NCBI GenBank assembly: GCA_051313645.2
Contig: JBNRSN020000007.1
Span: 255,006,001 to 255,070,000 of the forward strand
Length of the DNA: 64,000 nt
Reading direction: 5' to 3'
Source: Centroscyllium fabricii
Taxonomy: Eukaryota
The notes under the pieces: generated by a model
Databases searched by the model: none
Seen by the model: the letters and a program-made list of their open reading frames with translations, nothing else
What the model was told of the DNA's origin: nothing
Made by a program: the position numbers and the translations under genes
In this document: positions 1-64,000 of the stretch, one piece after another
Layout: each line of letters starts with the position of its first letter
Position numbering within the stretch: the stretch's first letter is position 1

Positions 1-3000
1 TAGTGCTGATGTAAACTGGGGTCCTCTGTCGGAGGTGATGTCGGTGGGCACGCCGAAGCGGGCGATCCAGGTGGTGATGAATGCCCTGGCGAAGTCCGTG
101 GTGCCAGTGGCAGCGAGGGGGACCGCTTCTGGCCAGCGAGTGTTGCGGTCGACCATGGTCATTACATGCGTGTGGCCCCGGGATGGCGGTAGTGGCCCGA
201 CAAGATCGATATGGACGTGGTCAAAGCGTCTGGCCGGCACTGTAAACGTTTCCAGCGGTGCCCTGATGTGCTTATGCACTTTGGAGCGCTGGCAGGCAAT
301 GCAGGAGTTGGCCCAGGCGCGGATGTCTTTGCGCAGGCCGCGCCATACGAGCCGGGCCGAGATTAGTCTAATCGACGCACGGGTGCTGGGGTGGGACAGG
401 TCATGGAGGGTCTTGAAAATGTGTCGCCTCCATGCGTGGGGGACGACGGGCCTGGGCTGCGGCAGGGACACGTCGCAGCAGACGACGGTGGCAGCGGGGC
501 CGTGTGCGATCTTGGCCAAGTGGAGGCCGGGGAGGTTTGCTGCGGGGTTGAGCAGGTCAGGGTCGGCTAGCTGGTCTGCTGCCAGCTGGGCGTAATCGGC
601 CGCCATTTGGGCGGCGTTAATAGTGGGGCGTGAGAGGCAGTCAGCGACCACGTTGTCGCGGCCGGAAATGTGTTGAATGTCGGTCGTAAATTCCGACACG
701 GCCGCGAGCTGGCGCTGCTGCCTGGCCGACCAGGGTTCGGCGACCTTAGCCATCGCGAAGGTGAGTGGCTTATGGTCGACGAAGGCTGTGAAGTGGCGGC
801 CCTCCAGGAGGAAGCGAAAATGTCGCACTGCCAGATGGAGAGCGAGGAGCTCCCTATCGAAGGCGCTGTACTTGACCTCTGGGGGACGGAGCTGCCGGCT
901 GAAAAAGGCCAGTGGCTGCCACGAGTTGCCGGTCCACTGCTCAAATACGGCCCCGACAGCGTGGTCGGAGGCGTCAGTGGTGAGGGCTACTCTGGCGTTG
1001 GGCCTAGGGTGGGCTAGGAGGGTGGCGTTAGCCAGGGCGGTTTTGGTTACGGTGAAGGCGGTGTCGGCGTCGGCCGTCCACTCTATCGCAGTTTTGCCGG
1101 GTTGCCCGCGTGTGGCCTGGTATAAGGGGGCCATGAGAGCGGCTGCTCCCGGGATAAAGCGGTTGTAAAAATTGACCATCCCCAGAAATTCCTGCAGCCC
1201 CTTAATGGAGTGCGGGCGGGGAAATTCCTGGACCGCCTGCACCTTGGAGGGCAGGGGTATGGCCCCGGTTTGGGAAATGCGGTGGCCGAGGAAGTCAATG
1301 GTTTGGAGGCCGAATTTACACTTAGTGGGGCTTAATATAAGGCCATGTTCGACCAGGCGCTGGAACAGGGTCCTGAGGTGCAGGAGGTGTTCCTGGGGGG
1401 AGGTGCTGGCCACGAGGATGTCGTCCAGGTAGACGAAAATGAATGTCAAGTCCCGTAGGACCGAGTCCATGAGGCGCTGGAAGGCCTGGGCCGCGTTTTT
1501 AAGGCCGAAGGGCATCCTGAGAAACTCGAAGAGTCCAAAGGGAGTGATGACGGCCGATTTGGGAATGTCCGCCGGGTGCACCGGGACCTGGTGGTAGCCA
1601 CGCACCAGGTCGATCTTGGAGAAGATCGTGCAGCCCGCTAGTCTGGCGGAGAAATCCTGGATGTGGGGTACGGGGTACCTATCCGGGGTGGTGGCGTTGT
1701 TAAAGCGGCGGTAGTCGCCGCAGGGGCGCCAACCCCCGCCCAGCTTGGGGGCTATGTGGAGAGGAGAGGTCCAGGGGCTGTTGGAGCGGCGGATAATACC
1801 GAGTTGCTCCATAGTGCGCAACTCGGTGCGCGCGATCTCCTGTTTGGCCGGGTCGAGCCTGCGGGCGTGGGCATGGACGGGAGGGCCGGTGGTGGTTATA
1901 AAATGCTCTACCCCGTGTTTGGCCCGGCGGGCGGTGAACGTGGGGTTGGTTAGGGTAGGGAACACTGCTAAGAGTGTGCCGTAGGCGTCGGAGTTCCGAG
2001 AGCGGCATTGGGCGGCCGCGTAGGCCAGGAGTGCGGGCCCTGTGGAGCATGGGATGGTCGACATGTTATTGATGTCGACCAAGCAGCGCCGGGTCATGTC
2101 GACCAGCAGGCCGTGGGCGCAGAGGAAATCTGCCCCGAGGAGGGGTGAAGTGACCTGGGCTGTAACAAAGTCCCAGTTATACGTGTGGCCTGCAAGTCTA
2201 ATCGTGAGCTTGCGGGTGCCGTACGTTTTAATATTGGAGCCGTTGGCCGCTGCGAGTGGCAGGCCCCGGGTGCCTTGTTTGGCTTCTGCAGGGGAGGCTG
2301 GCACGATGCTGTGCTGTGCGCCTGTGTCGCAGAGGAACCTGAGGCCTGTGCCGCTGTCTGTGACAAGGAGCAGTGCTCCTGTGTGTCCTACAGACATAGT
2401 GGGGGCTGGGGTGGGCCGTGGCATAAATGCGCATGGCTGGACGTAGCGGTGCGCTTTATTATCGAACCGCGTGTGGTAGTAGCACCAGCTGGTGCTAGAG
2501 GGACGCGGTTGCCTGGGTGGGCACGGGGCCCTAGGTTCAGGCATGAGGTTGGGCCTGGGGGGCGAGTGGTTGCGCTCAATAGATGCGGCGTTAGGGTCGC
2601 ACGTGGTTGAGCGGGTGCGCTCTGCCGCCATGAGCCTGTCGGCTTCCTCAGCGAGCTCGTCGTCGCTCCGCTGGCCAAGGGCCGCCAGGGCCGGCCTGAT
2701 GGCGCGGGGTAGTTTGAGGAGGAAAACGGTGCGGAACAGGGAGGCGGGATTGGCGGTGAGCGCTTGCATCTGACCCAAAAGGTCTGATGGGTCTGCGTCC
2801 CCGAGTTCGGGGAGGTTAAGGAGCTGGCAGTCGCGCTCGAATTGAGAGGGGGTAAAAAATGTTATGAGCGCGGCCTTGAGGGACTCGTACCTGCCTGTAG
2901 TGGGCACACGCTGTAGTTTGGACCACATCCGATCGATCGTCGATTGCGGTAGGGCTGAGAAGACCAGGTCGTAGCGGTCGTCCCCCTGGATGCCATGTGT

Positions 3001-3135
3001 GCGGCAGCTGGTTTCAATACACATAAACCAGGCTGCTGGCCGTTGTTCCCAGAACTCTGGCAGGGTAAGTCTGTGCCCGAAGTTCTGGCCAAGTCCTTGG
3101 GTTCGTGGAGCTTGGTTCCTTGCTCTTGCAGCCAT
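1..3135 (-). CDS. Gypsy/Ty3 (CsRn1-like) LTR retrotransposon gag-pol polyprotein, running off the left edge inside integrase
   Basis: ATG at 3135 opens a frame reading LPEFWEQRPAAWF (gag), a CHCC-type knuckle (2431-2484), protease FLCDTGA (~2320-2335), RT WRPCGDYRRFN and YLDD (1420-1431), RNase H, integrase H-H-C-C, HVHIDLVGPL and SDRGPQF at the edge. The ORF track lists no stop-terminated ORF in this frame, consistent with it being open to position 1. Confidence 0.93.
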   Translation of the reverse strand, partial: MAARARNQAPRTQGLGQNFGHRLTLPEFWEQRPAAWFMCIETSCRTHGIQGDDRYDLVFSALPQSTIDRMWSKLQRVPTTGRYESLKAALITFFTPSQFERDCQLLNLPELGDADPSDLLGQMQALTANPASLFRTVFLLKLPRAIRPALAALGQRSDDELAEEADRLMAAERTRSTTCDPNAASIERNHSPPRPNLMPEPRAPCPPRQPRPSSTSWCYYHTRFDNKAHRYVQPCAFMPRPTPAPTMSVGHTGALLLVTDSGTGLRFLCDTGAQHSIVPASPAEAKQGTRGLPLAAANGSNIKTYGTRKLTIRLAGHTYNWDFVTAQVTSPLLGADFLCAHGLLVDMTRRCLVDINNMSTIPCSTGPALLAYAAAQCRSRNSDAYGTLLAVFPTLTNPTFTARRAKHGVEHFITTTGPPVHAHARRLDPAKQEIARTELRTMEQLGIIRRSNSPWTSPLHIAPKLGGGWRPCGDYRRFNNATTPDRYPVPHIQDFSARLAGCTIFSKIDLVRGYHQVPVHPADIPKSAVITPFGLFEFLRMPFGLKNAAQAFQRLMDSVLRDLTFIFVYLDDILVASTSPQEHLLHLRTLFQRLVEHGLILSPTKCKFGLQTIDFLGHRISQTGAIPLPSKVQAVQEFPRPHSIKGLQEFLGMVNFYNRFIPGAAALMAPLYQATRGQPGKTAIEWTADADTAFTVTKTALANATLLAHPRPNARVALTTDASDHAVGAVFEQWTGNSWQPLAFFSRQLRPPEVKYSAFDRELLALHLAVRHFRFLLEGRHFTAFVDHKPLTFAMAKVAEPWSARQQRQLAAVSEFTTDIQHISGRDNVVADCLSRPTINAAQMAADYAQLAADQLADPDLLNPAANLPGLHLAKIAHGPAATVVCCDVSLPQPRPVVPHAWRRHIFKTLHDLSHPSTRASIRLISARLVWRGLRKDIRAWANSCIACQRSKVHKHIRAPLETFTVPARRFDHVHIDLVGPLPPSRGHTHVMTMVDRNTRWPEAVPLAATGTTDFARAFITTWIARFGVPTDITSDRGPQFTSAL

Positions 3136-3213
3136 GTTTTCCCTTTTAAAGTGTCCTTAGGCTGGTGATCCTTGATCCTGCGGCAGCTTTTTTTCTTTGG
3201 AAGTCGTTCCAAT

Positions 3214-3225
3214 TCGGGGTCACCA
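3214..3225 (-). promoter_or_regulatory. Primer binding site of the Gypsy element (tRNA-Trp type)
   Basis: Minus strand reads TGGTGACCCCGA one base after the LTR end. This is complementary to the 3' end of vertebrate tRNA-Trp (…UCGGGGUCACCA), as expected for the CsRn1 lineage. Confidence 0.85.
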
Positions 3226-3226
3226 C

Positions 3227-3464
3227 TGTAGCGCCAGCAAGGCCTAGAAACCACGCGTGAGCCAGAGAAAACACTTGTTTAATGCATTACAGTTACACAG
3301 GAAGAGAGTGAACCACTCGAAGCAGGCTTATTTAAACTGCCCGCCGTTGGTGACGTCATCACGCCGGAAGTCGTGGTGACGTCATCGCGTCACCCGGATG
3401 AGCGGGGCTATGCCCCGCAGTGTTCCCGTGGCGGATTCGGTGTCCTAGTGGGCGTGCCACCACA
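3227..3464 (-). mobile_element. 5' LTR (238 bp) of the Gypsy element
   Basis: Minus-strand termini TGTGG…CTACA, followed directly by the PBS. Contains a TATA-like TTTAAATAAG and an ATTAAA. CR1 coding sequence ([11 protein letters not shown]) resumes at 3465. Confidence 0.85.
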
Positions 3465-4740
3465 AAATCGTGTTTAACTAATCTATTGGAATTCTTTGAG
3501 GAAGTAACTCGGAAAATAGATGGGGGACAGACAGTAGATGTGGTGTACCTTGACTTCCAGAAAGCCTTCGATAAGGTTCCACATAAAAGATTAGCATGTA
3601 AAATTAAGGCTCATGGGATTGGGGGCAGTTTTGATGTGGATAGAGAACTGGTTGGCAGATAGAAAACAGAGAGTTGGAATTAACGGCTCATTTTCTGAGT
3701 GGCAGCCGGTGACTAGTGGGGTACCGCAGGGGTCTGTCCTGGGACCCCAGCTGTTTACAATATATATTAATGATCTGGATCAGGGAATTGAATGTAATAT
3801 CTCCAAATTCGCGGATGACACCAAACTAGGAGGGGGGGCGGGCTCTGAAGAGGGTGTCGGGAAGTTACAGGGCGATTTGGATAAGTTGGGGGACTGGGCA
3901 GATAGATGGCAGATGCACCATAATGTGGCTAAATGTGAGGTTATCCACTTTGGGGGCAAAAACAGGAGGGTAGATTATTACTTAAATGGCAATAGATTGG
4001 GAGATGGGGAGGTGCAAAGAGACCTCGGTGTTCTTGTGCACCAGTCGCTGAAGGCGAGCACGCAGATGCAGCAGGCGGTTAGGAAGGCAAATGGTGTGTT
4101 GGCCTTCATATCAAGAGGGTTCGAGTATAGGAATAAGGATACCTTACTACAGCTGTACAAGGCACTGGTGAGACCACACCTCGAGTATTGTGTACAGTTC
4201 TGGTCGCCTCGCCTGAGGAAGGATGTTCTTGCCATGGAGGGAGTGCAGCGGCGTTTCACCAGGCTGATTCCTGGAATGGCAGGAATGATCTACGAGGAGA
4301 GATTATGTAGTCTGGGCTTGTACTCGTTGGAGTTTAGAAGATTGAGAGGCGATCTCATTGAGACGTATAAAATTCTGAAAGGTCTGGACAGGTTAGATTC
4401 AGAGAGAATGTTTCCAATGGCGGGGGAGTCCAGAACCAGGGGCCACGGTCTAAGAATAAGGGGTAAACCATTTAGGACAGACATGAGGAAGAATTTCTTC
4501 ACTCGGAGAGTGGTGGGCCTGTGGAATTCCTTGCCACAGAGGGGGGTGGAGGCCAGTTCATTAAACATATTCAAGGTGGAATTGGATATATTTCTTCAAG
4601 CTAAAGGGATTAAAGGTTACGGAGAAAAGGCGGGGACGGGGTACTAGCTTGCTAAAGATCAGCCATGATCTCATTGAATGGCGGAGCAGGCTCGAAGGGC
4701 TGAATGGCCTACTCCTGCTCCTATCTTCTATGATTCTATG
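3465..4740 (+). mobile_element. CR1 LINE, 3' part of ORF2 (RT) plus 3' UTR; host of the Gypsy insertion
   Basis: [49 protein letters not shown]. One frameshift near 3625. Ends in a CTATGATT-type tail. Confidence 0.95.
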
Positions 4741-5027
4741 TAAATACAAGTTTTTTTCTCCCTTACTGGACCAGCAACTGCTATCGTTACCCTCGGCTTT
4801 AAGCTCACTAATAAAATTACTTTCCCATCAATCTTAGCGGAAATCTTGTGCTGACAATTTCCAATGCTTGGGTCTTAAGCATTTGAGGGTAACTCCAAAG
4901 TAAACTTCTCAGATTCACTAAGGCCAGTTGCTGGTAAAAACATGTCTTCCTGGCTGGCAGCCTTAAAAACGATAATATTATAGAATTCTTCATTAAGATG
5001 GAGAGTGAAGTAGTTGATTCAAAGACT

Positions 5028-5240
5028 AGGGGGGATAAATTCGGTGGCTTGCGCCTGCCGTTAGCACCCTCAGGCGCTAACGGGGCGCAAAGCACTTAGC
5101 GCCTGGGCTGACGCTTCCCGCGATATTCAGTGGGGCGCTGACGTGGGCGGTAGCCCCACTGAATATTAGCCACTGTTCGTCACCGGGGATGACGTCAGAA
5201 GAGCGTGCAGCGACCCTCTCGCGCCCAGAAGCGAAATTGA
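5028..5240. mobile_element. GC-rich non-autonomous DNA element fragment (related to 38210-38890)
   Basis: Starts GGGGGATAAATT and shares GGCGCTAACGGGGCG-type motifs with the 38210-38890 element. Confidence 0.45.
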
Positions 5241-5244
5241 GTGA

Positions 5245-5636
5245 AAATGGAGTTTAGAAGAATGAGAGGGGATATCATTGAAATGTATAAAATTCTAATA
5301 GGACTAGATGCAGGAAGGATGTTCCTGATGGCCAGGGAGTCCAGAACCAGGGGTCACAGTCTAAGGATAAGGGGTAAGCCATTTAGGACAGAGATGAGGA
5401 GGAATTTCTTCACCCAGAGAGTGGTGAACCTGTGGAATTCTCTACCACAGAAGGCAGTAGAGGCCAATTCATTAAATATATTCAAGAAGGAGTTAGATAT
5501 ATTCCTTAAGGCTAAAGGGATCAAGGGATATGGAGAGAAGGCAGGGACAGGGTACTGAGTTTGGATGATCAGCCATGATCTCATTGAATGGCGGAGAAGG
5601 CTCGAGGGGCCAAATGACCGACTCCTATCTTCTATG
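5245..5636 (+). mobile_element. CR1 LINE 3' fragment
   Basis: EFRRMRGD…RNFFTQRVVNLWNSLP…GYGEKAGTGY* plus the CR1 3' UTR. Confidence 0.93.
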
Positions 5637-6312
5637 TAACTCTGGTTGGTTTATTTGCAGGTGACCACTGGGTGTATCCAGGAGCCAGTCACGGAAGACC
5701 GAACATGAAGGCAGCTTACGAGCGTGTGTTTATAGCAGCTTTACATAATTACGAATGAAGAAAAGAATTTCAATGTCTATTTCTATATTGAGGCACAAGT
5801 TTAAGATACTATTTAACTAAAATGGTCTAAATGGATGGGTTTCACCCTGCTGTATTTATAATTACAACTTTGCAGTTATTGATTTAAAAAACAGTTGATA
5901 AAACATAACTGTTTATTTCTTAATTTAGTGTTTATACTGTACTCTAAAGGTGGTATTGTCAATTGGGTATCTTTACACCCGACACATTAGAAAATGCACG
6001 TAAAATGTCAGCAAAATAAAAATGTATTTTAGGAATCTTTGCTAAGCCGCCTGCTGATTAACAGGCCTCTGTGCCAGAGACAGGTTTAACACAATTTATT
6101 CAAACTCCTTAAAAAAATGATTCTCTGTTATTAAGAGGTTAATGTGTTTCAAAAACATTACTTGGAGTCCCAACCGTTACCAAAATAACAGGAACACCGC
6201 ACTATTTAGAAGAGGCAGCTTGCGGGTTGCTATGGTGACATCATCTGGATGAGTTCATTTCCTAAGGAAAGACTCAGCCGTATCTTTGTGCCTTTATTTC
6301 TGTTTTTTTCAG

Positions 6313-6468
6313 TTGAAAGACACTTTGGATCGTGTTCAGAAATGTGCTGAAGCCCTGCGCTTGTTGACTGAGGCACATGAAACAATCCCTTTGTTGCGAA
6401 GCCCCATTTCCAACAGCAGCAGTAATTGCATCATACACAACACAACACACACAAGCAGCCTTCATTAA
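6313..6468 (+). CDS. Candidate terminal exon of an unidentified convergent gene
   Basis: Long polypyrimidine tract and TTTCAG acceptor at 6311-6312. Phase-0 reading LKDTLDRVQKCAEALRLLTEAHE…SSLH*. No family recognised. Confidence 0.25.
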   Translation: MKDTLDRVQKCAEALRLLTEAHETIPLLRSPISNSSSNCIIHNTTHTSSLH

Positions 6469-7318
6469 AAAAAAAAGTGCTTTATTCTGAGATTTCTGAA
6501 AGCATTTCAGTTAACGTGGCAATTTCCATTTCAAATCACAAGATCCATTTCCAGGGCCACCATTTTACGTGAAGCCCGAGTAAAATTCTGCTTTTATTTC
6601 ACAGAATTGCCTAGTTTTCTCTGGTTATATGTAGGCCCATTGGTTGGTGTTGACGAAATAAGTCATCACATTTTTATTACTTAGAATTAGGAGATTTTCT
6701 GAGATTGTCTGAGATTGTTTTTTTTAATAAGTGTTTTGCCAAACTGGTATATCAATAGCAAGCAAATAAAAGAATCGGGGGGCTGGGTAGTGGCTTACCT
6801 TGCAAACGGGTGAAAAGGCACCTCTGCTGGACTTTCCATTGGTTTTGGTGTAACAAGAGGGAAGCACAAAGAGCAATCTTGTTATAAAACAAGCCAGTAC
6901 TCAGTTAAATTTCCTGGCTCTACTTTCAGCCTGCTGACTAAGTGAGCTGTGGTGATGGAACCATTTGGTGTTAGACAGGGCATTGCTCAGATCCCAGTTG
7001 ATTTTTGACTTCCTAGAGCCACAATTCATTTAGATCAGAAAATAATGGTGACTAACAATCAGCCTGCCACTGTACTGAGAAACATCTAAAAATATATTTT
7101 AGGAGGGGCAATGGCAAATGATGCAATCGTAATTAAAATGAGTATGGAATATTTACAGTATCCAATATTTTAAGGATAGCAACACATTAGGGGTGAGCAA
7201 AAGGTTTGTATTTTGGAAACCCCCCTTTAAAAGGGCATTTCCTATCCACAGATTCAGTGAGACCATTAATTTCTGGAAGAGAAACTGCAGCAAGAAACAT
7301 CCGAATCCTGCTAACAGA

Positions 7319-8103
7319 ACACGGTGGCATAGTGGTTAGCACTGTTACCTCACAGCGCCAGGGGCCCCGAGTTCAAATCCAGCCTCAGGTACTACTGTGT
7401 GGAGTTTGCACATTCTCCCCGTGTCTGCGTGGGTTTCCTCCGGGTGCTCCGGTTTCCTCCCACAGTCCAAAGATGTGCGGGTTAGGTTGATTGGCCATGA
7501 TAAATTGACCTTTAGTGTTAGGGGGATTGAATATAGAAACATAGAAGATAGGAGCAGGAGTAGGCGATTCGGCCCTTCGAGCCTTCAATGAGATCATGAC
7601 TGATCATCCAAACCCAGCATCCCGTCCCTGCCTTGTCCCCATATCACTCGATCCCTATCGAGCCTGCACCGACACATATCCCACCCTATCCCCGTAACCC
7701 CACATACTCAATCCCCCTAACACTAAGGGTCAATTTATCCTGGCCAATCAACCTAACCCGCACATCTTTGGACTGTGGGAGGAAACCGGAGCAGCCGGAG
7801 GAAACCCACGCAGACACGGGGAGAATGTGCAAACTCCACACAGATAGTACCCGAGGCTGGATTTGAACCCGGGTCTCTAGTGCTGTAAGGCAACAGTGCT
7901 AACCACTATGCCACCGTGCCGCCCATGTGGGGTTACGGGGATAGGGTGGGATATGTGTCGGTGCAGGCTCGATAGGGATATGGGGACATGGCAGGGACAG
8001 GGTGCTGGGTTTGGATGACCAGCCATGATCTCATTGAATGGCGGAGCAGGCTCGAAGGGCCGAATGGCCTACTCGTGCTCCTATCTTCTGTTTCTATATT
8101 TCT
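7319..8103 (+). mobile_element. HE1-like tRNA-derived V-SINE, split by a second copy inserted in the opposite orientation
   Basis: A/B-box head (TGGCATAGTGG…GTTCAAATCC), V-domain GTGTGGAGTTTGCACATTCTCCCCGTG, CR1-derived tail. Interrupted after GGGATTGAATAT (7534) and resumes ATGTGGGGTTAC (7925). Confidence 0.88.
7535..7924 (-). mobile_element. HE1-like SINE, full-length inner copy
   Basis: Reverse complement of the same head, V-domain and CR1-like tail. Confidence 0.9.
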
Positions 8104-8170
8104 AACACAGGCTTCATAAATGTGTGGAGAAAAAATTTCAGCATTCCTAATAATAAAAAAATCTTTTCAT

Positions 8171-8209
8171 AAAAACAAAACACTTGATTTTCAACAGGAA
8201 TATTTTATT
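8171..8209 (-). terminator. Probable poly(A) signal of MTCL2
   Basis: Minus-strand AATAAA (plus TTTATT 8204-8209) with a GU-rich element GTGTTTTGTTTTT (8171-8183) about 20-30 nt downstream. It closes 2 kb of AT-rich, repeat-free, UTR-like sequence. Confidence 0.55.
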
Positions 8210-10231
8210 AAGAAAACACATTACATTGGTACAAGTTCTTGTACTGTGAACTCCTTGAATTGAGCAACCTTTCCTTTATGTAACCAGAAATATCTATGGT
8301 TATAAAGCAGCTGCCTTCAAATTCTGCTCCAAAATATCCAGATTTAAAGGTTTATAATCTTTTTAAAGAATGCGTCTTCGATGTTTTCCCAAGACATCAA
8401 AATAACATTATCCACAAATTTCACAGAGAACACAACAATTAATACATAAGAAACAAATTGTAAACACGTCATTGTTATGTTGCACGGTTTTCTTGAAATT
8501 ACAGCAATATGTTTAAATTAATTTTAACTTGTTTCTGCAAACAAGCCTCATTCTGTTTGAAATTTACAGGCAGTTTAAATAATTTACCACAAATTGACAT
8601 GTCTTGGAAATCACAGTAGCTTCGAATTAACCATATTGCTTGGTTGAATGTTGTTTCAAGGAGATGACAGGTACTGTGGACATGGCGCAAGCAAAAACAT
8701 GCAGGTGAAGTATTATGCCATCGTACAAAGACTGTTAAACTCTGGCATAGCCAGAATGACCTTTGGGTGGGCCTTTAAATCATTTTCAGGTACAATTCAT
8801 TGAGTTCTTTTTGGCATTTCTTTAGAACCAATTACAATGACACCTCCACAATTATAACAAATATTAATTAGTTGTCCTTTTGGGGTAAACACTGCTACAA
8901 ACAAGAGCTCCATACAAACCTTTACTCCATTTTTTTTTCAACATATACAGAAATCTTAAGCTCTTAAAACGGTTCAAAAAGTCACAGTTTTGTACTATAC
9001 AGTTTAAAAAAAATACAGAATTTTGTGCATAGAATGTAAACTCAGAAAAAATGTATAGAAAAGAGCATTTCATATTCCCCAGCAAATGCTAAATAAAGCA
9101 AAAATAATTGGTACATATTTCTATAATGGTTTCCAATAATTTAGAGTTTGAAAACTGTCCACCCAAAAGCCAGTGTGTCTATGCCAACACTCGGTCCTTT
9201 ATCTCCCCTGCATTCTCTAACGCATAAACTAAGTACAAATACCTAGATATATGTTTTTCTTCAGTTATTATACACAATTTATTTTTCTATGAACAGTATA
9301 AATAATTAAAAGGCATTTTCATATGCTGAACTTTTTATATTAAAAGGTCACCTAAAAACAAACATTTAAAAATCTAGTATTACATTACAAAAATTAAAAA
9401 ATACTAATGTTAAAAAACTTAAATATATCAAGGATTGAAAATGACCATCAGATATTTGGGGGTTTAAATAGTTTTCATATATACACACGACAAAGACGTA
9501 AAAAACGATGAAGCTTATAAAACTGATATACATTAATAACTTTTGTCAAGTAAAGCATGGAAAGAGCAGGTAACTCAATGTTGTCTCACTGCTTTGAGAA
9601 GAGCATTTGTAACTACACCCTTCTCACCTTAGTCACTTAAATCACAGCTCTATAAATCCAACAATATTCCTGACTACGTGCAGTCACGGGACAATTAAAG
9701 TATAATCTAAATCTGATACATGGTATATGCAAAATGCGACAGATTGATTGCTAAAGGCTGATTTAATCGGGTGAAATTGTCTTAAAATGCAGTGGTTGTC
9801 AAAAGTAACTGCCTTTTTATTTCCCTAAACTTTGAACCAAAACTCCAAAATAAACTGAACAAAATGAGAGCCTTCCCTGTGTGACGATGTAGAAATACAA
9901 TCTTTCATGGATGCAGCATCCAACTGAAACGATGGCCTTTGATTTATTAGTGAACATCTGGTGAACAGTGGTAAAGTCCATGTTCTACTCATGCTTGACA
10001 TTTTTAATATCTAATGCATCGACTGTAACTAGACTAGACAATGCCAAGTCTCTCAAATTATATGAAATAACACATAATTAAATCACTTCCCTCAGAAGAC
10101 GATGATGTAGAAAGCAAACAGTTAAGAGTATGTTCACCACCAGTTGCATTAAAAAAGATATCAAAAGGAAAAAGTAAAGTGACTAACCTTAACCATAACA
10201 CTATCTGGGCATTACTTACCTACACTGGCAG

Positions 10232-13200
10232 TTAGAAGGTAGACAACAGATACAGATATATTGGGGTGGGAGAATGACCGAGAAGGAGACGGATTAGGGG
10301 AGGAAGCGTAATAGGAGCCAGACAGATTGAGTTGCAAAAGGGAAGAGAAACTGGATAAGGGGAGTCATGAAAAAAGGAATCAGATTGACATGGATAAGGG
10401 AAAGTGCAGCCAAACTGAAGGACAAAGGGAATAGAGAAGAAATGGAAAGGGAACCAAGAAAGGGCCAGATTGGGAGGGGTAGTGTTGAGGATAGTCAAAA
10501 TTAGAATGGAGAGTGAGTGGGGAGCAGTGTTTGAAATAGGAGGGGGCAATGGGAAGATGGAGACAGAAGCCGCAATAGTAACTCGGGGCAGAAATCGAGC
10601 AGGAAGAGGCCGAGGCAGGTGAGGCCTGGGAGATTTTAACTCCCGGGTCCCATCTGCATAGCTTCAATCACCTGCCTACAACTGGCAGGAGGCGGTAGCA
10701 CAATGCTGGGTGGCAGGAAGCTGCCGCTAGAGACCAAAGAACAGTCCCCGGCATGCGGGTAAGTCACAGGGAGGCTGTTTGGGAGGGCCTCGCATTCAGG
10801 GTGGGGAAAAGGGGAGAAGCTTGGGGCAGGGGAGGCTTAAACTTTCCATGTTGGGCCTGAAGAAGCAATCCTGCTCCTCTGGCCCCCACGAAGAAAGTCT
10901 TAACAAGCAAAACGACTTACTTTTTTGGGCCTCTCTGGTCCTCCCGCTAGGTTATCCTGGTAGGAAAGCCATAATGACTTCCTCCCACAGGCGTCCGGTT
11001 AAAATAGCAGTCGGCCTCAATGATGTCATTAGAGCCCGAGCGGCATATTTAAAGAAGGACCCTCCGCCTGCTCAGAAGAGTGGGTTAAAAATCAAAAGCT
11101 GCGGGATCAGTGTGGGATGTCAGTGGGCGAGTCCCATGGGCAATTTTAACTGCATGCTCGGTTTCATCTAAGTGAGTAAGGTTAAAATCGCCCCTAGATT
11201 GGGAGAGGTAAGCAATCCAAGGAAGCCAGATTGGGAATGTTAAAGGGAAGGGGAGAAGACAAACTGGGAGAAGAAAGGAGAAAAGGAGCCACAGGGAAAG
11301 AGGCAATGAGTCAGACTGGGAGATGCAACAGGAAGGGGTTTCGGGCAACAAATTGGCAGGGATAAAAACTTGTATTTATACCGTGCCTTTCATGACCCCA
11401 GGAATTCCCAAAGTGCTCCACAGCCAATGAAGTGATTTTGAAGTGTAGTCATTCTTGCAATGTATGGAAATATGGCAGCCAATTTACACACAGCAAGATC
11501 CCACAAACAGCAATGAGATAAATGATTATTGTTGGTGGTTTTGGTTGAGGGACAGAGGTTGGCAAGAACAGCGAGAGAACTCCCTTGCTCTGCTTCAAAA
11601 ATGTGCTGCGAGATCTTTTACATCCACCCAAGAGGGAAGTTGGAGCCTCAGTTTATCTGAAAGATGGCACATCACATAGTGCAGTTCTCCTTTGATACTG
11701 TACTGAACGGTCAGCCAAGCTCATGTGTGGAAGTCTCTGGAATGGAGCTTGAACACATGGCCTTCTGACTCAGGTGAGAGTGCTACTACTGTGCCAGGTC
11801 TGAAGAAAATTGATTGGAAAGGATAATGGGAAATAAAGCAGAGCAAGACAGACTGGTAGAAGCAAGCATCATGGAAAGCTTGGAGTGTGTCAGATTGGGA
11901 AGGAAACCCATTGAGGAGGTGTAATGGCAAGGGAAGCCAAAAATCGGAATGGGAACCTGGAAAAACAGCCAGATTGAGAGGGATGAGCATAATGGAAAAC
12001 CCGATAATGGCGAGGTAGAGTGGGAGGGGTGACAGCAAGGGAAGACAGGTTTAGCGAGGTAATGCAAGGGGGAGCCAGAGGAAGGTGGTTTGTTGGGAAT
12101 AAGCATCATGGAAAGTCAAGGGAAATAGACTGGGAGGGATGAACATCATGGAAAGCCAGAAAAGGTCACACCGAAAGGGCTAAAAGGAGTCAGATTTATA
12201 AGCGAAGGATCATGAGAAGCCAGATTGAGCGGAGTAAGCATCATGGAAAGGCAGAGGGAGAGAGGCAATGACAAGGAGTGCCAGAGGGAGTTAGAATGGG
12301 AGGGATACCAGATTGGGTGGGGCAACAGGAAGGACAGCCAGTACAAAACAGATTGGGAAGGGGAACGGCAAAGGAAACCAGCAGAAATCAGATAGGGAGG
12401 CGAAATAGTCAGGAAAGCCGGATTTGATGGGTTAATAGGAAGGAAGCCAGTGGAAGTAGTAATGGGAAGGGAACAAGAAAAAGACAAATGGTCATCATCA
12501 GAATCAGAGAGTCAGACTGGACGGGGCAACGACAAGGGGAGCGGTAATAGGGATGGGAACGGGGCTGATTGGTCGGGATAAACATGATGGGGAGCCAGAA
12601 ACAATCAAATGGGCAGAGGTAATAGAAAGGGGAGCCAGACTGGTAAAGCATCATGGGAAGCCAGAGGGAGTCAGATTACAATGGGGACTAGTCAGGGAAG
12701 TCAGAAGTAAATGGAGTGGAAGGGCAAGTAACAATGGGAGCCAGGGCAAAAGAGATTGGCAGGGTAGGTACTCATTATGGGAAGCCACACAGAGGGGAAA
12801 TAACGAGGGAAGCTAGAAACAGTCTGAGGGAGAATGGGAAGGAGGCCAGACTACAAGGGGTAATGGCAATGGCCACCAGAGGAAGACAGACTGTTCTGTT
12901 AAGTATCAAAGGACCACTGGGTGGAGTAATGATGAGGAAAGTCATATTGGGATGGGCAAAGGGAGGGGAGCCAAATTGAAGTGGCCAAGGGATGGAGAAA
13001 CAGAGTGAATAGAGGCAACAGACTAGGAACCAGAGCTACATTGCGGGTGCTAGGTTGAAAAGGGACATGGGAAAGATAGCTAGACTGGGAGGGTGATAAC
13101 AAGGAGAAACATATTGGAGGGATGCAAGAGCATAAAACTCCCGCTGTTAGGAACTCTAGTTGGGGGGCGGGGTTGCAATTTGGTTCCATCCGGTTTCCAC

Positions 13201-15310
13201 CACTCTTAAAGTTTCCTCCTGATGTCGAAAGGGTGGGTTTTTCTGCCTGCCCCAGTCACATCACCCCAGCAGTTTAGGAATGTTTCTGGAGGTGTTCCAG
13301 GGCTACCCCAGGAATTCTGCCTCAAGTGCCTCCAGTAGGCCCAGCAGAACCTATGTCTGCTGACAGCAGGTGTAGGTCCCATTCTGGGCCTGCAGTGGAG
13401 AAGGTAAATGGCAATCAATCCCAGCAGGAAGCCACTCCTAGTTTCTTGTGGCAAAGTGGAGCAGACACCTCTGCCAGTGCAGAGTAAACATCCCAAATAC
13501 TTAAATGATCCAATTCCTGGTATTTGGGATGGGATCGTGAGGAAGCCTAAGTGGTGGGTAGAAGTGCTGCTCTGCTGCACTGCCGCCAGGGTCCATGGAA
13601 GTTTTAGGCGGAGATGTGGTGCCAGATTGGGATGAACAAGAGGAATGAAGCCAATGGGAAGAGTATGTAATGAGCAGTGTGGAAGGAGAGACAAATTATA
13701 GGAGAAATGGGCAGCCAGATTGGGATGGACAATGGAAAAGATGCCAGATTGGGAGTAGTGAGAAGGGAGGCCAAATAGGGCAAGGATAACAGAAGTGGGA
13801 AAGGGAGCCAACTCAGTACATGAACCACATTGGGAGAAGTAAGCAAAGAAAGGTGAGTGAGACACAGATTGAGAAGGACCATGATAGGGGAAGCAAACAG
13901 AAGGGCAATGTTGTGGAGCCAGAAGAGGACAGTGTGGGTGGGAATGGGGCAGACAATTTGGTAAGGGCAATAACAAAGGGAGTAAGAGGGATAGGGGGAC
14001 GAAACATACACATTCAAACACGGGCCAAGGGGGGACCCAGACGGGGAGGGTTAATGAGAATGGAAGTAAGGGGAAAACATACTGGGAGAGGCAGCAGGAC
14101 GCAGGATAGACTGAAAATGGGAAATAGCCTGGGAAGAGAACGACAACAAAGCAGAGCTAGACTGGGAGAAATTTAAAGGAAAGCCAAAAGCGCTATATTG
14201 AAAGGGACAATGGATATGCAAACCAGTCTGGGAAAGGTAATGGGGGGGGGGCAAGATTGAAAGGGGTGAGGAGAAAGAAAGCCAGGAAAAGACAGTGGTA
14301 GAGGGAATCAAAGGGGAAGACAGACAGGAAATGGGAGCCAGATCAAAAGGGGCAATGGAAAAGGGAACCAGGGAGAAACAGACTGGCAAGGAAAGTAGGT
14401 AGAAAGATTGATCCAGATAATGGGAAAGGGAGGTTGGAAGGCAAAATGGAAACTGGAAATAGGAAGGAAAGCCAGTTTGGCAAGGAAGCCAGACAGAAAA
14501 GGAAGAGCAATTGAAAAGTGAACTAGAATGGGAGAGGTGGTAATGACAAGACGAGCCAGATTAGGAGGGCCAATGCCAAAGTCAGACATGGGTAGCTAGA
14601 TATGGAGGGGGCTAGACTGGGAAGGGTAGTGGGAATGGGAGCTAGATTAGGAGGCATTATGGAAAGGAAGGGCAAATCAGGAAAGGTGTTGAAAAGGGGA
14701 AACAAACTGGGAAAGATGAGAAGAAAACTTAACTGCGCCAATCAGAAGGGGAAGCAGCTGGGAGGGGTAATAGGAAAGGGAGTCAGATTGGGGCAGGTAA
14801 TGTGAAGGGGAGCCAAAGGGTGCAGATGAGGAGGAGTAATAAGCAAGGCTGGCAGGCTGGAAGGGTGAATGAGAAGGAACACAGATTGGGAGGGTGAATG
14901 GAAAAGGAATACCAGAGGGACACAGATTGGGAAGTAAAGAAGCAAGAGGCACACAAAGTGGGATGAGGAATGAAAGGAAAATAGATTGGGAGAGAATGGA
15001 AAGGGCAGCCTGAGGAAGCTCGAGTGGATGGGATTACAAAAGGCAGACAGGTTCAGATGAGCAACAGGAACAGGGAATATAGAAGCCAGAAAGGAATGGG
15101 GTCAGAAGGGAGACCAAGAGGCCGACACATAGCGATGTGACAGGAAAGGTAAGGCAAACTGGGGGAAATGAAGGACAGAGCAGACTATGAGAGGGAAGAG
15201 GAGAAGAAATAGAGGGGAAGACAGGCAGATAAATTAGGAAAGGAAATTGGAAGCAGAGATGTTGGGAAAGGGAATGAGAGGCTGTTAGAATGAGAAACAG
15301 ATACACACGT
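10232..15310 (+). repeat. Purine-rich degenerate tandem repeat with a recurring GCCAGATTGGGA-like core
   Basis: Plus strand strongly A/G-skewed, with dozens of (G/T)C/TAGA(T/C)TGGG variants at irregular spacing. Interrupted by inserts at ~10575-11195, 11365-11790 and ~13130-13610. Confidence 0.75.
11365..11790 (-). mobile_element. SacSINE1-like Deu-SINE (degraded)
   Basis: Reverse complement of the 30378-30830 element, from the ACTTGTATTTATA tail to the tRNA-like head. Confidence 0.75.
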
Positions 15311-16487
15311 GGAAGGGGCTCGGCCTCATTCTCAGTTGGTGATACTGTGAATCAAGTAGATACCAAGCAGGGGAGGAGCAAGCAGAAATATAAATTAACA
15401 AAATAGAATGGGGGTAACTTTCAACTTCGTTGTTTGGGCAGTAATCTGGTGGAGCAGATCTGCAACCGATCGTAGAACTTGAACAAATTTCATTCCATTG
15501 AAATCAAAAGGGACAAAAAATTGTGCGGGTTCTATGACAGGTGTGCGATTCACTCCCCCAGGCTACTGTTCAAAATGACGCCCAATATAGTAATTTTATA
15601 AAGATAGAGAGTAGGATTGGGCCTCTTCTAACAGTTGGTGCAAAACCAGTGGTCGGGGGTATTGGGGGGGGGGGGGGGGCGGGGACCAGAGTGCATCTGC
15701 TGGCAGCCCGTTGTTGCTGCTGTGAGGCTGGAGCCATTTTGAGTCCAGGGGCTCATGTGCTGCGTGCACCAAATCGGGGGTCCAATGGAGCTCGCTGGTT
15801 GTGGAGTTAGCCAGCAGTTCAATCTGGGGGGAGTGGAGGGGGCAGGCTGGAGTATTTTTTAATGAGGACAAGAGCAGCATTCCTGCTTCTCCTGACCCCA
15901 CAAAAAGAAGCAGGGCTTTGGGCTGTTTTATGAATGAACGCCAGTGGCCCCTATAGAGCCCACTGGTTAGGCCGCTCACAGCATCAGGTGAGTGCTGGAC
16001 ATCTAACAGGAGGTAGAGATGCCACCCCCACCCAGATATTCAAAATGCCGACAGTTGGTTTTTCAGGTGAGAAACTAGCTGGCAACAGTTGGAAAATCGC
16101 CTGCCTGGTTTCTCTGGGCATCCCGGTGCTGTGGCATCCAACGGTTGGACAATCAGGAAAATGAAGCCCCCTCCTGCCTCACTCGGATGGTTATGCTGGG
16201 CCGAGGCCTACTTCAGGCACAGGCCCATCTGGGATGCTGAGGGAATCCTGGTGTTGCCTAGTGTGGGAGGTCATCATCTGACGTAACAGGTCTCTACTCC
16301 TTATCTTTCTTTGAGCATTCCTCAGGTACAGGGAAAAGTAACATTTCCCTCCTAATTTAACAGTGCTGAAATGCAGCATTCTGTACAATCTATTATAAGC
16401 ATTGTGCAATAATCTCCCTTAGAATTGTTTTTTTTAAGACTACATCCAGGGTAAAACAAAACTAGAGGGGAAAAGAACAGCAACAAT

Positions 16488-16905
16488 GGCCTAGAAATTC
16501 TAGCGTGCCCATAAACGGGGCGGGGACAATGCCTGCTCCTCAACAGAGCAGCCTGAGGCGCAGGTGATAGTGGGCCGCAGACCTCAAGATCATTGAGCTG
16601 TGGACAGCTATTGAGGGTTCTCGGGCCGCTCAGCAGCGGAGAGGACGCCGAGCGGTGGCCAACAGTGGCCTGTGTGGTTTTAATGTGGGATATGGGGGAG
16701 CACGCCTGCTTATCCAAGTATGTAGAGTCCAACATCCGTTTCCGGCGTGGGCCCTTGATGTCAATTTCTTTTGTCTGCACCAATAATGATGGGTGGCACG
16801 GTTCCGACTGATAATGGGCGTTCGCTTCCTGCCCGCTGTATTGTAGGCTTAGGAGGTGGTTTAGCGTCTGAAAAGCGGACGCTGTGCGGTCGAATTTCTC
16901 GGCCA
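16488..16905. mobile_element. Harbinger-type MITE
   Basis: Terminal inverted repeats GGCCTAGAAATTC / GAATTTCTCGGCC with a GC-rich interior. Confidence 0.6.
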
Positions 16906-18341
16906 TAGTCTTCACTGGTCATTTTTCCTCCCCAAGTACCTTTATGCCAATAATCTCGGGTTATTGCACAGCCTACAATGCAATTCATTTGGAACATATG
17001 CAGAATACACAGCATGCAGTGTGTCACAAAGCAGTAACATGTGAAATAGCTCGGACGTTGTAAATTATGAAAGTGAAGCGCAAGTGGTTTCTTTACACTA
17101 TTTCAACTACAAGAGGCGTTCCTGCTTTGTAACACACAGCTGACTGTTTCATTCTTTATAATATAGAAAATATTGATTTATTCTTTTCCAGTTTAGTCAG
17201 TTCCATTAAAAAAAAAAATGTTTTACTGTTGGAGTGCATCATCAGGGACAGCAATGAACGACTGGTCCTACATGTGTACCGAGCTCTTAGGCCAGAAGTA
17301 ATGTGGGGATTTATTTCAGTACTGCAATCAATTTATCACCCACCAGACAAAATACTTTTGTTACAGATGCAAAATAATTCTGAAAATGAGAGAGAAAGCT
17401 AATCAATGGCCTGGAGCCTGCAAGTACTTACCCATCTGCCAAGCTCCCGATTGAACTAAGATTGCACCCATGTTTAGTTAACACTTACAAGTCTGTTTCC
17501 TTAAAGGAAAACACCTTTAGCTTATAAAACAGAATGGGGTAGAAATTTGCCTTGAGCAATAGTGCAAAACAGGAGATATCGACTTGGCCGCCTGTTATAC
17601 TGACTTCACTAGAACTGACCATCAAGCGGGGCATATAACCCTCTATCGCTCTCTCCTAACCTACTCAGAGGACATATATTCCCTGCCCAAGTCGAATTTC
17701 TTCCTCCATATTCTCTGACTCACTGACAGCAATGCCATAGGAGATCTGCTAGTTTATAATAATCTTTATACATATTAACATGTTGCACCTAAATCAAAGA
17801 TGATCAGTGAATGGAATCTCTCCAGGTTTCCAAATGTGCAATTTGAAACGTGTGTTGTCAGTATTTATTCCTTCTTAGTTAAATATATTTGTAGAGCGGG
17901 GCAATATAGCGATTGAAGTCCTAACCGGCTCCCTTGCCCCAGACACATCTATAGATCACAAGTGAGAGTTGGAAGAAAGCAGCACAGAGATGGGAGGATA
18001 TGTTTGCCAAAAGAAGTAGAAACTGTCATTTGTCATAATCTAGCTAAACAGTCTTGCTGTTGTATGAATATTTATGCACTGCCATTACAGAAATGGCTCA
18101 ACCGCCTGAGCATTGTAACCTAGATCTCAGATTTTCTTGATAAAAATCAATCAATAGGTTGCTTTCCCTCTACAGTTCGTATTTTTGCAATCTACAGTGA
18201 CCACGACAATAAAACCCGAATACCTTTTCTAAACATCTCCTAGAATTTCACTTATGTTGTCAGATAAAGCGAACGTTGCAGAGATTATTTTAGCACACAT
18301 AGAGCTGTCTCCTTGTCCCGGAACGTGGTACAGTTCACTAC

Positions 18342-18479
18342 TCAGCCTGATTTTTCATCCGACATGTTGGGATCTGAAGGCAAAGAGCGTGATTTACACT
18401 GCGATAATGAATGGCGAGCGGACGATCTGGACGGAAAGCAGGAGGTGAGTGACTGAGATGTACAATCACATGATGCTTC
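18342..18479 (-). CDS. MTCL2: MTCL2/SOGA1 terminal coding exon
   Basis: TTCTTGTGCAG acceptor, phase 0, EASCDCTSQSLTSCFPSRSSARHSLSQCK…EKSG*. Matches the recalled SOGA1 C-terminus (DAVCDCSTQSLTSCF…RHSPSKC). Confidence 0.9.
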   Translation of the reverse strand, partial: EASCDCTSQSLTSCFPSRSSARHSLSQCKSRSLPSDPNMSDEKSG

Positions 18480-19135
18480 CTGCACAAGAACATGAATGAA
18501 ATTCAATGTCAGTATTTACATGCTGAGCAAAGGTAAATAAATCTTGCCTAATAAACATTTTTGGAATCTGGGTAGAAATTTCTTAAATGTTAATTTAAAA
18601 TCTTTATCTAGAAACGATCGTTAGTGATAGCAGGCTAAGTGCTTTAACAAGCTGACATGATGCTTCTACAGCTGCTATTTTAGCAGAGGTATTAACCCAT
18701 TTAAAATAGATGTGCTGATGCTTGTATTAAACTAGCAGACAGAGAAACACCGTACAAGTGATGCTAATATCACCAACAGCAATTTCATTAGCAGACAAAA
18801 ATGTAGAGCTCATTAAGATGAAGGATGTTTGCGCTGGGGAAAGGAATGCCCCCCATTTCAGGCACTCATTGGCAGCATTATAGATCCCCAGGTGAGAAAC
18901 AGTACGGCCAGGGGCAGAATAAAGGTTCCTCCACTCTACTCCACAACATGCCTCAACCTCGCAAGAATACACCCCCAAAAGTGAAACACTTTCTTCACTT
19001 CCCACACCAGCCATCCCAGGTCCTCTCAGTGATATTGCCAATTAGTGCTGAAATAGGGACAGTTTCTGTGTTACTGGCTCATATCCATTTGGAATGGGAT
19101 TGAGACTGCCTAAACTCATTGCCATAGGACTCTTA

Positions 19136-20028
19136 GGGCAGGATTTTCCTGAAGGTGTGGGAAATGGGTGGGATTCCCCACTGATCACTCTATCTTCCCA
19201 CTTTCTGAGGGGTGTGGAATCCCCACGCAATTTTGGCTTAATTGGCCAATTAAGTCCCCCAGTGTGGGAAAATCCTGGCAATTGAGAGATTTTGCCGAGA
19301 AACTGGGCGGGCTTTGACCTGTGTCAGCAGCAGAGCCAATGATTGGCAGCTGTACTGATAGGCTTGATGTTTCTCTGTGGTTTCAGGGCATTATGATGTC
19401 ATAATGCTATGTCAACAGACAAAACTACAAATCTAAGAGTGACAGCTTTAACTAGGCTGGCTGTGTTTGTTTGTGGTTTCAGTGGAATGTAAACAGAAAC
19501 TGATCCACTGGTGATTGACAGCGGAGCTGCTTTGCTTCACAGACACAGCTCGCAGCACATTCTCTCAGAGTCACTGGGATGCAGCTGGCAGGTAAGTGAT
19601 TTAAATGTTTTTGGCCACTGAAGTTTGGCACTCTTGGGTGCCAGTTGCACCTCCAGCATGTTGGAGGCTAGCAAGCCGCTGTGTGGCTGCTGTTTTCCAT
19701 GCCTTGAAGGTGGCAGTCACTCAGCCGATTGGGTGCCCGCCAGCTTTCAACGGCGGCGTTCCCATCAGGCGGGTTCTGGGTGGGAAGAGGCTCAAAGTAG
19801 CAAAGGCCCCTTAAAATGGCATTACCGATGCCAATTAAGAGCCCCTAATGAGCCGAACAAGCATCCCCGCCGATGCCGGGTGGGACTGAGGCAGGCCGAT
19901 AGGACCCGCCAGGTGAAATTGACAAGCGGGCAGGAAGGCGGCGGGAGGGATCGCGGACCCCCATTTCTGCTATTTTCGTTGCAGTCCTGCCCAGAAATCC
20001 GCTTCACGGCCCGAGGAAAATCCTGCCC
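19136..20028. mobile_element. Harbinger-type non-autonomous element
   Basis: Perfect 15-bp terminal inverted repeats GGGCAGGATTTTCCT / AGGAAAATCCTGCCC. Confidence 0.65.
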
Positions 20029-20674
20029 CGACAGTCACCAGACAGAGGAGCCTTTCATCACATCAGTCTGGGCTTAATTTTCTACCCAAGTTCCAGAGAG
20101 GAAAGGCCACCAATCTACAGCCATTTAAAAGTAAATTCTGAGAGACGAAGCTCCCAGTGCAGAGCACCACGTGCTGGGAGCAGAGAGGTCAGCGTGTCCG
20201 AATCACAGAGCTCCTGATTTTCCCCACCAAATCCATGCTCACCAGCAAGGTTCCACATCGGCAACCTTGACTCACTCTTCAATATTTTTACAACCATTTT
20301 GATTTTCATCAATTCAATTTAATCTGAATAGTAACAAACAACATGCAGTTTGTTTACAACAAAGCATGTATGAAAAGGTATATTCTGCCAGCTTACTTTA
20401 TTTGTAGGCAATAGTACATTAATAGATGACTTTTAGAAATCTATAAAAAGTACTAATTGGAAAGTTCTTTCAAAGAGCCGGCACAGGCACAGTGGGCTGA
20501 ATGGTCTTCTTCTGTGCTGTAACATTCTAGGATTCTATACTAGTCCAGAAATCTCTCATTAATTTAGAAAATCAGGAAGACGCCAGTTTAATATTAATGT
20601 TTGTAGAGTAGAGAGTTTAAAAAATAATTTAATGACATATTTTAATGAGATGGAACTCCTACTGAAGCGGTTAC

Positions 20675-22139
20675 CTCAAACAGACCAGAAGCTCCACAAG
20701 CGTCCCGTGTGTCTGGATCTTTGGCTCCCTGGGCTGGAGAGGGCGTTGGTGGTTTTTGTTCCTCCTTGTTTGGCTGCTTGGGAAGCCTTTTGTTTACAAT
20801 TCGGGAAACACTGTCTACCTGTGCATGGCCCGGTGGAGCAGACAAATCCGTCTTTTTGACACTTTCTTCAGGGACTGGATCTTTTGATGGTTTGTCAGCT
20901 CCATTTGTTGGACTCTGGGACCTGCCACACACATTCCTGAAAAACTCCTGAACAATCCCATATCTTGATGTATTATCGCCTTTTGCTTTTGTTTCATGTT
21001 GGCTTGATTTCCAAACTGAGTCGACACTTCCAGATGTGTGCTCAACAACATTAAACAAACTGGACAGTCCATCATTGATTGAACTAAGCACTGGACTATC
21101 CCTCGTAGTAGTTGACCTAGCCCAAGCGGACTCATTCTGTCCTCTATGAGACATGGCCCATGGACTTCGCTCCCTTGTATGATCTATTTTTGATGAGTTT
21201 CTTCTCTGCAGCTTTGGCGAGCCATATTTGGGTGAACAGCAAGGACGCTCAAACTTAGTCGGCACCTTTTCCAAAGATGAAGAGAGTTGTTTGCTACGGG
21301 AGCTCTGGGTTGGCATCAGCAAGGAGCCTCTTGATGCCCACGACCGGTGCAGACTACTGGAGATCGATCTCGGACTGTCAGTCTGCAGCCCAACACTAAT
21401 ACTCCGGGTGGTCTGGGTACCCACGCTGATAACTCCAACAGTCTGGCTTGCGGTATCATTAACCTTCCTTTCCAATGAGCTTGTACAAATAACATTTCTG
21501 ACACAATTGGCTACCTCCTTCATGTCGTCGCTCATGTTACCTGATATTTGCAGATCATGCAGAGCAGACGGAAACCCAGTACCAGCAGCAGTCGCAGAAA
21601 TGGAAACAGGATGTTCTCCAGTGCCACTTTCCAGCAGATCCCGCTGCTTGGAAAAGTTATTAAACCACCTGTCGCACATGTTCTCTGAATGGAGCTCTGA
21701 ATCCCCAGTTGGTTTGGGTTTTGCCATGGTGAACAGGAAACCTGGTTCAATCATAATCTTTCCTTCATTGTTTTGAACCAAAGAACCATCCATCCTGCGC
21801 ACTACTGGTGGACTGTAGTAAATCCGAATGCCGGTCCTGTCTGGTGCTGTGTAACTCCTCTGTATTTGTTTTGTGTTGAGATGTGGGTTAACCAGATTTG
21901 CTGCCATGGTGAAATCCCAAGATGAAATTGCAGGCATTTCCACATTTGACTGCTCGATTAATGATCTTTCTGACTTCTCGTGTAAGAATTCACCATCGTT
22001 ATTCATGTGCTCCCAATTTTTGTTGTTCAGCTCCTCAAGATCCTGTAAACTTTTTGGCAAGGGTGCAGTGGTGGGAGGTAAATATGGAGATGCGTCCAAC
22101 AAGCTCTCAAACTCAGACATGGAAGAAACTGATTTGGCC
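20675..22139 (-). CDS. MTCL2: MTCL2/SOGA1 large penultimate exon (1465 nt)
   Basis: TTTTTAG acceptor (phase 2) and GAG|GTAACC donor. Contains KSVSSMSEFESLLD, RSYTAPDRTGIRIYYSPPV, CCSPKYGSPKLQRR, SAWARSTTTRDSP and YGIVQEFFRNVCGR, which point to SOGA1 rather than MTCL1. Confidence 0.95.
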
Positions 22140-22492
22140 CTAAAAATAATGCATTTGAAAATATGAGTGTTATTTTTCCCTTTGTGAAATAAAGAAAGGG
22201 ATAAGGCCACATCACTCACTGGAACAAGCCAGAGTGCCAACCCTACTTATTTTCTAGTTAGGGTGGTAAAGCTTTCGCTGTAATATTTTAATATACCACG
22301 AGAGTTCAGACATTTACAGCTTTAGAAAATGCAAATTCACTGGCTCAATCATGGAGGGGCTTCTCTTGGCCAATGATCAATAATGGATGACAAATTGTTC
22401 CGTTCTTATAAAAGGGAACGAGTCATAAATAATCCCATCAACTGCGAATCACAAACAAGGCTAAACTCCTGTGCCAGTGAAGACCAGGTGTC

Positions 22493-22795
22493 ATAGAATC
22501 ACTACAGTGCAGACAGAGGCCATTTCGGCCCATCGAGCCTGCACCGACACATATCCCACCCTATCCCCGTAACCCCCACATATTTAATCCCCCTAACACT
22601 AAGGGTCAATTTATCCTGGCCAATCAACCTAACCCGCACATCTTTGGACTGTGGGAGGAAACCGGAGCACCCGGAGGAAACCCACGCAGACATGGGGAGA
22701 ATGTGCAAACTCCACACAGATAGTCACCCGAGGCCGGATTTGAACCCGGGCCCCTAGCGCTGTAAGGCAACAGTGCTAACCACTATGCCACCGTG
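22493..22795 (-). mobile_element. HE1-like SINE
   Basis: Same head and V-domain as 7535-7924, with a shorter tail. Confidence 0.88.
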
Positions 22796-22973
22796 TAAAT
22801 TAACTGAGGTGGGTGCAGTACGTATGTGGGGAAGAGTGAACAAATTAATCTATATGTGTGTAGGGTTGGTGGGGATGGAGGGAACGAACTACAGGGAAAT
22901 GTAGTGTGTTTGGGTCAATGTTAGGGTTGCTTCAACCTCGTTAGCATCACTCCTCAATCCAGGGCAAGTAATA

Positions 22974-23807
22974 CAGGTTGAACACCATTAATCCGGCAGG
23001 GTCGGGACCAGCACCCTACCGGATTGTTGAAAATGCCGACTGATTGAAGCCACGGTGAGCGCATGCACAGATCATTCAAAATGGCCACCGGAAGTTTAAA
23101 CTCAGCGGCTGCAGCCAATCACAGCCCCTGGGCTCTCACACCACCTTACCCTAGACAGGCAAGCTCCAGCAATCACAGCCCAGCTCACACACCACCTGAT
23201 CCTAGACAGGCAGATTCCACCAATCACAGTCCCGGGCTGCGCCTCACACACCACCTGACCCCCAGACCACCAATCACAGCCCCGGGCTGCGCCTCACACC
23301 ACCTGACCCCAAGACCACCAATCACAGCCCCGGGCTGCGCCTCACACACCACCTGACCCCAAGACCACCAATCACAGCCCCGGGCTGCTCCTCACACACC
23401 ACCTGACCCCCAGACAGGCAAATCTCACCAATCACAGCCCACCTCACACACCACCTGACCAAAGGCAGGCAAGCTCCACCAATCACAGACCCGGGCTGCT
23501 CCTCACACACCACCTGACCCCCAGACAGGCAAATCTCACCAATCACAGCCCACCTCACACACCACCTGACCATAGGCAGGCAAGCTCCACCAATCACAGA
23601 CCCGGGCTGCTCCTCACACACCACCTGACCCCCAGACAGGCAAATCTCACCAATCACAGCCCACCTCACACACCACCTGACCATAGGCAGGCAAGCGCCA
23701 CCAAGCATCAATCACGGTGGCCATTTTGCGCATGTGCAGGGCAGTCGGGGCAATTTATGCTGGCCGACTGAAGCTGCCAGCTTAACGGATTAACGGTGTT
23801 CAACCTG
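22974..23807. mobile_element. Tc1/mariner (Tigger-like) MITE carrying an internal minisatellite
   Basis: TIRs CAGGTTGAACACC…/…GGTGTTCAACCTG with TA on both sides. Tandem 50-60 bp units at 23110-23700. Confidence 0.85.
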
Positions 23808-23855
23808 TACCTCACTGCCTTTAATTAACACAAAGGGGGACCACTATTGTTCCTG

Positions 23856-24221
23856 TAAAAAGGTTGAGGGGTGATCTAATTGAGCAGGTTAAAATGATAA
23901 AAGGATTTGATAAGGTAGATACAGAGAAACAAATTCCTCTGATGGGGGAATCCAGAACAAGGGGGCATAATCTTAAATGAGAACTAGGCCATTTAGGAGT
24001 GAAATCAGGAAGCACTTTTTCCCTCACACAAAAAGTAGTAGAAATCTAGAACTTTCTCCCCCCAAAAGGCCGTGGATGCTGTGTGAACTGAATTTTTCAA
24101 GACAAAGATTGATAGATTTTGGTTAGGTAAGGAATATGGAGCAAAGATGGGTAAATTGAGTTGAGGTACAGCTCATCCATGATCTAACTGAGGGGCTGAA
24201 TGGCCTACTCCCGATCCCATG
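23856..24221 (+). mobile_element. Old CR1 3' fragment
   Basis: AGGTTGAGGGGTGATCTAAT…TCCAGAACAAGGGGGCAT…GCTGAATGGCCTACTCC. Confidence 0.75.
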
Positions 24222-24454
24222 CACCAGAAATTTACATTTTTTGTCCAAGAACCAGTTCAACGGAAACAAAATGTGGCTAAAAAGTAGCTAACTTGCACTG
24301 TGATCAAACTTCAAAAATTATATAGGAAAACTGGAAAAGTAGTAAAGAAACTGCCAACTGGAGCCTATTTGAGGCTAAATTTTACTGCAATTACAATTTA
24401 ATTCCTTGCTTGGCAACAGATACTTCAAAAAAATACAGATGAGCCCATTTTTAC

Positions 24455-24525
24455 CGTTGCAAATTAGTTCCCTTAGCCTCTAATTCATCCCAAGTTTCCT
24501 TTTCATTTTTCCTGTGTTGCAGCAG
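24455..24525 (-). CDS. MTCL2: MTCL2/SOGA1 internal exon (71 nt), below ORF-track size
   Basis: TATTTTTCAG acceptor, LLQHRKNEKETWDELEAKGTNLQ-CG|GTAAAA. Supplies exactly the phase 0-to-2 shift needed to join 31197 to 22139. The GxNLQR end resembles MTCL1/SOGA1. Confidence 0.85.
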
Positions 24526-26051
24526 CTGAAAAATACAAAGAATGTGACTTGTAAACAATTATGTGGGAATTTGCAGGGTCTGCTGAATCCATTTTAATTT
24601 CCTCAAATATACGGACTGTGTCTGCAAATCACTCTAGCTTAACGTCCGAGAAAAACCACCTCCTCCCTGTGCTAGCTTGACAATAGCACCCTTCTTTGTA
24701 CCAACGTCACCAGGACACTGCAGGTCTTTGATCTTCTGCTTGATGTAGTTGCTGCGACAATTACATGCAGTAGAGGGTGGGGGGGTAAGAGTTCCCCCAT
24801 GCTATGTATTACTAAATTGTGAACCCATTTAGAAAGTGCACAGAGGAAATTTTCCACCGTGGTCTCATTATTTTAAAAAAAGTCCGGATTAAGAAGGAAA
24901 AAAGATGCAAATCATGGTACGAACTGAAAACACACCAAGCTTCTGCGGGAATTCAATTTATCCAAAATCATGTGACTTGAAATGCAATTCCTCTGTTAAT
25001 GATAAACAAGACAATGTCTGTTTTTTGCAAAAATTAACAAGCTACTAACAAAACTGCATTCTCAGAAATCTCAGTTCAAAAGAGAAAAACAGTCTCATTT
25101 TCTATTACAAGAAAAAATTCTCAAATGTGTTGTATCTAGCAGAACCACATTTACATTCTCGCCATCTACATTGTAATCTTGTGCGTCTTAAATTCAAAAT
25201 TTCCATTCTCCAAATCAACTTGCATTTACATAATACCTTTAATGTAGTAAAATGGGCATCACAATTTTGCTCCTTTTTCCACACAATTTCAACATATCCT
25301 ACAGATATGAGCAGATTTTTTCCTTTTTGCAGCACCTAGGTAAAGCTCAGTTCCCAGGCACAGTGAAGAGGAAAAAGAGGCAGGGGCCCATTATACTAGG
25401 TCTCTGCCCCCACTAATCTACGTTGGGATTCCCTTTGCATTTCCAGAGATATGACAAGTGAGTATGTGTCTAGAGTAGACATAGGCTCAGCATAATCATG
25501 GATACGAGGCGGGAGGGATATGCGCAGCCTCCCATCTGACTGTTGGGTGCCCCAAGAAGAAAGGCCGGCCCCAGAAGAAACAAGAAATTAGGGCAGGTCG
25601 ATTGAAAAATCAGACTCGGGTCATTTGATAGCTCAGAGTTTCTACCTTTGCCTTCATGACAATCTTTAGATTTCACGGCCTTCTAATTGCTACTTTCTGG
25701 CTGGATGGATCAGATTCTAATGGCCAGGGGCACAGCTGCATTCCTGCTTTTAGCCCCAACTCCACTGCAGGTCTGTTGGTAGTCTATCTAGCAAATATTT
25801 CCTGTTCAGAGCAGGAAAGTTGTTGCCCAGGCTGCCAGGTGGCACGCAAAGTATACCATCAGGCCTCACTGCTACACTACATAGGTCTACTGTACCATGT
25901 ACAGAAATCTGGGAAGGACAGTAGAATATGCCTAAGGAGGCTGATGTTTAGCAGGGATACTGCGACACCTATGCCATCTCTTTCAGGAAGATCTCCAGAC
26001 AACAACCAAATGACCGTGAGATTCATCTTGGCCCTTATTATTCAAAATAAT

Positions 26052-26784
26052 GGCCCAGAAATTCGGGTCACACCGCGCGAGTACGCGCTGGGTACTCATG
26101 CGTAGGCCCAACGAAAGTGCCGGTTTCGTGCGTGCACTGCGCATGCGCGGGAAACCGGAACTTCCGTTCCCCTGAAAGAAGGGGTTCAGAGGTGAAACGC
26201 GTGCGCGGGAGAGGCAGCGCGTGTGCATTGAACTTATGTTTTTTTTTTGCAGGTTTCTCCGAGAGGGTAAGTCTCCAGGAGTTACACATGTAAAAAGCAG
26301 GCGCAAGGCCTGCTTTTAACAAGGTAAGTGGTGAATTAATTAAAATTAAAGCATTTTTGCGACAGGTTTATTATTTTTAAATAGTTTAAAGGTAAGTTTA
26401 TTTTAGCCCCGTTAAAAAATGTAATCAATTTTTCAAAAATTTAAAATATTGTTTAATAGTTATTTTAAAAATGTGATTTAAAAAATGTATTTGAAGTTTT
26501 AGTTATGTTTTGGGGCTTATAGTATTTATAGGTTTGACAGCTCTTCCTGTCAAACTTATGAATGAAGCATTCTCTGCTCCCATTGGCTCTCCGTGGCCCA
26601 CGTGATCCCAGGGGACGCATCAAACTAACTGCGCCCCAGGACACGCAAGCACTGCGCGCCTGCAGTTGGAGGCGGCCCAGGATCGGAATACCACGTGGGC
26701 CCACAGCTCAACGGCCGGTGCGCAAGCGAAGTGTAAGTTGGAGGCTTGCACCCGTGGGAAGCCTCCGACCCAAATTTCTGGGCC
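26052..26784. mobile_element. PIF/Harbinger-type MITE
   Basis: TIRs GGCCCAGAAATTCGGGTC / GACCCAAATTTCTGGGCC with 3-bp AAT on both flanks. Sister copy at 32857-34105. Confidence 0.8.
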
Positions 26785-28091
26785 AATTATAAATAAATAT
26801 GCTGCACAATGTTCCAATTAAGTGCAATGCAATTAGTTCATCCATTATGCGGCGTGTGAATGCTGTCAGTTTGATAGAACACGGTGCTGCCCCTTTGTGA
26901 TCTGTTTCCGACATGTGAAATCTAACCCATCACTTGTAATTAATTCCTTGTGGAAGGGCAAGTGTGCTGCTTGGCTGCAGGATCTCGCCGAGTCTTTTGG
27001 GATTTGGGTGGCCCGAGACCACCTTGGGCTGTGCAATGTGAAAGCTCTGCATCTGAATCAGCTCCATCCGCTGCTGTGGTGGCTGAGTGGTTCCTCCTTG
27101 CATTTCCACCTCCTCCCACACCTGCTGTACCAGGCACTTCTAAGGAGGTGGCAATCAGTCTCACAAAGTGTGTCCTCCAGCAACCAAACTCACAGTGCCT
27201 GGACAGTAAACCTGCCTTTTCTTTAGCTAAAACACTCCATTCTTCAGTAAATTTGCTCAACCAGCATTTGGCAAGGCCTTCACAGTGCTACTTCAGCTAT
27301 TTAAGTGACACCTAATTGCAGTTAAATATTAGGACCATTGCCAAAACAAACTGCCCGGTGTGGTGCGACTCACAGATTAGCAGTTCTCATCTTATCCAAA
27401 CTGCCATCTCTCCACAAAATAGTGAGCATGGCGAACAGAGGTAGTTTTTAAAATGATGCTAAAATTGTGGAGCATGCTGAATAAGTTTATGGACAGACTT
27501 TATAAGCTAAGTGTTCTCCACACAGAGCTTCACACAATGGCAGTGCCTTTCAGAAGCAAGTGCATCCCACATAATTTTCGATCCATTAATTGTAATGGAC
27601 AGAAAATTGCACGACCCACACCAACTTTCACACTGATTTCGGCTATGTGCTCAGCGCTGGGAGCACTAATTTGTAAAGTATACACCCATAATAATTGTTA
27701 TAATGAATTAGAAACTGATTTGCTTCAAAAAAGATATTTTCTTGCAAGAAATGCAACTAAATCTACAAAGAATTGGCAGACTCAGAAATGTCGATTACTG
27801 GTCCATCACACCAGAAGAGCAGTGAATGCTCAATTAATTAGCTCTTGCTTGAGATGAAATTAAGATTATGAGGATAAATATATGCATAGTAGAGCAAATG
27901 ACATATGGAACACAACATAAATGAATTCTGTGGATACAGCTGGCTATGGTTGAATAACCAGAATTATGTCACATTAATATCCCAGCTATTTCACCTCGGG
28001 GGACATTTCACAAAGCTTTATTTTCTTGGCAGTCTCATCTCTCTCAGGAGAGTAAACAAATAAGGACAGGTCCGTGATACACTCTACATGG

Positions 28092-28732
28092 ATTCCAGTT
28101 CCGGCAGGAGCGGCCGCCACCCGGCGGCCGCACCTCTACTCCTCTGCGTGGAGTCAATTCGTTCTGGTCGACCGCCATTTGACGTCGGCGGCGCCGGGTG
28201 AGAGCTGGTGGGATGCGGGGCACAGTTCGGCCCCAGGCCTCAGGACGCTGCACCAGTTCGGCCTCGGTCCAGAGTTCGGACCTCCGGGGAGTCGGGATGG
28301 CCTTGGCTTGGTGTTCCGGGGAGCCTGTGTCGAGCGCCTGCAGGAGAGCTAGGCCCCAGGCCTTGGCCTGGAGTTCGGAGCTCAGGGGAGCTGGGACGGG
28401 CACTTGGAGAGGGCTAGGCCCCAGGACGCTGCGCCCGGAGTTCGGAGCTCCGTGGATTCGGGGAGCCGGCATGGTGTTGGACAGAGAGTGGCCACGGAAG
28501 AAACAGTGGCAGAGCGAGTTGACTGAGCGAAAGAGGACAATTTACCATCAGTTGAGTGGCCAGAGCAGGAACGGGACCCACGATGATGGCGCCGGAGAAT
28601 GGCTGACGTCTTGCGGGCTCGTTCGTGCCGGGCAGCTTAATTGTTGCGCGGTTGTTGCACGGTGCGTCGGGTAGCAGTAGGCTTTTCACTGTTTGAATTG
28701 TATTTGAATATGTGACAATAAATTGAACTTGA
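28092..28732 (+). mobile_element. GC-rich non-coding retroposon with a TGACAATAAA-(TTGAAC)n tail
   Basis: Flanked by ACATGG direct repeats (28086-28091, 28733-28738). Internal GAGTTCGGA and GGCCCCAGG repeats, LINE-type microsatellite tail. Confidence 0.6.
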
Positions 28733-29444
28733 ACATGGTGGTTGAAGAAATAAACTTGGGGGACTGAATGGCCTTTTATTCATTCCAATTTTAAAATGTT
28801 CCTCCAATAAATGTAATGCTGAATATACTCCATTTGCGACAATATAGGGGAAACCACCAATGTTTCTGTTTATACAATTAAAAACTAGGTGCTGGAGTAG
28901 GTCAGCACGATGGGCATTATTCCCCACAGAAGAGATGGATTTTACTTTCAGCCAACAGATTTCTTATTTCGGTAGTTTGATGCTGTGGAAAAGATGCACT
29001 TTGGCAAGTGCCTGGTGCTGGATTGTGACAAACTCTATTATGAAGTTGTAGGGCACAGCTTTGCACCCACAATTGCACAGCAGTTAGGCCGTGCAGCCGA
29101 GGAGCGGGGAAAAGGCATTCCGCCATGGGAGGCAAAACTTGGGAGTTCAGGGATGCTCCTGGCCAAAAACTTTTTTTCTTTATCATTGCCTCGTGAACAG
29201 CCCTGGCACAGGCATGGCAACTGGTCATCTGCCTTCCCCCTCAGCAAAGAAGAAATAAAGGAGATCCAAATAAAACACTAGATCTTTTTGAAAGAAGTTA
29301 GGGAGACATAAACAAAATTTAAAAATTGCAGAATTCTATGTAATTAAAAGCAGGTTAAAAAAGTGGGTTTCTTTGAATAGCGACAATAAAAAGCGCTGAG
29401 CATATCTGATATTACTGTCAATAATTTATCTCCATATAGTAATA

Positions 29445-30110
29445 CAGGTTGAGCACCGGTAATCCGGCACCCGATGGTCCGGCATGAATTGAAATTGGCG
29501 GTCTTCAGTTTGCGGAGCAGCCGCTCTGCGGCGCCACCATTTCCCGCTGTAAAGCATGTAAATTTATTTTTCAAAAAATTAAATTTTTGTTTTAAATATT
29601 TAATTAAATGCCATTTTAATTAATTTTAAATATGTGATTATTTTTATTTATTTGATGTCTAGGCGTATTTTCTGGGGTCTTCCAATTCATACTTGTGGGG
29701 TTTCCATACATACGGAATACCGATAAGAATGAATGGGGATTTCCTTCCCTCATTCATTAGGCCAACCCACGTGATCCCAGAGATGCTCGCGAACCGCCTG
29801 CACCCCGGGATATGTGGGCCTCTACCCGCCAGCACCCTGAGAGTCCCAGGACCGCGAATCTCCTTACCTCCTGGACCACCAGGTAGGCGGAAAATTTATT
29901 TGTGGATCGGTGGCATTTCCCCGCAGGAAGCCTCAGACCACAAATTCAGCCCCATCAATTATCTCTGCCATTCCTTCACTCTGAAGTACAAGGTAGCTCT
30001 GCTAATCAGTAAGTTTTCGATCCCTTATTCAACCTTCAGTGGTTCGGAATTTTCAAAAGGTCCGGCACCGGCCTGGTCCCGAGGGTGCTGGATTACCGGT
30101 GCTCAACCTG
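29445..30110. mobile_element. Tc1/mariner MITE enclosing a Harbinger-like fragment
   Basis: TIRs CAGGTTGAGCACCGGTAATCC / GGATTACCGGTGCTCAACCTG with TA flanks. The interior resembles the 3' half of the 26052 family. Confidence 0.75.
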
Positions 30111-30377
30111 TACTGGAACAAATAGGATAGGTGGCTGAATACCTAGACTGCAAGAATCCTTGGGCCGTGATCCTGCTGGAGTTCGTGGGGCCAGCGAAGG
30201 GGCACCTAATGTATATGGGGCAGGAGGGCACATCACCATTACTCATCTGCTCCATGCAGCCAGGAAATCGGACACCTGTCCTCCATGGAGGTCCTGGCCA
30301 ATTGCCCTGTGGCCACCTGTGTAAGGGGGGGTGATCAAGATTTAAAATAAAAAATCTCCTTTCATTGAAAGATCCTG

Positions 30378-30830
30378 GCTGCTGGCTCAGTGGGTAGCAC
30401 TCTTGCCTCTAATCAGAAGGATGTGGGTTCAAGTCCCACTCCAGAGACTTGAACACAAAAGCCAGGCCGACACTCCAGTGCAGTGTTGAGTGAGTGCTGC
30501 ACTGTTGGAGGTGCCGTCTTTCGGATGAGACGTTAAACTGAGGCCCTGTCTACTCTCTCAGGTGGACGTAAAAGATCCCAAGGCACTATTTCGAAGAAGA
30601 GCAGGGGAGTTATCCCCAGTGTCCTGACCAATATTTATCCCTCAATCAACATAACAAAAGCAGATTATCCGGTCATTATCACATTGCGGTTTGTGGGAGC
30701 TTGTTGTGTGCAAATTGGCTGCCTCGCTCCCCACATTACAACAGTGACTGCTTCACTGGGCTTGGCTGTAAAGCACTTTGGGACATCCGGTGGTCGTGAA
30801 ATGCGCTATATAAATCCACATGCAAGTCTT
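30378..30830 (+). mobile_element. SacSINE1-like Deu-SINE
   Basis: tRNA-like head (TGGCTCAGTGGG…GGTTCAAGTCCC), Deu core GGAGGTGCCGTCTTTCGGATGAGACGTTAAAC…GTGGACGTAAAAGATCCC, tail GCGCTATATAAAT. Confidence 0.85.
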
Positions 30831-31196
30831 TCTTTAAATACCCTACATCCACCCTGCCGTTCTGCGGTGGGTGCATCTTATCGCACTCTGTATACCGGCC
30901 ACCAGCCCCACACTGGGTCTCGAGTGAGCCAGAGAAATGGAACTGCTGGTGTCGGGAATTACTGTCCCTTGCTCTGCCCTCCCCCACAGCAACATTTGTC
31001 TTTTAAGGGGTGGGTAAAGGTTCTTGCTAAGCACACGTGCCAAAAAATCCCAGGAACATGGTACAATCGGGTACCTTCTGGTTTCTGGCGAGTTCTGCGA
31101 TGAACCCCCTTATATCTCTTTGGGGCCATAAGATTTGCACAGGATTAGAAGCACCTTAAAAACGTAGGGCACGTCAAGAAGCAGTGCTGCACGTAC

Positions 31197-31448
31197 CTGA
31201 TTGATGTTGTGTTGCATTTCCTTCAGACGCTGCTCGCTGCGGCTCTGCTCATCGTTAAATCGGTCCAGTAACTCTAACTTCTCTTGACTCCAGTTCTTTT
31301 CACTGATTTGAAGCTGCTGTGTTAGATCCATAACTGCGCTGTAGGACTCTGCCAGGAGCTGCTGATGCTCTTCCCTCTCCCACTTCAAGGCGGTCTTGAG
31401 ATCACCGGGAGCTTTCTCAGAGGTCAGTTTGCCAGCCCTGCCTTCCAG
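31197..31448 (-). CDS. MTCL2: MTCL2/SOGA1 exon (252 nt, SOGA1/2-like coiled coil)
   Basis: ACAACAG|CTG…CAG|GTACGT; EREEHQQLLAESYSAVMDLTQQLQISEKNWSQEKLELL. Confidence 0.93.
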
Positions 31449-31540
31449 CTGTTGTGGGACAGTTACACATTCAGCATCATCGACTGAAATTCCAGCAATT
31501 TTCACAACAGTCTGCTAGCCCCTGATTTTGAGGCTTAATA

Positions 31541-31879
31541 CAGGTACACAATCCTTTACCCGCGACTCCGAAAACAGAAAACCTCCAAAAAACAAAATTT
31601 CAAATGACCCGAGTTGCGCGCGAAAAATGATCCGACGCGACCCACGCAGGTCAGAGGCGTCAGTATCTGACCGCTGATCTCAGATATTTTTGCGAATTTG
31701 CGCCGTTATTTTTTGGAAAAATGCCTAAAAGAGCAGCAGACTGACCCACTTTTGTGACTATTTACCAGATTCGCTGCAGAAAAACGTATGTTTATGCGAC
31801 CATTCCGAAAACCAAAATTATCCAAAATCCAAGAACCGTCTGGTCCCGAGGTTTTCGGATAAAGGATTGTGCATACCTG
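31541..31879. mobile_element. Tc1/mariner (Tigger-like) MITE
   Basis: TIRs CAGGTACACAATCCTTTA / TAAAGGATTGTGCATACCTG (2-bp indel) with TA flanks. Confidence 0.75.
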
Positions 31880-32856
31880 TAATACAATGACATTTGAAAA
31901 GCTACGTCTATGCAATTTGATGGAAAATAGTTCATCTCCAGCTCGAGATCCAGTGCTTCTTTACCTGGATTTCTTGCATTTCTGGAAAATGTGTAATAAA
32001 AACACATTCTTCACTTTTTACATTTCTGAAATGACTCCAACCCAACCTTTTTTTAAACATTTAACTGCAGCTCCGATGAAAATATACTTCAAGTTGTCTA
32101 CTTCAAAAATCTTCTAGAATGTTGTCGATTTCCACAAGTCCTATTTGCATATGCTAGATAAGGAACGGGGGTGGGTTAATTCTGAGATGCCATGCTCCCA
32201 GCCAGGAAGCTGCAACATAGTGGAGATAGCGCTATGACAATGTAGCTCCGATTCTCTGTCCTAGGCTCCTCAAAGGGAATACTGTAAATTGCTTTCACAA
32301 TGATGCAGTCAAATATCACTTGGTTGTCAAGGTAGCTGAAACTGAGAAATCCTAGAATATTTTACCCTCTGATAATTGTGCGCACTGCGGATAATGGGGC
32401 CAGATTTTGCTGTCAAAGTAACAGTGAGGCTAATGTCGCTTAACGTTATTTATGTGCAAATGGTACAGGAATTTCAGGCGAAGGCAGATGCGCGGTTAAA
32501 CGTGGATATCCAAATGTAGCTGTCCGAGATGCGCCACTCCGCCATTAGCTTCGCAAAAACAACATCTTGCTGTCGTGCTTCACCATTGAAAAGCATTGAA
32601 TGGCGTGAAGTTGCTATATTGGTGCGGTATATACGAACTAAATGCGCCACAGAAAGTTAAGCCTTGTCCATTCCAGTCTAAGGGATTAGGGATGGGCAAT
32701 AAATGCTGGCCTTACCAGCGACGCTCACATCCCAGGAATGAATAAAAAAATACCTCTCTGGCACTAAAAATTAACTATTGTATGTGCGAGTCTCATTCCT
32801 TAAGGTTTTAATTGTTGGTGGAGATTTTAAAAAGTCAAATTTAAAATATAAACATT

Positions 32857-34105
32857 GGCCCAGAAATTCCAGTCGCCCCGGGTGAGTACACGCTGGGTGC
32901 TCACCCGTAGGCCCATCCGAAGTGCTGGTTTCGTGCATGTGCGCGAAACCGGCACTTCCGACCCCTGACAGAAGGGGTCAGAACACGTACGCATCACCGC
33001 ATGTGCGCAATGCACTTGCGATTTTTTTTTTTTTTAATTTTTTTTTAAACAGGTTCTATATCTGGGTAAGTAAGGAAAAAGTTACGTCTCCTATTTTCAA
33101 GTGCAAAGACCCCTTTTCAGAAGGCAAGTGGTGAATTAATTCAATGAAAAACATTTTTTTCCACAGGTTTTATTTTTAAATACAGGTTGTGCACCGAAAA
33201 TCCGTGTCCCGAATAGCCGGCAGCTTCAGTCTGCCGGCACAAATTGCCCCGACTGCACTGTGCATGCGCAAAATGGCAGCCGCCATCGTGGCTTCAGCGC
33301 ATGCGCAGATCATTCAAAACAGCTGCGGGTGTTTTGAATGATATGCGCATGCGTCACCGGACGGTTAGCGCATGCGCAGATAATTCAATACGGCCGCCCG
33401 TTATTTTCTCGACAGCTGAGCCCCGTGACTGAGGCAGACAGTCACTAGGCAACAGCTGTCAGCCTGAGTCCCGCTCGGCGGCAGCAGCAACCCCAAAGGC
33501 GATGGAGAGGGACGGCGGACCCGGGCCCGATCTGTGCATGCGCGCGCCAGCCAATCGCAATGTTGCGCGCGGCCATTTTGAATGGTGCGCATGCGCAGTG
33601 TCCAAACTCGTTCTCCCGGTTTTTTCCATTTCCCGGCACGGGCCTGGTCCCGCCCGTGGCGGATTAACGGTGCACAACCTGTACTTTAAAGAAAGGTAAG
33701 TTTATTTTTAGCCACGTTAAAAACTTTATTTTTTTCAAAATTTTTAATGTTTGTTTAATAGCTAATTTATGTAATTGATAGTTATTTAAAAAAATGTGAT
33801 TTAAAAAAATATATTTGAAGATTTACTGAGGTTTTGGGGCTTGTGTTATTCATAAGTTTGACAGGTCTTCCTGTCAAACTTATGAATGGAGCATTCTGCG
33901 CATTGGCTCTCCATGGCCCACGTGATCCCGCGCGATATCTCACACTAACTGTGCCGCTCAGATCCGGGAGCGTGGCGCGCCGGCACTTCAGGAAGGCCCC
34001 GCATCAGGATTCCATGTGGGGGCACAGCTCAACGGCCGGCGCGCTAGATAAGTGTCGGTTGGAGGCTTGCAATCGCGGGAAGCCTCCAACCCGAATTTCT
34101 GGGCC
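32857..34105. mobile_element. PIF/Harbinger-type MITE (26052 family)
   Basis: TIRs GGCCCAGAAATTC / GAATTTCTGGGCC. Colinear with 26052-26784 except for the insert at 33183-33681. Confidence 0.8.
33183..33681. mobile_element. Tc1/mariner MITE (inverted near-copy of 53862-54392)
   Basis: TIRs CAGGTTGTGCACCG / CGGTGCACAACCTG with TA flanks. Confidence 0.85.
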
Positions 34106-35489
34106 AATGTTTTTGTAAACTTTTCCTTTGTCTCTTTTTTCCTCTCTCTTAATGCAATCTTTCTTTCCCTCTCTTTATTTCTCTTCCTGTACCTGATTTG
34201 ACTGAATTCACTCACTCATTCCAACTTACACTTCCTTCTCAGTCCTTGCGCTTTTAATTTCACAATCCTTCAATCTCATTGGTTGTGGTGATACACAGTT
34301 GCTTGCCCTGATCACTCAGGTCCCAGATGTCCGTTTCCAGTTATCAACTTTCACTTTCAGCAACTTGCCACGCAAAAAATTTAAAAAACGAAATATGCAA
34401 GGGCAAGTCTAACTAACGGCAAATGCCATTAAGATGCCCTGCTACAGCAAATTATGGTCCATTGTGGAGTAGATTTTTTGTATTAGCGCTCGCAGCAGAG
34501 CTTTGCTGGATGGGCATAGCTATTGGAAAAAGAGGGGATAAGGCACTATATAAATGCAAGGTTTTTTTCTATTTTTATTTCTACCCAATACTAGCTGAAA
34601 ATTACAAAATAGTAATGCATTTCTGTAAAAATGAACACAATCTGTCTCTAGGGGTTCATTTCTCACAAGAAGGTTCACCGGACAGTACACAGCGTACAAA
34701 TTTCCATCTGAATCATATTCCCATGGTTGATACATGCAGCTGTGTCTATATGTCAGCCGAATGAAGGAAGCTGTGGTCTGCTGAGCTGAACACTTGTAAT
34801 ACTATGGTTTAGTTAAATCTGTGTGCCAATTTGTAAATCAGTACAGCTATTAGTAGGAAAGTGAAGGGAGGGGGGGGGGGGGTGGGGGAGGAGGTGATTG
34901 CATGAACAGTGGTGCCAAAAATTCCAGCATTCCTCCTAAAGTCAACGATTTGGATAGATATGCAAGTGTTTTGCAATTTTAGATTTAAACTCACATCCTG
35001 AACATTATTGATAAATGTTATAAATGCTGCACTCCACAAATGTCAGCATCGTCTGTAATATTAAACTGACACTATTTACTTTATCCCATCGTCCTTTGGT
35101 AATTTGATAAAATCAAATTGCTACATAGAAGGTTGCAGCAAAATTGTGACTGTCTGAGAAACATGGGGCCAGATTTTGCTCTCACACTAATGAGGCTAAT
35201 GGCGTTCGCTGTTATTTATGCGTAAATGGTACAACAACTTCAGGCAAGGAGCAGACCCCGTGGTTAAATGTCAATATTCAAACGTTGCTGTCCCAGTGGC
35301 ACTGCTCCGTCGTTAGCTTCACGAAAATGGCATCTCGCCGCCTGCCTCACCGTTGAATTGCAAAGAATGGCGGGAAGTTGCTGCATTTGCGTGGTAGATA
35401 CAAACTAAACTTGCCACAGAAAGTTAGCATTTCAAGCCTAAGGACCCTTTATAAGACATGATAAGTGTTAATTACAGCCAAACCTTGGC

Positions 35490-35758
35490 CTCTAGCCAAG
35501 CTGTTCCAGTACAGCAACAATGTTGGCATCTACCTGACAATGTGGAAAACTGACCAGGTATGTATGTCCTGGCCAGAAAAGGCAGGACAAATCCAATCTG
35601 GCCAATTACTGCCCCATCAGTCTACTCTCAATCATCAGCAAAGTGATGGAAGGTGTCATCGACAGTGCTATCAAGCGACACGTAATCACCAGTAACCTGC
35701 TCACTGATGCCCAGTTTGGGTTCCGCCAAGACGACTTGACCCCCGACCTCATTACAGC
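35490..35758 (+). mobile_element. Degraded RT fragment of a second CR1-clade LINE family
   Basis: NYCPISLLSIISKVMEGVIDS…QFGFRQ. A possible 3' end of the same family lies at 48600-49075. Confidence 0.65.
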
Positions 35759-35759
35759 G

Positions 35760-37773
35760 AACGCCAAAGGACAACGGGTGTTAAAAAAACAAGCCTGAAG
35801 GCTCTGTCTTAATGCAAGGAGTATCCGTAATAAGGGGGATGAATTAACTGCACAAATAGATGTTAACGGATATGATGTGATTGGGATTACAGAGACGCGG
35901 CTCCAGAATGATCAGGGCTGGGAACTGAACATCCAGGGATATTCAACATTCAGGACAGATAGAAAAAAAGGAAAAGGGGGTGGGGTAGCATTGCTGGTTA
36001 AAAAGGAGATTAATGCAATAGCTAGGAAGGACATTAGCTTGGAGGATGTGGAATCCATATGGGTGGAGTTGCAAAACACCAAAGGACAGAAAACGTTAGT
36101 GGGAGTTGTGTACAGACCTCCAAACAGTAGTAGGGAGGTGGGGGAGGGTATGAAACAGGAAATAAGGGGTGCGTGCAATAAAGGCACAGCAGTTATCATG
36201 GGTGACTTTAATATGCATATAGATTGGGCTACTCAAACTGGAACCAACACAGTAGAGGAAGATTTCCTGGAGTGCCTAAGGGATGGTTTCCTAGACCAAT
36301 ATGTTGAGGAACCAACTGGAGGAGAGGCCATCCTGGACTGGGTATTGTGTAATGAGGGAGGACTAATTAGCAATCTTGTGGTGCGAGGCCCCTTGGGGAA
36401 GAGTATGGTGGAGTTCTACATTAGGATGGAGAAGGAAACAGTTAATTCAGAGACTATGGTCCAAAACTTAAATAAGGGCAACTTTGAAGGTATGAGGCGT
36501 GAATTGGCTAGGTTAAATTGGCAACCGATATTTAAGGGGTTATCAGTGGATGGGCAATGGCAGACATTTAGAGATCGCATGGAGGAACTGCAACAATTGT
36601 ACATCCCTGTCTGGCGTAAAAATAAAAAAAGGGAAGGTGTCTCAACCATGGCTAACAAGGGAAATCAGGGATAGTATTAAAGCCAAGGAAGTGGCATACA
36701 AATTGGCCAGATGTAGCAGCAAACCCGGGGACTGGGAGAAATTTAAAACTCAGCAGAGGAGGACAAAGGGTTTGATTAAGGCAGGGAAAATAGAATATGA
36801 AAGGAAGCTTGCAGAGAACATTAAAACGGACTGCAAAAGCTTCTATAGATATGTAAAGAGAAAGATGTTAGTAAAAACAAACGTAGGTCCCCTGCAGTCG
36901 GAAGCAGGGGAAGTCATAATGGGGAACAAAGAAATGGCAGATCAATTGAACAAGTACTTTGGTTCGGTATTTACTAATGAGGACACAAACAACCTTCCGG
37001 ACATAAAAGGGGTCAGAGGGTCTAGTAAAAAGGATGAGCTGAGGGAGATCCTATTTAATCGGGAAAATGTGTTGGGGAAATTGTTGGGACTGAAGGCTGA
37101 TAAATCCCCAGGGCCTGATGGTCCGCATCCCAGAGTACCTAAGGAGGTGGCCTTGGAAATAGTGGATGCATTGACGATCATTTTCCAGCATTCCATGGAC
37201 TCTGGATCAGTTCTGATGGAGTGGAGGGTGGCTAACGTAACCCCACTTTTTAAAAAAGGAGGGAGGGAGAAAACAGGGAATTACAGACTGGTCAGCCTGA
37301 CATCGGTAGTGGGTAAAACGATGGAATCAATTATTAAGGATGTCATAGCAGACCATTTGGAAAGTGGTGACATGATAGGTCCAAGTCAGCATGGATTTGT
37401 GAAAGGGAAATCATGCTTGACAAATCTTCTGGAATTTTTTGAGGATGTTTCCAATGGAGTAGACAAGGGAGAACCAGTGGATGTGGTGTACTTGGACTTT
37501 CAGAAGGCTTTCGACAAGGTCCCACACAAGAGATTGGTGTGCAAAGTTAAAGCACATGGGATTGGGGGCAATGTGTTGACGTGGATTGAGAACTGGTTGG
37601 CACACAGGAAACAAAGAGTAGGAGTAAATGGGTACTTTTCAGAATGGCAGGCAGTGACCAGCGGGGTACCGCAAGGTTTGGTGCTGGGGCCCCAGCTGTT
37701 TACATTATATATTAATGATTTGGACGAAGGGATTAAATGTTCTATTTCCAAATTTGTGGATGACACTAAATTG
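35760..37773 (+). mobile_element. CR1 LINE ORF2 (AP endonuclease plus RT), frameshifted and 3'-truncated
   Basis: IGITET, GGGVAL, VYRPP, MGDFN, ILDWVL (endonuclease); [31 protein letters not shown] (RT). Similarity stops right after DDTKL. Confidence 0.95.
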
Positions 37774-38209
37774 GCACTTAATCGGACAAGAACCTACCAT
37801 ACAGTTGTGTTTGACTCACCTTTACATGAAACCCGGCTTTGACAAGTTTCACCTGCACCAACTCAGATCCATCAAATGTGTAAATACGTATTTGGACCAT
37901 GTTACTAATTAGTAGGTGCTTAAATGTGGAAAGTCAAACAATGTTGTGACAATGCTAATGAAAGCACAGCTCTGCTTAGCAGGAGATGACGCTTGGACGG
38001 GTTATGGCACACTTCCCAAGTGCATTCTGGGCACTCACTTCAATGAAGTTGTAATTTTCGTTTTTCTTTAAGTTAAGCTCGATTCACTTGTTAGCATCCA
38101 TAACAACTCATTTGATTTTAAAGGCCGCCTTTAGAAATAGTTGCGGCAACTATCAATAGTATATATACTTGATATTCAAAATTATGTTCAGAAATATTGA
38201 GGTGGGGGG

Positions 38210-38890
38210 GTGGGGAGGAAATTGGGTCATGCCCCCTTTGGGGCACTAACATTGCCAGGGCGCTAGCACGCCCGCATCAGAAATTCACTGGTAGCACCCA
38301 AAGAGGGAGGCGGGGCACTACTGGAAGTGCCCCGTGTCCCTCTTGGGGGCGCTGCAAGTGAATAGCACGTCGTGCCGCGGTACTGCAGGCCTTCCTCCCC
38401 TTATTAAAGGGGATGGACCTTGCGCAGCGCAGCCCAGTAGGACCACCAGGGATCGGATTGCCGGCAAAATAGCCCGTCAATTAAGAGAAGTGCCGGGCTC
38501 ACGGAGTGCAGCCGGCATCCCGGGGGGGGGGAGGAGAGCTGCACTGAAGGCCGGGACAGCAACAGGTGCTGGCAGGCAGCCAGCAGCAAAAAATGGCCGC
38601 ACGGTACCTCCCCTTTAATTTGTGTCGCCCCGGCCGCAGGTAGCCCTCCCCCCGCCCCGGTCAGACATAATGCCCGGTGATAAGTCAGGGGGTGCTACCG
38701 AAGATCGCAGCCGGGGTGTGACGCACGGCGATGAAGTCATTGCCGGAGGCGCTGCGCCATGGGGCGCTAACTGTTATCGGCGTCACTGAATTTCGCGGGA
38801 AGCTTTGGCGGCACCACGCCCAGGCGCTAGTTGCTTGACGCCCCGTTAGTGCCCTCTTAGGGAGGCACAAATCAACTGAATTTTTCCACC
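38210..38890. mobile_element. GC-rich non-autonomous DNA element
   Basis: Ends GGTGGGGAGGAAATT / AATTTTTCCACC. GC-rich interior in an AT-rich intron. Confidence 0.5.
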
Positions 38891-39183
38891 ATGAACCCTT
38901 TGAATGAGCTCTTTCTCAGAGTGAAACAAGGACCATGTTATATTTCTGTGTTCAACCTTGCTCATTTCCTGTTATCATAGTAAAGCTTCGAATGGGCCAA
39001 GCAAGAGACTGACGTGCTTAAATAACAGCAGATAGAAGGGCAAATGTACTTTAATGCCCCATCCATAGCAAAAAAAAAATGTACACCAGCCTTGGGACTG
39101 TTGGCATTGAATGCAATAAGAGTGACCGTGGATTACTGCCAACAGCATAACTAACTCAAATGTTGTTCTCGACTTCTGCTTAC

Positions 39184-39351
39184 CTGTGCAATATGACTTT
39201 TGAGCTCCACCTTTTCTATCTCCCAGGCTGATTTGGCATTTGCCAGCTGTAGCTGAAGCTCATTTGTTCGCCTCCTTTCCTCTTTTAACTCTGTGCAAAG
39301 GTCCTTTAAAATCATTTTAATGTCTCCCACAACTCTACTGTATTCTTTTGA
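39184..39351 (-). CDS. MTCL2: MTCL2/SOGA1 exon (168 nt)
   Basis: TTTTCCAG|TCA…CAG|GTAAGC; SKEYSRVVGDIKMILKDLCTELKEERR…WEIEKVELKSHIAQ. Confidence 0.92.
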
Positions 39352-39492
39352 CTGGAAAATATAAAACAAGCTTAAAATATTATTTCTGTTAAAAATCAAA
39401 ATAAACATCTTTGCTATTATAATGCACATAATTTTGACAAAGCTGACAATCAATTCTGTGCCCTACATACACCAACTGACTGAATAAAAACA

Positions 39493-39890
39493 GAAATAGA
39501 AACATAGAAACTAGGAGCAGGAGTAGGCTATTCGGCCCTTCGAGCCTGCTCCACCATTCAATGAGATCATGGCTGATCATCCAAACCCAGTACCCCGCCC
39601 CTGCCCTCTCCCCATATCCCTATCGAGCCTCCATCAACACATATCCCACCCTATCCCCGTAACCCCACCTATTTAATCCCCCTAACACTAAGGGTCAATT
39701 TATCATGGCCAATCAACCTAACCCCGCACATCTTTGGACTGTGGGAGGAAACCGGAGCACCCAGAGGAAACCCACGCAGACACGGGGAGAATGTGCAAAC
39801 TCCACACAGATAGTACCAGAGGCTGGATTTGAACCCGGGTCTCCAGTGCTGTGAGACAACAGTGCTATCCACTGTGCCACCGTGCCGCCC
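39493..39890 (-). mobile_element. HE1-like SINE, full length
   Basis: Head, V-domain and CR1-like tail as in the other copies. Confidence 0.9.
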
Positions 39891-40349
39891 AGTGATATAG
39901 CTACATTTCAGTTTAACAAATGTTAACAGATTGGTTGCCTTTATCAAGCTTAATTAATGGTGCTAAGATTGCTGTAAATTGTCCTGTTTCACAGATACTC
40001 TACGTTACAATAACTTAATAAGCAACAGTCAGCATGGATTCATGAGTGGCTCCTTCCTGGTTCATTTGAAAATCTTTCAGATAAAATAGTGATAGTCCCT
40101 AGTTTATTTGGATTTCTGGAAAACTATTGACAATGTTCCACATACAAGACTTCCCAATTTGCCTAAAAATAGGAATCCAGGGTAGAACAGGGGACAGGGT
40201 AAAGAAGTCGGCTAAGAAAAATAGAAAAAAACTTCCGACAAGTCTATCGCTATCGAAACTGAATTTAACAGCAGAAATGTCAAGAGAATGGTCATAGAAT
40301 CCAAATGAAAATAGTAATGTAAAAATGGCTACTGTGTACTTGTGAAAGA

Positions 40350-40772
40350 TCAACTGAACTTGTACTCTCTGGAGTTCAGAAGAATGAGGGGGGATCTCAT
40401 AGAACCGTTTAAAATACTGACCGGTTTAGACAGGTTAGATGCAGGCAGAATGTTCCCAATGTTGGGGAAGTCCAGAACCAGGGGGCACAGGCTAAGGATA
40501 AGGGGTAAGCCAGTTAGGACCGAGATGAGGAGAAACTTCTTCACCCAGAGAGTGGTGAACCTGTGGAATTCTCTACCACAGAAAGTTGTTGAGGCCAGTT
40601 CACTAAATATATTCAAAAGGGAGTTAGATGTAATACTTACAACTAGGGGGATCAGGGGATATGGCGAGAAGGCAGGAACGGGGTACTGATGTAGCATGTT
40701 CAGCCATGAACGTATTGAATGGCGGTGCAGGCTCGAAGGGCCGAATGGTCTACTCCTGCACCTATTTTCTAT
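40350..40772 (+). mobile_element. CR1 3' fragment (same subfamily as 60779-62470)
   Basis: LYSLEFRRMRGD…GTGY* and the distinctive UTR TGATGTAGCATGTTCAGCCATGAACG. Confidence 0.93.
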
Positions 40773-41117
40773 GCAACATCAGACTGGGCGAATGCACTGA
40801 CTCATCCCAGGAAATCAGGTGACTAGATCCCGCAGTTTCTAATCCGTATAAGTAATCTGGATTCCAAAATTAAATGCAATTTTGTCAAATTTGCTGACAA
40901 CATTAAAAGAGAAAGAGGAAGCAGAGAAAGACATGCACAACGATTCAGACTGATCAAATTAAATTTATCATCCCACCAGATCAGTAATCCACCACACAGA
41001 TGATGCAATGATCCAGTGCTCTGTAGCTAAGAATGTTAGAGCTCCAGTGTGCCCCTGCAGGACTTCCTTCAACACAGCTTTAACGCTCTTAAAAATAAAC
41101 CTATTATTACTTTAGAG

Positions 41118-41362
41118 GGGATTTGATGAAGAACTTTTTCACCCGCAGGGTGGTTGGAATCTGGAACTCACTGCCTGAAAGGGTGGTAGAGGCAGGAACA
41201 CTCAACATTCAAGAAGCATTTAGATGAGCACTTGAAATGCCATAGCATACAAGGCTACGGACCAAATGCAGGAAAATGGGATTAGAATAGACAGGGTTTG
41301 ATGGCCGGCGCGGACGCGATGTGCCGAAGGGCCTCTTTCTGTGCTGTATAACTCTACGACTA
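41118..41362 (+). mobile_element. CR1 3' end (another subfamily)
   Basis: AACTTTTTCACCCGCAGGGTGGTTGGAATCTGGAACTCACTGCCTG…GCCGAAGGGCCT. Inverse copy at 49525-49955. Confidence 0.8.
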
Positions 41363-41581
41363 TTACAATGATAGACTATGCTTTGCTATACTGTATAAAA
41401 ATTGGATTGTTACTTAATTCACAAAACCCATGGGTCAAACCCCCTCGAGTAGAGACTATAATTGCAATGAACCCTGTAGTTTTAATAGAAAGAAGCTCTA
41501 GTATTTAATTTTGGAAAGTGTGGCACAGATAGTGACCATCCCTTTGCATTGCTGTAATTGGTTATTTAAACATTGGTGTAC

Positions 41582-41746
41582 CTGCTTTGGGCGTGATGAA
41601 AGAACGGATTTCTCCACTGGAAGAGTCAAAGCCTCCTCTAAGGTTTTCGGAGATTGATCATCTGTTGTCATGGTCTTATTGTCCACTTGGTGAGGGGTCA
41701 GCTCCTCTTCTTCAATCAGCAAATATAAATCTTTCACACTGTTAAC
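41582..41746 (-). CDS. MTCL2: MTCL2/SOGA1 exon (165 nt)
   Basis: TTGGCAG|GTT…CAG|GTACAC; VNSVKDLYLLIEEEE…DNK matches recalled SOGA1 VNSMKELYLLMEEEE. Confidence 0.88.
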
Positions 41747-42392
41747 CTGCCAAGTGCATAGGAGCACAGGGATTGTTTGACTGAACGGCATCAACGGACA
41801 TGAACCATATAGCATAGTGCATTGTGACACACTGACAACAGTAGTTAATCTTTTGTTATGGTACACAAATATGTTAACAATCGATTTTAAACGAATGAAG
41901 GACACAGCTTAAAAAAGGGGCCACTCTCGGACTTTATGCTCCTCGCTGGCTAGACTCCCTTGCCAAAAGTGCACATCAGAAATTTCAATGCACATAATTA
42001 TTCACCCATTCTGGTCAGAAAATTGTGCACACAGGACTTTCAGTGTGCTCTCAGTGAGCAAGACTCCCCACTGGGAGCATGATTGGAAAAGTATCACAGA
42101 AGCACCTTGGTTTTTGCTTGTTCAGTTTGCTATATATAGACTATGAGCCCAATAGACACATTCTATACATTGTTCCTCTAATTTACTCTAAGATTTACAG
42201 TATTTAGTATACACATATCCTTACTAATTGGGTGAATTGATCCTAAGTTATATTAATATAAAATTACATGTGTGTTTATTGCCTGTATTTTATAGGTTTA
42301 ACATGCACTGTCGTAATGGTATGAGACTTTACAAAAATATAATCTCTGGAAGAAGAGCAGATTATTCGTTTTTTAAATTTCAAATACAGCAC

Positions 42393-42623
42393 CTCTAGTA
42401 AATCATCCCCATCATTATCCATCTTCTTGCCACATTTCCAGTGTTTCAGGAACCATTTCAGCTTCATGTAGAGCAGGAAGAGGTTTTGTTTGAATTGATC
42501 AGCTTCTTTCACAAACAGGTTTTTTTCCTGGCTCCAGAATTTCTGCTCAAGTCTGGTCTGCAAATTCAGGCTCTGTAGCTCAAAATCTCTTCGTACAAGT
42601 GCCTTTTGTTGCTCCTCTTTAAG
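42393..42623 (-). CDS. MTCL2: MTCL2/SOGA1 exon (231 nt)
   Basis: TTCCATAG|CTT…GAG|GTGCTG; LKEEQQKALVRRDFELQSLNLQTRLEQKFWSQEKN…KLKWFLKHW…GDDLLE. Confidence 0.92.
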
Positions 42624-44349
42624 CTATGGAAAGCAATTAAAGAACCAGTGAAAGCATAAAGACTTCAACAGTGAACCAGACCGTGTACGTCTCCTATCAG
42701 CAACTCTTATGTTTGTATCATGGTTCATTGTGCACTTACCCGCAGCATACAAAACAGCTGTTAAAGCTGATGTGCCCCATTAGTTTCATCAAATTCCCTT
42801 TAAGTAGCTCAAAAAAACAAAGATTAAAAAAAAACACAAGCCTTTCCAACTCCTCCTTTTGATCCCCAGCTACGGTGTTGAATTTGTCAGCTTCGAGTTG
42901 TGAATGTGCCATGTGCCCCAAGGCTCTATCAATGGCTCCATTTAACTGGCGAATCGGAAAGTCGGCAAGACTGGCCCAAGGTGACTCATCCTCTGATTTC
43001 CCCAGCTTCTCCCTGAAGACCTGACTGCACAAAACCTACACACCGTGCAGCTGCATAAATATGGTAATTTTTCTATGATTTTCTTTCCCACTCTCCTAAC
43101 TCCGTGTTCAATGGCTGCTACCAGCTCTGTGGTACCTGAACCAAATGTCCATTCTTCTTAGGTGATCTTCAACTATGGGTGACTGACATTCAAGCGGGGT
43201 CGCTGGATAACAACTGCGAGTGGTATCCCTAGTCCAGGCTTGCTTTGTTCAACTACAGCACCCTTACTGCTATCTTAACAGAGATTTGTTAATTCAGCAG
43301 AGGCCAGATATTGAACCTTCCTGTTCTGTACCATACCAGTCAGCGTAAAATTGTTTCTATCTCTTTTGTATGCAGTAGAATCATAGAAAGATACAGCACA
43401 GAAGGAGGCCTTTTGGCCCATTGTGCCTGTGCCGGCTCTCTGAATGAGCGATCCAATTAGCCTCACACCCCTGCCATTTTCCCCCTTCAAATGTTTATCC
43501 AATTCTCTTTATGAAAAGGGGTTAGAAAAGCTCAGATTCTTTAGCCTTAGAAGAAAGGCTAATGTGAGGGGATCTTATAAGAGGTACACAAGATACTAAG
43601 TGGAATAGAAATGACTAGGCACTGTTTTAAAGCATGATGGCAGGAAACAGGTAAATAGGTTCAAACTGGTAGACTGATTTCTAATTAATATGAGCTAAAT
43701 GGCATTACTTATCCTTATTTGTATCTGTGATCTTTGTTTTTAAATAGTGTTGGATGGTCCAAACTACAATTGCTGCATTCCAGATCCTACAGGAACTACA
43801 GTCCATCAATAAAAAAGTCAAGATTTCTTGTATTGAAGTCCAATTCACCATGCAAAAAGTTTCATATAAACAGAATTGAATTCAAGCAGAAGTCCCCTGA
43901 ATCGTCCAATATTTTGTTCCAAACCCTCGAGGGTTCTCAGCATTCCTCAGTTGACCATCTGTGTCTCTGTTCCATTTGTTGGAAAATATTGTTGCTGATG
44001 ACAGGGTTCAGTAATGCTCCTTCCCCTCACTATCTAGCAAAAGGAACCAAGTTGCTTGGAACTGGCAGTTTCCTTGCCTTCATCAAATTTTAAACTGCCT
44101 CTATAGTGACAAGGTTCTAGTGACACCCTAGTATTAAGTGAGCCGTTTCGCTCTGACACTGGAGGCTAGGACAGCATTTCCTCCTACCAGCATTCTCTCA
44201 CAGGAGGAAGAGAAAGAGACAGAGACAGGCAGATAGAGACCAGAGACAGTGGCAACTGATATTGGTAGCCAGTAGTGTAAGGGAATGACGTAGAGGCAGA
44301 AATAATTGCGTATCCTGAATACAAAATGGGAGACAAATGCACTTTACCT

Positions 44350-44636
44350 GCGTCGGGGCCATCGTGGCCGGGCGCCAGGAGCAGAGAGGCCTGAGCGCCG
44401 GTAGCATCGGGGCTGGGAGCATATGGGCCGTTGTTGCTGGGCGCCAGGAGCATCGGGGCCTGAGCATCGGGGCCTGCATGGTCTGACCGTCATGGCCGGA
44501 GCGTTATGGACCAGACTGGGACTTACATGAAAGAACATTTTAAGATCTGCATTGTTTCTTGGGATATTGCATGTTTGCATTTCATTGTATTGTGCATGTT
44601 CACTTTACAATGACAATAAATTGAATTGAATTGAAT
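44350..44636 (+). mobile_element. 5'-truncated GC-rich retroposon with a TGACAATAAA(TTGAA)3 tail
   Basis: Internal GAGCATCGGGGCC repeats. Tail architecture as in 28092-28732. Confidence 0.55.
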
Positions 44637-45093
44637 ATGATTGTAGGTCTTACCAGTGCATTTACTTAACCCACAGCTGACAACAGCCATTTAACATGGA
44701 CAATCAAAGTGGTTGATATGTATGTTTTTAATGTAGAACTGGCCAACAAAATTCCCTGCAGAATGTGGTTTTGGACTGGGAAATGAGGAAAACAGTTCAA
44801 TTTGTGACTGTGCACATCCACAAGTGAATACCTGTGAAAATAGCACTATGTTGAATAGATGTTACAATGATTAACAACTGTGTGATGATAATTTCTCTGA
44901 ACATGACCGTTCTCCTTGGTTGCATGTACATACGAGAAAATTAATTCAATGAATTACTAAGCAACTCTAGAATTTGAACAGTTGCAATTTTCAAATGGTA
45001 ACATTTTAGTTCCTTCAGCACTTTTTCTTGAATTTCACTTTAAAGCTCATCATTTCCATTGTGTGAAATTCATAATTGTTCTTTTGAACTGAC

Positions 45094-45219
45094 CTGTGAC
45101 ATTTTCTGTTGAAATCTCCCCGCATCTTCATTCCGAAGCTCCCTTTCCTGAACAAGCTGCTCCTGCAGTCCTCGGATAGTCTCCTTGGCTTCAGATAAAT
45201 CAAGCTGGAGTTCCTTGAC
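45094..45219 (-). CDS. MTCL2: MTCL2/SOGA1 exon (126 nt)
   Basis: TTTGAGCAG|GTC…CAG|GTCAGT; VKELQLDLSEAKETIRGLQEQLVQERELRNEDAGRFQQKMSQ (frame not shown in the ORF track). Confidence 0.92.
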
Positions 45220-46244
45220 CTGCTCAAACAAAGAATCATAGAACTGAGTTACAGTAGGGCTAAGAGGAAATTTTTAGAATGGCTTTCCCTTCTCCACCCC
45301 CCCCCCCACTTTTCTCACACTGCCACATAACCTCCCTCTGCAAAGAGGACACGGGAGTGTCGGCTACAAGAATCGCCATAGCCGCTGCAACGAGGTTCTA
45401 GGGTTATACAAATGAGTGATGATGCATGTGCTGAGACAAATCTTCCCACTTAATGACCAGCTGAGAACTAATGACAGCTCCCCCAGCAGAGATAGAGATG
45501 AGAGCTGGAATGAGAACCTGTGAACATCCGGTGCAATACATGGAGGTAAAGAGAACAAAATACAGCCAAACCATTGCCTCCAATATCATGGAAATAGAAT
45601 TTGGATCCTTTTGAACGATGCAAGTCTCTCCACAAAGGATAGAAGCTAAAATCAGCAAGATTATCATTCAAACGCCGAGGGGACGACTTGCTGAGCATGC
45701 ACTGAGAACCTCATCCACCAGCCGCGCACATCAAACATCAATGAGCAGCGCACATGATTTTTCAATCTGAGCTGCCAGATAGTACTTCCCTCTTTATATG
45801 CGTATATCGAGTTCTTCTCTCCATTATTTTAACGGAGACATTTACCCACTTATATTAAACGTGTCAGCGCCTCTGTTGAAATAGAGGGGAGTAATTTGAA
45901 CAACTGCATTAAGTGTTTGTACATGAACAACAAAGGCAGTGAATTCTATCCTTTTAATGTTTCCATAATAAACCCGAATACACACCATGGATCCCTGCAA
46001 TAATGCGAGTTTCCCCCGATATTTTAAACTCTTTTACAAGTGTGCTTGGACACATTTTTTTTCTCCAGAAATTAGACCATTTCTCTAAAATCATTGCTCT
46101 AGTTTCAACAAATTCAGAAATATTCAAAACAATGGAATTATGCATTATTTTATTTAAAAATTTGATGGAAAGGTTTTAGATAGGAAAATTTAAAATTAAT
46201 TTTACCGTGCAAAACAGAATGAAATCTCCATGCTGCCCCTTGGC

Positions 46245-47758
46245 AACATCATCTGAAAACACAGCGTCAGTTTCCACATGTACGCTGACGACACCCAGCT
46301 CTACCTCACCACCACTTCTCTCGACCCCTCCACGGTCTCTAAATTGTCAGACTGCTTGTCCGACATCCAGTACTGGAGGAGCATAAATTTGCTCCAACTA
46401 AATATTGGGAAGACCGAAGCTACTGTCTTCGGTCCCCGCCACTAACTCCATTTCCTAGCCACTGACTCCATCCCTCTCCCAGGCAACCGTCTGAGGCTGA
46501 ACCAGACTGTTCACAACCTTGGTGTCATATCTGACTCTGAGGTGAGCTTCCGACCACGTAGCTGCTCCATTACAAAGACCACCTCTTTCCATCTCCAGAA
46601 CATCGCTCAACTCCTCCTCTGCTGCTGAAACCCCCATCCATGCCTTTACCTCAAGACTTGACCATTCCAATCCAATCCTGGCTGGCCTCCCACATTCTAC
46701 CATTTGTAAACTTGAGGTCATCCAAAACTCTGCTGCCCGTATACTAACTCGCACACAGTCCCCTTCACTCATCACCCCTGTGCTCGCTGACCTACATTGG
46801 CGCCCGGTTAAGCAACGCCTTGATTTAAAAATGGTCATCCTCGTTTTCAAATCCCTCCATGGCCTTGTCCCTCCCCAACTCTGTAATCTCCTCCGGCCCC
46901 ACAACCCTCCGAGCTATCTGTGCTCCTCTGATTCTGGCTCATGAGCATCCCCGATTTTAATCGCTCCACCATTGGTGGCCGTGCCTTCAGCTGCCCAGGC
47001 CCCAAGTTCTGGAATTTCCTCTCTGAACCGCTCCGCCTCTCTATCTTTTTTTATCTCCGATCTTCGGGTAAGCATTCTCCAAGGCGGCCTTCGAGACACA
47101 CGACAACGCAAAATCGTCGAGCAGAGGCTGATAGCCAAGTTCCGCACTCATGAGGACGGTCTCAACCGTGATATTGACTTCATGTCGCGCTACATGTGAC
47201 CCCACCTGACAGAGTCATCCAGACTCGAGTCGTCTTTGGCTTGTTCTCACTACACAAATGCTGCTGCGATCTCCAGTAAAGAAAATCTTTTTTTTTTTTT
47301 TAAATCATTCTGTGGGTTTTCCACAGACACCAGACTGCAACATTTGACCCTTTGTGACTATACCTCATTGATCTCAGGCTGGTGCCTGATTGATATGTTA
47401 AAATATGTTAAAATACCTTTGTACGTCTCTCTGCTGAGGTGTGATGTTGGAAAGATTAGACTGCTCTCTCCATCGTATATATGCTGTGTTTAAATGAATT
47501 TCTCTTACACCTGATGAAGGAGCAGCGCTCTGAAAGCTTGTGATTTCAAATAAAACTGTTGGACTATAACCGGGTGTTGTGTGACTTCTTGCATTTATCT
47601 TTTTTTAAGACGCTCCTTAAAACACAGTTTTTGGTCATCTGCCCTAATATCTCCTTATGTGGCTTCTGTTCCAATTTTTTTTAATAACGCTCTTGTAAAG
47701 TGCCGTTGGATGTTTTATTAAATTAAAGGCACTATATAAATACAAGTTGTTGTTGTTG
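46245..47758 (+). mobile_element. L2-clade LINE 3' portion, interrupted at 47054-47595
   Basis: FHMYADDTQLY (YADD 46281-46292), LQLNIGKTE, ITPVLADLHW. Tail GCACTATATAAATACAAGTTGTTGTTG resembles the Deu-SINE tail. Confidence 0.88.
47054..47595 (+). mobile_element. Penelope-like element 3' fragment
   Basis: GIY-YIG-type C-terminus DLRVSILQGG…EQRLIAKFRTHEDGLNRD…*, two hammerhead-like motifs, and a 12-bp duplication TATCTTTTTTTA (47042-47053, 47596-47607). Confidence 0.8.
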
Positions 47759-48599
47759 AAATAGAAAATATAAAAAACGATAGGCTTAATTTTCTGCTCT
47801 GTAACACTGCTGATAACAGCACGGAATGGGCGAGTTGGTTAAGGAGGCCTTCTGTCCATTCCTTGATGTGGTGTGGCAAGTGCAATTTTCTGACTGGACC
47901 ATATCTCATCGCAGCAATACTCTGGCACAAAATAGGCAAGGTCTTCAATAAGAATTTCACAGTTATTACAATGTATTCAAACTACCTTAATGTGTGATTT
48001 ACTGGGTTTTTCATTGTGAAAGTAGAGTGCAATGACCGAGCCCATGTAAAATGGCTAATGCTGGGAAGTCTTGTCCTTGGACTTCAAATTTTTGCGATCT
48101 TAAAGACAAGTTAGACTATTTCTTGCTGTACTTTCCTCAGGTTTGTAAGAGAAGTTCATTTAAACACAGCATATATACAAGGGAGAGAGCAGTCTAATCT
48201 TTCCAACATCACACCTCAGCAGAGAGACATACAAAGCGAACAAAGGTATTTTAACATATTTTAACATATCAATCAGGCACCAGCCTGAGATCAATGAGGT
48301 ATAGTCACAAAGGGTCAAATGTTGCAGTCTGTTGTCTGTGGAAAAACCACAGAATGATTTAAAAAAAAAAGATTTTCCTTACTGGAGATTTGTGCTTTCT
48401 GCATTAATCTTCGTGCAATTTTTGAATCTGCCTTAGCTTCTTGGTTTTTTTGCTAATATTTTTCATTTCTGGGAGACGCAATTTTACCTGCTTGCTATCC
48501 AGATTCAGACCATGTGAATTCCTCGGTGTTTTCCTCTCTCTCAGCTTGTTCTGAAGGAGGGAAGAGGGGGATTTGATGACAGATGAGAGGCAGGTCTGG

Positions 48600-49075
48600 T
48601 TACATCAGAAGTGTGGTGGAATACTCACCACCTGCCTGGAGCGCAGCTGCGACAACGCTCAGAAGCTCGACACCATCCAGGACATAGCAGTCCACTTGAC
48701 CAGTGCCCCTGCTACTGGACTCGACTCCCTGCACCACCAGTGTAATGTCTCTGCGGTACGTACTAACGACAGATGAAGTGCAGCATCTTGCCAAGCTTAC
48801 TTCGACAGCACATCCCTTCCAAGAGCTCTACTACTGAGAAAGACGAGAGCAGCAATGCCATGGGAATACCATTACATCCAAATTGCCCTCCAAGTCACGG
48901 ACAATCCTGGCTGGACTTATACCACCATTCCTTCATTGTTGATGGGTCAATGCCCAGGAATTCCCTTCCTAACACCATTGTGGGAGCACCAACACCACAA
49001 AGACTGCAACAGTTCAAGGAGAAGGCTCACCACCACCACCAACTCAGGAGAGTTAGGACTAGACAATAAATCTGG
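48600..49075 (+). mobile_element. Degraded 3' end of a CR1-clade LINE
   Basis: AAGCTCGACACCATCCAGGAC…GACTGCAACAGTTCAAGGAGAAGGCTCACCACCAC…CAATAAAT. Confidence 0.65.
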
Positions 49076-49142
49076 GTAAACCCGAGAAGATCGTGTTTTG
49101 GTTGCTCCGCTTCAGCGGGGAGACAGTCATTGAGTTATGCCA

Positions 49143-49356
49143 CAACAAAATACTGCAGATGCTGGAAATCCAAAACAACAACAGAAAATGCTGGAAAAAC
49201 TCAGCAGTTCAGGCAGCATCGGTGGAGCGAAACACAGTCAACGTTTCGGGTAGTTCCCTTTATCGATAAAGGGAACTCCCTGAAACGTTGACTCGGTGTT
49301 TCTCTCCACCAATGCTGCCTGAACTGCTGAGTTTTTCCAGCATTTTCTGTTGTTGT
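49143..49356. mobile_element. Palindromic Penelope-derived short element
   Basis: ~90-bp inverted arms centred on TTTATCGATAAA, with a 14-bp duplication ATTGAGTTATGCCA (49129-49142, 49357-49370). Confidence 0.8.
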
Positions 49357-49524
49357 ATTGAGTTATGCCATATCATCTAGCCTGACATTCAGAAAGGGAC
49401 ATCTCTGCTGGTGGCCGTGAAGACCCCAAAGGCCTGGATCGATCCAAGCCAGCTCAGAGATATATGCCAAAAATCATTCAATCAATATTGCACCAATGCA
49501 CACAATGGGTAACAGATGTCAGAG

Positions 49525-49955
49525 TTATACAGCAGAGAAAGAGGCCCTTTGGCCCATCGTGTCCACGCTGGGCCATCAAACCTTGTCTACGCCGGCCATC
49601 AAACCCTGTCTATTCTAATCCCATTTTCCAGCACTTGGTCCGTAGCCTTGTATGCTATGGCGTGTCAAGTGCTCATCTAAATGCTCCTTGAATGTTGTGA
49701 AGATTCCTGCCTCTGCCACCCTTTCAGGCAGTGAGTACCAGATTCCAACCACCCTCTGGGTGAAAAGGTTTTCCCTTCCCTCCCCTTACCTTGAAACTAT
49801 GCCCCCTGGTTATTAACCCCTCTACTAAGGGGAAAGGTTGTTTTCTATCTACCCTATCTATGCCCCATATAATTTTGTACACCTCAATCAGGTCCCCCCC
49901 TCAGCCTTCGCTGCTCCAAGGAAAACAACCCCAGCCTGTCCAGTCTCTCTTCATA
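49525..49955 (-). mobile_element. CR1 3' end
   Basis: Reverse complement of the 41118-41362 subfamily, extended. Confidence 0.8.
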
Positions 49956-50079
49956 GCTGTGTTGTCACTCACACAAATTTCTCCATGGAAAGAGAGTCCT
50001 GCACTTTATCCATATGGCAGATTTCTCCAAAGTGCAGGATATTATAGCTAGCATGCATTTGGCTATCCAGGGTCCCAAT

Positions 50080-50365
50080 GGCTTTCATGAACAGAAAGGG
50101 GAACCATGGCATTAATGTGCAGGTGATCTGCGGAACTTATACACAAAATTAAACAGTGAATATCTGTTACCCTGGTAGCAGTCACAATGCCTTGATTTTA
50201 AGACAATCTACTGTGTTACCATTATTTGAAGAGGACTCCTGGGTGATCATGGACGCCCAGGAGTAGTGAACTTGTCGAGATGGTCATAAACCCGAGTTGA
50301 ACAGTATACAGTAATATAATGAAATACATGCAGCCACCAGAATTATTATGGAACAAATGCTTGAT
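50080..50365 (+). pseudogene. Harbinger DDE transposase remnant
   Basis: FMNRKGNHGINVQVICG…YPGSSHNALILRQS…YNEIHAATRIIMEQ matches the HARBI1-family motifs NRKGxHSxNVQ, PGSxHD and YNxxHxxTRxxIE, with stops and indels. Confidence 0.75.
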
Positions 50366-51323
50366 CAGGTAATGTTTGTACTATAGGGTCACCAAGGTGT
50401 CAAAAATCATGCTGGACAACTTCATTATATGGAGAGGAGATCCCGTGGAACAAGTAGACAAGCGCCTCGGCTGTAACCAGTGGCTTAACAGGCCACCAAT
50501 CCCAAGTCCAAAGATCAGCTGCAGCCAGGAAGAGTCACAAGACAGGTTCCATCAGACGGTACACTCGATAAATGAATGATCCCAGTGGGAGGAGCTGGCT
50601 TGCTGCTGGGTTTCAGCCCATTTGCAAAATTAGTTGATGTGCTAAATGGATGGAATTCTGGTATAATTTGTATCTCCACCCAGTTTTCCAACACTTGCAT
50701 CCACTTCACATCTGTTAATTGGGCATAACCAACAAGAATGACTACCTTGTGTGTAGTGACTGCGAGTAACTAAGGGGAGAAAGAACAGGAACAGGAATAT
50801 GCCAGCTCTGAGCTTGGGGGAGGCCACCCTCATATTGTCTATGGCTTCTGGTCCCAGGATTTGTAGAATGGCCTTCGCAAATCTGTTCAAGGGCGTGAAG
50901 TTGTGGGCCTTCCTCCTGTATAAATTTATTCCCTCTTGTTAATGTGAAGCCTTGTCCTGCAAGTAGATAAATAGTGTTGAGATTTAGAGGTTTGAAGAAG
51001 ACAGACATTGAATACCCGCCACCCAATCTCCCACCCCGACTCGTATGTGAGTCAACAAATATGCATTAAGCACCTAACTTTGGTTGGAAGCTTGCTTTGG
51101 GCTAGAACTTTATAGATACAAGATTAACAATAGTTCCAGTTTTCACAATAGTTACAAAATTTGCCGTACAGCATTATGAGCATGCATATGAATCTGTGAA
51201 AGAACTTTAGGATTGTTGGAATGCTTTGCGTGCAGTCTTAAGTCAAGCGGGGACATGCGGAGAGGAACCTCATTGTTCCATACATACTTTGCCTGTTTAC
51301 TTTGTCTAAATATATGATCTTAC

Positions 51324-51522
51324 CTTGGTGCTTTTCCAGAGGCTGCCAAGCATTCCTCATCTGTTCCCCGCTCTTGTGGATGTTTGGAGGCCACATTCAC
51401 CCTTTCGGCCAGCTCCTCTCATGCAATGGACGATGGGCAAACATGGCAAAACTCCTTTCCTTCCCTTGCTCCAGCAGCACCTCCAGTGCCGCATCCAAGA
51501 ACGGGGCAGTCCTTTTCCTTTC
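51324..51522 (-). pseudogene. Myb/SANT-like (Harbinger second protein) remnant
   Basis: RKRTAPFLDAALEVLLEQ…ELAERVNVAS…KSGEQMRNAW across frameshifts, ending at a G|GTAAG donor. Resembles the Myb/SANT-like trihelix domain of Harbinger elements. Confidence 0.55.
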
Positions 51523-52037
51523 TTTCCTCCGTGAAACTGAATAAAATACCAAGATTTGCTGCAACAGATTTTGTGGCTGCCCAGAAGAAAATAATCTGCC
51601 CTTTAAACAGCGGCGGCAGTCTTTTAAGAACTACTGTTGGGCAGGAAATCCTGCCGTCTGAGCTTCCAGCACCAGGCTCAATCCGCACTGGTTACTCATT
51701 GTAAGTATTTAATTAGGACAGCCTCAGAAGATTGCGCGAGGTCCGTCTTTACACAAACTGGTGAGTGCAAGCTTGCTGCAATCTGCTCCTGTTGCCTCAG
51801 GACCAGCACTGGGAAATCTATCCCCTCAGCCATGACATGCAATCACCATACATCACATCTGTGATTTCATCCTCCTAATTTTCACTTCTCTTCTGAAGGT
51901 GATTCATGATGGGTATAGTTTGATGGTCACTGACCGCCCTCCAGATCCTTGCCCAAGTGGCTATTTTTCATACATGAGACTATTCAATTATGAGTGGCAT
52001 CACGATCCTACCATGCCCACTGTGAGTCACTGTATGT

Positions 52038-52425
52038 GGGCGGCATGGTGGCACAGTGGTTAGCACTGGAGACCCGGGTTCAAATCCAGCCTCGGGTACT
52101 ATCTGTGTGGAGTTTGCACATTCTCCCCGTGTCTGCGTGGGTTTCCTCCGGGTGCTCCGGTTTCCTCCCACAGTCCAAAGATGTGCGGGTTAGGTTGATT
52201 GGCCAGGATAAATTGACCCTTAGTGTTAGGGGGATTGAATATGTGGGGTTACGGGGATAGGGTGGGATATGTGTCGGTGCAGGCTCGATAGGGATTGAGG
52301 GATATGGGGAGGGGGCAGGGGCGGGGTACTGGGTTTGGATGATCAGCCATGATCTCGTTGAATGGCGGAGCAGGCTCGAGGGGCCAAATGGCCTACTCCT
52401 GCTCCTAGTTTCTATGTTTTCTATG
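52038..52425 (+). mobile_element. HE1-like SINE
   Basis: Head with a small internal deletion, V-domain and CR1-like tail. Confidence 0.9.
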
Positions 52426-53083
52426 TATAGTAATCAGGACTGGCTAGTTTTATTCCTGGGACAGTCAGGCTAACTGTAACATTGCCAGTGCTTCTCTATG
52501 TGAGATTCAGTACAACCAGAGCATGAAACTGAGATCTAACAAGTCTGAATGGCACAGGCACTGTGACATTCTTAAAAGGTGAGGATCCTTCTATACACTT
52601 CCATTTTAACAAAAAGTTTTATTCAACAGCATAGGAAACTGATCATTGCTGAACGTTACAGCAATCACCTGAAATGTCAAAACTCTGCAATGCTTACAAT
52701 TTCCTATTCCAGGAATATAATATACTAGCTGATATCCCATGACAGTGCTCGTGAATGGTGTGGAAACTGGCTGAATGATTGTGACATTTAGTGCTAACCC
52801 TTTAAGACCATTTTCTTAAGTGAATTAGAGGTAATTCTACTTACATAACATCCTATGGTCAACTAGAGGATGATTATCTCTCTGGAAATTAACAGTTGAT
52901 TATAAATTCTTAGTTCATGCTCAGTGTCAGAAAGAACAGCAAAAATAACTGGCTTTACCTCTCTTATAAAAACAGATTGTTTTGCATCTGTAACAAGTGT
53001 GGACTCTTCAATCCTTACATCTATCTGTCTGTGTCTATGTAATACATTAAAGGTTTTGCCTATAATGCACGCTATTTCATATA

Positions 53084-53533
53084 CAGGTTGAACACCGTTA
53101 ATCCGGCACGGGCGGGACCAGGCCCAAGCCGGTATAGTGAAAAAGCCGGAAGAATGAAGCCGTCCAGTGCGCATGCGCACACCATTCAAAATGGCCGCGT
53201 GCATGCGCAGAACATTGTAAATGGCTGCCGCGAAATTTTGAATGATCTGTTCATGCGCCGAACGGCGAACGCAGGTGCAGATCATGCAAAATGGCTGCCA
53301 AGGTTTTGTATGATCTGCGCATGCACCGCCGAACGCATGCGCAGATCATTCAAAATGGCCGCCGGAAGTTTTGAATGGTCTGCGCATGCGCTCGCCGTTC
53401 ACCTGCACAGATCATTCGGCGAAGCATCAATCGCGGCGGCCATTTCACGCATGCGCAGGGCAGTTGGGGCAATTTATGCTGGACGACTGAAGTTGCCGGC
53501 TTTTCGATTACCAGATTAACGGTCTTCAACCTG
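53084..53533. mobile_element. Tc1/mariner MITE with GCGCATGCGC hairpin units
   Basis: TIRs CAGGTTGAACACCGTTAATC / GATTAACGGTCTTCAACCTG with TA flanks. Confidence 0.85.
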
Positions 53534-53861
53534 TAGTCACTTTTAATCACAGGAAAATGTATTCTAACGTAGGTAAATTTACTGTACCACAACTGTTTTG
53601 CGTCATGTTGATTAACCCCCAACCCTCACTCCCAGTTTCCCAGAGCACAGCAGCTGACCTTGGGAGAAGCAAGTTCAAAACCACAAGCTCCCCCAAATTA
53701 GGTGTAAATGCTGGAAAGTTTAAACTTATTTTAAAATAACGATTCTTGCAATTAGGATCATTTATAGTTTCTGCCTCTTGAACTTTGCTTTCTTTCTCAC
53801 TGTTGCAAAGCAATGTGAAAATGCTATTTGTGTCAGCTTCCTTTCATCACAGAACATACTA

Positions 53862-54392
53862 CAGGTTGTGCACCATTAATCCGCCACGGGCGGGACCAGG
53901 CCCGTGCCGGGAAACAGAAAAAACCGGGAGAACGAGGTTGGACACTGCGTATGCGCACCATTTAAAATGGCCGCGCGCATGCGCACAACATTGGGATTGG
54001 CTGGCGCGTGCATGCGCAGATCGGGCACAGGTCCGCGTTCCCTCTCCATCGCCTTTCGGGTTGCTGCTGCCGCCGAGCCGGACTCAGGCTGACAGCTGTT
54101 GCCTAGTGACTGTCCGCCTCAGTCACGGGGCTCAGCGGTCGGGAAAATAACCGGCGGTCGTATTGAATTATCTGCGCATGCGCTAACCGTCCGGCGACGC
54201 ATGCGCAGATCATTCAAAACACCCGCAGCTGTTTTGAATGATCTGCGCATGCGCTCGGCGCATGCGCAGATCATTCGCTGAAGCCACGATGGCGGCGGCC
54301 ATCTTGCGCATGCGCAGTGCAGTCGGGGCAATTTGTGCCGGCAGACTGAAGCTGCCGGCTATTCGGGACACAGATTTTCGGTGCACAACCTG
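53862..54392. mobile_element. Tc1/mariner MITE
   Basis: TIRs CAGGTTGTGCACC / GGTGCACAACCTG with TA flanks. Inverted near-copy of 33183-33681. Confidence 0.85.
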
Positions 54393-54840
54393 TATTTCCA
54401 CACTGTCTCAATTTATTAATTAGCCCGTCAATCAAACAAACCTCGGTTTCGCATCTGTAACCAGAACTCGAATGTGAACCTACCATTCATTTCAAGAGCA
54501 ATTACACCTTTCAGCCTTAAAATGACACGCACCTTAATTCTATTTTACATGGTGAATGGCTCTGTCCTCATAAAACAGTAAATCTCCGACTTACTTTGAG
54601 ATGTGCCACAATAGATTCACTTGTACGATTACAAAAGTGATCCATTACACTTCCGTCACATTTCAATTGTTGCTCAAATTTTTGTGCTTCGCTTCAATAT
54701 AACTTATCAGGAACAAAAAATGCCAGAACCAGAATGTCTGCAGTCTTGCAATTAATCACTGTAGAAATTCACCTAGTTTTACTTACCAGGAATTACACTT
54801 TTTAACCTTAAAACACACACACTTACACTTTAAGAATATA

Positions 54841-55153
54841 CAGGAAACTCTTTTATCCGGCACAGACGTGGTGCCGATTTATCAAAAAGTCCAGATTACA
54901 GAGAGGTATTGTTAAAAAGGTACGAGAGGCCACAAACTCAGGCTTCCCTGTTGCTTAGAAACAGGTGCAAGATCGACCGCAAGAAATCCAGGCTTCCCTG
55001 TTGCTTAGCAACAGGTGCAGGAACCCGATTACACAGCCACAGATCCAGAATGGCCACTAATATTAAGTAAAACTTACCTGAACCTACTCCTGAATTTTGC
55101 TGGTTAATAGAGAATTCCGGATATTTAGGTGCCGTTTAAACGAGAGTTTCCTG
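54841..55153. mobile_element. Tc1/mariner MITE with an internal 30-bp direct repeat
   Basis: TIRs CAGGAAACTCT / AGAGTTTCCTG with TA flanks. CAGGCTTCCCTGTTGCTTAG(A/C)AACAGGTGCA occurs twice. Confidence 0.7.
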
Positions 55154-55343
55154 TATTGTGTGGTATATGGTATGCTATTCCTTATAAAATAATGCATTCT
55201 CTCATTTACTGTGAGTAGCTCCATGGGAGATTTTCTTTTCATATATTTGCACTACTGATGATGGATGCGGAGAAAAGTTATTCGACATTTTCCATTATTA
55301 ACTAGTAATGTTACTATAGACATAGATGATGTTATAAATTTAC

Positions 55344-55496
55344 CTCTGAAGCGTAGGAGTTACTTTCCTCACGGCTGTAGATGTTATACTCCTTGGCGTT
55401 TTCCAGGTACTCCTCAGTGTCAGCAGTGGTTGCACAGATCTCCGGCGTATGGCTCCCATCTTGCTGCCAGTCCACTTGATCCCTAAATTCAGGCTG
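55344..55496 (-). CDS. MTCL2: MTCL2/SOGA1 exon (153 nt, NAGNAG acceptor)
   Basis: GCAG|CAG|CCT acceptor and GAG|GTAAAT donor; QPEFRDQVDW…EESNSYASE matches recalled SOGA1 PPDFRDLPEW…EDNDSYASE. Confidence 0.88.
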
Positions 55497-55585
55497 CTGC
55501 ATGCATGGGCAAGTTAATGAAAACAAAACAAAGGATAGGGAAGGAACAAAGAAACAAAAACTGGGTATTGTAAACATTGAAAAAA

Positions 55586-55687
55586 CTACAAGACAAAGAA
55601 AAGTATGAAAAGGAAAAACATCTTTATTACAGTGGCATATGAGAGTGTTGTAAACAAAATTAAAAAGACAATGAGCAAAATTATGGG
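55586..55687 (-). CDS. MTCL2: Alternative terminal coding segment encoding a hydrophobic membrane anchor (short MTCL2 isoform)
   Basis: Strong T/C tract plus AATCAG acceptor (55688-55689). Phase-0 translation PIILLIVFLILFTTLSYATVIKMFFLFILFFVL*, in frame with the donor at 59346. Closely resembles the recalled SOGA3/MTCL3 C-terminus. Confidence 0.75.
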   Translation of the reverse strand, partial: PIILLIVFLILFTTLSYATVIKMFFLFILFFVL

Positions 55688-57163
55688 CTGATTTGTTTGA
55701 AAAAAAAAGAGAAGAGAAGAAAAAAAGTGTGCAAACACCAGTTACGGTGCACATGCAGTGAATGATGCAGGGATTAAACTAGCAGCATGCAGGCAATAGA
55801 GCTCTGATTCAATCAAGGGCGTGCATGCACTTCTGGGAAACATTCTCGGAAGCAATAAAAAGTCGCAAAACCAAATCGACTAAACTACAAAAGCATCAGA
55901 CTAATAAGCAAATAGCCAATATCCAGCTTACACTACTTGTGTGAGATAGTCAAATCATGAGATAACAAACCTAATTAACACAAATATCTCATTGCAAGAA
56001 GTGTTCCATTTGCTCTTAATGAAGTCTCATTGTAGAGAGAGTACAGAAACCTTGGTAAGGTGCAGTCAAGCGTTTAGTGCTAAAAATGCGAATTAGCCAA
56101 ACATTTGAATTAAGCAACATAAACACAGTGGGAATTTAACGTTAAAAAACGGAATTATCAGATTTGAATAAAGTGACTTTGAATTAAAAGAAGTTGACTG
56201 CAAATCCCATTAAAAACATGTTTTTAAAAATTTTAATGGTTAAAATCTAAATGACCATAAAAGGGAGCTGTAATGATCAAAACATCTGTAACCTCAGCTC
56301 TTTTGTTTTACTGATTTTTGGAAGCCAAAATGTACATTTTGGTCACGCAATGATTGCAGGAGGAATACATTGATGTATTAACATATTTTGTGCCCAAGTT
56401 TTGTACTTTCGTTGATTTTAGCATTTCTTCAGTAAAATCAAAAATGTTATTTAAAGCTCCCTTTATCTCTACCCGAATTCCTCTGTGCTTGCCTGAAGGT
56501 ACTGACTCTTTGCTGTGAGTGCCATTCACCCTCAATTACCTTGTTCAAATGACTATTATTCATGTGTGGGTCTTGACCGTCAATGTTAAGTCAGGCTATT
56601 TGAACATGGGGGTGACCACAGCCCAGCCCGATTTTGTCCTCGCCCAACATCTGCACGTGTGGACTTCCAGCACAGGCCACTAGCTGGTGATCAAGTGCAC
56701 GAACCATCGGTGATTTACCATCCTTAACCAATCATGGTGCCTCACCATACTGCCAGCTAAATTCAGCTAACTCACACAGACCATGGACTGAAACTTGGAC
56801 CTTTCTACTCTATCTCATTCAGAGTAAACCCTGCTGCGACACTGTGGAGCCACTAAACTTTTCTGTAATGTTCCTAAATTTCACTGAAGGACACTTCCAA
56901 AATTTGAGGTTTTGAAGAGAAAGAAGGTCTTTCAAAGAGCAAGGGTGAGGCAGAATAAGTGTACAATGTGTACAGAGGTAATATTAATGCCATTAATGTG
57001 CAGTTCAGGTTTTGAGTACCATGGCTCTTGGGAAAACACATCAAATAAAGTGCATCTTTAAAAAAAAAGTAGGAGCCTTGTCTGTGCAGAGTTAATTAAT
57101 CTCAATGGTGGAGATACAGTACTACACTTTCACTTGAGCTGGATACTGCCTTTTATATATACA

Positions 57164-57542
57164 CAGGTTGAGCACCGTTAGTCCTGGTCCCGACTGTGCC
57201 GGATTGTGGCGAATTTTTGAAAACTCCGAATGATTGATGCTTCGGCGAGCGCATGCGCAGACCATTCAAAATGGCCGCTGCGAAAGGCCAGCGCCCATTT
57301 TGAATGGTCTGCGCAGGCGCTCGCCGAAGCATCAATCATTCGGGACCATTCAAAATGGCCACCGCAAATGGCCGGCGGCCATTTTGAATGGTCTGCGTAG
57401 GCGCTCATCGTTCGGGAAGGCCCGGGCATGTGCAGCCAAGCGCGGCGGCCATTTTGCGCATGCGCAGATCAGTCGGCCGGATTCGTTCCGGATGACTGAA
57501 GTCGCCGGATTAACGGTGTCCGGATTAACGGTGCTCAACCTG
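57164..57542. mobile_element. Tc1/mariner MITE with CA flanks
   Basis: TIRs CAGGTTGAGCACCGTTA / TAACGGTGCTCAACCTG, with CA rather than TA on both sides. Confidence 0.82.
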
Positions 57543-58622
57543 CAGTGACACATGCATGTTATTCTGTACAACTTAACCATTTCATTTCTATGGAGTACAA
57601 TTAAAAATGTTGCCTAGTTTCCCTTGCTGTTCTAATTTATCAATTATGAAATATGAGTAATGTTCTGGGACTTTCCATTCCACTCTACTGACCAGTGTAA
57701 AAGAATCAGATCAGGGGTCCCTAAAATTAATTCTCTGCTTCCATTGGGTCTGTTTATATTTCAGCTAATCGTAACTAATATGCTTTTTATTGTGCCAGGA
57801 CTTGGCTGGGTAGAACCTGAGAACTCTAGTTCCAGCCTTTTGATAGGGCAAGAAAGAAAAAAAAAACAAAGAATGCGTGTACTTATTTTCAATAACCAAG
57901 AATGTCTTGGTTCGTTAAACAAAAATAACATTTCAATTTTTTTGCCAAATTGATAATGTAAAAAAAAAAATCATCTTTATTTGCACAAGAGACACATGAT
58001 TTTCTGAACAATACATTTAAAGAGTCAAATTTGGCCTCTGAGCTAAAAAAAAACAAGTGCTGACTGAAACACAATTCCTAATCCCAGGTCAGGTTTTATG
58101 CACTGGTCGGTGCTCCCACTTCCTATCTTCATGGTTGATAGGGAAGCTTCAGGACCCAATTTATGAAAACACAAACTTCAATGCAGGATGTGCATAGGTA
58201 TGAAATAAATGTGATGTACATCAAGGTTCTGATGTACAAACACAGGAGGTCATTTACAAGTCTGCAGTCCTGTTTCCGAGCTTTGCCGGGTGGGAGTGCG
58301 CATCAGGAATCTGGACACGGAGGACAACACGCCCAAATTCCTGATCTGCACTCCCATTGTGCGGAACTCTGCAACATGAGCAGAAACTTGTAAGATGACC
58401 CTAGCACATTCTATGAGCAAGAAACTTGCATTGAACTTTACAGCAACAAGGTTCAGAGCACCAAGATCAATCCATTTGATATCAAGCTGCTGGTAACTCA
58501 AAAGAAATAACCATCTAAAGCAAAAGCTCTAATCCTTAAAACAATCTTTAATTCAACAACAGTAACATTAGACCTCAAATTTAATTTTACTAACTACAAT
58601 TATTACATCTGTCAAAATGTTA

Positions 58623-59049
58623 CAGGTTGAACACCATTAATCCGGCAGGGTCAGGACCAGCACCATACCGGATTCTTGAAAACGCTGACTGAATTGAAGC
58701 CACGGCAGTGCATGAGCACAGCATTCAAAATGGCCACCACGAAATTTTGAATGATCTGCGCATGCGCCGAACGGCGAGCGCATGCGCAGATCATTCAAAA
58801 TGGCCACCAGAACTTTTGAATGGTCTGCGCATGCGCTCGCCGTTGCATGCGCAGATCATTCAAAACTTCAGGTGGCCATTTTGAATGATTTGTGCATGCG
58901 CTCACCGTTCGGCGGTGCATGCGCAGATCATTCGCCGAAGCATCAATCACGGTGGCCATTTTGCGCACGCGCAGGGCAGTCGGGGCAATTTATGCCAGAC
59001 GACTGAAGCTGCCGGCTTAACGGTTACCGGATTAACGGTTTTCAACCTG
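58623..59049. mobile_element. Tc1/mariner MITE with GCGCATGCGC hairpin units
   Basis: TIRs CAGGTTGAACACCATTAATCCGG / CCGGATTAACGGTTTTCAACCTG with TA flanks. Ends are nearly identical to 22974-23807. Confidence 0.85.
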
Positions 59050-59345
59050 TACTGACAATTCCTGGCAGGCCACTAGAAATGTATGTCTTTCCCGTTCATC
59101 CACATGCACCATTTTCTTGTACCATGCACACTTCATTGGTACAAAGCTCTATGCTGATATAAGGTGTTTGTTGCATGCAATGAGTTGTTAGCTTTTCTGT
59201 TGTTAATATTACTAACATTTAAACTGAGGATTAGTTTTAGAAGACATTTATTATTATTTTGTTACTGTAACTGTGTAGCATGACAAACCAGGATGTTGTC
59301 ACAGGGAGCAAGGAGGATAACGGCAAAGAAAAAAGATTCTCTTAC

Positions 59346-60632
59346 CTTTAAATCGGCTGCAAATTCTTTTCCTACAGAATCCATGGGTAAGTCCTGAGAC
59401 ATTGAGGTCATAGTGGACAAGAAGCTCGCTGACTCTGTTAGATGGGGTAAAGGGGACAAGCTCCGGCTTTCTTCCCTGATGCTTTCACCAAGGAGATCAA
59501 TTTTCTCAGTAACAGAAGCTAGCTCGGTCTTTAAGCCAAGAAGCTTTGAATTAATGGCGCTCATTAAATTAGGATCGTTGACATTTGCAGCTTCAACGTT
59601 ACTTTCATTGAGGGACTGCTTTGGCAGATCGATGGTTGAACAAAGCTTGGCATCAGAAATTAAGCCACTTGTGTCAGAAATTAAGAGGTCAATGACTTCA
59701 CTAACAAGTTCGGCTTGATCTTTAATGCTGAACAGAATTTCAAGGTCTTTTGTTCCCAACAACCTGGCAGTATCATCGTTATCAGCGGTTCTGCTGCTCC
59801 CACTTCCAGAGGTTCTCTCTTGGGTTTCCTTCGAATCATTTTCACCTCCGACTGGTACTTCTCGCCTGGGCTGTGGTGAAGAGATATCTGCAGAGTCGCT
59901 AACCTCGGTATCAAGCTCTCTGCAGCACTTTTGGCACTGATAGGATGCCAAGTCATAACGCTGAAGGTTTGAAACGAGCACACGGTTCTCATATTCCAGC
60001 TTCTTGACTTTCCCATTGATGTCACTGATTTGGAGTCTTGCTGCCATAAGCTCTTCCTGGGAAGGCTCGTTTAACGATGGACAACTATCTGACCAGGTTG
60101 ACTCCTGATTGGACTCCGATTTGTATCTGTTTAGTTCATTCATGAGGTGCTTATTTTGGTCCTCTAACTCAATTAAGGATCGCCTCAGAAGCTCGGCCTC
60201 CTCTTCCACAAATTGAAGGTGACGCCGGAGTTCCCCAACATTCTCCCCAAACTCGCCATAGCTTGTGCTGGTAATTCCCAGTCTAATATCCTGGCTTGAG
60301 GGTTCTTTCTCACAGTGACCTTTTAGATCATCCATTTCAGCTTTTAGGCCACGGTTTTCCACCTCCAGTTCCACTGTCCTTCTGCTCAGAATGTTGGCTT
60401 CCTCCTCGACCAGCTTCAGGTGCAATTTTAGTTCAGCTTCTCTTACATGAGGAGACTCTCCAATTTCACCAATAGACACTGTATTGTCCAAATCACCATA
60501 AAGAGAGCTGTATTTCACCAGCTCCTCTCTCATGGTTTCATTCTCCTTTACTAACTTGGTCAGCTTTTTGCACATCACAGCGGCTTCCTCTTTAGCAAAA
60601 TGGAGCTGGCATTTCAGATCAGCACTATCCTC
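59346..60632 (-). CDS. MTCL2: MTCL2/SOGA1 large coiled-coil exon (1287 nt, SOGA repeats); upstream exons lie beyond the window
   Basis: AAAATAG|GAG…AAG|GTAAG; EDSADLKCQLHFAKEEAAVMCKKLTKL…ELKLHLKLVEEEANILSRR…ELRRHLQFVEEEAELLRRS…KVKKLEYENRVL. Confidence 0.95.
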
Positions 60633-60778
60633 CTATTTTGAATTAAAGAGAATGAATATAAATCTACATATTCACAAAGGATGCTAAAGAACAGTAGTTC
60701 AGAATATGTCGTCACACTCTTACTATTTAAATTGCAAAACAAGTTTGATGGCACGCCAAAGCAGCAACATGCCACGTT

Positions 60779-62470
60779 GATGGAATCAATTATTAAGGAT
60801 GTGATAGCAGACCATTTGGAAAGTGGTGACATGATAGGTCCAAGTCAGCATGGATTTGTGAAAGGGAAATCATGCTCGACAAATCTTCTGGAATTTTTTG
60901 AGGATGTTTCCAATAGAGTAGACAAGGGAGAACCAGTTGATGTGGTGTATCTGGACTTTCAGAAGGCTTTCGACAAGGTCCCACACAAGAGATTGGTGTG
61001 CAAAGTTAAAGCACATGGGATTGGGGGCAATGTATTGACGTGGATGGAGAACTGGTTGGCACACAGGAAACAAAGAGTAGGAGTAAATGGGTACTTTTCA
61101 GAATGGCAGGCAGTGACCAGCGGGGTACTGCAAGGTTCGGTGCTGGGGCCCCAGCTGTTTACATTATATATTAATGATTTGGACGAAGGGATTAAATGTT
61201 GTATCTCCAAATTTGTGGATGACACTAAATTGGGAGGCAGTGTGAGCTGCGAGGAGGATGCTAAGAGGCTACAGAGTGACTTGGACAGGATAGGTGAATG
61301 GGCACATGTATGGCAGATGACGTACAATGTGGATAAATGTGAGGTTATCCACTTTGGCGGTGAAAATAGAGAGACAGACTATTATCTGAATGGTGACAGA
61401 TTAGGGAAAGGGGAGGTGCAACGAGACCTGGGCGTCATGGTACATCAGTCACTGAAGGTGGAAATGCAGGTACAGCAGGCAATCAAGAAAGCAAATGGCA
61501 TGTTGGCCTTCATTGCGAGGGGATTGGAGTACAGGAGTAGGGAGGTGTTGCTACAGTTGCACAGGGCCTTGGTGAGGCCACACTTGGAGTATTGTGTGCA
61601 GTTTTGGTCTCCTAACTTGAGGAAGCCATAATGTGGAGGTGCCGGTGTTGGACTGGGGTGGACAAATGCAAGAAGTCACACAACACCAGATTATAGTCCA
61701 ACGGTTTTATTTTAAATCACAAGCTTTCAGAGCTTCTGCCCCTTAGTCAGGTGAAAGAGAGTCTGGCTTAAAGAACGCACATGTGTGATGAGAGAAATCT
61801 GATGTGGGAGATATCAGATTTCTCTCATCACACATGTGCGTTCTTTAAGCCAGACTCTCTTTCACCTGACAAAGGGGCAGAAGCTCCGAAAGCTTGTGAT
61901 TTAAAATAAAACCGTTGGACTATAATCTGGTGTTGTGTGACTTCTTGAACTTGAGGAAGGACATTCTTGCTATTGAGGGAGTGCAGCGAAGGTTTACTAG
62001 ATTGATTCCCGGGATGGCCGGACTGACATATCAAGAAAGACTGGATCAACTGAACTTGTACTCCCTGGAGTTCAGAAGAATGAGGGCGGATCTCATAGAA
62101 ACGTTTAAAATACTGACGGGTTTAGACAGGTTAGATGCGGGCAGAATGTTCCCATTGTTGGGGAAGTCCAGAACCAGGGGGCACAGACTAAGGATAAGGG
62201 GTAAGCTATTTAGGACCGAGATGAGGAGAAACTTCTTCACCCAGAGAGTGGTGAACCTGTGGAATTCTCTACCACAGAAAGTTGTTGAGGCCAGTTCACT
62301 AAATATATTCAAAAGGGAGTTAGATGTAATACTTACAACTAGGGGGATCAAGGGATATGGCGAGAAAGCAGGAATGGGGTACTGATGTAGCATGTTCAGC
62401 CATGAACGTGTTGAATGGCGGTGCAGGCTCGAAGGGCCGAATGGTCTACTCCTGCACCTATTTTCTATGT
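60779..62470 (+). mobile_element. CR1 LINE (RT to 3' UTR), interrupted at 61626-61947
   Basis: [30 protein letters not shown] | NLRKDILAIEGVQRRF…GY*. Near-identical to 37320-37773 where they overlap. Confidence 0.95.
61626..61947. mobile_element. Palindromic Penelope-derived element (inverted pseudo-LTR pair)
   Basis: 135-bp inverted arms (61669-61803 and 61813-61947) around a 9-nt loop. 12-bp duplication AACTTGAGGAAG (61614-61625, 61948-61959). Same terminus as 47508-47591. Confidence 0.85.
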
Positions 62471-63723
62471 ATCTATTGCGCAATGTTGCAACACGAAATG
62501 CACCGCTGCCATCCTTATTTTAACAAAGAAGCGCAGGCCAGGTGATTTCTGGTCAACTGGCGGGGAGGAGGGGAATGAATCAGAGGGTGAATCATTCCCT
62601 GGACACTGTTCTGCACGTTCTACTGGCTGCTTTCAAACCAGCAATGGCAGGAGAAACAGAACTGGGGAAAAGGAGGAAAATAACAGAGGGAGTGTCAACC
62701 TCATAAATGGAAACACAAAAGGAGCATTGTGCAAAACCTTAGCTGCAGTATTCTTAAAAGGATAAAAAATGAATCTGTGTAATCATGTATCCAAGGAATG
62801 CTAAGCTGTAATCCAAGAATCATGGGCTTGTTTTAACATGCTAAATCTAAATGGAGGAGGCTGCAAGCACGGCCAGCGAGTATAACGTCTGACGTTCTAA
62901 CGTGAGAAATGACTCCTTTTTAAATTTGAAGGCATGATTTATTTTCCAAAGGACCCCTGGCACTTTCTTGGGTCTCCCTACACCAATCATCATCTCCCAC
63001 TAATAGGATGGACAGTTTACCTATGTTGTCACCAATGCGATTCTGTAACTAGATGATTTGCAAATCTTAATGAGGTACAGACTGTTGTCAAAGGGCCATG
63101 GTTGTATTTTAAGGGCGTTTTCAAGCAGCTTGCTAGTCCAGAAACCGCTCCTTTGGAGCTGTCTGACTGGCCACCAGCAAGTTTTGAACTGCAGCAACAG
63201 CTGTAATACTTGTCGTGAAAAACTTTGTGATGCGGTATTCATAAGAAGAATATTTCCAAATGTGGACATGAGTGCTACGCCTAATCATGTCCGTGCATTT
63301 TAGTTTGAAAACAGTCACTTTACCAGGATGACAATGACACTTAAAGCTCCATGAAATAGCAACCTGCCATTGAAGAAAATACCTCAGACAACCGTTCCAA
63401 TTACACTTCGATTACGTTGGCCTGAATTTTAATGGGGAGGCAGGTTGGGAGCAGGGGAGCTCGGAAGTGGTCGGGAAAGCCGGGAGAACGGGTTTCCCGC
63501 AGGCCGTACCGAGTTTAACGGCAGAGTCTAATTTGCACGGGAAACCTCTATTTCCAACCCACAGCCAGCCAGATTGAGGGGCCGCAGAGCGGAAGGAGGG
63601 AGGGATCGCGTGGGGGCCCTGGGGGGCTGGCCAGATAAGTGAGGGGGGTGGGGGCACATCGGGAACAATTGTGGGGCTGCTGCGGAACAACCGGGGGCCG
63701 GATCAGCGGGGGGGGGGTTTGGG

Positions 63724-64000
63724 AACATAGAAACATAGAAGATAGGAGCAGGAGTAGGCCATTCGGCCCCTCGAGCCTGCTCCGCCATTCAATGAATTCG
63801 TGGCTGATCATCCAAATTCAGTACCCTGTCCCTGCTTTCTCCCCATATCCCTTGATCCCTTTAGCCTTAAGAAATATATCAAACTAATTCTTGAATATAT
63901 TTAATGAACTGGCCTCTACGGCCCTCTGTGGTAGAGAATTCCACAGGTTCACCACTCTCTGGGTGAAGAAATTCCTCCTCATCTCTGTCCTAAATGGCTT
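63724..64000 (-). mobile_element. CR1 3' end (runs off the window)
   Basis: Reverse complement of the 5245-5636 type ORF2 end and UTR. Confidence 0.9.

Follow-up and report, generated by a model that had tools for sequence, protein, structure and literature searches.

A frame of 33 hydrophobic codons plus TAG at positions 55687-55586 of the minus strand of the window, the 64-kb stretch of the 7.2 Gb genome of the shark Centroscyllium fabricii analysed here, is judged from sequence comparison to be a real and ancient alternative C-terminus of MTCL2. The donor at 59346 of the shark gene is followed by two acceptors that would join it in frame and lie 191 nt from each other. The distal one gives the long form, and a protein ending in the tail is probably made from this gene as well. 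The tail is known as the normal end of MTCL3 and is apparently undescribed for MTCL1 and MTCL2.

The MTCL2 locus and its two acceptors

The big coiled-coil exon at 60632-59346 (minus strand) carries the SOGA domain PF11365, ends in the phase-0 donor common to both forms and is 97% identical to MTCL2 of the shark Pristiophorus japonicus. In a midpoint-rooted tree of this exon with 38 rows hand-picked from the retrieved proteins, the window gene fell inside an 18-row MTCL2 clade (support 100/100), separate from the MTCL1 and MTCL3 rows, and the identification as MTCL2 made in the earlier note is thereby supported. The exons of Pristiophorus MTCL2 (P0001, 1762 aa) were mapped in order by tblastn from beyond the right end of the window down to 18345. 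The next coding exon of the long form lies at 55496-55344 (minus), with a tandem CAGCAG acceptor at 55496/55493 and a donor after 55344, and is followed on the same strand by exons at about 45237-45076, 42623-42378, 41749-41573, 39354-39181, 31484-31194, 24534-24454, 22147-20675 and 18488-18345. These downstream exons (18345..45237, minus), with the PF14818 domain at 31188-31331 (minus), belong to long MTCL2 and are missing from the tail form. At the tandem acceptor (window 55497-55493) a single residue separates the members of named shark isoform pairs, and P0003 has no Gln at the join.

The tail frame translates as PIILLIVFLILFTTLSYATVIKMFFLFILFFVL before its TAG, and two teleost MTCL2 proteins, P0377 and P0384, end in the orthologous tail. 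It consists of 21 residues, Lys22 and 11 further hydrophobic residues, in agreement with the two hydrophobic stretches around one lysine described in the earlier note, and its acceptor lies 191 nt before the usual acceptor at 55496, as also described. The proposed in-frame join holds, for the coiled-coil exon ends on a whole Lys codon at 59346 before a GTAAGA donor. The acceptor had been called very strong; it has a long pyrimidine tract and an AG (55689-55688) that is the only one within 89 nt upstream, but the tract stops about 10 nt before that AG, because the upstream AG used by MTCL1 and MTCL3, which yields MFQ before PIILL, here reads CAA (55699-55697). A branch-like TAAC is found at 55744-55741 in the same acceptor region (55777-55688, minus). 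The frame had also been said to hold no ATG; one is present at Met23, although not at the start of the frame. Between the tail stop and the usual acceptor, the spacer at 55585-55497 (minus) would be the 3′ UTR of the tail form and holds the acceptor tract of the long form, with a TGCATG at 55505-55500. With its likeness to a pyrimidine tract, the tail coding exon escapes annotation. The TAG that stops the tail supplies a further AG (55586), in frame as an MTCL2 acceptor and followed by a stop after 23 codons.

The same tail in MTCL1 and MTCL3

When the genome was searched in six frames for the 33-mer, all three candidates proved to be matches (the window, C1000 and C1), one per paralog. The two paralog matches (E 0.003 and 0.005 in 7.2 Gb) each lie in the intron after the big exon. 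Upstream of the C1000 match this exon shows 83% identity with coelacanth MTCL1, against 46% with coelacanth MTCL2, and upstream of the C1 match 95-98% identity with shark and ray MTCL3. The MTCL2 tail is identical to that of MTCL1 in 24/33 residues and to that of MTCL3 in 23/33, and the MTCL1 and MTCL3 tails agree in 32/33 residues at 76/99 bases. The resemblance to the end of SOGA3 (MTCL3) stated in the earlier note is thus a match of homologous sequence in the same intron and phase with the stop at the same place, and the ancestral origin suggested for the tail is upheld by its presence in that intron in all three paralogs. MTCL1 is laid out like MTCL2: the tail and its stop come first, and the coding exon that follows lies 192 nt past the first codon of the tail. 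The MTCL1 tail is preceded by two AGs at a spacing of 9 nt, of which MTCL3 has only the first and MTCL2 only the second. Pfam has no model for the tail.

MTCL3 has the same tail after the same exon, and the tail is the annotated end of 88/123 retrieved MTCL3 proteins. MTCL3 ends in it by default, and the flanking sequence there shows no conservation with MTCL2, whereas the annotated form of MTCL2, which is also the form in shark RNA, is long, and its tail acceptor is shifted by 9 nt, without MFQ. A PF14818 exon resembling those of long MTCL1 and MTCL2 lies on the same strand 72 kb downstream of the MTCL3 tail (G000:C1:431064685-431064822), and from this resemblance it is taken to be the KIAA0408-like far half of the MTCL3 gene. 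This arrangement matches the human locus, where KIAA0408 and MTCL3 are described, in the available part of the preprint, as forming a complex locus, and its read-through RNA is named there as a candidate for decay (10.1101/2025.08.01.668123). In MTCL1, use of the tail-stop AG as an acceptor leaves the frame open into the next exon, and in shark, ray and chimaera MTCL3 models (P0165, P0170, P0172, P0173 and P0378) this AG serves as acceptor and the tail is skipped; in the MTCL3 gene of this genome it is located near 431137350 (L003, G000:C1).

Constraint on the tail and its flanks

Mismatches in the tail at codon positions 1/2/3 were 9/1/6 for MTCL2-MTCL1, 12/1/18 for MTCL2-MTCL3 and 5/0/18 for MTCL1-MTCL3, with a deficit of changes at position 2 (p 0.014 and 6e-5), and the synonymous excess vanishes in shifted frames. 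Where MTCL2 differs from MTCL1, one hydrophobic residue replaces another or Ser and Thr are exchanged, and the frame, its stop and a usable AG have been preserved. The dN/dS of 0.50 between MTCL2 and MTCL1 is alone not significant (p 0.18), partly because silent sites are unusually well kept: third-position changes number 4/24 in the tail against 128/226 in the big exon (p 2e-4), so that the silent sites saturated in the neighbouring exon are not saturated in the tail. Similarity to MTCL1 extends over the 90 nt before the tail acceptor (67/90 nt, z 9.4, 0/200 shuffles) and the 89 nt after the tail stop (64/89 nt, z 9.0, 0/200 shuffles); upstream of the 90 nt no further conservation between MTCL1 and MTCL2 was found, and the tail flanks of MTCL2 and MTCL3 do not match. 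Conserved silent sites and flanks are as expected for regulated splicing, and the pattern suggests two overlapping constraints, one on the peptide and, confined to genes with an optional tail, one on an RNA element.

Spliced transcripts and protein models with the tail

P0377 (933 aa, 3273-nt contig) and P0384 (950 aa, 3204-nt contig) are unnamed Logan teleost MTCL2 proteins, obtained as proteins of less than 969 aa with the big exon among the best 120 of 1067 matches. Both begin at Met and cross the junctions after P0001 residues 335, 393 and 411, where the introns measure tens of kb in this shark, and both end in the tail; short MTCL2 therefore exists as a spliced RNA in teleosts, and the short isoform postulated in the earlier note is to this extent borne out by two unnamed contigs. 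Their tail of 34 aa follows directly after the Lys, where teleost genomic read-through frames continue with Val (GT). The two proteins agree in 855/925 aligned residues and nest in teleost MTCL2 in the tree. T14, F24 and I28 are common to the shark MTCL2 tail and the tails of P0377 and P0384, against MTCL1 and MTCL3, and the teleost pair also lacks MFQ. The jack gene prediction P0381 has the same tail and runs on; as gene predictions, P0381, P0386 and P0357 were rejected as evidence of expression. For teleost MTCL1, five Logan proteins contain the join, with the whole tail in P0345, P0346 and P0470 and part of it in P0356 and P0485, and teleost genomic DNA (L019) has GT at this join.

The tail motif was present in 3/330 MTCL2-type, 25/117 MTCL1-type and 88/123 MTCL3-type proteins among 589, 19 being without exon match; these counts are not frequencies, most negatives being long isoforms or single-exon frames unable to show the tail. 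None of the 164 long MTCL1 and MTCL2 proteins retrieved has the tail. Of the named MTCL2 models of sharks and rays, none with the tail was found in the 164 proteins or among the best 120 of 1067 matches, where shark MTCL2 tail models, if annotated, would rank at the top of the protein search; an annotated teleost MTCL2 tail isoform would score near the end of the best 120 of 1067 or might exceed 969 aa, so that one may exist beyond that list. No tetrapod MTCL2 tail was seen among the 589 proteins, a metagenome scan with the rodent MTCL2 exon gave two short fish-like contigs with no tail match, and a search of the ESM Atlas gave only scores <0.8.

The 17 tail-bearing bird MTCL1 models were rejected as evidence of expression, their joins looking forced, and were counted as genomic retention. 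In human, orang-utan (P0471, P0472) and bat (P0336) MTCL1 models the donor joins a 13-residue decayed start of the tail and then runs on, which suggests that the tail was lost in placental MTCL1 and that the acceptor can outlast the tail, a coding exon having possibly turned into an unproductive splice. Mammalian MTCL1 read-through frames (P0314, P0319, P0325, P0329, P0340 and kin) have a recurrent hydrophobic stretch of about 30 aa past the donor and then a stop, which could be a replacement tail made by intron retention or merely a conserved intron start.

These models bear on an alternative in which the near acceptor is used in the shark, the transcript splices on at 55344 and is removed by nonsense-mediated decay, so that the choice tunes the MTCL2 level and yields little tail protein. 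Under the 50-55 nt rule for nonsense-mediated decay the position of the tail stop suits such a fate, for it lies 242 nt before the junction if splicing continues at 55344, as the earlier note had calculated. Conservation between MTCL1 and MTCL2 at the nucleotide level, covering silent sites and flanks, the mammalian models P0471, P0472 and P0336 that still join the donor to the decayed tail start and into unrelated-looking sequence, and the description of the human MTCL3-KIAA0408 read-through as a decay candidate (10.1101/2025.08.01.668123, in the part available) point the same way. No poly(A) site of the tail form was found, and the AATAAA at 54412 is at chance level. A poison exon would, however, have no need of 33 hydrophobic codons with their second positions kept, and the teleost MTCL2 tail keeps its length, its hydropathy and the end FFL-ILFFVL in a form assembled as whole coding contigs, which leaves this alternative unlikely beside a translated tail.

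RNA from shark relatives

Four contig runs from relatives of the shark, presumed to be RNA, were aligned to 55170-59700, X6 being without cover of the gene. The usual junction 59346-55496 was present in X1, X5 and X8, and the tail junction 59346-55687 was not found among 15 of 67 joints listed for the four runs. Assembled contigs drop rare forms. X1 has intron cover throughout, and one contig at the depth of the intron passes the tail acceptor without a break; an X1 contig of depth 14 has His in place of Tyr17 of the tail. In X5 the depth beside the donor is that of the usual-junction contig alone. An X5 contig of depth 20.7 at about 55580-55691 (by bin arithmetic) was rejected as MTCL2 tail RNA, there being nothing extra on the donor side; over this stretch MTCL1 of the present genome is alike in 96/112 nt and MTCL3 in 74/112, and the contig is likely to be MTCL1.

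The missing junction would also be seen if the tail, functional in the ancestor and still so in MTCL3 and teleost MTCL2, were no longer used in the shark MTCL2 copy and survived through slow evolution and overlap with the pyrimidine-rich region of the usual acceptor. The 9/33 residues at which MTCL2 differs from MTCL1, against a single one between MTCL1 and MTCL3, the loss of the ancestral AG and the Tyr17His change in a relative would fit such disuse. Against it stand the intact frame, stop and usable AG, the conservative nature of the swaps, three of the differences being common to the expressed teleost MTCL2 tail, and the silent sites between MTCL1 and MTCL2, saturated in the neighbouring exon and not in the tail; with contigs prone to drop rare forms, a disused shark tail is considered improbable. 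A T-rich intron stretch that translates as hydrophobic residues by accident, as T-rich DNA readily giving Phe, Leu, Ile and Val might, is already refuted and is given next to no credence, since only 1/386 YAG sites on both strands of the window (those with >=14/20 pyrimidines), the tail acceptor itself, opens a comparable frame (25-45 aa, stop-ended, mean hydropathy >=1.8), the paralog matches at E 0.003 and 0.005 each lie in the equivalent intron, and the codon pattern is frame-specific.

The predicted short form

With the translated tail as the preferred reading, the near acceptor would be chosen in some cells and translation would stop after the tail, giving a short MTCL2 of 842 + 33, about 875 aa and about 97 kDa. 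The loss of some 920 residues given in the earlier note agrees with 1762 minus 842 in P0001. The short form would keep the N-terminal coiled coils and lose the microtubule-binding region. A stable transcript would need a 3′ end before the next junction, and its likeliest escape from decay would be to terminate within the intron that follows.

The MTCL family is described as cytosolic and without an N-terminal signal, and a GPI-anchor reading of the tail was set aside. Kyte-Doolittle means over 19 residues are 1.8-2.56, in line with a hydrophobic C-terminal segment of >=17-20 aa, and AlphaFold2 (three-row alignment, no membrane) gave one helix over tail residues 2-32 at pLDDT 89. At 33 aa the tail exceeds what one pass usually takes and falls short of two, and the helix fits a single pass or a hairpin alike. 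Insertion of the tail into ER-Golgi membranes is predicted, which would leave the coiled coil on the cytosolic side, and the membrane-fixed coiled-coil partner might dock or titrate long MTCL crosslinkers on ER or Golgi membranes; this docking role and a neural regulation of short MTCL2 are weaker guesses.

Tentatively, a single ancestral MTCL gene may already have switched between a long microtubule crosslinker and a short membrane-inserted form. Following the genome duplications of vertebrates, MTCL3 would have fixed the short form, its far half being left as KIAA0408, while non-mammalian MTCL1 and MTCL2 would have kept a neuron-regulated switch and the tail of placental MTCL1 would have decayed with its acceptor kept. 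On this view the integral membrane receptors so far missing would be the short forms, which would pair through the shared coiled coils with long MTCL1 and MTCL2 and keep bundles of microtubules attached to Golgi or ER.

Relation to known systems

The short form would share its N-terminal coiled coils with long MTCL2 (SOGA1) and MTCL1. Long MTCL2 is associated with the Golgi via N-terminal coiled coils, CLASPs and giantin; in the mouse Golgi, CLASP2 and further MTCL2 molecules are bound by the N-terminal and central coiled coils, and microtubules are bound only through a KR-rich region at the C-terminus (10.1101/2021.09.07.459224, in the part available). Unlike the predicted short form, long MTCL2 is described there as a crosslinker in the cytosol whose microtubule-binding region lies at the C-terminus. 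According to the same part of that preprint the Golgi attachment of MTCL1 and MTCL2 is complex and unresolved, MTCL2 is counted as the single paralog of MTCL1, and an older model of a membrane-spanning SOGA takes an internal signal and cleavage as its basis and does not involve this tail. The word 'transmembrane' occurs 0 times in 10.1101/2021.09.07.459224 and 0 times in 10.1101/2024.09.12.612747, both MTCL2 preprints. No description of the tail for MTCL1 or MTCL2 was found in the full-text literature covered, which leaves out most subscription papers, and the available parts of PMC10443533, PMC12202048 and 10.64898/2025.12.19.695350 contain nothing on it. One Mtcl3 event after PTBP2 depletion is given in the accessible part of a preprint on cryptic last exons (10.64898/2026.01.30.702498).

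By analogy, the type of switch is one already known from CUX1/CASP and SLMAP. CUX1/CASP is one locus with a common N-terminal part from which splicing yields either a golgin that spans the Golgi membrane once or a soluble long protein, and the choice is neuron-regulated in C. elegans (PMC11789633, in the part available). The long product there is a homeodomain factor, and MTCL2 is not filed as a golgin; the comparison concerns how the loci work and claims no kinship of sequence. In SLMAP, alternative splicing provides tail anchors, and how hydrophobic these are decides between targeting to the ER and to mitochondria (PMC2712456, in the part available). SLMAP, however, picks between two tails, whereas in MTCL2 a tail of 33 aa, with no residues after it, stands against 920 further residues. 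With the MTCL family treated as soluble, a tail isoform in MTCL1 and MTCL2 would tie both to the little-studied MTCL3, and it would explain MTCL3 and KIAA0408 as two halves of one ancestral gene.

Motifs and repeats in the introns

RBFOX binds TGCATG, and PTBP binds CU-rich tracts. The 3849-nt MTCL2 intron holds 8 TGCATG, presumably RBFOX-type motifs, a number reached by 2/300 dinucleotide shuffles in a post hoc test. Three of them lie near the tail acceptor (55829, 55791 and 55757, within 55752-55829, minus), the copy at 55757 aligning with one in MTCL1, and a second cluster of three (59108-59179, minus) lies 167-238 nt after the shared donor and is not present in the MTCL1 intron. The MTCL1 intron has 2 against 2.0 expected, no excess, with one at the aligned place, and MTCL3 has none. 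Regulation of the acceptor choice by tissue through RBFOX-type and pyrimidine-tract proteins is a weaker suggestion from these motifs.

The AATAAA at 54412-54417 (minus), proposed in the earlier note as the poly(A) signal of the tail form, is present and adjoins a repeat copy (53860-54397). That proposal did not stand: at 0.66 AATAAA per kb the chance probability over the distance from the stop to 54412 is 0.54. An AATAAA at similar distance in MTCL1 (1161 nt) and MTCL2 (1168 nt) was dismissed as coincidence, and the MTCL1 copy sits in sequence resembling a dispersed repeat.

A dispersed repeat family occupies 53082-53553, 53860-54412, 57160-57550, 58621-59069, 22969-23090 and 33178-33683 of the window, with internal GCGCATGCGC palindromes and subunits of 64-69 nt. 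Cover of more than 10,000 in run X5 shows it to be plentiful in the RNA or DNA sampled there. LINE-like endonuclease and reverse transcriptase fragments, which we take to be CR1-like, lie in the introns on the strand opposite to the gene at 3595-4647, 35799-37842, 40318-40689 and 60642-62385. The intron after exon 55344 also contains inverted repeats at 47292-48370, with arms of 134 and 93 nt at 96-98%, and another at 49171-49360 with arms of 65 nt at 95%.
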